Assembly (NCBI GenBank): GCA_964016885.1
Contig: OZ024741.1
Coordinates: forward strand, 389,174,001-389,238,000
Reading direction: 5' to 3'
Length of the DNA stretch: 64,000 nt
Source of the DNA: Eledone cirrhosa
Taxonomy: Eukaryota
A program made the position numbers and the translations under genes. Shown piece after piece: positions 1 to 64,000 of this stretch. The stretch's first letter is position 1, and every line of letters begins with the position of its first letter. A model generated the notes under the pieces. It was not told the DNA's origin, made no database searches, and saw only the letters and a list, made by a program, of their open reading frames with translations.

Positions 1-90
1 CGTGGGGTTGATAAAATGCACTGGGGTCGATTTAATCGATTTTCCCCTCCCAAAATATTGTTGGCATTGTGCCTAAATCAGAAACCATTA
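1..90 (+). mobile_element. 3' part of a tRNA-type SINE, same family as 24063-24230, 24840-25000 and 51313-51492
   Basis: Shares 'ctggggtcgatttaatcga...ttgtgcctaaatcagaaac' with 24930-24995 and 51460-51485; ends in an (ATT)n tail. Confidence 0.6.
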
Positions 91-165
91 TTATTATCAT
101 CATTATAGCTTACTATGATAGGTCACTTTTAGGAGTTACCTATGGATATTTTTTTATCATTTCAG

Positions 166-248
166 ACAATCTATATTCATGGATAAATGATAGTTTGACT
201 GTTTGCAATCTGGGATACTTTACAAAAGATGATTACCATCCTAACTGA
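166..248 (+). CDS. Candidate terminal coding exon of an unidentified host gene (xNLYSWINDSLTVCNLGYFTKDDYHPN*)
   Basis: T-rich tract plus CAG acceptor at 148-165, open frame to TGA at 246-248, non-repetitive; no recognisable homology. Confidence 0.2.
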
Positions 249-595
249 GCAATGTCAGTAACCAAGTAGCTAATGAGAGAGAGAATGAGTAGGAGAGAGA
301 GGAAATCACCTTACTGTGTCTGTCACTCTTTGGAAACTCTTGATCTCCATTTATGTCAAATCTTCATAAATTATTATATTTTTATTTTATTTTATTTTTT
401 TCCAAATCTGCTACAAATTTATTCATTAAGTATAAGAGTATAAGAGATATTTTTTTGACAGTGTCATTAGAATTAATGATATTCTTATGCAATATCAAAG
501 TTTCAGCTAAACTTGAGCAGTTTATAAACCATTGTACTTTTCACCTTTCATACACACTACATAGGGTTGGACACATTTTCCTTTTATATTCAATG

Positions 596-597
<2 letters not shown>

Positions 598-652
<55 letters not shown>

Positions 653-942
653 TCCTGTTCATGAAGACTTACAAAACTTATTTGAAATTGCAACAGTTAC
701 TGACTATCATGTTTGTACTGTTGTAATGTGACTGGATATTTTACCATTTTTAGAATATTTCTACATTTTAACAAAAAAAAGCATTATCTATTCATTGGTT
801 CATGTATGTGTGTGTGTGTGTTATGTGGGAGAAAAAGATTACTTATGTACCTGTGTGTGAGAGAGAGAGAGTGTTTATTACCTGTATGTGTGTTTATATA
901 CATTTGTCTGTGTATACACATATGCAATATATGCAGAGTGAC

Positions 943-979
<37 letters not shown>

Positions 980-1002
980 ATTTATGTATGTATATATATA
1001 TA
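598..1002. repeat. (CA)n at 598-651 and mixed (TG)/(GA)/(TA) microsatellites at 804-1002
   Basis: Seen directly in the sequence. Confidence 0.9.
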
Positions 1003-1343
1003 AAGACATTTTAAAAGTTAGTAATCTTTTATTGATTGCTTGTGTACACTGACATATGTTATGGCCAAAATATTGCTACTGACCCTGGCTCACATAGAAA
1101 ATTAAAATAAACCTGATTGTTGAACCAAAAGTTTTAAAAATTTCTTTAATTCTTTGTGATTTCTATTCCTGAACCAAAATAAAAATCTATGAAACATTCT
1201 ACTTACCGTGTTAACATCTGTTCAGAGCATGGATTGCCAAGTTGATAGGTTACTGGATAACTAACTAAGAGGTTGGCTGTTCACATCTTGTCACTGGCAT
1301 ACAGTTGTTTTGGTATTGTTTTATTAAGACAGTTCATTCTTAA

Positions 1344-1582
1344 CCCCTTCATTACCATATTTCTAATGAAAAACATTGCCTGTCATTTTCAAATATTGTT
1401 TAAAATAAGTATTTGGAGGGATTTACTAACTTTCTCATTATTAATCTGGTGTTTAGAGTATAATCTAAGAAAGGTCCTATTATAATAAGATTATAATAGG
1501 TTTTTAGATAAGTATAAACACTTTAAATAGGCAGCTTTGTATTGTAGAAGTAGAAGTTTCAGGTGGCTTGCTATCAAAAGGG
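1344..1582. mobile_element. piggyBac-like MITE
   Basis: TTAA at 1340-1343 and 1583-1586 flank CCC...GGG termini with imperfect TIRs (ccccttcattacc / gctatcaaaaggg); interior similar to 2216-2413 and 7217-7430. Confidence 0.55.
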
Positions 1583-1899
1583 TTAAATGAACCAAGTGAA
1601 CCAGAGTGTCTCTATATGGCCACTCACCTGTTAGAAACAGCAGTCAAATCTCGTTTTAAGTCACAACCTACTATCTTTAAAAAAAAAAACAAGACCAATT
1701 TGATGATGTAGTCCAAGACTGTGATCATGGTTCTACTTGATTAAGTTTGACCTGAAGCTGTATAATCCTAGCTATTCAAACTCCTGTGCAAATGATAATG
1801 TCAATTATCTATTTACTTTGTTTCTTATGATATATGAGGACAGAATGTTTCTCTAGATAAAACTCAGTTTTCAGTAATCAATCATCTGTGAAAGTCTCA

Positions 1900-2108
1900 C
1901 AACCACCACTAGCACTCCACCCTTTCATATTAACCACACTCCTTTTATCTTGATTGCAATATTTTATCTACACTTTTTCATTTTAACCACACCCTTTTAT
2001 CTTGATCACACTATTTAACCACACCCCTTTATTTTGATCACACTATTTTTACCACACCCTTTCATTTTAATCACACCTCTTCATTTTGACCCCACCCCTT
2101 TATTTTGG
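1900..2108. repeat. Degenerate ~20-bp minisatellite (ccacacccttttattttga-like)
   Basis: About 9-10 imperfect tandem units visible. Confidence 0.7.
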
Positions 2109-2215
2109 GTTAAGAACATTAACCTGTCTCTCACATTAATAGACAGTTTTACCCAAACTCTCTAACTCTAATAATATCTCAATGAAAATTTGCTTTTTTA
2201 TTGAGCTAAACTTAA

Positions 2216-2413
2216 CCCTTTTGATATATTTTTTTATGAAAAACTCTGCCTATGTATTTCTGATAATTTTGAAAATAATCATGAAATTGAATAGATAACT
2301 TTCTGTGGTGTTTGGAACAGCTTAACAAAGGTTTACAAATATAAACACTTTAAAACAAACAGTTTTGTATCATAGAACAAGGAGTAGTTTCATGTGGTTT
2401 GGTATCAAAAATG
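2216..2413. mobile_element. piggyBac-like MITE, second copy
   Basis: ttaa-cccttttgata left end, ggtatcaaaa right end; interior aligns by eye with 1344-1582. Confidence 0.5.
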
Positions 2414-2539
2414 TTATAAAACCTGTTCTTATTACTTTTACATCCCTGACACATATTTGACTCTCTCAACAGGTTTCAGTTCTTAATATTTACCATATTT
2501 TCATGAGCCTCAGGTGGTTCATAGAAAAAAGTCTTAAAG

Positions 2540-2790
2540 TCTGTCTCAAGCCCGGAGGTTCATCAGGCTGGTATTTATCCTGGTTTCAAGGCATTAAGCA
2601 ACTAAGAGTACAAGACTCTCCCCTTGGCAGGACACCAGTCCATTGCATGGTTAAACTCCCAGTTACTGCTGGTACTCATTTCCAGCAGAGTGCACTGGAA
2701 CAATGTGAAATTAAATGTTTTTCTCAAGAACACAACCCAGTCCAGGAATGAAACCCACAACATGAGTAAGTCCAACACTTACCACTATTC
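2540..2790 (-). mobile_element. SINE-like interspersed repeat, same family as 5640-5885
   Basis: Shared blocks 'aagcaactaagagta...caggacaccagtcc...tactcattt...ctggaacaatgtgaa...ctcaagaacacaac...caacacttaccacta'. Confidence 0.6.
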
Positions 2791-4564
2791 AATAGAGCTG
2801 ATAGTTAATTGTGTTTCTGTAATGTTAAGCAGATGGGTCAAATCTTCACTTGTCTAGATAAAACACTAACTAGTCTATCAAAGGTAATTTTCCCCAGAAC
2901 CACTGATATTTATTCCCAACAGTTAAGTGAATTAAGGCAATATGGAATAAAGTTTGTTACCCAAAGAGCCAAATAAATGCCAGGGCTGGATTTGAACCTA
3001 CTGGACTGTAATTTATGGTTTGTATCATTTAGTCAAGAATGTCACCTCTAACTTTTTTTATTAACTCATAGCTTCCTTTACCCACATGAAACCAAAACAG
3101 CATTATGATTACATCATCATCATCATTTTATACTTGTTTTTTCATGCTTGCATTAAAAATTTAAGTATCTACAAATTTTCACAAAGATCTGTCCACTAGA
3201 AAAGATAGTATAAACATTTGATTTAACAAACCCACTTTTAGTTCCTTTCGTCTAAATCATTACAAGATATTAAGTGTTAATGAGGGAAGGAAAGCCTGTA
3301 CATGGTCTCTTGCTCTGCTAGAATAGTTGCCAAATTCTCTTGTGTTAAACCGTAATACCATTTTTGAACAATGTAATTCTGCTTATCGAAAAAACAGGAT
3401 AGTGATGCTTGGAATATCTTTTATTACATGTATGCTCAATTAGGGCTGAGCTGAGAGCTAAACAACACCTATTCTTCACACCCAATCACAGTGAAATAGT
3501 CAAAAGATATAATAAACACAATACTTTTTTAGTAAGTGCATCTATATTGCACAATCATGTTAGGGGCAAAAGCCTATCTAGAAATATATCATTGACTATG
3601 TGCAGTTTATGCAAGAAAATGCCTGACTACCTTTTGTTAGGAAAACAAAATGCATGAAGCTGTGTATTTAAATCATTTGCTTGACATATACTGTTCCTTT
3701 CTGTGCCATCAGGTTAAAGAATGATCTCAAGTGCAAACACTATATGGCTGTAATGGAATTTTCATGGGAGAGCATAAACAGGGTTTCTTGTTACCTCTCT
3801 TTGCCTACAAGACACCATTTCTTTTTGTAGTAGTGGTAAGAAACTCTCAGGAGCTGGGCATCAGGTCTTCGGAGATCACCCGTCCTCAAGCAAGTATTTC
3901 AGCCCTTGTGGTGAACTTGTCTAGATATAGTTAATCTTGTTTTCTAATACAATATGCATTTTAAAACCATCATCCCTGATAATGCAGGGGTTAGCTTTGT
4001 GGGCCTCATATTAAGCTTTATACCCATCTTGGGGTTCTTTTTGAAGCAATATTTTATGGCCAAAAACCCTTCCTGGCGCCAACCATTTTAGTCACCTTCT
4101 ACAACACATGATATGGTGCACTTATTCTAAACCAGATACTAGATACACATAACTATTTTCTAACTACTTCTTACCAAATATGGTCTGTATTCTCTTTGTG
4201 TGCCAAATGATGAATGATTGCAACAAGAGGTGTGAAGCTATGCAACTCAGTCAATCCATGCAAATATGGAAAAACAGATGTAAGATGATGATGCCCTACA
4301 TAGCTTTAAAATGACTGGAATGCTTTTGATCAGGGTTGGCCTGGAGTTAAATGATCACAACTTCTAGGGTATCAGTTTCTACATATGCTAAAACTTTGTT
4401 TCACCAGCACTGAAAGAGTTCTAAAAACTATATAGCAGAAAAAACATAACTTTCCGTGGTGTGATTAGTATTGTTGTTATTGTTGAGTCCCAATACAGCT
4501 CTGATCAAAAGAATTGACAGTCCCATCTTAATTTCAGATATAATGTATCTGGAACTATTATAGT

Positions 4565-4685
4565 AGAGGTGCATGGCTTTAGTGGTTAGAGAATTGGATT
4601 TACAATTGTGAGGTTGTAAGTTTGATTTCAGGATTGGGTGATACATTATGTCCTTGAGCAAGACACTTTATTTCACGTTGCTCTT
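4565..4685 (+). mobile_element. tRNA-derived SINE head
   Basis: A-box-like 'tggctttagtgg', B-box-like 'gtttgattt', followed by 'tgtccttgagcaagacacttta'. Confidence 0.55.
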
Positions 4686-5639
4686 TCTGCCAGGAGTTTT
4701 GACCGGTAGATAGTATCAGCAATGGAAACATTGTTTCCTTGGTCTCATTTGATGAGTTCCATCCCACTCAGTAAGTGAATGAGGTCTGGGGTCTTGTCGG
4801 TCAATAATTTCTATTTCTATGACTATTAAATACATTCTTCCTTTTTTTTTAAAAAAGATGGTAGTGTGATTTGATGGTGATTTGGCTGCTCTTTTCAGCA
4901 TGTCAATTGATCGCATAAAGGCTCTCTCTGATTGGCTTGCTGTTGTTTAGCCTCAAGCAGACAAATGATTGAAGGTGTAGTATATTATTTCAGGGAATTT
5001 GTCTATTATTTCTAGCAGGTCACATAACCATGTAAAAGCTTTGGTAGTTGTTGTTTAACTCCTGAGCAGACCTATGATCAAAGGTTTTTCAGCCATGTTC
5101 ATCTTGTCTCTTTTTAGACATTGTGTAATATAGAGTCATATAATCTAATGTGTATTTCTTTGTAAGACAGCTGGGTGTGATTTGAAGAGAAACTTGGCTG
5201 CTGTTCCTAGCAGGTTGAGCAACCACATAGAGAATGGCCTTCTTCATGGAATTGTTGGAACATTTTAACAAAAAGCCTAAATACTTTCTCTGACAATTGG
5301 CTAAAATGAAATATTCTTAACTTTAATGTTACTTTGATAACAATATTCTTTGTATATTTCAGTTTTGACAGTTAAAAATTGTCAATGAGATTTATATACT
5401 TCTATTGTTTCCATTGTTTTTCATTATCCCTTGCAGCATTGAATAGAATAAATTACATTTTGAGTAGAGTGACAATTAACTAACTCACCAGAATACTGGC
5501 TTACCTCCAAGTAACACTCAACATATTTTTTATGATAAACTCTCACTGGAATTTTAAAATCATTTTGAAAATAATTTTGAATTAATCAGAGAATTTGCAG
5601 TAAATTAGTAATATCTAAAAATCTAAAGACTGTCTTAGC

Positions 5640-5885
5640 CTGAAGGCTTATCCCAGTTTCCATGGCATGAAGCAACTGAGAGTACACAACTCCCCTCTAG
5701 ACAGGACACTAGTCCTTCTCAGGGTTAAACCCCAGCTACTGCTGCTACTCATTTTCAGCTGAGTGTACTGGAGCAATCTGAAATGAAGTGTTTTGCTCAA
5801 AAACACAACAGACAAACCAGTCCTGGAATCGAAGACTCAACATGATCATAAGTTCAACACACTTACCACTAGGCTACATGCCGCC
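5640..5885 (-). mobile_element. SINE-like repeat (family of 2540-2790), with an inverted fragment at ~5940-6030
   Basis: Similar to 2540-2790; reverse complement has a tRNA-like head (tagcctagtggtaag...ttcgattcc). Confidence 0.6.
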
Positions 5886-6794
5886 ATAGTTAGTAATATA
5901 ATTGCTCCAGTATACTCAACTGAAAATGAATACAAGGAGTGAATTTTGTACTCTCAGTTGCTTAACGTTACAGAAAGCAAGATAAGCACCAGCTGATGAG
6001 CCTCCAGGCTCAAGACAGACTGGACTTCTTTAAAGATATTCTCCTAGTTTGTATTTCTGTAAATATCCAATTGATATAAGTATGTCATCAGATATAAATG
6101 AGCGTGGCACTTCATTTTACCTTTTAGCATGAATGCTTTAATTATAATTCTTGGTTACAGAAAGGATGAGAAGGCATATTTAAACATATAATAAAGATTT
6201 ATTTTCTTCATATTAATACAAGTACAAGGAGAGAGAAGAGCTGCAATCATGTCGCCTAATCAAGTTGAACAATAAATGTAATTCTCCTAAGAAAATCCCG
6301 AACGTAACTACTTTAGTAATAATACTTTGTTTTTTGTTTGTAACAGTAGTGATGAAGTGTAAAGTTGATGGGCGCTTGTCGAGAGGGCCAAAGTTTTTTG
6401 CTAAGTGCTACATCTTGCCAGTTGCTCCAGGGAACGCCATTTGTGAGGTCTAGTGTCGATGAAATGAAAACGGCAGCTGTAGGTAGAACTGAAAAAAAGG
6501 CGCAAAGCAACTGCTGGGTGGAAGTCATCTTTTGTATTCATACGCCGCCAACCCTAACGGCTGGCAAGTGACAAAGTACGACCAAATTACTCTGCATCGA
6601 TGAAATAGTGCCATTGCTTGCTTCAAGCTTCTTCCAGTTTACTTAGTGGAACATGTATTCTGTCTATGAGGAAGTGTTGTAATCTCAGTTACTCAGAGTA
6701 CTCCTACAAGAGAAATTATTTGAAAAAATAGAAATAATGGTTATGACAGCAATATTATTGATTGTAGGTCAGCTGGATCAGGAATAATGTAGCT

Positions 6795-6980
6795 GCAGGA
6801 CTAGCCAACATTGTAGGCAAGGAGAAATTTGGGGGCATAGCTAGGCAAGAAGTGTGCGGCCAAGGCTAACCAGTGGATTGGGGGAAGGCTAGCTAATATG
6901 AGAAGATTAGGGGTAGGACTAACTAATATTGTAGGTGAGTAGATTGGGAGTAGGGTTAGCTAACATTGTAGGCAAGAGGA
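6795..6980. repeat. Degenerate ~40-bp tandem repeat (ctagctaacattgtaggcaag...)
   Basis: About 5 imperfect units. Confidence 0.55.
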
Positions 6981-7216
6981 AGATAGCAGTTAAGCACTTG
7001 TGCAAATGTTTAGTGCAAGTTTTAGTAAGAAACAGCAAAGATGAACAGTGAAGATTATAGTGCTCCTCATGTGTGGTAGAAGGCTGGTGATGTCTACATA
7101 TGCTGTGGTAGAAGATTAGAGATATCTACAGATGCTGTGGTAGAAGATGCAGTGAGAGGAGACAGCACATTTGACCAATAGCTGTAACATGTTGGTGAGG
7201 AGAGTTGTATGTTTTA

Positions 7217-7430
7217 AACTCCTTTATCAAATTTCTAATAAAATGAATACACCATGTGTTTCAATTTATTTTGAAACTATTTCAGTATTCAACTGATGTT
7301 TTGAATATAATATAAGAAAAGGTCCTGACATAAAATTATGATGGTAGGCTTCAATTTAAATATACGCATTTTAAATATGAAAAGTTTTGTATCATAAGAC
7401 CAGGGGTGGTTTCAGATGAATTGGTATCTT
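7217..7430. mobile_element. Degraded third copy of the piggyBac-like MITE
   Basis: 'ttttgtatcataagaccaggggtggtttcagatgaattggtatc' matches 2362-2406. Confidence 0.45.
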
Positions 7431-7442
7431 TTTCACCTTTGT

Positions 7443-7952
7443 CCAAGAAAGCATGGGATGAAGTGATAAAAGCTGACCTTGTACAACTAAACCTCCCAAA
7501 GGCAGGATCGAATGCAGTATTGCAGAAAACCCGCTTTCCCATGTGCACAGAATGAAGCAAACTACTACAGGACACTAGTATGCACTAAATCATCTCTCCC
7601 ACATCTCAAAATTTCCTTTTCCCCCCCCCCTCACTATCTAAGTACCCTGCATTAGACCTATCTCTCCAATCCCCACCTCACATGTACACACCACAACCTC
7701 CCCTATCCCCCACCATCCACATCTGATATACCTTTCCTGTCCAACCCATGCATACAACCATGGAAAGCTGGACATGCTCACCAACAATGCAGCTGCAATG
7801 GCAAAAACCACTTTGTCCACCCTTTAAGGTGGTCATGCTATTGACACAACAAATAAGCACCTAGTCTACCCTGTAAAGTGGTCATGTTGGTGACAGTAAA
7901 AAGCACCCAGTCCACACTGTAAAGTGGTTGGCATTAGGAAGAGCATTCAGCT
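7443..7952 (+). mobile_element. RTE LINE extreme 3' fragment with 3' UTR
   Basis: Encodes KKAWDEVIKADLVQLNLPK (RTE C-terminus); C-rich UTR, then the 'cagtccacactgtaaagtggttggcattaggaag' motif also at 33840-33880. Confidence 0.6.
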
Positions 7953-8318
7953 AGGTTTTCCTGGGTCTTCCTACTCCATAGCTTGTATGAATTTTGCACC
8001 TTTTTATACAACTGTCGCCCTTCATATGCATTACATGACCGTACCAACGTAATTTCCTCTCTATCATACTGCATCTGATCCCTCTTATGCCTAATTTCTC
8101 TCTTAGTTCAATAAAGCTTACTATTACACATCCATCAGTGCATGCATGCTTCATTTCTTTCCAATCTTTGCAGGTCCTCTGTGCACTGCCCAGGTCTCAC
8201 TATTGTCCATATACATGCATCATTGCTGTTCATATACATGCATCGTACAGTCTTCCCTTTTGTAGCTAACAGCAGGAGTAGCTCCCTGAACTTCTTCCAT
8301 CCCATTCTTATTCTGACT
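7953..8318 (-). mobile_element. RTE LINE C-terminal fragment
   Basis: ELREKLGIRGIRC..ERKLRWYGHVMHMK..GVGRPRKT, similar to 33300-33510. Confidence 0.85.
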
Positions 8319-8485
8319 AGTGTTGGCTATTTCTATAGAGCCGGCAGGGCATTAGAAGGAGCTAGAATCTTGTGGACACTTGCCACATATAAAACCTACG
8401 TTCCTTGATAGCCTGCCTGTAATCCCATTACATCGAAACTTAAATACCTGTATATGTCACTGTTGTAACTAATTATATATATATA

Positions 8486-9443
8486 AGTTGAGGCCAGCCT
8501 TTCAGTTGTGAACTTCCTCAATGTAACACTCAACTTGTCGAATGGCTTGTACTTCCCGTATTGGAACCCTAATGGTACGTTAAATTACATTAGTAAGCAT
8601 TCAACCCATCCAGCCAGCATAACCAAGAACCTGGTAAGAAACATTTCATGAGGCTTTCTCGTCTATCAGCTAATGAACATATCTTCACCGATCATTCCAC
8701 ATATTACAATGAAGCTGGAGCTCGGAACGGATTTGTTGATATGGTAGAATATACTAAGTATGAGCATAAACCTAGGAAAAATAGATCCCAACATATTATA
8801 TGGTATAACCCACCATATAATATGGAGGTGGCCACACCAACAGCAAAAATCTTTCCCCTTAACACACAAATATAATAAAATATTTAATAGAAACACTATT
8901 AAAATATCTTGCTCAACAACTCCAAATCTTGCACATAACATTATTGCATTTAATTTAGCCAAATTACCTGGCCATAGTAACACAAACAATCCAGTAGTTA
9001 GTCCTAGCTGTAATTGTAGCAATAGGGGAGACTGCCCTATATCAGGGAAATGCCTATCTAGCAATATAGTCTACAAATGTAAAGTCGACACACCCATGTC
9101 TAGTTAGGCTTACATATGGTTAACTGCCAATAGATTCAAGCAGCGTCTATAGATGCACACCCATTCTTTTCATTACCCTTTAAGAAGGAACATGACTCAC
9201 TTTGGGCCTATATCTGGAGTCTAAAAGACAACCACTCCCAATATAGGTTACCTGGGAAATCCTAGCTAAAGCTAGAAGGTATAACGGAAACAAAAGACCA
9301 TGTGATTTTTGTGCTGCCAAAGCCCTGGAAATACTCTACGCCAATGATCGAATCTGAATAAAAAATTTGAGGCAATTTCAGCTTGTAAATACAAATTGCA
9401 TAAAACTCTTCTGTATTACAGTCCTACACTATACCCTAACTGA
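8486..9443 (+). mobile_element. Penelope-like element, 5'-truncated and degraded (RT thumb/linker plus GIY-YIG endonuclease)
   Basis: VNFLNVTLNL, RLSRLSAN, IIWYNPPY, KIFNRNTIKIS, CNC..CPISGKC..IVYKCKV..AYIW(G)LT motifs; stops and frameshifts; starts at (TA)n. Confidence 0.85.
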
Positions 9444-9687
9444 TAGTACAGACAATACGCGAATAATATACGCCATGATGTGGTAGCTAAGAACATTTTA
9501 TTTTTATACCATTATTTATATGTATGTACACCTTATCCGTATGTATGTATATGTATATATGTACCTATATATATGCGTATGTGCATGTATGTATGTATGC
9601 ATATCTATGTACCTGTGCGTATATATATATACATATATATATGTGTGTGTGTGTGTATGTATATATATATTTGTGTGTGTGTATGTA

Positions 9688-9845
9688 TCATCATCATCAT
9701 CATTTAACGTCTATCTTCTATGCTAGCATGGGTTTAGATGGGAATTATCCCACTTGAGGCAAGATTGGTCGTCTCGCTCGTATAGGACGCTGGCAGGTTT
9801 TCTACAGCTGGATGCCCTTCCTAACACCAACCACGTTTACAGTAT
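9688..9845 (-). mobile_element. RTE-related short non-autonomous element with (GAT)n tail
   Basis: Reverse complement resembles 12510-12675. Confidence 0.75.
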
Positions 9846-10755
9846 ACATATATATTCTCCTTTTTGGGTAGTGTTTTCCATGTTCAGAGAGTGGGATTAG
9901 TCGAATGCAAGGCCTTTACCCACTTAAAAAACCTTCAAAGCACAGGCATTGCTTGTTGAGGATATGTTACAGGTTCGTGTGGCTGGCCGTAGCCGAAAGT
10001 TGCACCATTTTCTGTAACCTGACAAGTGATTGCAATACTCTTAGTAGAGTTTGCAGCCACCATATATATATATGTATATGTACGCGCAGGTATGCATTTG
10101 TGCGAGCACATGCAAACACTTGGGCGCTAATGTGTACTTGTATGAATGCACACGTGTATAAGTATATGTAGTTTTATATAACATATCTTCGCTTAAGCAT
10201 GCTCCTACACTGGCCAGCACATACTTATGCATGAGCCTAAATCCTATAACAATACTTTAATGTTCTCACCATTATTTACTTTTACTATTGTTAATAACTT
10301 CAGTCAATTTCCTTTAATAATTTTATTTACATCATTTTCAAAATCCGGAGGTGGATATCATTTGGTTATTCTAAATAGAATTTTAGTTTAATGATTTTTT
10401 TAATAGCATAAATGGTTTTTCGTCTTTGCAAGAAATTGTTCTTCTCTCTCCACATGATGACGTAATTATCCTCGCATATTTTTCGTCCATCGCCAGAGAA
10501 TGTCTTCACAAACCAATGTATCGTCTTCTTATTTTCCTTCAGTTGTAACGTTTTTTTTTAATATTTAATTCTGCATCTACAGATTGATTTTTCTCAGTTA
10601 CATAAAAGCGGCAATTCTTTGCTTAAACTTTAATATACACTTATAAAATAAATATATATATATAGTAATAATAATAAACATGAAGACTAAAATCCGAAGA
10701 GGGCTCGATAAGGATAATATATATATAAAATATATAAAACCATAGAGCAAATATT

Positions 10756-10885
10756 TATTAAAATAACAGATTAAAGTTTAAGCAAAAAATCGCTGCTCTC
10801 ACCCTTAACGGGATCTTCTGGAACTGATCCCGTTAAGGGTGAAAGCAGCGATTCTTTGCTTAAACTTTAATCTGTTATTTTAATA
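10756..10885. repeat. Near-perfect palindrome (60-bp arms, 10-nt loop) with a degenerate hammerhead-like centre
   Basis: tattaaaataacagattaaagtttaagcaaa...gggatc / gatccc...tttgcttaaactttaatctgttattttaata; bordered by (TA)n. Confidence 0.85.
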
Positions 10886-10959
10886 TATATATATTATATA
10901 TATATATATATCATCATCGTTTAAGGTCCTTCTTCCACACTAGCATGGGTTAGACGGGT

Positions 10960-11510
10960 TTGCTCTGAGAGCATAATAGCTAGAATAAGGATAGGATGAA
11001 AAAAGTTCAAAGAGCTACTCCCACTGTTGTCCACTAGAGGTCTCTGCCTATGTACAAAACAACAACTGTACGATGTCTGTATGCGAAGTGTGATGCTGCA
11101 TGGTAGTGAAACATGGGCTGTGACTGCAGAGGACATATGTAGATGGGAGAGAAATGAAGCAGTGTTGCTCTGCTGGATGTTTGTGTGAGAGAGAGGCAGA
11201 GCTTGGACGAGTTGAAGGAAAACCTGGGTTTAAGAGGAATCTGGGGTGGTGTGCAGGAGAAAAAACTGCATTAGCTTGGACATGTGATGTGCATGGACTA
11301 TGATAGTTGGGTAAAGAAGTGCCAGGAAATGCCAGTGGAGGTAAGTCGCAGTAGAGGTAGACCAAGAAAGACCTAGGCAGAGGTTGTGAAAGCTGACCTC
11401 AAATCACTGAGACTCATAGAGGCGATGAGTGGAGAGATGCCATGCTGAAAAGGACCCATCCAATCCATGCAAGCATGAAAAAGTGGACGTAAAAACGATG
11501 ATGATGATAA
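10960..11510 (+). mobile_element. RTE LINE 3' fragment with (GAT)n tail
   Basis: MLHGSETWAVTAED..ERNEA and GRPRKT motifs; 3' UTR like 23200-23297. Confidence 0.9.
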
Positions 11511-11747
11511 TATATATATATGTATGTATTTATATGTTTGTATATATATATATATATATATACATATATATAGTAATAAGAATATTTATATTTATATATG
11601 TTTAATACAACTATAAATATGGAGGGTAGTACTAAGTACTAGCCGGTTACTGGTATGACAAAAGGCTCAATGCAAATTATCAAGTGTTTTACATAGCTGA
11701 GATACAAAGTGTTAAAACGATCAAATTTTAGTTTAGAACATTTATTT

Positions 11748-11792
11748 GCTGACAATTGTTTCTTCCAGAGGGAAGTCTGGAATCATCAGAAC
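11748..11792 (-). ncRNA. Minimal type I hammerhead ribozyme motif, canonical core
   Basis: Reverse complement reads gtt-CTGATGA-ttccaga-cttccc-tctggaa-GAAA-caattg-TC-agc: 7-bp stem II, palindromic stem III, 3-bp stem I. Confidence 0.8.
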
Positions 11793-11970
11793 ATAGGGAA
11801 TGTCAAAACGTGACTAAAATCCTAGTCATTCAGAACATTTAGGGTACATAAGTGTTGTTAGTGTCATAGATATCATTTGGATAGTCAGGAGTTATGACTC
11901 TAACAACACTTATGTACCCTAAATGTTCTGAATGACTAGGATTTTAGTCACATGTTTTGACATTTCCTAT

Positions 11971-12015
11971 GTTCCGACGATTCCAGACTGCCCTCTGGAA
12001 GAATCAATTGTCAGC
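11971..12015 (+). ncRNA. Hammerhead motif, altered copy (CCGACGA / GAAT)
   Basis: gtt-CCGACGA-ttccaga-ctgccc-tctggaa-GAAT-caattg-TC-agc; two conserved core positions changed, probably inactive. Confidence 0.55.
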
Positions 12016-12099
12016 AAATAAATGGTCTAAACTAAAATTTGATCGTTTTAACACGTTGTACATATATATATATATTCATTTTATTTCATTTCATTTCAT

Positions 12100-12265
12100 T
12101 TTACGTTCGCTTTTTCCCTGCTTGCAAGGGTGGGACAGGAACTGATTCTGGCTTGATTTCTACAGCTGGATGCCCTTCCTAACACCAACCTCATTTACAG
12201 TGAGTGCTGGGTGCTTTTTTGCCATGGCGCCTGCACGACCACTTTACAGTGGAATGACAGGGAAG
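12100..12265 (-). mobile_element. RTE-related short non-autonomous element
   Basis: 'ttctacagctggatgcccttcctaacaccaacc' motif plus the RTE 3' tail, in reverse. Confidence 0.65.
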
Positions 12266-12381
12266 CCATGTATATATATATGTATGTGTATATATATGTA
12301 TGTGTATATATATGTATGTATATGTATATATATGTATAATATATATGTATATGTATATATATGTATGTGTATGTATATGTA

Positions 12382-12675
12382 TGTAAAGTTATGTTGGTAC
12401 CACACCATCCAGTCCGAAACAAATGAGGTCGTGTAGGTGTCACGACAAAAAAACACACAGTCCACACTGTAATGTGGCCGTGTAGGTAACACGGTAAAAA
12501 CCTCCCAGTCCACACTGTAAACGTGGTTGGTGATAGGAAGGGCATCCAGCCGTAGAAAACCCGCCAGACAGTCCTATACGAGCAAGACAACCAATCTTGC
12601 TTCAAGTGGGAAAATTCCCGTCCAAACCCATGCAAGCGTGGAAGATGGACGTTAAACGATGATGATGATGATGAT
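12382..12675 (+). mobile_element. RTE-related short element with (GAT)n tail, near-identical to 33714-34020
   Basis: Aligns by eye over ~290 bp; flanked by TA/TG microsatellite. Confidence 0.85.
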
Positions 12676-12696
12676 ATGTATATATATATATATATC

Positions 12697-14990
12697 AAAA
12701 GTGGAGAAGAGAAGGATAACAGTTTGGATATCTCTCGACTGGAAAGTTCTAAGAATCCAGGAACACACTCTGTGGGCCATATCAACTTTGCTGTTTATAT
12801 GAGTGGCCCAGCTTATGTTGTTGTCCGTTTCAGGGCATCCTTTTTTCCAAAGAGGATTGATTCAAATTTATCCTCATTCAACAGCATATTATTCTTTTCT
12901 GCCCATTGGATAACAGCCAGTAGGTCTGACTGAAGGCAAGTCCGGTCACCCACCTCATTGATGACCCTTTGGAGCTTGGAATCGTCTGCGAAGATTCTTA
13001 TGTTGCTGTGCTTGATGATGTCAGTAATGTCATTAATGTAGATGATGAAAAGAAGTGGGCCCAACACAGTGCCTTGTGGGACGCCACTGCTGACTTTGGC
13101 AGGGCTTGATTTTACTCCTTAGACTACAACATGCTGGGTTCTGCCTGTCAAGAAACATTTGATCCACTGTAGTAACCTTCCAGAGACACCAACATTGGAT
13201 AGTTTTTTCAGTAGAATCTTATGATCAACCCTGTCGAAGGCCTTGCTGAAGTCAAGGTAGATGACATCAGTGTTGGAGCCCTCTCCCAAGGCTCTGAAAA
13301 CATCGTCAAAGTGATGCAGGAGTTGCGTTAGGTAGTCCTTTCCATTATGGAACCCATGTTGGTTGGAGTTCAGCAGGCCGTTGCTTTCAAGAAAGTGGGT
13401 TATTCGTGATCTCACTACCCTCTCAAATACCTTGACAATATGAGAGGTGAGTGAGATCGGACGGTAGTTCACTGCAAAGGACTTATTTCCCTTTTTGAAG
13501 ACTGGGACAGAAAGTTTTCAGGAATATAGCCAGTGTCCAGTGAGTTCCTCCACAGATTAGCAAGAGGAGATGGAAGTTGGTGTCGACACACCTTCAGGAC
13601 ACAAGCAGGGAACCTGTCGGGGCCTACTGCTGAATTGTGTTTAATTTCGTTTATTGCCGCTAAGACATCAGGGGCGCCAAACGTTATGTCTGATATAGTG
13701 TGTTGGGAATTAACATCACTGATACGGCCCAGATCGGCCATATCAGGATTGCTGAAAATAGAGCAGTATTGTTTCTGCAGTATCTTGCCCATGGTTTTGG
13801 CATTGTCCTGGAGTGTGCCATTTTCATCAACTAGGGGGCCAACAGTGGAGACGGTGACCTTGTATATTTTAGCAAATGAAAAGAACACTTTGGGGTTGAG
13901 TTTGATTTTCTCAATGGCCCACCTCTCTTCAGCTATTCTCTGGTTATTGATGATGGTCATCATGCATTGCTGGAGGTTATATTTGTTTGACTCAAGCAGG
14001 GTGATAGACATTGAATGTGTGTGTTGCTGTTGGCAGTATTTTAGTGTGTTAATTTTTTTGTTTGTTCTTTTTATTTTTCTGATAATTGTTTTTCTGTTTT
14101 GGGGGATACTGCACTTGGTTTTGTTCACAGGTTTTGTATTTTGTACATATATTTGTGACAGTGTCTACAAAGATCTGCCAAGATGTTTTGATGTTGGTGG
14201 AAGTGTGTGCGTGTGTAAAAGACCAGTCGACATGTAATAGTTTGTTCATAATTGCATCCCAGTTGGCATTGTAGAGATCCATGTTATCAAATGGGTGGGC
14301 TGGAGAGAGGACCCTGGGATTGGCTTTCGGCTGGTGGAATCTCAGGTTACAAAGAACCATGTCATGGTCTGAGAGAAGGGTTTTTTTCACTGTCATAGTA
14401 TGTATAGTGTTAGTGTGGTTACTAAACACTAGATCCAGAATGTTCTTCTGATGCCTCGTTCGTGCAAGGACAAGTTGGGACAAGAAAAACTCATTCATGA
14501 AGTCAAGAAGTGACTCGACAGCCTCTTTGTCAGTGGTTGAGGCTGTGGAGCCTGGTTTCAAACTACATGTAGACCAATGGACACAGGGTAGATTAAAGTC
14601 TCCCATCAAAAGTATGTTGCTAGAATGGCACTGTTTAATAAAGTATTTAATACTGTTGAGGCATTCTTTGAAGCAGATTATGGGGGTCTGTGGTGGCATA
14701 TAGAGCCCAACTAATGTCAGGTCATTGGTTTTATTGTGCACAGTGACTGATTCACAGTATCCATTAGAGAATGTTGTGTTGCCATCTGCCGTAAAGGAAT
14801 CATGCAGGAAAATGGCAGTTCCACCCTTCCTTCTGCCAACACAATCCGCACGGATGGTTGTGAAATTTCTCACTCTTACTTCGGCCTCCAAGTGGGAGTT
14901 GTCAAGGTGGGTCTCAGTAAGAATGAAGAAGGGGATGTGAAATGGATGGTTACCAACCCAATCCTCAATGAATTGGATCTTCCATTTCTG
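12697..14990 (-). mobile_element. CR1/L2/Jockey-group LINE ORF2, inverted 5' segment (APE endonuclease plus RT), frameshifted
   Basis: ILTETHL, LLMGDFNLP, NILDLVFSN, LSDH (APE); NYRPISLTS, YLDFSKAFDRVDH, GVPQGTVLGPLLF, IFADDSKL (RT); ends at ...ILRTFQSRDIQTVILLFSTF. Confidence 0.9.
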
Positions 14991-15564
14991 TTGTCCACTG
15001 TGGTCACCCCACACGAAACAAAGTATCATGAAAGTTGAAGCACCCCAAAGGTCAATTACAAAAAAGATAGATGGCATGACAGGCCTTGACTATTGGAGTC
15101 GATTAGAAAAGCTCAAACTTTATTCTCTCCAACATCGCCGTGAGCGCTACATTATCTGTATGATGTGGAAAATATTCCATCAGCTTTGCCCAAATGATGT
15201 TGGCATCACCTTTAGTGTACACCCAAGATTTGGGCCCCGTGCTATCCGCCCACAACAAAAATATCACTCGCATCACATAACAACAATATGGCACAATTAT
15301 TTCACCTCAATTGGCCCTGTACTCTTTAACATTACACCAAGACACATCAAAGCAGAGACAGACCCCATCAAGTTCAAGAAGTCTTTGGATAAATTCCTTC
15401 AAGAAATCCCGGATAAGCCTCCTACACCCGAATATGCCTCCGTAAACAATAACTCTCTCCTCGAGTGGGCCATGGTGCCCAAACACTGATTTGTAAGACT
15501 TCACCAGGTGGTGCTATTAAGTTAGACATGGCCTGGGCCAATACTGGCCGAAACCTATCAAAGT
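14985..15564 (+). mobile_element. Same LINE, 3' segment in the opposite orientation (post-RT domain plus 3' UTR)
   Basis: FCCPLWSPH..QRSITKKI.GM..LDYWSRLEKLKLYSLQHRRERY..FKKSLDKFLQEIPDKP; runs into (TA)n. Confidence 0.9.
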
Positions 15565-15991
<427 letters not shown>

Positions 15992-16598
15992 ATTCCCACT
16001 ACAACACCGCTACCACAACATAATTAACAAAAATACCATCAAACTCTCTTACAGCACTACACCAAACTTCGCACAAAACATCGTCTCCTCCAACAACAAA
16101 AAACTCAACCCCGATGGAAGAAATAACCTAAATAGCAGTGGAGAGCCGACCAGGAGATGCAACTGTCCTGATAGATCCATTTGCCCCCTCGACAACAGAT
16201 GCAGAGACCGTAATGTGATCTACCAGTGCAACGTGAGGACAGATACCTCCAACAAAGCTTATATAGGATTAACCGCATGTGACTTCAAGACCCGGCTATA
16301 CCAACACAGACATACCTTCCGAAACCCGGCCCGGCGTCACGCCACTACACTTTCGGGCCACATATGGGACCTCAAGGACAACAACATCACCTATGATCTC
16401 ATTTGGAGATTACTGTCCAGAGCCAACTCTTACACGGGAGGACGCCGTCCGTGCAATTTATGCTCGGAGGAAACTTTACAAATGCTGTTTTCGACGGACC
16501 AACTCCTAAACAAGAAAGATGAACTGGTTACTGCATGTAAACACAGATTGCGTAGGACTTACCTCACCCTCAAACCCCATAATGACCCGGGGGGGTAG
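15992..16598 (+). CDS. Penelope-like GIY-YIG endonuclease domain, uninterrupted C-terminal ~200 aa, 5'-truncated
   Basis: [71 protein letters not shown]. Confidence 0.85.
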
Positions 16599-17774
16599 AC
16601 TAGGGCTATAAAACCCCACTTGCCGATTTTGTAATGGGTAACTCCTGCTTGCCAAGGGAGACGTAAGATCTTCTTTTATATTCTTTTATCGCTTCCTCTA
16701 TATTTCCTTCTTCCCCCCATCCCTCCCTAGTCCTTCTACCCCAGTTCTTTTTCTTTGTCGGCGTCTTTTTCTCGCCCACCCGAGGCAGCCCTTCGGCCCC
16801 TTGTAGCCTCAGTACCCCCACCCCCTCCCCATTCTATGATAGATTTGGAGGTCTCCGCTTTTTATAGCAGTTGTGTTAGACCTCGGATTCTTTCCCCCTT
16901 ATCCGACCGCTGCCCTTTTTCCGTGCCTTCTATATTTCTTAGTGGCATCCTTGCTTTAATTTCTCGTTTATTCAGTATTTCTTTCTTATCTTTTCTTTTG
17001 GGCGGGGGGGGGGGGGGGGGGTCTGAATTAATTTTCCGTATTTTACTTTTACCTCGTACGAACTTTCATGTAGCTTGTATAAGAACTTTTGTAGCGTGGC
17101 GGTACCCTTAGAGTTAGCATTAGTATATTTTTTCGGGACTCTGAATTATTATTTCGTACTAGTTTATTTTTCTGCACTGGGTGGTTGCTGGCCTTGTGCC
17201 TGGGGTAGAAACCTTTATTAATTATTTCGTGGTAGTTTCTTTAGTATTTTGGCCCCCCTTGTTGACCCGTCACCGTATGATATACGTACTTATACCTCTT
17301 AAAAGGGTCCATTCTTACTCCGTCCCACCTAGTTTATTTATTTATTATTTTTATTTATTTATTTTTTTTTATTTTTTTTTTTTTTTTTTTAAATTTATTT
17401 ATTCATTATTTATTTATTTATTTATTTAGCCAAGCAATAGCGAGAGACTTAGGTCGTAGAAATTGCTTTTTTTTTTTTCTTTACATTTATTCGCTTTTTA
17501 TCACTCTCAGTATTTATTTTTTAATATATTTTTACCCTTCATTGTTCTACTTACCGTTTCGACTTCCTCCCCCTCCCCCTCCCTAGTATTTTCTTTGACC
17601 TCACGCCCAGCTGTAGCCGGCACTACCAACGCATGAATGGGTCTACCCCACCCCCTCCCCTTTTTCTCCTACTGGCAGGTTTAGCTATCCCTTCCCCCAC
17701 TAATTTGCCATCACAGAATTACTACTAACTTGTGACCAATCCTTGTGACAATCACTTTGACCATATATGGAATT

Positions 17775-17868
17775 ACCCCTTGAGAAGCTCGGCTATTTAA
17801 ATACCAGGATAAATTTTCATTTAGTCCAGAATTAGCCGTCGAAATGGCTTGAGCTCAGCCATCGGGGT
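17775..17868 (+). ncRNA. Type I hammerhead ribozyme motif with U3-A8 core variant
   Basis: acccc-TTGAGAA-g..cggcta...tagccg.c-GAAA-tggct-tgagctc-agcca-TC-ggggt; stems I and III pair fully. Confidence 0.7.
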
Positions 17869-18106
17869 CTTACTGGTTCATATATATATATATATATATA
17901 GTATTAAGGATACTATTTATGGTTATGTATATAATAAAACCTTTTATGGTTATATATTTTTTATACAAACCCCAAATGGTGAAAGATAGTCATTTATTAC
18001 TATCTTATTACCAGTAAGATAAATAGCTCAATGTAATAACATCAGTTGTTTTACAGAGCAGTTATATAGAGATTACAATAATCAAAGTTCAGTTTAAATC
18101 ATTTAT

Positions 18107-18155
18107 TTGCTTACAATTGTTTCCTCCAAACCGAGGTTTGGATTCTTCGGAGCAA
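18107..18155 (-). ncRNA. Minimal type I hammerhead motif, C4 variant
   Basis: ttgct-CCGAAGA-atccaaac-ctcg-gtttggag-GAAA-caattg-TA-agcaa. Confidence 0.6.
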
Positions 18156-19210
18156 CTATTTAGTGATCTATAACATACTTGACCTCCTTTTCAACACAAG
18201 AGACATATAAAAACATATGCATATATTGACCCACAGTGGGATGACATCCATCAAAATGATATAGCATGGCAATTTACATATAAAGGTTAAAGGATAAAAA
18301 TAAAAATAAAAATGTAACATTGGCAGTTTATGAAGATAAAGCGAGAGGAAAGTTTAGAGTAGTCAGTGTATGAAACAATCCCCCGTGCAGCATGCACGCG
18401 TGTCTTATTTATACAGGATTAGAGTGCGACAGATTGTTAGTTGCAGGATCAGGCAGTTGAAGCAGGCAATCGATAGTATTATGTGGGCTGAATTGTTAAA
18501 TCATTTTTTCGCATACACCTGTATGGTATACAATCCCATAATATCATCACACAAAACTAAACAACATGATCTATTGATTAAGAATCGTCAAGATATGGTT
18601 TTTAACTTGGTTATATGCTGAACCATCATGGATTATATGATAGACCCGTGGTCTATATATTGCGTCTCATGGATTATGTGAGTGGTGGTGTGAGCGTAGA
18701 CAGTGGTACTGTTTTGCCTACACTATAATATGTTTTATAATATGTTTGATATTTTTGATATTTTGGTGTTTCTCTGCATTCGGGATTGTATACCATACAG
18801 GTGTATGCCAAAAAATGATTTAACAATTCAGCCCACATAATACTATCGATTGCCTGCTTCAACTGCCTGATCCTGCAACTAACAATCTGCCGCACTCTAA
18901 TCCTGTATAAATAAGACACGTGTGCATGCTGCACGGGGGATTGTTTCATACACTGACTACTCTAAACTTTCCTCTCGCTTTATCTTCATAAACTGCCAAT
19001 GTTTCATTTTTATTTTTATTTTTATTTTTATTTTTATTTTTATTTTTATTTTTATTTTTATTTTTATTTTTATTTTTATCCTTTATATGTAAATTGCCAT
19101 GCTATATCATTTTGATGGATGTCATCCCACTGTGGGTCAATATATGCATATGTTTTTATATGTCTCTTGTGTTGAAAAGGAGGTCAAGTATGTTATAGAT
19201 CACTAAATAG

Positions 19211-19259
19211 TTGCTCCGAAGAATCCAAACCTCGGTTTGGAAGAAACAATTGTAAGCAA
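19211..19259 (+). ncRNA. Minimal type I hammerhead motif, C4 variant
   Basis: ttgct-CCGAAGA-atccaaac-ctcg-gtttggaa-GAAA-caattg-TA-agcaa. Confidence 0.6.
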
Positions 19260-19311
19260 ATAAATGATTTAAACTGAACTTTGATTATTGTAATCTCTCT
19301 CTCTATATATA

Positions 19312-19921
<610 letters not shown>

Positions 19922-19923
19922 TA

Positions 19924-19967
<44 letters not shown>

Positions 19968-20089
19968 GTGTGTGTGTGTGTCGTGTCAATAAGTTTGTTT
20001 TTTTGTTTTGTTTTTAATGACCATGCTGTAAAATGGAGGGGTAGAGAGGGCCCTTGAGTCTAGTAAGACATCCTCTCTAGTGCTGGTGG

Positions 20090-23000
20090 TACAAATAAAA
20101 GCACCCAGTCCATGCTGTAAAGTGGCGTTGGTGTTAGGAAGGGCATCCAACCAGTGTATCAATGCTAAAACGCTTATCAGCACAGCAACAAATAGGAACA
20201 ACCACAAAATATGAAGACGTCGCATCTCAGAGTTGCAACACTTAATGTTGGCACTCTCAGAGGTAGATCTGCTGAAATAGCAGAGATGCTGGAGAGAAGG
20301 CAGGTGGATGTGTGCTGCGTGCAAGAGGTGAGATGGAGAGGTGCCTCTGCGAGACTAGTCGTAGGCAAACGTCTTAGCTATAAGCTATTCTGGCTAGGTA
20401 AGGATGATGGGTTAGGGGGAGTAGGCATTTTCCTGGCTGAGAAATGGATGAATAAGACAATAGAGGTAGTTCGAGTTAGTAATCGAATAATTAAGCTTAG
20501 ATTAGTTGTAGGCAGGAGACTACTGACAATCATCTCGGCCTATGCTCCCCAAGCAGGCCTAGGCAAAGATGAGAAAGACTGCTTTTACGAGCAACTTTTA
20601 CAAACAACCGCAATGACAGGACAGAGACATCGTTATGCTAGCAGGAGACTTCAATGGTCATGTTGGACAGCTCCAGGATGGTTACACTGGGGTACATGGT
20701 GGGCACGGTTACGGCTCAAGAAATGAAGAAGGAGTGAGACTTCTTGAGTTTTGTGATGCAGGTACATTGACTATTTGCAACACAAACTTCCAGAACCCTG
20801 CCAATCACCTAATAACCTACAAATCTGGTGAGCACATAAGCCAGATTGACTTCTTACTAGTTAGGCAGCGGGACAGGCAGATAGTGTCTAATACCAAGGC
20901 ATACCCTGGGGAAGAATGTACCCCACAGCATAGGTTAGTCGTTAGTGATATCTCAGTAAGCAAGAGATGGAATGAGACATACAGGAAGGTGTGGAGAAGA
21001 AAGGTCTGGAAGCTAAAAGACCTTTCACTAAAATACAAATTTAGGAAAGCCCTTTAAGATGTATATGACGAAAAAGAAGACGATTTAGAGACGTATGACA
21101 TAGATACTAACTGGAATTTCTTACGTGACAACTTGCTGCAGGCTACTGATGAAACTTGTGGCTGGAGCAGAGCTCCAACCAGACAGAGAGTGACCTGGTG
21201 ATGGAACAACACAGTAGATAAGGCCATTAGAGACAAAAGACTAGCATGGAAGGCTTGGAAAAAGGGTGGGAGTAGGGAAGAATATACAGCCACTAAGAGA
21301 GAAGCTAGACGTCAGGTGTACTTAGCACGCAGGGAGGCGGAGAGTAGAAGGTTTGCCAATGTTCTGCGACGGGAAGATCAGAGGCGTGCGGTGTTCCACA
21401 TTGCAAGGCAGTGTGTCAATGCAAATCAGAATGTTGTTGGAGATAAATGTGTCCAGGATGATGCCGGTGTACTTAGTGTCACGAATGATCAGAAAAAGGA
21501 GGCCTGGAAATGTCATTATGAGAGACTAATGAATGTGGAGAACGAATTGGAGAGAGAGAAATTACCCTTAGTTGATCCGACAGAGGGACCAGCTATTGAG
21601 ATTGACGAATATAGGGTCCAAGAGGCGATTAAGGAAATGAAAAATGGTAAGGCTGCTGGACCATCGGGAATAGTTACTGAGATGCTGAAGGCATCAGGGG
21701 ACGTAGGCACTAAACTGGTTGCACGCATCATCAATCAGGCTATATATGGTGGTGTCATACCCAAAGACTGGTGCAGCAGTATTCTCATAAATTGCTACAA
21801 AGGTAAAGGGGATGCTCTGGAGAGGAGCAATTATAGGGGTATAAAACTGATGGATCAGGTTATGAAAGTGGCAGAAAGGATATTAGCACAACTAATTAGA
21901 GAAAGGGTCAAACTAGATGAGATGCAGTTTGGTTTTGTGCCTGGGAAGAGTACAACAGATACCCTCTTCTTGGTGAGACAATTGCAAGAGAGGTTCTTAG
22001 AGAAAAATAAGCCACTATACTTAGGCTTTGTTGACCTAGAGAAGGCCTTTGATAGGGTACACCAATATGTCATCTGGTGGTCCCTAAGGAAGCTAGGTGT
22101 TGAGGAATGGCTTGTGAGGACAGTGCAAACTTTGTACAGAGGTACTCTCAGTAAAGTTAGGGTAGGAATGGAGTTTAGTGAGGAATTCCAGATACAAGTA
22201 GGAGTACATCAAGGTTCGGTCCTCAGCCCGCTCTTGTTCATTATAGTCCTCCAAGCCATAACAGAGGAGTTTAAGACTGGCTGTCCATGGGAACTTCTCT
22301 ATGCTGACGATCTGGTTCTTATAGCAGAATCAGTAGAGGAGCTAGAGAATAAATTCTGGCTATGGAAACAGCAGTTGGAAGCAAGAGGACTGAGAGTGAA
22401 CCTAGCTTAGACAAAAGTGTTGATGAGTAGAAAAGAGGACAAAACTCTGATTCCATCAGGGAAATGGCCATATGCAGAAAAGGAACTGGCATAAATTCTA
22501 TAAAATGCACACAATGCAGATCCAGGGTACACAAGAGATGTAGCGGGATAGCAGGCAAACTAACAGGTAGGGAGAAATATGTATGCAGTAGATGTACAAG
22601 GAAATTAGACAGTAGAAGTCGCATTGATAGACACATTTTTCAAATACAGGAGGGTGCTATAGAAGTGGTGGATAGCTTCCGGTACCTAGGAGATCAGATT
22701 AGCATGGGAGGAGGGTGTTCCGAGGCCATAGTATCTAGAATAAGGACGGGTTGTAAGAAGTTTAGGGAGCTGCTTCCTCTGTTGACGAAGAAGGGTTTCT
22801 CCCTGCGTACGAAAGGCCGATTGTATGATGCTTGTGTGAGGAGCGCGATGTTGCATGGTAGTGAGACATGGGCAGCAACTGCAGAGGATATGCGACGGCT
22901 GGAGAGAAATGAGGCAAGCATGCTCCGTTGGATGTGCAGTGTAAATGTGCGTGAACAACCCAGCATAAATGTGTTGAGAGAGAAACTGTGTCTGAGAGGG

Positions 23001-23296
23001 ATAGAATGTAGTGTACGGGAGAGGAGACTGAGGTGGTATGGACATGTGATGCGCATGGAGGATGACCGATGGGTGAAGAAGTGCCAGGAAATGCCAGTTG
23101 AAGGAAAACGTGGTAGAGGTAGACCACGAAAAAATATGGGCGGAGGTGGTGAGAACAGACCTCAGATCATTGAAGCTCACGGTGGAGATGACGAAGGACC
23201 GTGACGAGTGGAGAGATGCTGTGCTGAATAAGACCCGTCCCACCCTTGCAAGCAGGGAAAAGCGGACGTAAAATGATGATGATGATGATGATGATG

Positions 23297-23297
<1 letters not shown>
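20090..23297 (+). mobile_element. Near full-length RTE LINE (APE - RT - PHD-like finger - C-terminal domain), disabled
   Basis: VATLNVGTL, CCVQEVRW, AGDFNGHVG, SQIDFLL, NYRGIKLM, FVDLEKAFDRV, GVHQGSVLSPLLF, LLYADDL, GRPRK; several stops and frameshifts; (GAT)n tail. Confidence 0.95.
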
Positions 23298-23332
<35 letters not shown>

Positions 23333-23384
23333 ATTTATATATATATATATGTGTGTGTGTGTATGTATATATATATATATCATC

Positions 23385-23510
23385 ACCATCATCATCATCA
23401 TCTTCGTTTAACGTCCATTTTCCACACTAGCATGGGTTAGACGGAAGTTGTCTACCCCATATAGAACTATCTGGCAGGTTTTCTACGGCTGGATGCCCTT
23501 CCTAACACCA
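23385..23510 (-). mobile_element. RTE-related short element, tail-to-tail with the LINE across a (TA)n/(TG)n tract
   Basis: (CAT)n then 'tttaacgtccattttccacactagcatgggtt...tggatgcccttcctaacacc'. Confidence 0.75.
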
Positions 23511-23522
23511 TATATATATATA

Positions 23523-23581
<59 letters not shown>

Positions 23582-24062
23582 ACACACGCATGCATTCTCT
23601 GTGTGCATGTTGTGTTTCTCTGTGATAAAGAAAAACCATAATAATAGTCATTGGAATGTTCCCTCAGTTAAAACAAATCCAGTCTATATTTTTATTGTCA
23701 CATTCTCACATTTGAATAAAACAAATGATATGTATAGAAATACTTGTTTCTACTTTTGGCACAAGGCCACCAATTATTCCAGTGTATTAGATATGTATAG
23801 AAATAATGAAGTGTAGAAGTACTTTTGTTCTTAAGTAGAATCCACATACAAAACCACAATTGTTCATCTAATCTAATATTTTCCACATAGATTTTAGTTA
23901 ATTTTATTGCATTCCCTTTCATTGTAGTTTACTGTTTCCTCTCACGATTCCTGTTTCTGGTATTTCAATTCTCATTGCCCTTATTTATTTATTCATTTAT
24001 TTATTCGTTTGTTCATTTGTTTGTTTATTTATTTATATTGACTGTGTGTGTCCAGTTTAGAC

Positions 24063-24230
24063 AAGGCAGAGAATTGGAGAATTGGCAGAGTTGTTAGAAT
24101 GTCAGCTAGAATGGTTTGTTGTATTCGTTTTGGCACACTTTTCTCTGAGGTTAAATCCTGTCAAGGTCAACTTTGTCTTTCATCTATTCCAAATCGATAA
24201 AAAAAGTACCAGTGTAGTACTGGGGTCAAT
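24063..24230 (+). mobile_element. tRNA-type SINE, degraded
   Basis: Matches 51313-51450 (tggcaga..gtcaactttg.ctttcatc..tcgataaa..aagtaccagt). Confidence 0.65.
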
Positions 24231-24524
24231 TCTTCCTCTAATATCTATTTCTCACTTCCATTTTCTCACCCACTATCCTTCTTGGGAAAAAAATCTGTTG
24301 TATTCAAACCTGGAGAAAAGAAAGGCTCAACCGGGTTTGAAAATGACATATGGCAATATGGCACCCCTACAACTCTCTCAAGAATTATGGGCCCATGCAT
24401 GCATATTGAGTTTGTGTATGTGGTTTAGAATAGGCCCACTGTATCCCTACATATAGTATGAAATGACTAAAAAGATTGGTGCCATGAGGTATATGAAGTT
24501 TTTCATGAATCTTCCAAGTCTAAC

Positions 24525-24650
24525 CTCTGCTTTTGCAGGAGGAAATGATCTTAAAATGTTAGATGCTGTATTTATACCAGGTATTCTGTAAACAGTAGCA
24601 TTGCTGGTTGTCAATTTTTTCCATGGGTTAACCATCAGTTCCCTGTATTT
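24525..24650 (-). CDS. Candidate internal exon (KYRELMVNPWKKLTTSNATVYRIPGINTASNILRSFPPAKAE)
   Basis: Polypyrimidine tract plus CAG acceptor, 126-nt open frame, GAG|GTTAGA donor; unique sequence; no recognised homology. Confidence 0.35.
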
Positions 24651-24839
24651 CTGTTGACAGGGAGAGTAATAAAGAAGTGCATACAGAACTCAAAGGTGGG
24701 AGATAAATACCATAAGGTATTTCTTATGTTTGTTGTCATTATTATTGTCATCATTTAACCCAAGGTCATCCATGACTAAGCAGGCTTATTATCAAAGGCT
24801 TTCATGTCACAACCATCCATCTCACTTATATGTCCATAT

Positions 24840-25000
24840 GGCCCTTTACGTTCTGAGTTCCAATCTTGCCAATTTTAACTTTACCTTTCATCCTTATGGG
24901 GTCAATAAAATAAAGTACCAGAAACACACTGGGGTTGATTTAATCGACTTTTCCTTCCTAAAAAATTGTTGACCTTGTGCTTAAATCAGAAAACAATTAT
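24840..25000 (+). mobile_element. tRNA-type SINE, 5'-truncated
   Basis: Matches 51358-51490 and 1-90. Confidence 0.7.
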
Positions 25001-25290
25001 TTAAAGTGGTGTGATTCAAGAGAGGTTGAACAATCCCTCAGAAGCACCTTTTCTGAGTTATTCATCTCTCCCATTATACGTTTGTTTTGCATATTTGAGT
25101 AGCAATTTGTTTTGCAACTACACAGCTTTGGATTCAGTCACACTGTACAGCACCTGGGGCAAGTGTCTTCTACCAAAGCCTTGCTTTGACCAAAACGTGT
25201 GTGGAATTTTATTTGGATGACAGAAATTACTTGGATGTCTGTCGGAGGAACCATTTGTGTTTTGGGTGATAGACTTAACAATAAACTTAC

Positions 25291-25459
25291 AACTTATCAC
25301 TCAGTTTAACAATATTTATCTGGCCATTGGGTGCTTCTAGAGAATTCCATTCCTTTGTAAGTACTCAGGACAGGTCTCTGGTTTGAAAGAATAACTTCCT
25401 CCATTCTTCCTGTAGTCTTGGAGTCCTTGAAAAAGGTTGTAAGCTCTGCACTTCTTTCC
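25291..25459 (-). pseudogene. Candidate exon containing an in-frame TGA
   Basis: taag acceptor, GTAAGT donor; KEVQSLQPFSRTPRLQEEWRKLFFQTRDLS*VLTKEWNSLEAPNGQINIVKLSDK. Confidence 0.2.
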
Positions 25460-25624
25460 CTTAAAGTTATGGAGGATAATTTGGTAATAATGTCAGACTA
25501 GATAACAACTAGCTTATCTCTAAGTAGAAATAACATATTTCACCAGGATTCACTTAAGATACAATGAAATAAATAAATACATCCATACATACATGCATGC
25601 ATTGGTAGACTTTACTCAATGCTC

Positions 25625-25700
25625 GATTAGAATAAAAATAAATTGACCGATTCACTGAAAAAGTTGTACGTGGGTACTTGAGACAAAAACAGAGTTATGA
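25625..25700 (+). mobile_element. Small R4/Dong-like fragment following a (CATA)-like tract
   Basis: 'aaattgaccgattcactgaaaaagttgtacgtgggtacttgagac' matches 43032-43076 and 37609-37635. Confidence 0.6.
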
Positions 25701-26454
25701 ACACAACAGAATATGGAGAATATATGTGAGTATAAACGACATAAGTTCATTCACTGGAGGGAATGATCCTAACTTTAACACACAGAAATTATAGTCATCT
25801 TCAATAGTTAGCTGACAAATAAGGGATATGTCCATCTTTTCTTGTTGCATGTGCTCATATTTTGATTTATATAACTTCTTTAACTAACACAGGCTCTTTG
25901 ACTTATATCTAAAAATAGATCATACATCACCAGCTACCCTTCTTTCTTTTCTTCTTCCTCTTCCCATCTCCCTTTCTTCCTCTTTCATTCTCTTACTGCT
26001 TTTCTTCTGTCTCTTATTATCTATTCCTCTTCCTTTTACTTTCTAAACCTCATGTCACTTTCACAACCATTTGCCCCATTCTGCTGCTAACCTTACTATC
26101 AACACTGTGATGCTGTTTCATCTTAGGGCTAACATCCAAAATTTTTCACTCTCTCTATTTCCTTCTGGCTAACTGTAATCAGTTAGAAGCTTCTTGGGTT
26201 GTACATACACCTTTTGCTCTTTATTTGTGTATTTAGTCAAACAAACACATTCTACCATGTGTTACTGTATTTTAACATCCTATTTTGTTGTGTTGCAATC
26301 TCATGTGTGCTGGAGGGAGTGGTCCTAACTGTACAATAATGAAATCATAGTAATCTCTAGTAATTTGCTGACAAATAATGGATATGTCAATGTTTTTTTT
26401 TTTTAACTTTGTCTGTCCCGATCATGTGAGCTCGAATACCTTCTCTGGCTTGGC

Positions 26455-26660
26455 TCATATCTGGACAACTTGTCTAACCCATGCCAGCATGGAAAAAGGG
26501 ATGTTAAATAATGATGGTGATGATGATGATGATATATATATATATATATAATCATCTTCATCACCCTTTTACGTCCGTTCTAGCATGGGTTAGACGGGTT
26601 GTCCTGTTGTGGGCAGTGTCCGGTCAGCTGACCTTTTCTTGCTCATACGGGAACTGACCC
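26455..26660. mobile_element. Two RTE-type 3' tails facing each other across (TA)n
   Basis: 'aacccatgccagcatggaaaa..gatgat' on +, then 'catc..tttacgtccg..agcatgggttagacggg' on -. Confidence 0.65.
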
Positions 26661-27128
26661 AATAAGGATGAAAGGCAAAGCTTAGCTCAGTGCCTTAATG
26701 CCATTGAGAATTAATAGTACAAAATCAATAGTACAGAATAGAATAAATGTTTGAGAACCATTACAGCCAACATAAATGAAATAATCTTGGTTCTATGGCA
26801 ATATGCTTCTGTCTATATCTTATGTATGTATGTATGTGTATTTATATATATACATATATATATATGTGTGTAAATATGCATATGTACACATATATATATA
26901 TAATCACACACACATATATATATATATAAATATGCATATGTATACACATATATATATAATCACACACACATATATATATATACACACATATGTACACATG
27001 GGTTGTATTGAACATTAATAATAATATTCGATTCATTTGTAAAGAAACGGTCTGATATAAAGCTGGCCAGGGATTTTACAGCTGGATGCCCTTCCTAACA
27101 CCAACCACATTTACAGTGTGGTCCTGAA

Positions 27129-29182
27129 TGGCACCACTATGAGGAGGGAGAGGCCAGTTGGCTGCACCGAACCCCTCTCATAGCGTAACCACAGTCCAGG
27201 AACCTGGAACTGGATGGCACCGCCAATGAGGAGGGAGAGGCCAGTTGGCTGCACCAAACCCTTCTCACAGCAGAACTGTATTTTGGGATCAAAACCATGT
27301 TTGCAGTGGCACTGCTATGGGGAAGGACAGGCTAGTTGGTTGTGCCAAATTCTTCTCAAAGCAGAATCACAGTTTGGAAGCCTGTGATTGATTGGCCCCA
27401 CCATGAGGATGGACAGGCCAGCTGGACATGCCAAGCCCTTCTCACAGCAGAACTATACAATCACATTTGCAGCGTGGAACCGCTGTGAGGAAAGATAGGC
27501 CATTTGGCTGTACCTAACCTTTCTCACAGCAGAACCACAGTTTGGGAGTCTAGAACTGGATGACACCACTATGAGGAGGGTCAGGCCATTTGGCTGTACC
27601 TAACCTTTCTCACAGCAGAACCACAGTTTGGGAGTCTAGAACTGGATGACACCACTATGAGGAGGGTCAGGCCATTTGGCTGTACCTAACCTTTCTCACA
27701 GCAGAACCACAGTTTGGGAGTCTAGAACTGGATGACACCACTATGAGGAGGGTCAGGCCTGTTGGCTGTACCTAACCTTTCTCACAGCAGAACCACAGCT
27801 TGGGAGTCTAGAACTGGATGACACCACTATGAGGAGGGTCAGGCCATTTGGCTGTACCTAACCTTTCTCACAGCAGAACCACAGTTTGGGAGTCTAGAAC
27901 TGGATGACACCACTATGAGGAGGGTCAGGCTATTTGGCTGTACCTAACCTTTCTCACAGCAGAACCACAGTTTGGGAATCTAGAACTGGATGACACCACT
28001 GTGAGGAGGGTCAGGCCTGTTGGCTGTACCTAACCTTTCTCACAGCAGAACCACAGTTTGGGAGTCTAGAACTGGATGACACCACTATGAGGAGGGTCAT
28101 GCCTGTTGGCTGTAACTAACCTTTCTCACAGCAGAACCACAGTTTGGGAGTCTAGAACTGGATGACACCACTATGAGGAGGGTCAGGCCTGTTGGCTGTA
28201 CCTAATCTTTCTCCCTGCAGAACCACAGTTTGGGAGCCTATAACTGGATGACACCACTGTGAGGAGGGTCAGGCCTGTTGGCTGTACCTAACCTTTCTCA
28301 CAGCAGAACCACAGTTTGGGAGCCTAGAACTGGATGACACCACTGTGAGGAGGGTCAGGCCTGTTGGCTGTACCTAACCTTTCTCCCTGCAGAACCACAG
28401 TTTGGGAGCCTAGAACTAGATGACACCACTGTGAGGAGGGTCAGGCCTGTTGGCTGTACCTAACCTTTCTCACAGCAGAACCACAGTTTGGGAGCCTAGA
28501 ACTGGATGACACCACTGTGAGGAGGGTCAGGCCTGTTGGCTGTACCTAACCTTTCTCCCTGCAGAACCACAGTTTGGGTGTCTAGAACTGGATGACACCA
28601 CTGTGAGGAGGGTCAGGCCTGTTGGCTGTACCTAACCTTTCTCACAGCAGAACCACAGTTTGGGAGCCTAGAACTGGATGACACCACTGTGAGGAGGGTC
28701 AGGCCTGTTGGCTGTACCTAACCTTTCTCCCTGCAGAACCACAGTTTGGGAGCCTAGAACTAGATGACACCACTGTGAGGAGGGTCAGGCCTGTTGGCTG
28801 TACCTAACCTTTCTCACAGCAGAACCACAGTTTGGGAGCCTAGAACTGGATGACACCACTGTGAGGAGGGTCAGGCCTGTTGGCTGTACCTAACCTTTCT
28901 CCCTGCAGAACCACAGTTTGGGTGTCTAGAACTGGATGACACCACTGTGAGGAGGGTCAGGCCATTTGGCTGTACCTAACCTTTCTCACAGCAGAACCAC
29001 AGTTTGGGAGCCTAGAACTGGATGACACCACTGTGAGGAGGGTCAGGCCTGTTGGCTGTACCTAACCTTTCTCCCTGCAGAACCACAGTTTGGGTGTCTA
29101 GAACTGGATGACACCACTGTGAGGAGGGTCAGGCCTGTTGGCTGTACCTAACCTTTCTCCCTGCAGAACCACAGTTTGGGAG
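27129..29182. repeat. 86-bp tandem array, ~23-24 units, each containing a hairpin
   Basis: Period 86 (gcagaacc at 27529, 27615, 27701...); diverged units at the left edge; 172/344-bp higher-order variants. Confidence 0.95.
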
Positions 29183-29684
29183 GAGGTTTGGCCAGTTGCC
29201 TGTGTCAATCTTTACTCATATGGGTGGGTCTGCCATTGACTGTGCTCTTCTGGTGGTGGATGATGTCTTGGTGTTGGCTTTTTGTGTCTGAAAAGAAGGA
29301 GAGGGCAGGTGTGGTGCCCCAGGACTGGATGTTTACATTGTGACTTTGTTTATTATGAATATTACTTACCAGTCAGTAATATTTGGTGCTACTGGGGGGT
29401 GGGGGTATTAGTGGTGCATGTGTTGGTGGTGCAAATATTACCTGTAGAGGTGGACAGGTGTGTAGGTTATGGAGTGGTATAACACATAGAGGTGTTGGGT
29501 GACTAGGTTATGTAGTTATGTTGACAAAATGTTGCTCCCCTATGTTTTCATTGGCTTATAGTGGTGAAAGGAGGTGGGAGGGTGGGGAAAATGTGGAAGA
29601 GATTTAAGACATGTTTAACATTTAAGACACAAGATACGTCAGTTGTGGAATAAATTAGAAATAGGATTTAGGCTTGAAGGTAAA

Positions 29685-29872
29685 TAATTGTTTCTACTTT
29701 AGGCACAAGGCCAGCAATTATCCAGTACATTACTGGTACTTTATTTTATCAACCCCGTAAGGATGAAAGGCAAAGTTAACCTCGGCGGGATTTGAACTCA
29801 GAATGGCAAGGGCCGTAACTCTATGCATCAAAGCATGGCATCCGACCTTCTACCGATACTGCCAATGCACCA
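29685..29872 (-). mobile_element. tRNA-type SINE, near complete
   Basis: Reverse complement of 51313-51492; B-box 'gagttcaaatccc'. Confidence 0.8.
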
Positions 29873-29902
29873 CAACAAGATAAATAGACTTATATGTATG
29901 TA

Positions 29903-29935
<33 letters not shown>

Positions 29936-29979
29936 TTTTTTTTTATTATTTATTTATTTATTTATTTATTTATATTTTT

Positions 29980-32900
29980 CCAGGATTCATAAAAATGGCT
30001 TCTCTCGGCCCTCTAAATCGCTATCATCCCCCCTCTCTCTATCATATACGTGCCTGTCTCTCTCTCTCTCTCACTCCCTACTCGCACCAAATATAAATAA
30101 ACCTGTTACGAGGTACGATTCTCAGAATTTGTCAACTCTTATTAATGGTCAGTCCACTTCTACGAAATGTAATGTATAAATAACATTTTCGTCTTGTCTC
30201 CCCACCATTCGGTTCATTCATCCATATATCTATAATAGCCCAGAATCCAAATCCTACTTCTTAATTGCTATTCTATAATTCTGTCTGACTGTTCTAAATA
30301 ATCTTCTCCTCGCTAACTACCCATACCCCTCCCTACCGCCCCCAATCACCACCTTTATTATTTGGACCAATCATAAGTCAACGGCCTATGCTATCACTTC
30401 TGGTTGCTTTTCGATATGATGGATGGACTAAGGAATTTCTGGAGAGTCTGAAGAATCTGGACACTCGAAGACAATGCCAAAGATAACGACAAATTCACCT
30501 CATGCTGCCGGACGAAAGGGCAAGAACTCCTCCTCTTTGTTTCGGCCGCGGATGGCCAACATAACCCCAACCCCATCCCCCTCACCCCTCCTTGCGCCCC
30601 ACCCACCAAACGCAATCCAAAACTTCAGAGTTGGTACCATGAATGTAGGCACCTTAAAAGGCCGCTCTCACGAGGTTGTAGAAATGCTTGAACGTAAGGA
30701 GGTTGATGTTTGCTGTATCCAAGAGACCAGGTGGAGGGGCGGGTCTGCTAGATTCATTGTGGGTAAGAAACGATGATATAAGCTTTTCTGGGTGGGAAAT
30801 GACAATGGGCTGGGTGGGGTAGGAATCATGTTAGCAGAAAAATGGGTGGATAAGATAATAGACGTAAATAGAGTGAATGACAGAATAATTAAAATAAGAC
30901 TTGTTCTAAATAGAACTACTGTGACAGTAATATCTGCGTACGCACCCCAATCCGGACTGCCTGGCGCTATAAAAGACAGATTCTATGAGACACTGATGCT
31001 CACTACCTCCCAAATAACCGACAGTGACTATATAATTATTGCAGGCGACCTAAACGGTCACGTTGGACAACATTGTGACGGCTACGACGAAATCCATGGA
31101 GGCTATGGGTTTGGTACTAGAAATGAGGAAGGCTCCAGAATCCTGGAATACTGTGACGCAAATAACCTAACTATCTGTAACACTAACTTCAAAAAATGAG
31201 ACAATCACTTGATCACCTACAGATCAGGGGAACATACCAGTCAGGTAGATTATATCCTTACCAGAAGACGCGACAGAGTGTCTGTTGTAAACATTAAATC
31301 CCTCCCTCATGAAGAATGCACCTCCCAACATAGACTGATAATTAGCGACCTCATAGTCAGGACGAGACGTACTCGACAACAGAAGAGGACTATCCTCAGG
31401 AGAAAAATATGGAAGCTAAAGGACCCCACAGCCAGAAATAAATTTAAAAGCATATTACTTGATGCTTTCGACAGTAAGGAAGAGCATTTAGAGTCGTACA
31501 ATATAGAGGAACAGTGGGAATTCCTGAAAGCAAACCTGCTGATGGCGGCAGACAAAGTCTGTGGCTGGAGCAGGCCTATAGGCAGGAGGAGAGTAACATG
31601 GTGGTGGAACAGTAAGATGGAAGAGTCAATTAAGGCCAAAAAGCAGGCTTGGAAAGTATGGCGGGATGGGGGAAGTAGAGAAGACTATCAAGTGGCCAGG
31701 AGGGAAGCTAGGAGACAAGTGTACTTCCCAAGAAGGGAAGCAGAGGAAAGAAAGTTCAAGCATGTTCTACAACGCGAGGACCAAAAACGTGAGGTGTTCA
31801 GGAAAACCGTGATATTGTCGGGGAGAAGTGTGTCCTTAATGATGATGGTGTACTTGCCATCACTGACGCTGATAAGAAGGTAGCTTGGAAGTGTCACTAC
31901 GAAAGGCTACTAAATGAGGAGAATAAATTGGAGAAAGACAGTCTCCCCCACATCGATCCAATAGAGGGATCAGCAGTGCTAGTCGAAGGTAGTATAATAA
32001 GTAAGGCAATCAAAGATATGAAGACGGGTAAGGCGGCTGGGCCTTCGGAAATAGTTGCTGACTGAAATGTTGAAAGCTTCTGGAACGGTGGGACACACCA
32101 TGGTCACCCCGATAGTAAACCAAGTCATACAGAATGGGGTTGTTCCGAGCGACTGGCGTAGCAGCATCATCATTAACTGCTACAAGGGTAAAGGAGATGC
32201 CCTAGATAGGAGTAACTATAGAGGCATTAAATTAATCGACCAGGTCATGAAGGTCACAGAAAAAGTAATAGCGCAACTAATCAGAGAGAGAATTGATCTA
32301 GATGAAATGCAGTTTGGGTTTGTGTCAGGTAAAAGTACCACAGACGCTCTTTTCATTGTACCACAACTACAGGAGAAGTACCTAGCTAAAAGTAAACCCC
32401 TATACTTAGCTTTTGTTGACTTGTAGAAAGCCTTCGACAGAGTCCCCCGTTCCATTATCTGGTGGGCTCTTAGAAAACTAGGTGTTGATGAATGGCTTGT
32501 GAGAGCTGTACAAGCCATGTATAAAGAAACAGTCAGCAAGGTTAGAATTAACAACGAATATAGTGAAGAGTTTAGCGTAAAAGTTCTTATCCCCCTACTA
32601 TTTATTATTGCCCTTCAGGCTATAACAGTGGAGTTCAAGACCGGCTGCCCATGGGAACTCCTATACGCAGATGATCTAACGCTCATAGCTGAATCAATGG
32701 CTGAACTAGAGGAGAAATTCCAAACATGGAAGCATGGCCTAGAATCAAAAGGCCTTAAAATTAACCTGTCTAAGACTAAAGTTCTAGTTTGTAGGAAGGA
32801 AAATAGGACACCGGTCCCATCCGGGAAATGGCCATGCTCAGTGTGTAGGAAAGGAGTAGGTAGAAACTCCATTTTATGTCCCAAATGCAAAGTATGGGTG

Positions 32901-34020
32901 CATAAAAGATGTAATGGGATCACAGGTAAGTTAACTAAGAACATAGATTTTATATGTGGCCGGTGCTCTGGTGCAATAAGTAGCAGCAAGTGCCCACAGA
33001 ATACTAGCTCATTTCATTGCACAGATGGTTCTATAGAAATAGTGGACAGTTTCCGTTACCTGGGTGACAAAATCAGCAGTGGGGGAGGGTACTCTGAAAG
33101 TACAGTAGCTAGAGTCAGAACTGGATGGAAAAAGTTCAGAGAGCTTATACCACTATTAGCCGCTAAAGGCTTCACCCTAAAAATGAAAGGCAGGCTGTAT
33201 GATGCCTGCATACGAACAGCAATGTTACATGGCAGTGAGACCTGGGCATTGTGTGCAGAGGATATAAGCAGACTGGAGAGGAACGAAGCTTGCATGCTCC
33301 GCTGGATGTGTAATAGTAATATACGTGAACGGCAAAGCATAAACGAACTAAGGGAAAAATTAGAAATAAGAGGGATCAGATGTTGTTTACTTGAGAGAAG
33401 ACTACGTTGGTATGGTCACGTGATACGCATGAAAGACGACAGCTGTATAAAAAAGTGCAGGGCAATAAAAATTGACGGTAGCCACGGAGTAGGCAGACCC
33501 AGAAAAACCTGGGACGACTTGATAAATTCCGACCTCACACACTTACACCTCTCCAAGACAATGTCACTGGACCGAGATCTTTGGCGCTACACAGTAATAG
33601 AGAAGACCCGCCTTACCTAAGTACAAAGTGAAACCTACTACAGTCAGTAGGCACCGCTAACAAAATACACCCCATCCCACTACCCCCACCCCATCCACAC
33701 CACCCCTTTCAATGTAAAGTTATGTTGGTACCACAACATCCAGGCCGAAACAAATGAGGTCGTGTATAGGTGTCACGACAAAAAAACACATAGTCCACGC
33801 TGTAATGTGGCCGTGTAGGCAACACGGTAAAAACCTCCCAGTCCACACTGTAAATGTGGTTGGTGTTAGGAAGGGCATCCAACCGTAGAAGACCCGCCAG
33901 ACAGTCCTATGCGAGCAAGACAACCACTCTTGCCTCAAGTGGGAAAACTCCCGTCCAAACCCATGCAAGCGTGGAATATGGACGTTAAACGATGATGATG
34001 ATGATGATGATGATGATGAT
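29980..34020 (+). mobile_element. Near full-length RTE LINE #2 (5' region, APE, RT, PHD-like finger, long 3' region, (GAT)n tail), disabled
   Basis: VGTMNVGTL, CCIQETRW, AGDLNGHVG, SQVDYIL, NYRGIKLI, LLYADDL, WPCSVC..CPKC..WVHKRC..CGRC, GRPRKTW; stops at 30774, 31197 and 32424; 5' boundary approximate. Confidence 0.93.
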
Positions 34021-34024
34021 ATTT

Positions 34025-34394
34025 ATATTGTTATACTTGCGGAGGGTCATATTGTTATAATATTTCCAGAAATAATAACTGTTTAGTTCGGGTTAGTTTT
34101 CGCTTCTGTATCTTTTATATCTCCATAGTTAATTTATTTGGCAATCAATGTTTATCATTGATTGACCAACGGTTAAAAATAAAGATATAAATATAAATTT
34201 ATAGACTATATATATATATTTATATCTGTATTTTTAACCGTTAGTCAACCATTTACATTGATTGCCAAATAAATTAACTATGGAGATATAAAAGATACAG
34301 AAGCGAAAATCAACCCCAACCAAACAGTGAGTGTGTTCTGTTATTATTTCTGGCAATATTATAACAATATGACCCTCCCCAAGTATAACGATAT
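34025..34394. repeat. Inverted repeat (~170-bp arms) around an AT-rich centre
   Basis: 34025-34195 is the reverse complement of 34213-34394, with a ~13-nt indel and point changes. Confidence 0.85.
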
Positions 34395-34884
34395 TTGTTT
34401 CGACATACGATTTCATATAAAAAACCTTGCAAAGCAAATATATACATATATATATGTGTGTGTATGTATAAATACATATATATATGTATATATATTCATC
34501 ATCATCATCATCATTAAACGTCTGCTTTCCCCGCTAGCAAGTGTTTGACAGGTTTACATAGTCCAAGTCAGTACTGAAGCAGGGCTACTGAAATCCCAGG
34601 CAGGCTGAGAAGATCTGTATCCAGGATATGTATATATATATGATATAGTAAGTAACTGAATATGACAACATCACAATTAGAGGATCAACATTTATTATAT
34701 AATTGACATGTGTTTCGTTATCTCACAAATGAAAATATTTAGAAACGCTATTCCGATTATATTTGTCGGAAAATTCAATTCAAACTATATTGTATTAACA
34801 AATTATATATAAGGGCAGTGGATTGGCAGAATCGGTCGAGTGTCGGATACCATACTTTGCAACACAGAGTTAGTGCCCTTTACA

Positions 34885-37608
34885 GTGTAGACTGGGGTGG
34901 CGAAGGTGCATGAGGATTGGAGAGGTATATCTACGGTGAGGCACTTATCAGGTGAGGGTGTTAGAGTGTTGGAGTTGTATGGAAAGGGGAAATAAGGGAG
35001 AGTAGTGCATACAAAATGTATGCTTCAACCCGTGCACATGGGAAGGCAGGTCTTCTATATTACTGCCAGAGATCGCGATCCTGTGTTATCACCTTTATAA
35101 GGTGTAATTTTGCAAGGTCAACATTTATCCCAAGTCTTCCTAAGTCTTCCATCAACTTTGTGCACCCTGCATCTTTTTATACAGCTGTCAACCTTCATAT
35201 GAAACACATGTCCATACCAACACAACCTCCTCTCCTGCACACTGCGTCTCATCCCTCTTATGCCCACTTTCTCTCTCAGTTTATTTATGCTTTGCCAATC
35301 ATGGATATTACTATTACACATTCATTAAAGCAAGCAAGCTTCATTTCTTTCCAATCTATGCAGATTCTTTACACACAGTGCCCATGTCTTACTACCATGT
35401 AACATTGCTGTTTGTATACAAGCATCATACAATCTGCCCTTCATTTTGTAACTAGCAGCAGTAGTAGCTCACTAAACTTTTTCCATCCCCTTCTCATTCT
35501 GGCTACCATACTTTTGGCAGACCTACCCCCACGGCTAATTTACTCACCCTGGTAGCAGAAGCTTCAACTGCTTCTACGGAACCTTCCAAAAATTTGATAG
35601 CAGTGTTTCCTTTGAGTGTTTGTTACTGCTCCTGTGCAATGGCCACAAGTAAAACCTACATTCTTAGTTAACTTACCTTGGATCCCACTACATTCCTGTG
35701 TACCCATAGGTTGCATTTGTGATTGAGCAGAGCCATTTCACAGAAGGGATCCAGGTCTTGTTTTCCTTACTACTTACTAGAACTTTGGTCCTTGCCTAGT
35801 TGACTTTAAGACCTTTCGATTTCAGGTTATGCTTCCAGCTCAGGAATTCTTTCTCTAGTTCTGTCATATATGCTCATCCACATACAGGAGTTCCCTAGGG
35901 CATCCTGTTTTAAACTCTTCTGTTATAGCCTGGAGGACAATAATAAACTGGAGAGGCTAAGGACGGAACCTTTGTACACTAGACTCCTCGTTATATTCAT
36001 TATTAATTTTAACCTTACTGACAGTACCTCTGTACATGGCTTGTACTGCCCTTAGAAGCCACTCTTCTACTCCTAGTTTCCTATGCCCACCAGATTACAG
36101 AATGGGAAACCCTGTCAAAAGCTTTCTCTAGGCCAACAAATGCTAAGTATAGGGGTTTACTTTTAGCTAGATACTTCTGCAGTTGCCTCATAAGGAAAAG
36201 GGCATATATGGTACTTTTTCCTGGCACAAATCTGAACTGCATCTCATCTGGGTTAATTCAGTTGTACAATGACTCTTTCTGTAACTTTCATGACCTGGTC
36301 CATCAGTTTTATGCCCTAATAGTTCCCTCTGTTTAGTGCATCACCCTTGCCCTTGTAGCAGTTGACAATGCTGTTGTTATGCCAGTCATTGGATATGGCA
36401 CCATTTTGTATTACTTGGTTAACAATATAGGTCGTTATGGTGTGTCCTACCATCCCAAATGCTTTCAGCGTCTCAGCAACTATTTCTGATAGCCCTGCTG
36501 CTTAGCCTGTTTTCATGTCTTTAATTGCCTTACTACACTGCTACTACCTTGTACTGCTGGTCCCTCAGTATGGTCCACTTGGCACAGGCTATTTTCTTCC
36601 CACACATTTTCCTCATTCATCAGTCTCTCATAATGACATTTCTATGCTCCCTTCTTTTCAGTTTCAGTGAGGGCAAGTGCACTATTATCATCTGAAACAC
36701 ACTTCATCCCACAACATCAATATTTTCCCTCACACACTGCCCTGCAAACCTGAACACCTCGTGTCTTTGGTCCTCATGCCACATAACATGCATAAAGTTT
36801 TTATTTTCCTCCTTACAAAGTATACTTGTTGCCTTGCCTCTCTCCTTGCCACTTGGTAAAGTTTTCTGCTATCCTCATTTTGTCATTCCTTCCATGCCTG
36901 TCTCTTGGCCTTGTTTCATCCACTTTATTATTCTACCACCAAGCCACTCTCCTACTCCCTGGACCTCTGCTCTAGCCACATACCTCATTTGTAGCCTTCA
37001 GTAGCTTACCTCTCAGGAACACCACTGCCCCTCTATATCATGTCGCTATTTCTTCCTTATTGTCAAGAGTGTCAAGTAAGATATTCTAAAATGTGTTAAA
37101 AGCTGAGGGCTTCTTCAATTATCCTATCATTCTCCTCCAGGTCCCCCCACCCCAATCTCTGAGTTTGTCTAGCTCTAATTAGTAAGTTACCAACTACCAG
37201 GTTATGCTGGGCGGTGCATTCCTCACCCGGAAGGGATTTTGTGTTTACGACCATCATTCTATCTCGTTTTCTGGTGAGGATGAAATCTATATGGCTGGTG
37301 TGCTCACCTGATCTATAGGTGATTAAGTGGTTGTCAGGTTCTTTTTAAGTTAATGTTATAGATCATCAGTTCATTAGCATCACAGAATTCTGGGAACCCT
37401 GGATTCTTCCTCATTTCTAGCACCAACTCCATACCCACCATGTATCCCATGGAAGCCATCACTGTGTTGCCCAACATGTCCATTGATGTCTCCTGCTATG
37501 ATTAATAGTTCCTGGTCATTCACTAACGTAGTCTGTATTAGGGATTTCTAAAAATCATCTTTTAGCCTGTCTGGTAGTCCTGAATGTGGTGTATATACAG
37601 ATATAATT
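34885..37608 (-). mobile_element. Degraded near full-length RTE LINE #3
   Basis: Reverse strand follows LINE #2 from IISVYTPHSGL (37570-37605) through RT to QERRLCWYGHV..LRKTWD; many indels. Confidence 0.88.
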
Positions 37609-37951
37609 GAAGAAGTTGTACATGGGTACTTGAGACAAAAACACAGATGATAGAGGGGTTAAACCATATTAAAAGACTAACACGGAGTTCAAAGCTAATA
37701 ACATCCAGCCTTGGAGGATATCTCTATGCAATCCAAAAACGAAGAAATCCCCAGCAGGAGAAAGAACATAGCTCCTTGATTCATAAGCTACAAATGGCTG
37801 AAATATCTGGAACCTTCAAAATCTGTAAAACATTCTTACAATTTACTGGACGAATGCTTGTACAAGAAACGACAATAATTTCCTTTTCTTTACAAGTCTG
37901 AAACCAGGAAGGTGACCAGTCAAAAATAAACTCAAAATTAAAAAAATACAG

Positions 37952-37952
<1 letters not shown>
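37609..37952 (+). mobile_element. Internally deleted R4/Dong-like fragment, same family as 40450-43896
   Basis: Matches 43050-43195 joined to 43720-43890; ends at (CA)n/(CATA)n. Confidence 0.8.
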
Positions 37953-38021
<69 letters not shown>

Positions 38022-38107
38022 ACACACATACACACACACACACACATACATACATACATACATACATACATACATACATACATACATACATACATACATA
38101 CATACAT

Positions 38108-39432
38108 TTCCACATCAACAGTGACATAGACCGCCTTTACTTGAAACGTAAGCAGGGAGGCAGAGGTCTAACATCAGTCCAGACAACATTTGAATGTCGC
38201 ATCATATCTCTCCGATAACATCTACAAACCTCGAAGCGTATGTGCCCGCTTCTCGAGCAAGTCTATCTGCATGAAACAGATAAGATCATGAGAGTTGGGA
38301 AGGAACTCCTTGAGAGATATTCCCTGTGTGATAATCAAAAACTCACACCCAGGGATGTCGCTCAGCAGTATCGCAGTGAATCCATGGATGAAAAACTGCA
38401 TGCTTATCAGCAAAAAATCATGCATGGATATGTTGCCAGGAAGCTCCAGAGTGAGAGTAATATAGATAAGGAAAGTAGTCTATCTTGGACCAACAGCCGC
38501 TATATTGGCTCCCACTTTGAAGGATACGCTTTTGCAAGACAAGAACAGGAGATTAACATGAAATACCTGATTCACAAAAGAGATAGGGATGCAGGCAAAA
38601 CACCTAGATGTGATAACAAGTGCAGACTCTGCAGAACTAATATCGAGGATATCACCCATGTCATCAGCAGCTGTCCAAAGATGTCATCGCGGTACTATCT
38701 ACCTATGAGGCATGATGTAGTGGCCAAAACACTGTACAATGCAGTTCGTAAAAAAGATAGCCCCAATAATAAACACATTAAAAGCTACAACAATGTGGAA
38801 GACATCCATGTACATAATATGAAAGAGTACTGGTGGAATGTTCCAGTAAAAACACCAATAAAATGCAGGCATAACAGACCAGATATTATGATATGGGACA
38901 GGGAGAAGAAAACATGCACAGTAGTGGAAGTTAGCTATCCAGCAGATGCCAATATAATATCAAAGATTAGTGAAAAGGAGAATATTTATGCAGAACTGAT
39001 GAGAAATCTGCAGATACTCCACTGATTACACCTTCAGATTTATGCCTGTGATTATTTGGGCACTGGGGTATGTTAGTAACTGCCTCAATACAAATCTTGA
39101 GAAGCTAGGCTTCACAGGAACAGAAAGAACACAACTAGTTAGGAAACTACAAGTACAATCCATTAATGGAACAGTAAAAATATGTAAAACATTCCAAAAA
39201 ATGTGCATCTAATAACTGCATATACACATGTACAGATACAAAACATGTACACATGCACACATACAATTCAAACATCCAGATCCACACATACAATAACATC
39301 CATATCTACACATGCATACATACATATCTACCTGGTTGATGTGTAAATTCCAATGAGAGAGTCTTGTGTCTATGTTAGAAACCGACTCTCTCTCTATTGG
39401 TAAAACTTTGTGAAATTCTAAAACCAGAAGAA
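38108..39432 (+). mobile_element. R4/Dong-like non-LTR 3' fragment (CCHC finger plus restriction-like endonuclease), family A
   Basis: DIDRLYLKRKQGGRGL, CRLC..EDITHVISSC, RHDVVAK, HNRPDIMIWD, VVEVSYP; (CATA)n on both sides. Confidence 0.88.
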
Positions 39433-39721
39433 CATACATACTTACATACATACATACTTACATATACATACATACATGCGTACATACATAAACGCTAATG
39501 GCGACCTTATGGTCAGTCCGATGATTGAACGTATGTAATTACGGCTTATATGAAGACAACCATATATTGGAAAAGTTGAGCTACATATTGCGGTAAGATT
39601 ACATACAATATTTTTACATAAGTGTTTGAACTGTAAATATATTGCAACACATCTATTTATATGAACGATACATTGATTTTAACATATAAACGTTACATAG
39701 ATTTTGACATATAAATATATC

Positions 39722-40440
39722 CTTTTCCACTGGAACGCAGCTGGATAACGATAGCCTGCGCATCGGCGTTTTCGGATTGGACTCCGGATCTGCGAGCCAT
39801 ATAAATGTCACTGTGGATTCACCGTGGACTCTTTCGGACTCCACCCGCTTTCCTGTCGCCACAGTGCCGGTCGCCTTCCACGCCGTGTTGCCCTCAACGA
39901 GGTCATTAAGCATGGCTTGGACGCTACAGGCTTCCTCTCCAAGCTCGAGCCGGTGGGGCTGGACCGAGGGGATGGCAAAAGGCCAGACGGTATGACCATC
40001 TTCCCGTTCCGCGGTGGCAAACCCGTCGTCTGGGATGCCACTTGCAGCGATACTTTCTCTAACCACAACCTGGTGCAGTCTGCGACTAACCCAGGTACTG
40101 CTGCACGTCGGGCTGAGGAGGCCAAACTGTCCAAGTACCGGTCACTCTCCAACAGGTTCATGGTTGTGCCCTTGGCAGTGGAGACTTCTGGTGTCCTTGG
40201 CCCTAGGGCTACTTCCCTATTCACCTCCATAGGCGCTGAGCTAGCCAGCCGCAGGTATGAACCTTGCGAGTTGGAATGCCTCTTCCAGCGCATCTCCCTT
40301 ACCATCCTCCGGGGAAACGCCTTCTCCATTCTGTCCGCCGGGGCTGTGGGGAGGCCAGCACGTGGGATCCCATTTGCTCACCATGCGGATTAATAGGCAA
40401 AGTTATAAACTATTGTAAATAAATAATACAACGTTGTTAT
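39722..40440 (+). mobile_element. CRE-like non-LTR retrotransposon 3' fragment (Zn finger plus restriction-like endonuclease)
   Basis: CHCG..VDSFGLHPLSC..SAGR..LNEVIK..LEPVGLDRGDGKRPDGMT..VWDATCSDT..EEAKLSKY..PLAVETSG..FQRISLTILRGNA; GC/CpG-rich. Confidence 0.75.
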
Positions 40441-40449
40441 ATTACATTA

Positions 40450-43400
40450 ATAAAGAAATATACTAAGTAACGTTAGAAAACGATTCATTAAAAAGAAAAC
40501 AGAAAAAAGAAAGCGTTTAAAATACAGTTGTAGAATTAAAAACGAGCTGAAAGGAAATATTACTCAAGCTGTGAACAACTTTAAACTTGATTATGACAAA
40601 ACTTTGTCGAAACTTTTAAAGAAGATCATCGTCTATTTTGAAAAATAAATACTAGTGAATAAACGAACTCATTATGGCAAAACGTATAAGTTCCCTTCGA
40701 CCAATCCGCAGCTACAACCATTGTATACAATGGAGCTATGGTCTCAACAAAGATTTATATGAAGCATACAAACAATCAGACCCCAAAAAGTTTGGTTTTA
40801 TGCAGAGGCTAAAAACTTGGTGGAACTCCAAACACCCAGAATTAGACTTTTCCCCAAAACATTTAAATGAACAAGAAAAACGTATCGTTAGATGTAAATT
40901 GATACATCTAACGGAACTGAGTGACACTATTGAAGACAATCATTCCACTTCCATTGACAGACAGAGAGAATGGTCAGCTAAATCTAGCAATAAACAGTAC
41001 ACCAACAACGTAGCTGACATCCACCCCGCTTCCACTGATGAACAGAGAATGGTCAGCTGAATTTTGCAGTGCAGCACACCAACAACGTAGCTGAAATCCA
41101 TAATTCTAGTGTACAAACAGAACACCAAAAATTTGTGGGCATATTACAAGTGATATGGGATGATATGTTTCTAGATGTACGCAGCCTTAATGTGAGTAAC
41201 AGACCATACAACACCAGAATCAGTAAACAACCCACTAAATTGGAATTGGAAGCAGTAAACGAAATATCTGACATTTATCTGAAGGCCACACGATCCAAAG
41301 GTGTGGAAACGACATATGAATTGCTTAATATTTTGTTATATGTTTCACCTATCACATTGCAATCCTATCATAAACAATTAAAACCGCGCAACCAAGATAC
41401 AAACAGAAAGCCCCAATCTCTGTAAATGACACCCCTTCAAAAGAACAGGTTGAGAGCTACTGGAGATCTGTATGGGAAACGGATGACGGATTCAACAGAC
41501 AAACTAAATGGCTAAAAGAACTGGAACAGGACTACTGCTAACATGTCCAGACAAAACAATATGACATAGATGGGCCAATACTGGAAACAGCTCTACAGAA
41601 AATGTCGAATAGGAAATCACCAGGCCCAGACCTCATAACAGGATACTGGTTGAAGAATTTCACTTTCTATCGGCAAGATCTCATACGGCTGTTTACAGAA
41701 ACCATTAAAGGCACACAAGAACTGCCCAGATGGTTATCAACTGCCACTACTCTCCTCATTCCCCAAAATAGCCAAACCACCCATGCTAAAAATTACCGCC
41801 CAATAGCCTGCCAAAACATCATGTATAAATTATATACTGGGTGCCTTAACCTGTTCTTACAGGATCACTGTGCTACCAACAACATTATAACACCTGAGCA
41901 AGCTGGTGGAAGGAGGGAGGTGTGGGGTTGCATAGATCACCTACTAACTAATAAAATGATTCAAGAAAAAACAACAAAGAATCGCAGAAACATGACTGTG
42001 GTGTGGCTGGACTATCAAAAAGCATTTGATAGAGTACCTCATGGGTGGATTGTTAAGGCTTTGCAGTTAGCCAAAGTCCCACAACCACTGGTAGCTGCTG
42101 TTGAACGTCTGACCAAGAACTGGTGCACCAATTTGATCCTTAGAGGTGATAAGGAGCATGTTAAGACTGATAAGATACATTACCAGAAGGGCATCTTTCA
42201 GGGTGATAGCTTGTCAGTGCTACACTTCGTTCTCTCACTAAATCCACTATCTTACCTACTCAGGAAACAATGACAAAGAAGTGGGTCCAGAAGTATCTCC
42301 CATCTTTTCTTTGTTGATGACCTGAAGTTGTATGGGCCAAATATCAATGACATCGAGAAACAATTGGACCTCATTACACAATTTTCAACAGACATCAAAA
42401 TGAAATTTGGTGAGTCCAAGTGTGCATATTTGACAGTAAAACGTGGAAGAGCTGTGCCCTCTAGGAATCTAGAGATGAACGGCCTGACAATACAACCACT
42501 ACAGTCAGGTGACAACTACAGATATCTTGGACAGGATGAGAATGTCAGGTATGATGGACCCATAAATAAGGAGAGAACCAGAACTGAATACCTCAGAAGA
42601 GTAAAGAAAATATGGTCATCAGAACTGTCAGCGATACTTATGCTGTGCCAATTCTAATGCCAACATTTGGCCTGCTGAACTGGTCATTGCAAGAACTAAG
42701 TGAGATGGATGTTAGAACTCGCAAACTTCTCAGAGTTACTGGGAACTTTAACATCAATGGTGATGTGGACAGGCTATACTTCTCACGCAAGGAAGGTGGC
42801 CGGAGTCTAAAATCCATATTAACATCATATGAGACCCGGATAGTAACGCTGAAGCAACATCTTCAACAGAGGAAAAAGGTTGGCAACCATCTTGCCCAGG
42901 TTTATGAGCATGAAGAAAAAATATCATTAGGATAGCCACTGATCTGGAGGAGAGATATGGAATAAAGCCTGATATAAATCTCTCACCCAGAGAAATCGGA
43001 AGACCCTATTCAATGTTCAAACAAGATGAAAAAATTGACCAATTTACAGAAAAAGTTGTGCATGGATACTTGAGACGTAAAACACAGACCATAGAGGGGA
43101 TAAAACACTCAAAAAGCCTGGCATGGACTTCCGGCAAGTTTATGACATCACACCTTGAGGGATATCTCTATGCAATACAGGAACAAGAACTCCCTGCCAA
43201 ATATCTGCCGCACAATAGAGGAGCGCCATCAGCTGACAATAAATGTAGGCTATGTAAAACAAAGATCGAAGATGTAAGCCACATTTTTGCCAGCTGCGGA
43301 AGAATGTCAGCTCGCTACTACCTCCCCATGGGACACGATGGGATAGCTAGAACCATCTGGAACGCACTTCGGAAAACAAAATTAAAAACTAACAAGGAAG

Positions 43401-43896
43401 AATATATTGAGACAGATGGCACTAAGGAATACTGGTGGAACCTGAAAATAAAAACTGCCACCAAATTAAAGCACAACCGGCCTGATATTGTTGTTTGGGA
43501 CCACACATTGAAAACGTGTTCTGTTGTGGAGATCAGCTGCCCACTTGATGTAAACGTTGTCAGAAAAATACAGGAGAAGGAGGACATCTACGGACCATTG
43601 ATGAGGAGTTTACAAATCCAGTATCCAAGATACACCTTTAGCTTCATACCCATCATTATTGGAGCTACGGGTTATATACCAACCCGCTTGGACCAATGTA
43701 TAACTGAACTTGGATTTGCGGACAAAGAGCGCAGCTCCCTAATTCATAGTCTACAAATGGCTGCGATAGCTGGCACCTTCAAAATTTGCAAAACATTCTT
43801 GCGATTCAAGGGATAACAATTTCTTTTCTTTTACAACCTTGCTACCAGGAAGGTGGCCGGTCAAAAAATATACTCGAAATTAAGAGAAAGAGATAA
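40450..43896 (+). mobile_element. R4/Dong-like non-LTR element, family B, long copy with RT, CCHC and RLE; disabled
   Basis: KSPGPDLITGYWLK, NYRPIAC, WLDYQKAFDRVPH, GIFQGDSLS, HLFFVDDLKLY, DVDRLY..GGR, CRLC..H..C, HNRPDIV, VEISCP; ends at (CATA)n; 5' boundary approximate. Confidence 0.9.
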
Positions 43897-44029
43897 CATA
43901 CATACACACATATATACATACATACATACATACACACATACATACACACATACATACACACATACATACATACATACATACATACATACATACATACATA
44001 CATACATACATACATACATACATAAAAAA

Positions 44030-44293
44030 AAAATATGTAAAACATTCCAAACATTTTGCATCTAATAACTGCATATACACATGTACAGATACAAAGCATA
44101 TACACATGCACACATACAACTCAAAACATACACATCCACACATACAATAACATCCATATCTACACATGCATGCATACATACATATCTACCTAGTTGATTT
44201 TATGTAAATTCCAATGAGCGTCTTGTGTCTATGTTAGAAACCGACTCTCTCTCTCTATTGGTAAAACTTTGTGAAATTATAAAACCAGAAGAA
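44030..44293 (+). mobile_element. R4/Dong-like family A, 3' UTR-only copy
   Basis: Matches 39176-39432; (CATA)n on both sides. Confidence 0.85.
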
Positions 44294-44354
44294 CATACAT
44301 ACACACATACATACACACAAACATACATACATACATACATACATACACACACAC

Positions 44355-44450
44355 ATGATGGCTGGCCCCTCGTTATCGAGTATGACCATTGCACGAGGAA
44401 AAAAAAAAATAAAATAAAAAATAAAAATAAAGAAAAAAAAATAAAATAAA

Positions 44451-44481
<31 letters not shown>

Positions 44482-44486
44482 CATAC

Positions 44487-44519
<33 letters not shown>

Positions 44520-45598
44520 CACACACATATATATACACACACATATATTAATAACAATAATAATAATAATAATAATAACAACACTAATAATAACAACAAC
44601 AATAATAATATACATATATATACACACACACACACGATAGCAGCTAACAGCGCTGCGATCGAATGTGGCTTTTTAGCCCAGCCAATGATCTAAAATGTCT
44701 TGCACAGAGTCGGCAACCAAAACATTCACTGGGAATAGCCGGCTGTGGTTGGAGTTCATGTACTTTTGCATGTCGCTTGAGCCCTCCTGCTGATTTACAT
44801 TCTCTACCACATGCTTGGCAAGCATTATGAGTAGCATCTCCAACAGCAGCCTGGTAGTCAACCACTGGTCTTACTTTATGACTGCGAAGGTGACTTTCGA
44901 GTCCAGCTTTGCTTAGGCAGAGTCTCGCACAGACGCTACATGTCAGCACCATAGGAGGACCCTCGCCGTCTGGAAGTGCAACAGTAATGCCCTTCCTCAC
45001 ATCTCGCTTTACTTTCTCGTATGCGATTCGAGATGCCTCAAAGGCAACTTTTCCCTCATATACAGTCTTTCTCCATTTATTACGATCAGCAGCAATATTT
45101 TCCCATGTATCAGCAGAGATGTTAGCGTCTTTCAAAGAGGCTTTCAAAGAATCCTTATACCTCTTTTTTGGTTTATGTGGCGGTCGTTTTCCTTTAACCA
45201 ACTCTCCATAAAAGAGTTGTTTTGGTATTCTAGAATCCTTCATCCTGGCAAGGTGACCACTCCAACGGAGTCGTTGCTTAAGCACAAGAGCTTCTATACT
45301 GTCACACATAGAGCTTTCCAAAATCTCGACATCACTGACGTGGTCCCTCCGGTGAACGTCATGGATCCGTCTGAGACACATCTGATGGAAACGCTCCAAT
45401 TCCTTAAGGTGGTGTCGATATGTGACCCAGGTCTCGCAGGCATAAAGAAGACAAGAGAGCACACATGCCCTGTACACCTTTACCTTTGTCCTCCTGCATA
45501 TGTCTCGCCGACCCCTGAGTCGCCTTTCTAGCTTTCCGAAAGCATCACTTGCTTTCCTAATCCTAAGTGAGATTTCACTATCAAGGTTGCTGTATCGA
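44355..45598 (-). mobile_element. RTE (BovB-like) LINE 3' fragment with three C-terminal C2H2-type fingers; 3' UTR split by simple repeats at 44400-44635
   Basis: LDSEISLRIRKASDAFGKL..TKVKVYRACVLSCLLYACETW..LRWSGHLARM..RIPKQLFYGEL; uninterrupted frame to the stop at 44644. Confidence 0.88.
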
Positions 45599-45800
45599 TA
45601 CACACATACATACATACATATATACACACATACATACATACACACATACATACATACACACATACATACATACACACATACATACGTACATACACACATA
45701 CATACACACATACATATACACATACACACATACATACATACACACATACATAACATACATACATACATACACGCATACATACACACATACATATATACAT

Positions 45801-46252
45801 GGTAGCTGCCAACTCGTTTTCGAGTACGGCCACTACTTTATATCCATGTAGGAGAACCCCTGCCGATGCGCTGAATGAGTCCAGCCAGCGACTTGAAAAC
45901 TCTGGTACAAACACTACACTTGTGACAATTATTGACACATAGTGTTGGGCCCATGGTACCATGCGACGACAAGTGCAGAGAGATCTCCAGATATAAAGCA
46001 ATGCCTGTGCCGTGAAGCTTTTATAGTGAGCAAAGGCACTACACAAAGCCAGTCCCACTCTCTTAACCAAGATGATATTTACCAAAAAGAAGAACAAGTC
46101 AACATCATTGGATACCATCAGGGTTGCAGGTGTTATATCAGAGTTTTCCTTCTTCTAGAATTCTGCCTTGACAAAGGCTAAGGGGTCATCTCTCCCGGTG
46201 ATTTTGGATGGCCATTGACTCTTAAGTGCTCCTTTGCCCTTTGACAGGTTTG
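45801..46252 (-). mobile_element. Non-coding RTE-tailed element, copy 1 (5'-truncated)
   Basis: Near-identical to 47408-47860; (CATA)n at the 3' end. Confidence 0.8.
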
Positions 46253-46261
46253 TACATACAT

Positions 46262-46838
46262 GGTGGTGGCTGCCAACTCGTTTTCGAGTACGGCCACTAC
46301 TTTATATCCATGTAGGAGAACGCCTACCGATGCGCTGAACGAGTGTGATTTTTTAGTCCAGCCAGCGTATTGAAAACTCTGGTACAAACACTAACTTGTG
46401 ACAATTATTGACACATAGTGCTGGGCCCATGGTACCATGTGAGGACAAGTGCAGAGAGATCTCCAGATATAAAGCAATGCCTATGCCGTGAAGCTTTTAT
46501 AGTGAGCAAAGGCACTGCACAAAGCCAGTCCCACTCTCTTAACCAAGATGATATTTACCAAAAAGAAGAACAAGTCAACATCATTGGATACCATCACTGT
46601 TGCAGGTGTTATATCAGAGTTTTCCTTCTCCTAGAATTCTGCCTTGACAAAGGCTAAGTGGTCATCTCTCCCGGTGATTTTGGATGGCCATTGACTCTTA
46701 AGAGCTCCTTTGCCCTTTGACAGGTTTTGTTTTTAGTCCTGCGGGATGTCCAAAGTCACCCTCCTCACCAAGAAACCTTGGTGGGGTTGCCAGTTTAGTC
46801 GCCAACGTCCCGACCATGAGACAGGTTGTACTGGGATA
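46262..46838 (-). mobile_element. Non-coding RTE-tailed element, copy 2
   Basis: Near-identical to 47408-47975. Confidence 0.8.
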
Positions 46839-46903
46839 CATACATACATACATACATACATACATACATACATACATACATACATACATACATACATACA
46901 TAC

Positions 46904-47344
46904 ATTTATGCAGAACTGATGAGAAATCTGTAGATACTCCAGATTTATGCCTGTGATTATTGGGGCACTGGGATATGTTAGTAACTGCCTCAATACAAAT
47001 CTTGAGAAGCTAGGCTTCACAGGAACAGAAAGAACACAACTAGTTAGGAAATTACAAGTACAATCCATTAATGGAACAGTAAAAATATGTAAAACATTCC
47101 AAAAATTTTGCATCTAATAACTGCATATACACATGTACAGATACAAAGCATATACACATGCACACATACAACTCAAACATCCAGATCCACACATACAATA
47201 ACATCCATATCTACACATGCATGCATACATACATATCTGCCTAGTTGATGTTGTGTAAATTCCAATGAGAGAGTCTTGTGTCTATGTTAGAAACCGACTC
47301 TCTCTCTATTGGTAAAATTTTGTGAAATTATAAAACCAGAAGAA
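46904..47344 (+). mobile_element. R4/Dong-like family A 3' fragment
   Basis: Near-identical to 38984-39432; perfect (CATA)n on both sides. Confidence 0.9.
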
Positions 47345-47407
47345 CATACATACATACATACATACATACATACATACATACATACATACATACATACATA
47401 CATACAT

Positions 47408-48007
47408 GGTGGCTGCCAACTCGTTTTCGAGTACGGCCACTACTTTATATCCATGTAGGAGAACCCCTACCGATGCGCTAAACAAGTGTGACTTTTAGTC
47501 CAGCCAGCGACTTGAAAACTCTGGTACAAACACTACACCTGTGACAATTATTGACACATAGTGTTGGGCCTTTGGTACCATGTGACGACAAGTGTAGAGA
47601 GATCTCCAGATATAAAGCAATGCCTGTGCCGTGAAGCTTTTATAGTGAGCAAAGGCACTGCACAAAGCCAGTCCCACTCTCTTAACCAAGATGATATTTA
47701 CCAAAAAGAAGAATAAGTCAACATCATTGGATACCATCAGGGTTGCAGGTGTTATATCAGAGTTTTCCTTCTCTTAGAATTCTGCCTTGACAAAGGCTAA
47801 GGGGTCATCTCTCCCGGTGATTTTGGATGGCCATTGACTCTTAAGAGCTCCTTTGCCAGGTTTTGTTTTTAGTCCTGCAGGATGTCCAAAGTCACCCTCC
47901 TCACCAAGAAACCTTGGTGGGGTTGCCAGTTTAGTCGCCAACGACCCGACCATGGGACAGGTTGTACTGGGATACATGTTACCAGTAGCACCAACTGGTG
48001 ACCTGAC
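47408..48007 (-). mobile_element. Non-coding RTE-tailed element, copy 3 (longest, 600 bp)
   Basis: Flanked by (CATA)n; contains the RTE 5'UTR-like 'gagaaggaaaactctgat'; 3' end resembles 44355-44390. Confidence 0.8.
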
Positions 48008-48604
48008 ATACATACATACATACATACATACATACATACATACATACATACATACATAGAAATGAATAAAGAAATGTCGTAGAAATATTTTCTTCGTTTA
48101 TTGTCATTGGTGCTGTTTTATGTGGGTGTATTTGTGTGCGCGTGGTTTTGTGTTCGTGAATGAGTATATTTGCATGTGCGTATATGAGTGTATGTGCGTA
48201 TTGTGGGTATGGTGTGGTGTGCGGTGGCCGGAAGCTGGGGAATGCTCGACCGAAAGAGTGCTTGACCGGAAGGGTGCTTGGCCGGAAGGGTGCTCGACCG
48301 GAGGGCCAGCAGATCGGTCTCTCTCTAGTGGTGACCAGGAAAGGTGTGGACGCGAGTTTTGCAGCTCTCGGGTGATAATGAGTTGGACGCACGTGGAAGA
48401 GGAGAAACCAGCCATGGGATTTAGCGGCGCCTATGAAAAGCGTAAGTGAGATAGATTTTTCTAACAACAAGCTATTTCGGGGCTGGAAACAGATCTGATT
48501 GAAAAAAAACAAACAAAAAAAAACTTTCTCGAAAACAAAGCTACTGGAAAGACAGAGAGGAGTCTGTTGTTGTTTTTATTACGTACCGCAAGACAAATTA
48601 GGAT

Positions 48605-49366
48605 ATGGCGACGAGACTACGAACGAGCGAAGCGATTAGGGCATTTACCGGTGAAGGCGATGTTGTCGCTTGGCTGCGAAAAGTCCGGCTGGTCGCAAGC
48701 TTACAGAAGATAGAAGATGTGGCTGGCCTCATGGCACTGTACTTCGAGGGGGACGCGTTGGTACTCTTCCTTGAGTTGGATGAACACAGCCAAAGGGATG
48801 CGCAAAAGATTGAGCGGCGCATGATGGAAGCGTTCGCGGAGGGACCGTTAGCCGCTTTTGCTAAGCTGGCAAGAATTAGATGGAACGGTGAACGCGTTGA
48901 CATTTTCGCAGCGGAAATACGGCGATTGGCCATGTTGGCTGGGTATCAGGTGGAATGCGAACGCACGGTGCGGTTGGCGTTCATAAATGGATTTCCAGAC
49001 GACTTGGCGGTGAAACTGCAGCAAGTCCCGGGTTACAAAGAAATGGAGATGTGTTCACTGGTGGAGCAAGCCCGTATCATAGCAGAAGATGCCAAGAAAA
49101 GTGTCGCGGCGATAACAACCACAGAGGCTCAAGACAGCTGGCAGAGAAATGGTGAAAAGGAGGCAATCACGGCACGCGGTCGCCCGCGAACGTTTAGAGG
49201 TCGCTGTTTTAGGTGCCAGGGCCCGCACATGGCGAGAGACTGTAGAGCATCAAGGCCGGAAATAATATGCTACCGGTGTAAGCGACCAGGCCACATCGCT
49301 ACTAACTGCGACCAGGGAAGCGATCCAAGGGGAACTACTGCGCCGGTAGTTGCCCCTTACGAGTAG
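48605..49366 (+). CDS. gag: Gag-like protein with two CCHC-type zinc knuckles
   Basis: Intact 253-aa ORF; CFRCQGPHMARDC and CYRCKRPGHIATNC. Confidence 0.85.
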   Translation: MATRLRTSEAIRAFTGEGDVVAWLRKVRLVASLQKIEDVAGLMALYFEGDALVLFLELDEHSQRDAQKIERRMMEAFAEGPLAAFAKLARIRWNGERVDIFAAEIRRLAMLAGYQVECERTVRLAFINGFPDDLAVKLQQVPGYKEMEMCSLVEQARIIAEDAKKSVAAITTTEAQDSWQRNGEKEAITARGRPRTFRGRCFRCQGPHMARDCRASRPEIICYRCKRPGHIATNCDQGSDPRGTTAPVVAPYE

Positions 49367-49377
49367 AGGCGCTGCCC

Positions 49378-49899
49378 GTGGTGGAAGTCTTCGTGAGGGG
49401 AAAGCCACAGCGAGCCCTCGTGAACACGGGCTGTACGACGACACTGGTGACCGCGGGGGTGGCGCAGAGGTGGCGAGGGAAGAGCAGCGTAAGGGCAGTC
49501 GACGGCAGGAAAATTGAATACCGAGGTCGCAGCGAGGTGGAGAAGGGCGTACGGGGAAGGGAAATAAGGCTTTCTGCCATCGTAGTTGACAACGTGGTGG
49601 ATGGGATCGGCGTGGTTATGGGCATGGATGCAATTGGCCGGCTAGGAGGCGTCACAGTGAACAACGTCGGTGTGTCGTTTGGCGGCGCTGCATCGGTATG
49701 CGCTGTGAGTACGCGACAGGAGAACCAGAAGGCCCACGAGGAGAAATACCCCGCTTACACTGTGCAGGACAAAGACTTCAAGGCCGTGTTCGATGGACAG
49801 CGATGGGTTGTTGAGTGGTACTGGAAGGAAGAACCATCAACACTGAAAACCAAAGTGGGCTGCTATCAACACGCATTGAGAGGTAGAGAGATGGATTGA
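49378..49899 (+). pseudogene. Retroviral-type aspartic protease and start of pol, catalytic D replaced by N, truncated
   Basis: ALVNTGCTTTLV (vs DTG), VVMGMDAI; lies in the -1 frame relative to gag. Confidence 0.8.
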
Positions 49900-50801
49900 G
49901 GAGGGCATACTGCTTCCCTGGAAAGAGGAGGTGAAGTGCGGAGTATTGTGAAGTGAGATAGCTTTTTCTAACCACACATATATTAAACAATAACTTTTAT
50001 GAAGCGTTGAACTGAATAATAAATAACATTCTATTGTAAAGCTTTGAGTTCTGTGTGTGTGTGTGTGTGTGTGTGCACGCATGCGCCACGTTTTATGCTA
50101 TTTAAACAATTACTTTTACTGAATAATACATGAACTAGCTGCATGTATCGTGTCAAAATAATATATACGTATATCATAGTATGAGTTCCATATATGTGTG
50201 AGAGAGATAGAGATAGAATGGATGAGAGTGAATTCATTCCTTTAGCAGTGAAACATGGAAGCTAATCACGCTATATTTGTTGTGTGGATTTTTAAAATTA
50301 TCAAAAGAAGAATCTAGACCATAATTTTGAAAATATATAAGCAGCTATTTATTTGTTTCTTTCTTCTACTACCAATAATATTCAAAAGCTAAATTTTATG
50401 TCTTCTGGAATAGCTCTGTGGTATTTTATACATAGAATATATAAAGGATTAATTTGGTGGTAATTCTTAGCTGCTCTCACCCCCTCTCTCTCTTTCCCTT
50501 TACATCTTCCTTTTCTCTATCTCCCCCCCCCCCCCCCTCTCGCGCTCTTTCTCACTCTTCCTCCTTTCTCTCTCTCTTCTCATTCTCTTTCTATCTAACT
50601 CTGTACAAAAGCTATAAATTAGTTAGTTGGGAAATGTGATGTTAAAGAATACAAACATGCGACTTTTTCAAAATAATGGATATTTGATCGTGGTTTTAAC
50701 ATTGAACTGTTCGAACTGCTAAGGGAATTCCTATGCCAGAGCTTCTGAATCCTTTTCTCAATTCCAGGCTACTAAAGGATTCTCCAATGTGTTCCCATAG
50801 C

Positions 50802-50859
<58 letters not shown>

Positions 50860-50880
50860 GTCATCACCACCACCACCACC
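50802..50880. repeat. (CAT)n/(CAC)n microsatellite
   Basis: Seen directly in the sequence. Confidence 0.95.
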
Positions 50881-51312
50881 AGTCTTATGAGGTGATAGTA
50901 TCACTTCAAAAGATGCCAGTAATTTGGGTTTGGTTAACACACGAACAGTCAAGAAGAGAAAGGAAGGAAAATCGCAAGGATTCTGCCATATCATAAATAG
51001 TTAATGATACTAAACATCGAGTTCCTTGGATTTCCATAGCCATTGTTAAGAAACCTCTACTCCACGTGTTCGCTAACTCTGCTAGAAATAGTGACCAAAT
51101 TTTCCTCAAACCACACCCCAAAGAAGTTACATTAGATATTGTTCGACTCAGGCATTTACAAAAAAAATTGTGTTGGTCATGGCTGGAACACCTTTAGTAA
51201 TATATCTGCTCGCTAAGATCTAACTTGAAGCTGAACAACAGCATACACAGTTTTAATGGTAAACCCCATTACAGGTTTTCATTGAAGGGGCTTAAGCATA
51301 TTGTAAATGTGT

Positions 51313-51492
51313 ACAGAATCGGTAGAGCGTCGAACATGTTTTGCGGCATATAGTTACGTCCCTTTACGATCTGAGTTCAAATCCCGCCGAGGTTAACATT
51401 GCCTTTCATCCTTTCGGGATCGATAAAATAAAGTACCAGTAATGAACTGGGATAATTGCTGGCTTTGTGCCAAAAGTAGAAACAATTACTAT
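51313..51492 (+). mobile_element. tRNA-type SINE
   Basis: cagaatcggtagagcgtcg..gagttcaaatcccgccgaggttaac..ctttcatcctttcggg..aagtaccagt..tgtgccaaaagtagaaacaatta. Confidence 0.8.
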
Positions 51493-51527
51493 TACGAGAT
51501 GAGAGTGACGTCTTCTCCCTCTTTCTG

Positions 51528-51598
<71 letters not shown>

Positions 51599-51819
51599 AA
51601 ACAAATGACGTCTTTTTCTCTCTCTATCTATGTAAACAACTTTCTCTTGGCGTTCCTCCTTTCTCTATATAGGATGAGGGTGACGTCATAACTTTCTGCC
51701 TATATAACTCATTCCATCACCTCGAAAACACACGACGTTCCCTTTTCTCTCTCTATCTATGTACATATCTCTCACTTCGTGCTGCCCTCTCTATATAAAG
51801 TGAGCGTGACAGACGGACC

Positions 51820-54800
51820 GACGGACAGACAGACAGTGCTCTTATTATATAGACTAGACGAGGGCGACGGACAGACAGACAGTGCTCTTATTGTATAGAC
51901 TAGACGAGGGCGACGGACAGACAGACAGTGCTCTTATTATATAGACTAGACGAGGGCAACAGACAGACAGACAGTGCTCTTATTATATAGACTAGACGAG
52001 GCTGACGGACAGAGAGACAGTGCTCTTATTATATAGACTAGACGAGGGCGACGGACAGACAGACAGTGCTCTTATTATATAGACTAGACGAGGGCGACAG
52101 ACAGACAGACAGTGCTCTTATTATATAGACTAGACGAGGGCGACAGACAGACAGACAGTGCTTTTATTATATAGACTAGACGAGGCTGACGGACAGACAG
52201 ACAGTGCTCTTATTGTATAGACTAGACGAGGGCGACGGACAGACAGAAAGTGCTCTTATTATATAGACTAGACGAGGGCGACAGACAGACAGACAGTGCT
52301 TTTATTATATAGACTAGACGAGGCCGACGGACAGACAGACAGTGCTCTTATTGTATAGACTAGACGAGGGCGACGGACAGACAGACAGTGCTCTTATTAT
52401 ATAGACTAGACGAGGGCGACGGACAGACAGACAGTGCTCTTATTATATAGACTAGACGAGGCTGACGGACAGAGAGACAGTGCTCTTATTATATAGACTA
52501 GACGAGGGCGACGGACAGACAGACAGTGCTCTTATTATATAGACTAGACGAGGCTGACGGACAGAGAGACAGTGCTCTTATTATATAGACTAGACGAGGG
52601 CGACGGACAGACAGACAGTGCTCTTATTATATAGACTAGACGAGGGCGACAGACAGACAGACAGTGCTCTTATTATATAGACTAGACGAGGGCGACAGAC
52701 AGACAGACAGTGCTCTTATTATATAGACTAGACGAGGGCGACAGACAGACAGACAGTGCTTTTATTATATAGACTAGACGAGGCTGACGGACAGACAGAC
52801 AGTGCTCTTATTGTATAGACTAGACGAGGGCGACGGACAGACAGAAAGTGCTCTTATTATATAGACTAGACGAGGGCGACAGACAGACAGACAGTGCTTT
52901 TATTATATAGACTAGACGAGGCCGACGGACAGACAGACAGTGCTCTTATTGTATAGACTAGACGAGGGCGATGGACAGACAGACAGTGCTCTTATTATAT
53001 AGACTAGACGAGGGCGACAGACAGACAGACAGTGCTTTTATTATATAGACTAGACGAGGCTGACGGACAGACAGACAGTGCTCTTATTGTATAGACTAGA
53101 CGAGGGCGACGGACAGACAGACAGTGCTCTTATTATATAGACTAGACGAGGGCGACAGACAGACAGACAGTGCTCTTATTATATAGACTAGACGAGGGCG
53201 ACAGACAGACAGACAGTGCTTTTATTATATAGACTAGACGAGGCTGACGGACAGACAGACAGTGCTCTTATTGTATAGACTAGACGAGGGCGACGGACAG
53301 ACAGACAGTGCTCTTATTATATAGACTAGACGAGGGCGACAGACAGACAGACAGTGCTCTTATTATATAGACTAGACGAGGGCGACAGACAGACAGACAG
53401 TGCTTTTATTATATAGACTAGACGAGGCTGACGGACAGACAGACAGTGCTCTTATTGTATAGACTAGACGAGGGCGACGGACAGACAGAAAGTGCTCTTA
53501 TTATATAGACTAGACGAGGGCGACAGACAGACAGACAGTGCTTTTATTATATAGACTAGACGAGGCCGACGGACAGACAGACAGTGCTCTTATTGTATAG
53601 ACTAGACGAGGGCGACGGACAGACAGACAGTGCTCTTATTATATAGACTAGACGAGGGCGACGGACAGACAGACAGTGCTCTTATTATATAGACTAGACG
53701 AGGGCGACGTACAGACAGAGTATATATATATATTACACACACAGAAATGTATATATATTTCTATGTGTATATATATATTACACACACAGAAATGTATATA
53801 TATTTCTGTGCGTATATATATATATATTTCTGTGTGTGTATATATATATTACACACACACAGAAATGTATATATGTTTCTGTAGCACTCCTCAATTCCCC
53901 CCTCTCTCCCTCCCGTTATCCCCCTCTTGTAGTTTCTCTCTCTACGCGTGCGCAAAAAACATTCGCACGTGCGCACGTGTTTCCCCTGTCGGACAGACAG
54001 AGAAATTGCTGGTTATATATTATAAGGAGACGAGGGCGACGGACAGACAGACAGTGCTCTTATTATATAGACTAGACGAGGCTGACGGACAGACAGACAG
54101 TGCTCTTATTATATAGACTAGACGAGGCTGAAGGACAGACAGACAGTGCTCTTATTATATAGACTAGACGAGGGCGACAGACAGACAGTGCTTTTATTAT
54201 ATAGACTAGACGAGAGCGACGGACAGACAGACAGTGCTCTTATTATATAGACTAGACGAGGCTGACGGACAGACAGACACTGCTTTTATTATATAGACTA
54301 GACGAGGCTGACGGACAGACAGACAGTGCTCTTATTATATAGACTAGACGAGGGCGACGGACAGACAGACAGTGCTCTTATTATATAGACTAGACGAGGG
54401 CGACGGACAGACAGACAGTGCTTTTATTATATAGACTAGACGAGGCTGACGGACAGACAGACAGTGATCTTATTATATAGACTAGACGAGGGCGACGGAC
54501 AGACAGACAGTGCTCTTATTATATAGACTAGACGAGGCTGACGGACAGACAGACAGTGCTTTTATTATATAGACTAGACGAGGGCGACGGACAGACAGAC
54601 AGTGCTCTTATTATATAGACTAGACGAGGGCGACGGACAGACAGACAGTGCTCTTATTATATAGACTAGACGAGGCTGACGGACAGACAGACAGTGCTCT
54701 TATTATATAGACTAGACGAGGGCGACGGACAGACAGACAGTGCTTTTATTATATAGACTAGACGAGGGCGACGGACAGACAGACAGTGCTCTTATTATAT

Positions 54801-55612
54801 AGACTAGACGAGGGCGACGGACAGACAGACAGTGCTCTTATTATATAGACTAGACGAGGGCGACGGACAGACAGACAGTGCTCTTATTATATAGACTAGA
54901 CGAGGCTGACGGACAGACAGACAGTGCTCTTATTATATAGACTAGACGAGGCTGACAGACAGACAGTGCTCTTATTATATAGACTAGACGAGGGCGACGG
55001 ACAGACAGAGCTCTTATTATATAGACTAGACGAGGGCGACGGACACACAGACAGTGCTCTTATTATATAGACTAAACGAGGCAGACGGACAGACAGACAG
55101 TGCTCTTATTATATAGACTAAACGAGGCCGACGGACAGACAGACAGTGCTCTTATTATATAGACTAAACGAGGCAGACGGACAGACAGACAGTGCTCTTA
55201 TTATATAGACTAAACGAGGCCGACGGACAGACAGTGCTCTTATTATATAGACTAGACGAGGGCGACGGACAGACAGAGCTCTTATTATATAGACTAGACG
55301 AGGCCGACGGACAGACAGACAGTGCTCTTATTATATAGACTAGACGAGGGCGACAGACAGACAGTGCTCTTATTGTATAGACTAGACGAGGGCGACGGAC
55401 AGACAGACAGTGCTCTTTTTATATAGACTAGACGAGGCCGACGGACAGACAGACAGTGCTCTTATTATATAGATTAGACGAGGCCGACGGACAGACAGAC
55501 AGTGCACTTATTATATAGACTAGACGAGGCTGACGGACAGACAGACAGTGCACTTATTATATAGACTAGACGAGAGCGACAGACAGACAGTGCTTTTATT
55601 ATATAGACTAGA
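51820..55612 (-). repeat. 46-bp satellite (mini-Helitron-like units), interrupted by a 378-bp longer unit at 53694-54071
   Basis: Unit on -: TCTATATAATAAGAGCACTGTCTGTCTGTCCGTCGCCCTCGTCTAG; period 46 (42/50 where the GACA count varies). Confidence 0.95.
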
Positions 55613-56218
55613 CTAGCAGAAAACCACCTGGTGGGCGGTTTTCTGCTAGCAAATCTAGTGTATATACTGATATTGTTGAGATTTGGATGAGAAATGTTTT
55701 CGGCACCACATGTTCACCGTCTCTCGATGTGTCTTTTATGCATGTATAAATATATATGTTATCTACAAGGTGAAATCTTTGAAATAAATATATGTTAAAA
55801 CGAAAAAGGAGAAAAAGAGATTAGTGACGGAAATATAAACGTTATGATACATAAACGTTATGATATAACGATGGAAATATATCTTCAAATGGTCCTTGGC
55901 ATGGTGTCAAGTCAGAACCGCCTCGAACTGGTTACTTCTGGCTTGTGCAAGGTGTCTCTATAGCAACCAGCGATTCCCTCGGCCTCAGTGACCAAAGTCA
56001 GTGGAGATGGGAAGGTAATGTTTCTATAGCGACAGTGTTTCTCTTCGTAGTACCAAAGTGGAGAAAGGAAGGGGAAGGTAATATTTCTGTAGCACCTACA
56101 TTTGAGTTTTAGAGAAGGACAGACAGACAGACAGACAGACAAACAGAGAAATGTCCATATATTTCTGTGTGTGTGTATATATATATATATTACACACACA
56201 GAAATGTATATATATTTC

Positions 56219-56249
<31 letters not shown>

Positions 56250-56688
56250 TACACACACAGAAATGTATATATATTTCTGTGTGTATATATATATATATAT
56301 TACACACACAGAAATGTATATATATTTCTGTGTGTATATATATATATATATTACACACACAGAAATGTATATATATTTCTTAGAACAAAATTATTATTAA
56401 TGTTTTGCTGTTCATAACAATTGGAATTGAAAATTACTTTTGAAATTATTAGTTATTTTACTAATGCTTAGATATGTAAAAATGAAGCAATGTTTCTAAT
56501 AATTGTTTCTACTTTTGGCACAAGGCCAGCAATTTCCCAGCACATTACTAGTACTTTATTTTATCGACCCCGTGAGGATCAAAGGCAAAGTTAACCTCGG
56601 CGGTATTTGAACCCAGACCGTAAAGGGACGTAACTCCATGCTATGAAGCATATATATATATACACACACAGAAATTTATATATATTTC

Positions 56689-56721
<33 letters not shown>

Positions 56722-57060
56722 TACACACACAGAAATGTATATATATTTCTGTGTGTATATATATATTACACACACAGAAATATATATATATTTCTGTGTG
56801 TATATATATATATATTTCTGTGTGTGTATATATATATTACACACACACAGAAATGTATATATGTTTCTGTAGCACTCCTCAATTCCCCCTCTCTCTCTCT
56901 CCCGCTATCCTCCTCTTGTAGTTTCTCTCTCTACGCGTGCGCAAAAAACATTCGCACGTGCGCACGTGTTTCCCCTGTCGGACAGACAGAGAAATTGCTG
57001 GTTATATATTATAAGGAGTCGAGGGCGACTGACAGACAGACAGTGCTCTTATTATATAGA
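55613..57060 (-). mobile_element. Non-autonomous Helitron-like element embedded in the satellite
   Basis: 5' TCTATATAATAA at 57060, 3' CTAG at 55613-55616 with a GC-containing palindrome at 55613-55649; internal palindromic minisatellite; nested SINE. Confidence 0.65.
56500..56650 (-). mobile_element. tRNA-type SINE nested in the Helitron-like element
   Basis: Matches 29685-29835. Confidence 0.8.
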
Positions 57061-60000
57061 CTAGACGAGGGCGACGGACAGACAGACAGTGCTCTTATTA
57101 TATAGACTAGACGAGGCTGACGGACAGACAGACAGTGCTCTTATTATATAGACTAGACGAGGCTGACGGACAGACAGACAGTGCTCTTATTATATAGACT
57201 AGACGAGGCTGACGGATAGACAGACAGTGCTCTTATTATATAGACTAGACGAGGGCGACGGACAGACAGACAGTGCTCTTATTATATAGACTAGACGAGG
57301 CTGACGGACAGACAGACAGTGCTCTTATTATATAGACTAGACGAGGCTGATGGACAGACAGACAGTGCTCTTATTATATAGACTAGACGAGGGCGACGGA
57401 CAGACAGACAGTGCTTTTATTATATAGACTAGACGAGGGCGACGTACAGACAGACAGTGCTTTTATTATATAGACTAGACGAGGGCGACGGACAGACAGA
57501 CAGTGCTTTTATTATATAGACAAGACGAGGCTGACGGACAGACAGACAGTGCTCTTATTATATAGACTAGACGAGGGCGACGGACAGACAGACAGACAGT
57601 GCTCTTATTATATAGACTAGACGAGGCCGACAGACAGACAGACAGTGCTCTTATTATATAGAATAGACGAGGGCGACGGACAGACAGACAGACAGTGCTC
57701 TTATTATATAGACTAGACGAGGGCGACGGACAGACAGACAGTGCTCTTATTATATAGACTAGACTAGGCCGACGGACAGACAGACACTGCTCTTATTATA
57801 TAGACTAGACGAGGGCGACGGACAGACAGACAGGGCTTTTATTATATAGACTAGACGAGGCTGACGGACAGACAGACAGTGCTCTTATTATATAGACTAG
57901 ACGAGGGCGACGGACAGACAGACAGTGCTTTTATTATATAGACTAGACGAGGCTGACGGACAGACAGACAGTGCTCTTATTATATAGACTAGACGAGGCT
58001 GACGGACAGACAGACAGTGCTCTTATTATATAGACTAGACGAGGCTGACGGACAGACAGTGCTCTATTTATATAGACTAGACGAGGCTGACGGACAGACA
58101 GACAGTGCTCTTATTATATAGACTAGACGAGGGCGACGGACAGACAGACAGTTCTCTTATTATATAGACTAGACGAGGGCGATGGACAGACAGACAGACA
58201 GTGCTCTTATTATATAGACTAGACGAGGCTGACGGACAGACAGACAGTGCTCTTATTATATAGACTAGACGAGGGCGACGGACAGACAGACAGTGCTCTT
58301 ATTATATAGACTAGACGAAGCTGACGGACAGACAGACAGTGCTCTTATTATATAGACTAGACGAGGCTGACGGACAGACAGACAGTGCTCTTATTATATA
58401 GACTAGACGAGGGCGACGGACAGACAGACAGACAGACAGTGCTCTTATTATATAGACTAGACGAGGCTGACGGACAGACAGACAGTGCTCTTATTATATA
58501 GACTAGACGAGGCTGACGGACAGATAGACAGTGCTCTTATTATATAGACTAGACGAGGCTGACGGACAGACAGACAGTGCTCTTATTATATAGACTAGAC
58601 GAGGGCAACGGACAGACAGACAGTGCTCTTATTATATAGACTAGACGAGGCTGATGGACAGACAGACAGTGCTCTTATTATATAGACTAGACGAGGGCGA
58701 CGGACAGACAGACAGTGCTTTTATTATATAGACTAGACGAGGGCGACAGACAGACAGACAGTGCTTTTATTATATAGACTAGACGAGGGCGACGTACAGA
58801 CAGACAGTGCTCTTATTATATAGACTAGACGAGGCTGACGGACAGACAGACAGTGCTCTTATTATATAGACTAGACGAGGGCGACGGACAGACAGACAGT
58901 GCTCTTATTATATAGACTAGACGAGGGCGACGGACAGACAGACAGTGCTTTTATTATATAGACTAGACGAGGGCGACGGACAGACAGACAATGCTCTTAT
59001 TATATAGACTAGACGAGGCCGACAGACAGACAGACAGTGCTCTTATTATATAGACTAGACGAGGGCGACGGCCAGACAGACAGACAGTGCTCTTATTATA
59101 TAGACTAGACGAGGCTGACTGACAGACAGACAGTGCTCTTATTATATAGACTAGACGAGGCTGACGGACAGACAGACAGTGCTCTTATTATATAGACTAG
59201 ACGAGGCCGACAGACAGACAGACAGTGCTCTTATTATATAGACAAGACGAGGGCGACGGACAGACAGACAGATAGTGCTCTTATTATATAGACTAGACGA
59301 GGCTGACGGACAGACAGACAGTGCTCTTATTATATAGACTAGACGAAGCTGACGGACAGACAGACAGTGCTCTTATTATATAGACTAGACGAGGGCGACG
59401 GACAGACAGACAGTCCTTTTATTATATAGACTAGACGAGGCTGACGGACAGACAGACAGTGCTCTTATTATATAGACTAGACGAGGGCGACGGACAGACA
59501 GACAGTGCTTTTATTATATAGACTAGACGAGGCTTACGGACAGACAGACAGTGCTCTTATTATATAGACTAGACGAGGCTGACGGACAGACAGACAGTGC
59601 TCTTATTATATAGACTAGACGAGGCTGACGGACAGACAGACAGTGCTCTTATTATATAGACTAGACGAGGCTGACGGACAGACACACAGTGCTCTTATTA
59701 TATAGACTAGACGAGGCTGACGGACAGACAGACAGTGCTCTTATTATATAGACTAGACGAGGCTGACGGACAGACAGACAGTGCTCTTATTATATAGACT
59801 AGACGAGGGCGACGGACAGACAGACAGACAGTGCTCTTATTATATAGACTAGACGAGGCTGACGGACAGACAGACAGTGCTCTTATTATATAGACTAGAC
59901 GAGGCTGACGGACAGACAGACAGTGCTCTTATTATATAGACTAGACGAGGGCGACGGACAGAGAGACAGTGCTTTTATTATATAGACTAGACGAGGGCGA

Positions 60001-63000
60001 CGGACAGACAGACAGTGCTCTTATTATATAGACTAGACGTGGCTGACGGATAGACAGACAGTGCTCTTATTATATAGACTAGACGAGGCTGACGGACAGA
60101 CAGACAGTGCTCTTATTATATAGACTAGACGAGGGCGACGGACAGACAGACAGTGCTTTTATTATATAGACTAGACGAGGCGACGTACAGACAGACAGTG
60201 CTTTTATTATATAGACTAGACGAGGGCGACGGACAGACAGACAGTGCTCTTATTATATAGACAAGACGAGGCTGACGGACAGACAGACAGTGCTCTTATT
60301 ATATAGACTAGTCGAGGGCGACGGACAGACAGACAGACAGTGCTCTTATTATATAGACTAGACGAGGCTGACGGACAGACAGACAGTGCTCTTATTGTAT
60401 AGACAAGACGAGGCTGACGGACAGACAGACAGTGCTCTTATTATATAGACTAGACGAGGCCGACAGACAGACAGACAGTGCTCTTATTATATAGACTAGA
60501 CGATGGCGACGGACAGGCAGACAGACAGTGCTCTTATTATATAGACTAGACGAGGGCGACGGACAGACAGACAGTGCTCTTATTATATAGACTAGACGAG
60601 GCCGACGGACAGACAGACACTGCTCGTATTATATAGACTAGACGAGGCTGACGGACAGACAGACAGTGCTCTTATTATATAGACTAGAGGAGGCTGACGG
60701 ACAGACAGACAGTTCTCTTATTATATAGACTAGACGAGGGCGATGGACAGACAGACAGACAGTGCTCTTATTATATAGACTAGACGAGGCTGACGGACAG
60801 ACAGACAGTGCTCTTATTATATAGACTAGACGAGGGCGACGGACAGACAGACAGTGCTCTTATTATATAGACTAGACGAGGCTGATGGACAGACAGACAG
60901 TGCTCTTATTATATAGACTAGACGAGGCTGACGGACAGACAGACAGTGCTCTTATTATATAGACTAGACGAGGGCGACGGACAGACAGACAGTGCTCTTA
61001 TTATATAGACTAGACGAGGCTGACGGACAGACAGACAGTGCTCTTATTATATAGACTAGACGAGGCTGACGGACAGATAGACAGTGCTCTTATTATATAG
61101 ACTAGACGAGGCTGACGGACAGACAGACAGTGCTCTTATTATATAGACTAGACGAGGGCGACGGACAGACAGACAGTTCTCTTATTATATAGACTAGACG
61201 AGGGCGATGGACAGACAGACAGACAGTGCTCTTATTATATAGACTAGACGAGGCTGACGGACAGACAGACAGTGCTCTTATTATATAGACTAGACGAGGG
61301 CGACGGACAGACAGACAGTGCTCTTATTATATAGACTAGACGAAGCTGACGGACAGACAGACAGTGCTCTTATTATATAGACTAGACGAGGCTGACGGAC
61401 AGACAGACAGTGCTCTTATTATATAGACTAGACGAGGGCGACGGACAGACAGACAGACAGTGCTCTTATTATATAGACTAGACGAGGCTGACGGACAGAC
61501 AGACAGTGCTCTTATTATATAGACTAGACGAGGCTGACGGACAGATAGACAGTGCTCTTATTATATAGACTAGACGAGGCTGACGGACAGACAGACAGTG
61601 CTCTTATTATATAGACTAGACGAGGGCGACGGACAGACAGACAGTGCTCTTATTATATAGACTAGACGAGGGCGACGGACAGACAGACAGTGCTTTTATT
61701 ATATAGACTAGACGAGGGCGACGGACAGACAGACAGTGCTCTTATTATATAGACTAGACGAGGCCGACAGACAGACAGACAGTGCTCTTATTATATAGAC
61801 TAGACGAGGGCGACGGCCAGACAGACAGACAGTGCTCTTATTATATAGACTAGACGAGGCTGACGGACAGACAGACAGTGCTCTTATTATATAGACTAGA
61901 CGAGGCCGACAGACAGACAGACAGTGCTCTTATTATATAGACTAGACGAGGGCGACGGACAGACAGACAGCCAGTGCTCTCATTATATAGACTAGACGAG
62001 GCTGACGGACAGACAGACAGTGCTCTTATTATATAGACTAGACGAAGCTGACGGACAGACAGACAGTGCTCTTATTATATAGACTAGACGAGGGCGACGG
62101 ACAGACAGACAGTGCTTTTATTATATAGACTAGACGAGGCTGACGGACAGACAGACAGTGCTCTTATTATATAGACTAGACGAGGGCGACGGACAGACAG
62201 ACAGTGCTTTTATTATATAGACTAGACGAGGCTGACGGACAGACAGACAGTGCTCTTATTATATAGACTAGACGAGGCTGACGGACAGACAGACAGTGCT
62301 CTTATTATATAGACTAGACGAGGCTGAGGGACAGACAGAGCAGTGCTCTTATTATATAGACTAGACGAGGCTGACAGACAGACAGACAGTGCTCTTATTA
62401 TATAGACTAGACGAGGCTGACGGACAGACAGACAGTGCTCTTATTATATAGACTAGACGAGGCTGACGGACAGACAGACAGTGCTCTTATTATATAGACT
62501 AGACGAGGGCGAAGGACAGACAGACAGACAGTGCTCTTATTATATAGACTAGACGAGGCTGACGGACAGACAGACAGTGCTCTTATTATATAGACTAGAC
62601 GAGGCTGACGGACAGACAGACAGTGCTCTTATTATATAGACTAGACGTGGCTGACGGATAGACAGACAGTGCTCTTATTATATAGACTAGACGAGGGCGA
62701 CGGACAGACAGACATTGCTCTTATTATATAGACTAGACGAGGCTGACGGACAGACAGACAGTGCTCTTATTATATAGACTAGACGAGGCTGACGGACAGA
62801 CAGACAGTGCTCTTATTATATAGACTAGACGAGGGCGACGGACAGACAGACAGTGCTTTTATTATATAGACTAGACGAGGGCGACGTACAGACAGACAGT
62901 GCTTTTATTATATAGACTAGACGAGGGCGACGGACAGACAGACAGTGCTCTTATTATATAGACAAGACGAGGCTGACGGACAGACAGACAGTGCTCTTAT

Positions 63001-64000
63001 TATATAGACTAGACGAGGGCGACGGACAGACAGACAGACAGTGCTCTTATTATATAGACTAGACGAGGCTGACGGACAGACAGACAGTGCTCTTATTGTA
63101 TAGACTAGACGAGGCTGACGGACAGACAGACAGTGCTCTTATTATATAGACTAGACGAGGCCGACAGACAGACAGACAGTGCTCTTATTATATAGACTAG
63201 ACGAGGGCGACGGACAGACAGACAGTGCTCTTATTATATAGACTAGACGAGGCCGACGGACAGACAGACACTGCTCGTATTATATAGACTAGACGAGGCT
63301 GACGGACAGACAGACAGTGCTCTTATTATATAGACTAGACGAGGCTGACGGACAGACAGACAGTGCTCTTATTATATAGACTAGACGAGGCTGACGGACA
63401 GACAGACAGTGCTCTTATTATATAGACTAGACGAGGGCGACGGACAGACAGACAGTGCTCTTATTATATAGACTAGACGAGGCTGATGGACAGACAGACA
63501 CTGCTCGTATTATATAGACTAGACGAGGCTGACGGACAGACAGACAGTGCTCTTATTATATAGACTAGACGAGGCTGACGGACAGACAGACAGTTCTCTT
63601 ATTATATAGACTAGACGAGGGCGATGGACAGACAGACAGACAGTGCTCTTATTATATAGACTAGACGAGGCTGACGGACAGACAGACAGTGCTCTTATTA
63701 TATAGACTAGACGAGGGCGACGGACAGACAGACAGTGCTTTTATTATATAGACTAGACGAGGCTGACGGACAGACAGACAGTGCTCTTATTATATAGACT
63801 AGACGAGGGCGACGGACAGACAGACAGTGCTTTTATTATATAGACTAGACGAGGCTGACGGACAGACAGACAGTGCTCTTATTATATAGACTAGACGAGG
63901 CTGACGGACAGACAGACAGTGCTCTTATTATATAGACTAGACGAGGCTGAGGGACAGACAGACAGTGCTCTTATTATATAGACTAGACGAGGCTGACGGA
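57061..64000 (-). repeat. 46-bp satellite, ~150 units, continuing past the window end
   Basis: Seen directly; gggc/ggct/ggcc and ctct/cttt variants. Confidence 0.97.

Follow-up and report, generated by a model that had tools for sequence, protein, structure and literature searches.

The 46 bp satellite at the end of the window (the whole 64,000 nt stretch of Eledone cirrhosa DNA analysed here) is probably derived from the place where two Helitrons, here called A and B, met head-to-tail: its sequence suggests that the tail of A and the head of B were duplicated in tandem through a microhomology, and that the copies were then multiplied by unequal exchange and slippage. Because the head of the unit is that of B, the tail is that of A and the two overlap at CGTCG(G), a junction duplicated at this microhomology is the most likely source. 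Followed along the minus strand, the locus has, in order, the hairpin-CTAG end of a Helitron of the family 2 type, A (313 bp), the array of 1,200 units with its three inserts, and B. The features that lie in the window are listed in Table 1.

Table 1. Features of the satellite locus within the window
Feature	Position	Strand	Details
46 bp satellite array	51819..64000	-	TRF period 46 bp
Element B, old full-length non-autonomous Helitron, family 1	51495..51853	-	359 bp, TC start at 51853
Truncated 0.31 kb duplicate, derived from the 5' part of the 1.4 kb insert	53720..54030	-	97.7 % identical
1.4 kb young non-autonomous Helitron, family 2	55613..57019	-	Strong 3' hairpin-CTAG, -16.6 kcal/mol

The array and its unit

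The preliminary description had presented positions 51820..64000 as one run of roughly 200 or more miniature Helitrons, each retaining TC and CTAG termini. The tandem satellite and the copy number are borne out, as the window holds 226 unit anchors and 223 ordinary units that are complete; on the minus strand, 212 of these start with TC and end with CTAG. However, two Helitron-derived inserts (Table 1) interrupt the array within the window and a third, of 8.2 kb, lies beyond. Outside the window the array extends for a further ~53 kb, to G000:C2:389,291,108. In addition, the last TC, at 51853, does not open a 46 bp unit and is the first dinucleotide of B. The complete array, ~65 kb made up of 1,200 ordinary units (55,199 bp) and the three inserts, occupies one interstitial locus ~27 Mb from the contig end.

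Across the array, TC is present at the 5' end of 1,193/1,200 units, CTAG (which fits CTRR) at the 3' end of 1,167/1,200 and both in 1,160/1,200, with a precise CTAG|TC joint, though the fuzzy pattern used cut the units at these same motifs. The unit given in the preliminary description is the commonest type (251/1,200 overall, 33/223 in the window). There are 185 distinct types, arranged in nested, imperfect blocks; pairwise divergence among units is 5.3 %, and variants of 42, 50 and 54 bp differ by TCTG steps. Nine further CTAGTCTAG sites were considered as traces of read-through re-insertion, but the array contains no 51 bp units and the sites are hence attributed to base changes. The terminal TC and CTAG show no significant excess of conservation over the remainder of the unit (p = 0.15 for all units, 0.12 for distinct units). 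DNA folding found no subterminal hairpin in the unit (-0.4 kcal/mol), a reservation already voiced in the preliminary description, and only the right arm (CCCTC) of the weak stem of the parent is retained.

All 1,060 exact genome-wide matches to the 18-mer junction are inside the array, as are all matches to patterns for monomers, short derivatives and family-consensus dimers (3, 9 and 9, respectively). Dispersed 46 bp monomers, a second array and, using the family-consensus dimer pattern, a family 1 dimer free of satellite were thus not found in the assembly by exact pattern searches, which may miss diverged monomers or unassembled arrays. Mobility of the unit would be expected to leave independent insertions at A|T without a target site duplication (TSD), and these searches gave 0 copies outside the array. 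In reads from four organisms, depth on the junction was 8-9 in organisms B and C, versus 2,189 and 547 beside it, and organisms D and E had none, a pattern that points weakly to a species-restricted satellite. The lack of junction reads in the RAD runs X21 and X22 is not informative. Most probably, this satellite DNA is confined to the species and has no function.

Family 1 and the flanking copies

Both ends of the unit are true Helitron termini, as had been proposed. A total of 627 genome candidates share its 5' end, as the preliminary description required, and they define family 1, dispersed non-autonomous Helitrons of ~320 bp with the form A|TC…CTAG|T. Ends were counted at 55 loci. Among the 37 copies in which a 5' end was found (18/55 gave none), A precedes the start in 32 and TC is present in 34, the latter partly by construction of the pattern. 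T follows CTAG in all 39 copies in which a 3' end was found (16/55 gave none) and in 29/30 in a second count. A TSD is absent from 10 of 12 two-ended copies, the other two having AT-only matches of 3 and 7 nt; the shortest two-ended copy seen is 192 bp. The subterminal stem, GAGGG/CCCTC, is weak (intact in 6/39; the final 40 nt average -3.1 kcal/mol). Family 1 contains internal motifs similar to the unit tail, but an internal origin of the tail was rejected since this motif, with CTAG|T, is where the dispersed copies terminate, which makes it the true 3' end. No RepHel with family 1 ends, the autonomous partner that the preliminary description had suggested seeking, was found at the 27 RepHel loci fetched (7 of family 2 and 20 others; 127 scored, 3,812 candidates). 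A 3.4 kb span on C28 between family 1 5' and 3' ends turned out to be two separate short copies.

A and B are full-length family 1 copies on the same strand, A upstream and B downstream of the array. They are 80 % alike and each is ~84-85 % alike to dispersed family 1 copies, while the units are only 5.3 % apart, which indicates that A and B were inserted separately long ago and that the expansion is younger. They appear to be two distinct head-to-tail insertions at one site, joined through the array.

The unit comprises ~35 nt from the 5' end and ~16 nt from the 3' end of family 1, overlapping at CGTCG, and the two parts can be assigned to different parents. The first 35-36 nt of B form the 5' half of the unit: the first 35 nt of the unit are 0 edits from B, 8 from A and 3-12 from 37 dispersed copies. 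The unit tail carries a CTCG variant, as in A, which is present in 0/39 fetched dispersed family 1 3' ends and in 1/67 genome-wide pattern matches, the single match being an ordinary full-length copy. The 3' end of B itself is CTCG|T in place of CTAG|T. In a unit type that occurs 45 times, 36 nt from B and 16 nt from A, overlapping by 6 nt, account exactly for the sequence. The commonest type (251 copies) differs from the present tail of A by one base, at which it agrees with the family majority, suggesting that the tail of A has changed since. CGTCG(G) is found 16 nt before the end of A and 31 nt after the start of B, the two copies being 46 bp apart, and it is at this internal overlap with A and B that the array boundaries fall, not at free TC and CTAG ends in an A|T site as the preliminary description had expected.

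If the junction was duplicated, two separate insertions would first have made A and B neighbours, and Helitrons here often abut in this way. Slippage or repair involving these two copies of CGTCG(G) would then have duplicated the junction, making the TC…CTAG reading of the unit incidental. Repeated out-of-register exchange or multi-unit duplication would have built the array long after family 1 had stopped moving, and in the meantime family 2 Helitrons would have entered it and been partly duplicated along with it. Several points count against junction duplication. The sequence cannot name the enzyme that made the first copies, as a 46 nt circle cut at the same microhomology gives the same letters, and the tail of A or the head of B could have been overwritten from the array. 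An A|B allele in the ancestral state, before expansion, was not seen either.

Growth of the array and its inserts

Duplicated blocks of at least 10 units include 807/1,203 units, the longest being 87 units at an offset of 138, and there were 0 such runs in 3 shuffles. This points to growth by unequal exchange, a later contribution that the preliminary description had allowed for and that the data favour. The multi-unit blocks and a duplicated insert junction are demonstrated, while the enzymatic route of expansion is one that we infer.

The unit that received the 1.4 kb insert was split at G|TCTAG. The 3' end of this insert has 4 private variants in common with the 8.2 kb RepHel insert 52 kb away that are absent from 19 other copies, and the same two rare variant units follow both inserts. 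The 1.4 kb insert was considered as a local deletion product of the 8.2 kb insert. This was rejected because its deletion joint is common to a young dispersed family (40/40 scored matches ~100 % over 211 bp, 1,570 candidates), and only the last ~175 bp descend from the lineage of the 8.2 kb insert. The truncated 0.31 kb insert rejoined a unit at a mid-unit phase, within the TCTG tract. The 8.2 kb RepHel element is in the very first unit of the array and a RepHel copy with an open frame of 1,458 codons exists elsewhere in the genome, which together indicate that Helitron transposase was active during the lifetime of the array, a further point against an origin by junction duplication alone.

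Alternative origins

An unlikely alternative keeps the origin at the junction and assigns the first rounds of amplification to Helitron transposase, which would have nicked at the TC of the unit, or acted on a hairpin-independent 46 nt junction circle, and put a rolled-out concatemer back at the same locus, recombination taking over later. The lengths of 5' and 3' end that the unit keeps and its precise CTAG|TC joint would suit this. For Helraiser, PMC4778049 reports that cleavage requires no more than the terminal 40 nt and that joined-end circles transpose without a hairpin. A RepHel is present in the first unit, its 5' end matching the satellite unit at 27/34 aligned columns, and family 2 tends to land at TCTA starts, which every array unit offers. 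However, no unit copy has landed elsewhere by exact searches of the assembly, the measurable growth steps are multi-unit blocks, the unit termini lack extra conservation and none of the 27 RepHel loci has the family 1 5' end. Moreover, PMC4778049 reports no local hopping by Helraiser, and transposition would thus be expected to scatter copies. Less likely again is a broader version, in which head-to-tail chains would be built by a Helitron family that homes to the 5' ends of others, and the hairpin-less 46 nt junction would be the smallest known Helitron replicon, copied by the resident RepHel and returned to its own locus through the TCTA preference of this transposase.

The original proposal, a mobile 46 bp deletion derivative of one family 1 copy whose rolling-circle concatemer was inserted between A and B, is very improbable. 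Most units do have both TC and CTAG, the unit is formally a family 1 internal deletion at CGTCG, and rolling-circle replication has been invoked for tandem Helitron arrays in plants (Xiong et al. 2016, as cited in PMC12628747 and PMC11934779). This proposal nevertheless needs chance or later conversion at both ends to match the private head of B and the private tail of A, and monomers were not found elsewhere by exact searches, the shortest two-ended family 1 copy is far longer than the unit (192 bp) and the unit has no hairpin. Nor do the units look like copies of one template integrated at a new site, as the head is from B, the tail is from A and the array still lies between both. A TC…CTAG concatemer alone is not evidence of rolling-circle replication.

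Assemblers can mis-size long satellites, but that assembly inflated or created this array is scarcely credible given that 185 unit types can be told apart, in blocks that are nested and imperfect, and that independent short-read contigs (X1, possibly from the same sample as the assembly) pile up on the unit junction. Their summed depth, which is not a copy number, is ~42,600 there versus 8.6 on the single-copy flank.

Relation to known systems

How transposons give rise to satellites usually has to be reconstructed from decayed sequence. At this one locus both parents, the 5-6 bp microhomology and the later block duplications can still be read, and hence each step of the origin is testable. 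A close parallel to a duplicated A|B junction is the tandem transposon dimer, where two insertions at one site lie head-to-tail and expand by unequal exchange, together with later insertions into the array (McGurk and Barbash 2018, PMC5932611). Here too separate insertions would have been joined head-to-tail and probably expanded by unequal exchange, and later insertions were partly duplicated with the array. Those dimers (hobo, R1) repeat the element in full and have a TSD where the copies join, whereas here the repeat is 46 bp around the joint, a TSD is lacking, and each parent is still present as a single copy at its end of the array.

Plant rolling-circle Helitron arrays (Xiong, Dooner and Du 2016, as summarised in PMC12628747 and PMC11934779) similarly have head-to-tail units and many 5' ends. 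They consist of truncated Helitrons, often with many 5' ends and one 3' end, at new sites, while the present array has both termini in each unit, two parent copies and one locus. Oyster Helentrons (PMC7492417) and Drosophila DINE-TR1 (as tabulated in PMC9659126) also provide Helitron-flanked satellites from non-autonomous rolling-circle elements, but their units are central repeats dispersed inside elements, in contrast to the termini, not dispersed, found here. Hydractinia HSymSHlR (PMC11934779) is likewise an animal case of a Helitron derivative amplified locally in tandem, with a 372 bp subtelomeric unit at many chromosome ends and reaching megabases, unlike the single 65 kb interstitial locus here.

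In the literature searched, we found neither a junction-only satellite nor end-targeting as strong as that of family 2; that literature did not extend to subscription papers (e.g. Xiong 2016, Yang and Bennetzen 2009) or the PMC4778049 supplements, which may bear on both. Maize Helitrons insert near other Helitrons (as cited in PMC12477314), and in bats PMC4778049 gives abutting Helitrons as one of three causes behind the 39/395 copies with new 3' ends. By comparison, family 2 copies sit directly upstream of the 5' end of another Helitron in 20/20 fetched copies. If true, a young family with an open RepHel frame landing at Helitron 5' ends would represent natural target-biased rolling-circle transposition.

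Extent and composition of the array

The 46 bp tandem array that closes the window continues beyond it, through seven adjoining stretches, to a total of approximately 65 kb with 1,204 unit anchors. The 1,200 ordinary units fall into 185 types and are 46 bp (n=1,108), 42 bp (n=46), 50 bp (n=40) or of other lengths (n=6). The unit given in the preliminary description, which on the minus strand starts with TC and ends with CTAG, is the commonest type, and 212 of 223 complete units inside the window have these ends. Three inserts break the array, those of 0.31 and 1.4 kb within the window and one of 8.2 kb outside it. In contigs from the short-read run X1, which may be from the source sample of the assembly, summed depth was ~42,600 at the unit junction (a sum that is not a copy number) versus 8.6 on the unique flank, and by this depth the repeat is real sequence.

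Locations of features (window positions unless a contig or stretch is named; G000:C2 is contig OZ024741.1 and L-numbers are single genome stretches; the window spans G000:C2:389,174,001-389,238,000)
Feature	Location	Remarks
46 bp array, part in window	51819-64000	TRF
46 bp array, outer end	C2:389,291,108
Helitron copy B	51495-51853	minus strand
1.4 kb insert, family 2	55613-57019	other copies examined: L121-L135, L137-L142
8.2 kb insert, RepHel Helitron	G000:C2:389,282,889-389,291,067 (L025:4900-10000 and L026:1-3070)	minus strand
Internal repeats of family 1	51495-51853; L087, L095, L106
Six family 1 5′ ends	G000:C4:94,662,249-94,833,399	identical, one strand, ~30-40 kb apart
Short interspersed repeat	51330-51490	directly after 3′ end of B
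Tandem repeat, 86 bp	27124-29182	~20 copies, 95 % match, higher period 258 bp
Tandem duplication, 476 bp	45800-46727	two copies, 93 %
Broken open frames	48602-49896; 20196-23201; 31200-33617; 38219-43813
Autonomous family 2 composite	L137, L139, L140, L141, L142

Origin of the repeat unit

The last unit start, at 51853, continues into B, a 359 bp element. A genome search with B gave 627 candidates, of which 40 were scored. For the family that B represents (family 1), 59 loci were examined, and 55 remained after removal of two duplicates and two without the body. The 5′ end was located in 37 of these, preceded by the base A in 32 and starting with TC in 34, the search pattern favouring TC; the 3′ end was located in 39, all reading CTAG|T, and 10 of 12 copies with both ends had no TSD. 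Under the insertion rule A|TC…CTAG|T stated in passages of PMC4778049, family 1 can be classified as a non-autonomous Helitron, mostly of 190-500 bp. Its hairpin is weak. The unit comprises the first ~35 and last ~16 bases of family 1, and the earlier view that its ends are true Helitron termini is thus borne out.

The second full copy, A (313 bp), flanks the array on its other side, and in front of it stands the hairpin-CTAG end of a further Helitron. The first 35 bases of the unit are identical to B, but differ by 8 edits from A and by 3-12 edits from 37 dispersed copies. At its tail the unit differs from A by 1 edit and from B by 4; this distance is not distinctive alone, as 14 of 39 dispersed copies have tails equally close to the unit. 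The tail variant CTCG is diagnostic: A carries it, but none of the 39 fetched ends does, and of 67 matches across the genome one has it, an ordinary full copy. One unit type (45 copies) corresponds exactly to 36 bases of B joined to 16 of A, with CGTCGG as their overlap. The commonest type differs by one base from the present tail of A and has the family-majority base there, so that at first the overlap may have spanned 5 bases. A is 80 % alike to B, and both are 84-85 % alike to dispersed copies, while the units differ by 5.3 %. The simplest reading is that A and B would have inserted long ago, head to tail, and that a 46 bp duplication would then have arisen between CGTCG(G) in the tail of A and CGTCG(G) in the head of B. 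The tail of A or the head of B could have been overwritten later from the array.

Seeding in place by rolling circle from a 46 nt junction circle would leave the same letters as duplication. In passages of PMC4778049, Helraiser cleaves 40 nt ends and joined-end circles function without a hairpin, which makes a 46 nt circle conceivable as template. Moreover, the 8.2 kb insert is a RepHel Helitron lying in the very first unit of the array; its frame is in four pieces (Helitron_like_N, E 5e-39; PIF1, E 4e-51), the N-terminal piece having a weak Ulp1-type peptidase C48 match below the Pfam cut-off, and the frame of a relative at L137 is open over 1,458 codons. Hence, transposase was present after the array began. 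However, the 5′ end of the 8.2 kb insert is similar to the unit rather than the same (27 of 34 aligned columns), and family 1 ends were seen in none of 27 RepHel loci fetched, out of 127 scored. We consider this route unlikely.

By exact matches in the assembly, the unit has not moved. An 18-mer over the CTAG|TC joint matched 1,060 times genome-wide, and 1,060 such matches were counted inside the array. Exact pattern searches of the assembly for the unit tail followed by non-unit sequence (3 matches), for short derivatives ending in the family-majority tail (9) and for family-majority dimers (9) returned matches only within the array, while passages of PMC4778049 describe no local hopping for Helraiser, so that transposed copies would be expected elsewhere. 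The unit folds at only -0.4 kcal/mol and therefore has no terminator hairpin, and extra conservation of its six terminal positions relative to the other 40 was not significant, the units not being independent. It lacks two features that define a mobile mini-Helitron, the hairpin and independent insertions, and with its head from B and its tail from A, the imported rolling-circle concatemer initially proposed is highly improbable.

Internal repeats make up family 1, each closing with a motif resembling its 3′ end, and some copies, from 192 bp up, terminate at the first of these motifs where it has the sequence CTAG. The six 5′ ends on C4 mark a large tandem duplication.

Growth of the array

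The array grew in blocks. With units coded by type there were 35 long diagonal matches, versus none in three shuffles, and duplicated blocks of at least 10 units hold 807 of 1,203 units, the longest having 87. The 8.2 and 1.4 kb inserts, 52 kb apart, have identical unit phase and, within their last 175 bases, four variants in common that are absent from 19 other copies. After both come two rare unit types, with diagnostic motifs that each appear in only 3 of 1,200 units. The rest of the 1.4 kb insert is a member of dispersed family 2, and it is therefore best read as a recombinant. The 0.31 kb insert duplicates the start of the 1.4 kb insert at 97.7 % identity and rejoins the array in mid-unit. 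Block duplications, shared insert variants and mid-unit rejoining fit expansion via unequal exchange and microhomology repair, which would be the enzymatic route; unequal exchange is the second stage of the model in passages of PMC5932611.

In those passages a satellite arises from a transposon dimer, and the array likewise behaves as one grown from a dimer, but here only the junction is repeated. Nor is it an internal repeat of the Helentron type. Literature searches, judged from titles and abstract openings and from passages of the comparison papers (PMC4778049, PMC5932611, PMC9659126, PMC12628747, PMC12477314, PMC11934779, PMC7492417 and bioRxiv 10.1101/2025.11.06.686955), brought up no satellite consisting solely of a Helitron head-to-tail junction. 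The array is probably without function.

Family 2 and its insertion sites

From their sequence, the array inserts are assigned to a young family, family 2, with 1,570 candidates (all 40 scored at ~100 %). The 5′ end of another Helitron directly follows the hairpin-CTAG end in all 15 non-autonomous copies fetched and in all five RepHel copies (of seven fetched) with a 3′ end in the fetched stretch. The family 2 sides are 97 % alike between copies whereas over the next 150 bases the median is 63 % and none of 105 pairs reaches 95 %, which points to insertion before older, varied Helitrons rather than to one composite. An unbiased end pattern gave 4,919 matches; among the first 100, counted by hand, 41 ends were followed by T and, in 26 cases, by a Helitron-like start; ~7 of the other 15 resemble the other arm of the hairpin. 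The apparent targeting of Helitron 5′ ends is therefore strong without being absolute. That Helitrons can abut one another is already known from bats (PMC4778049, section 12). The insertion habit of family 2 accounts for the chain upstream of A as well as for the array inserts, but not directly for the A|B arrangement, because family 1 lacks it.

The autonomous family 2 element is a fixed composite, in which an inner hairpin-CTAG end is followed by 4 bases and a second short Helitron that provides the outer 3′ end, as would be expected from read-through capture.

Other repeats

The short interspersed repeat beside B is of very high copy, reaching depths of millions in several runs, and both Helitron inserts contain related pieces. 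By eye, the four regions of broken open frames resemble what we take to be LTR gag-protease and LINE reverse-transcriptase fragments. Another RepHel has dozens of matches on contigs C20, C27, C19 and C16, the majority lying in a 1,036-codon frame; many lie on one strand at spacings of ~70-210 kb, which suggests that this Helitron sits inside very large tandem repeats.
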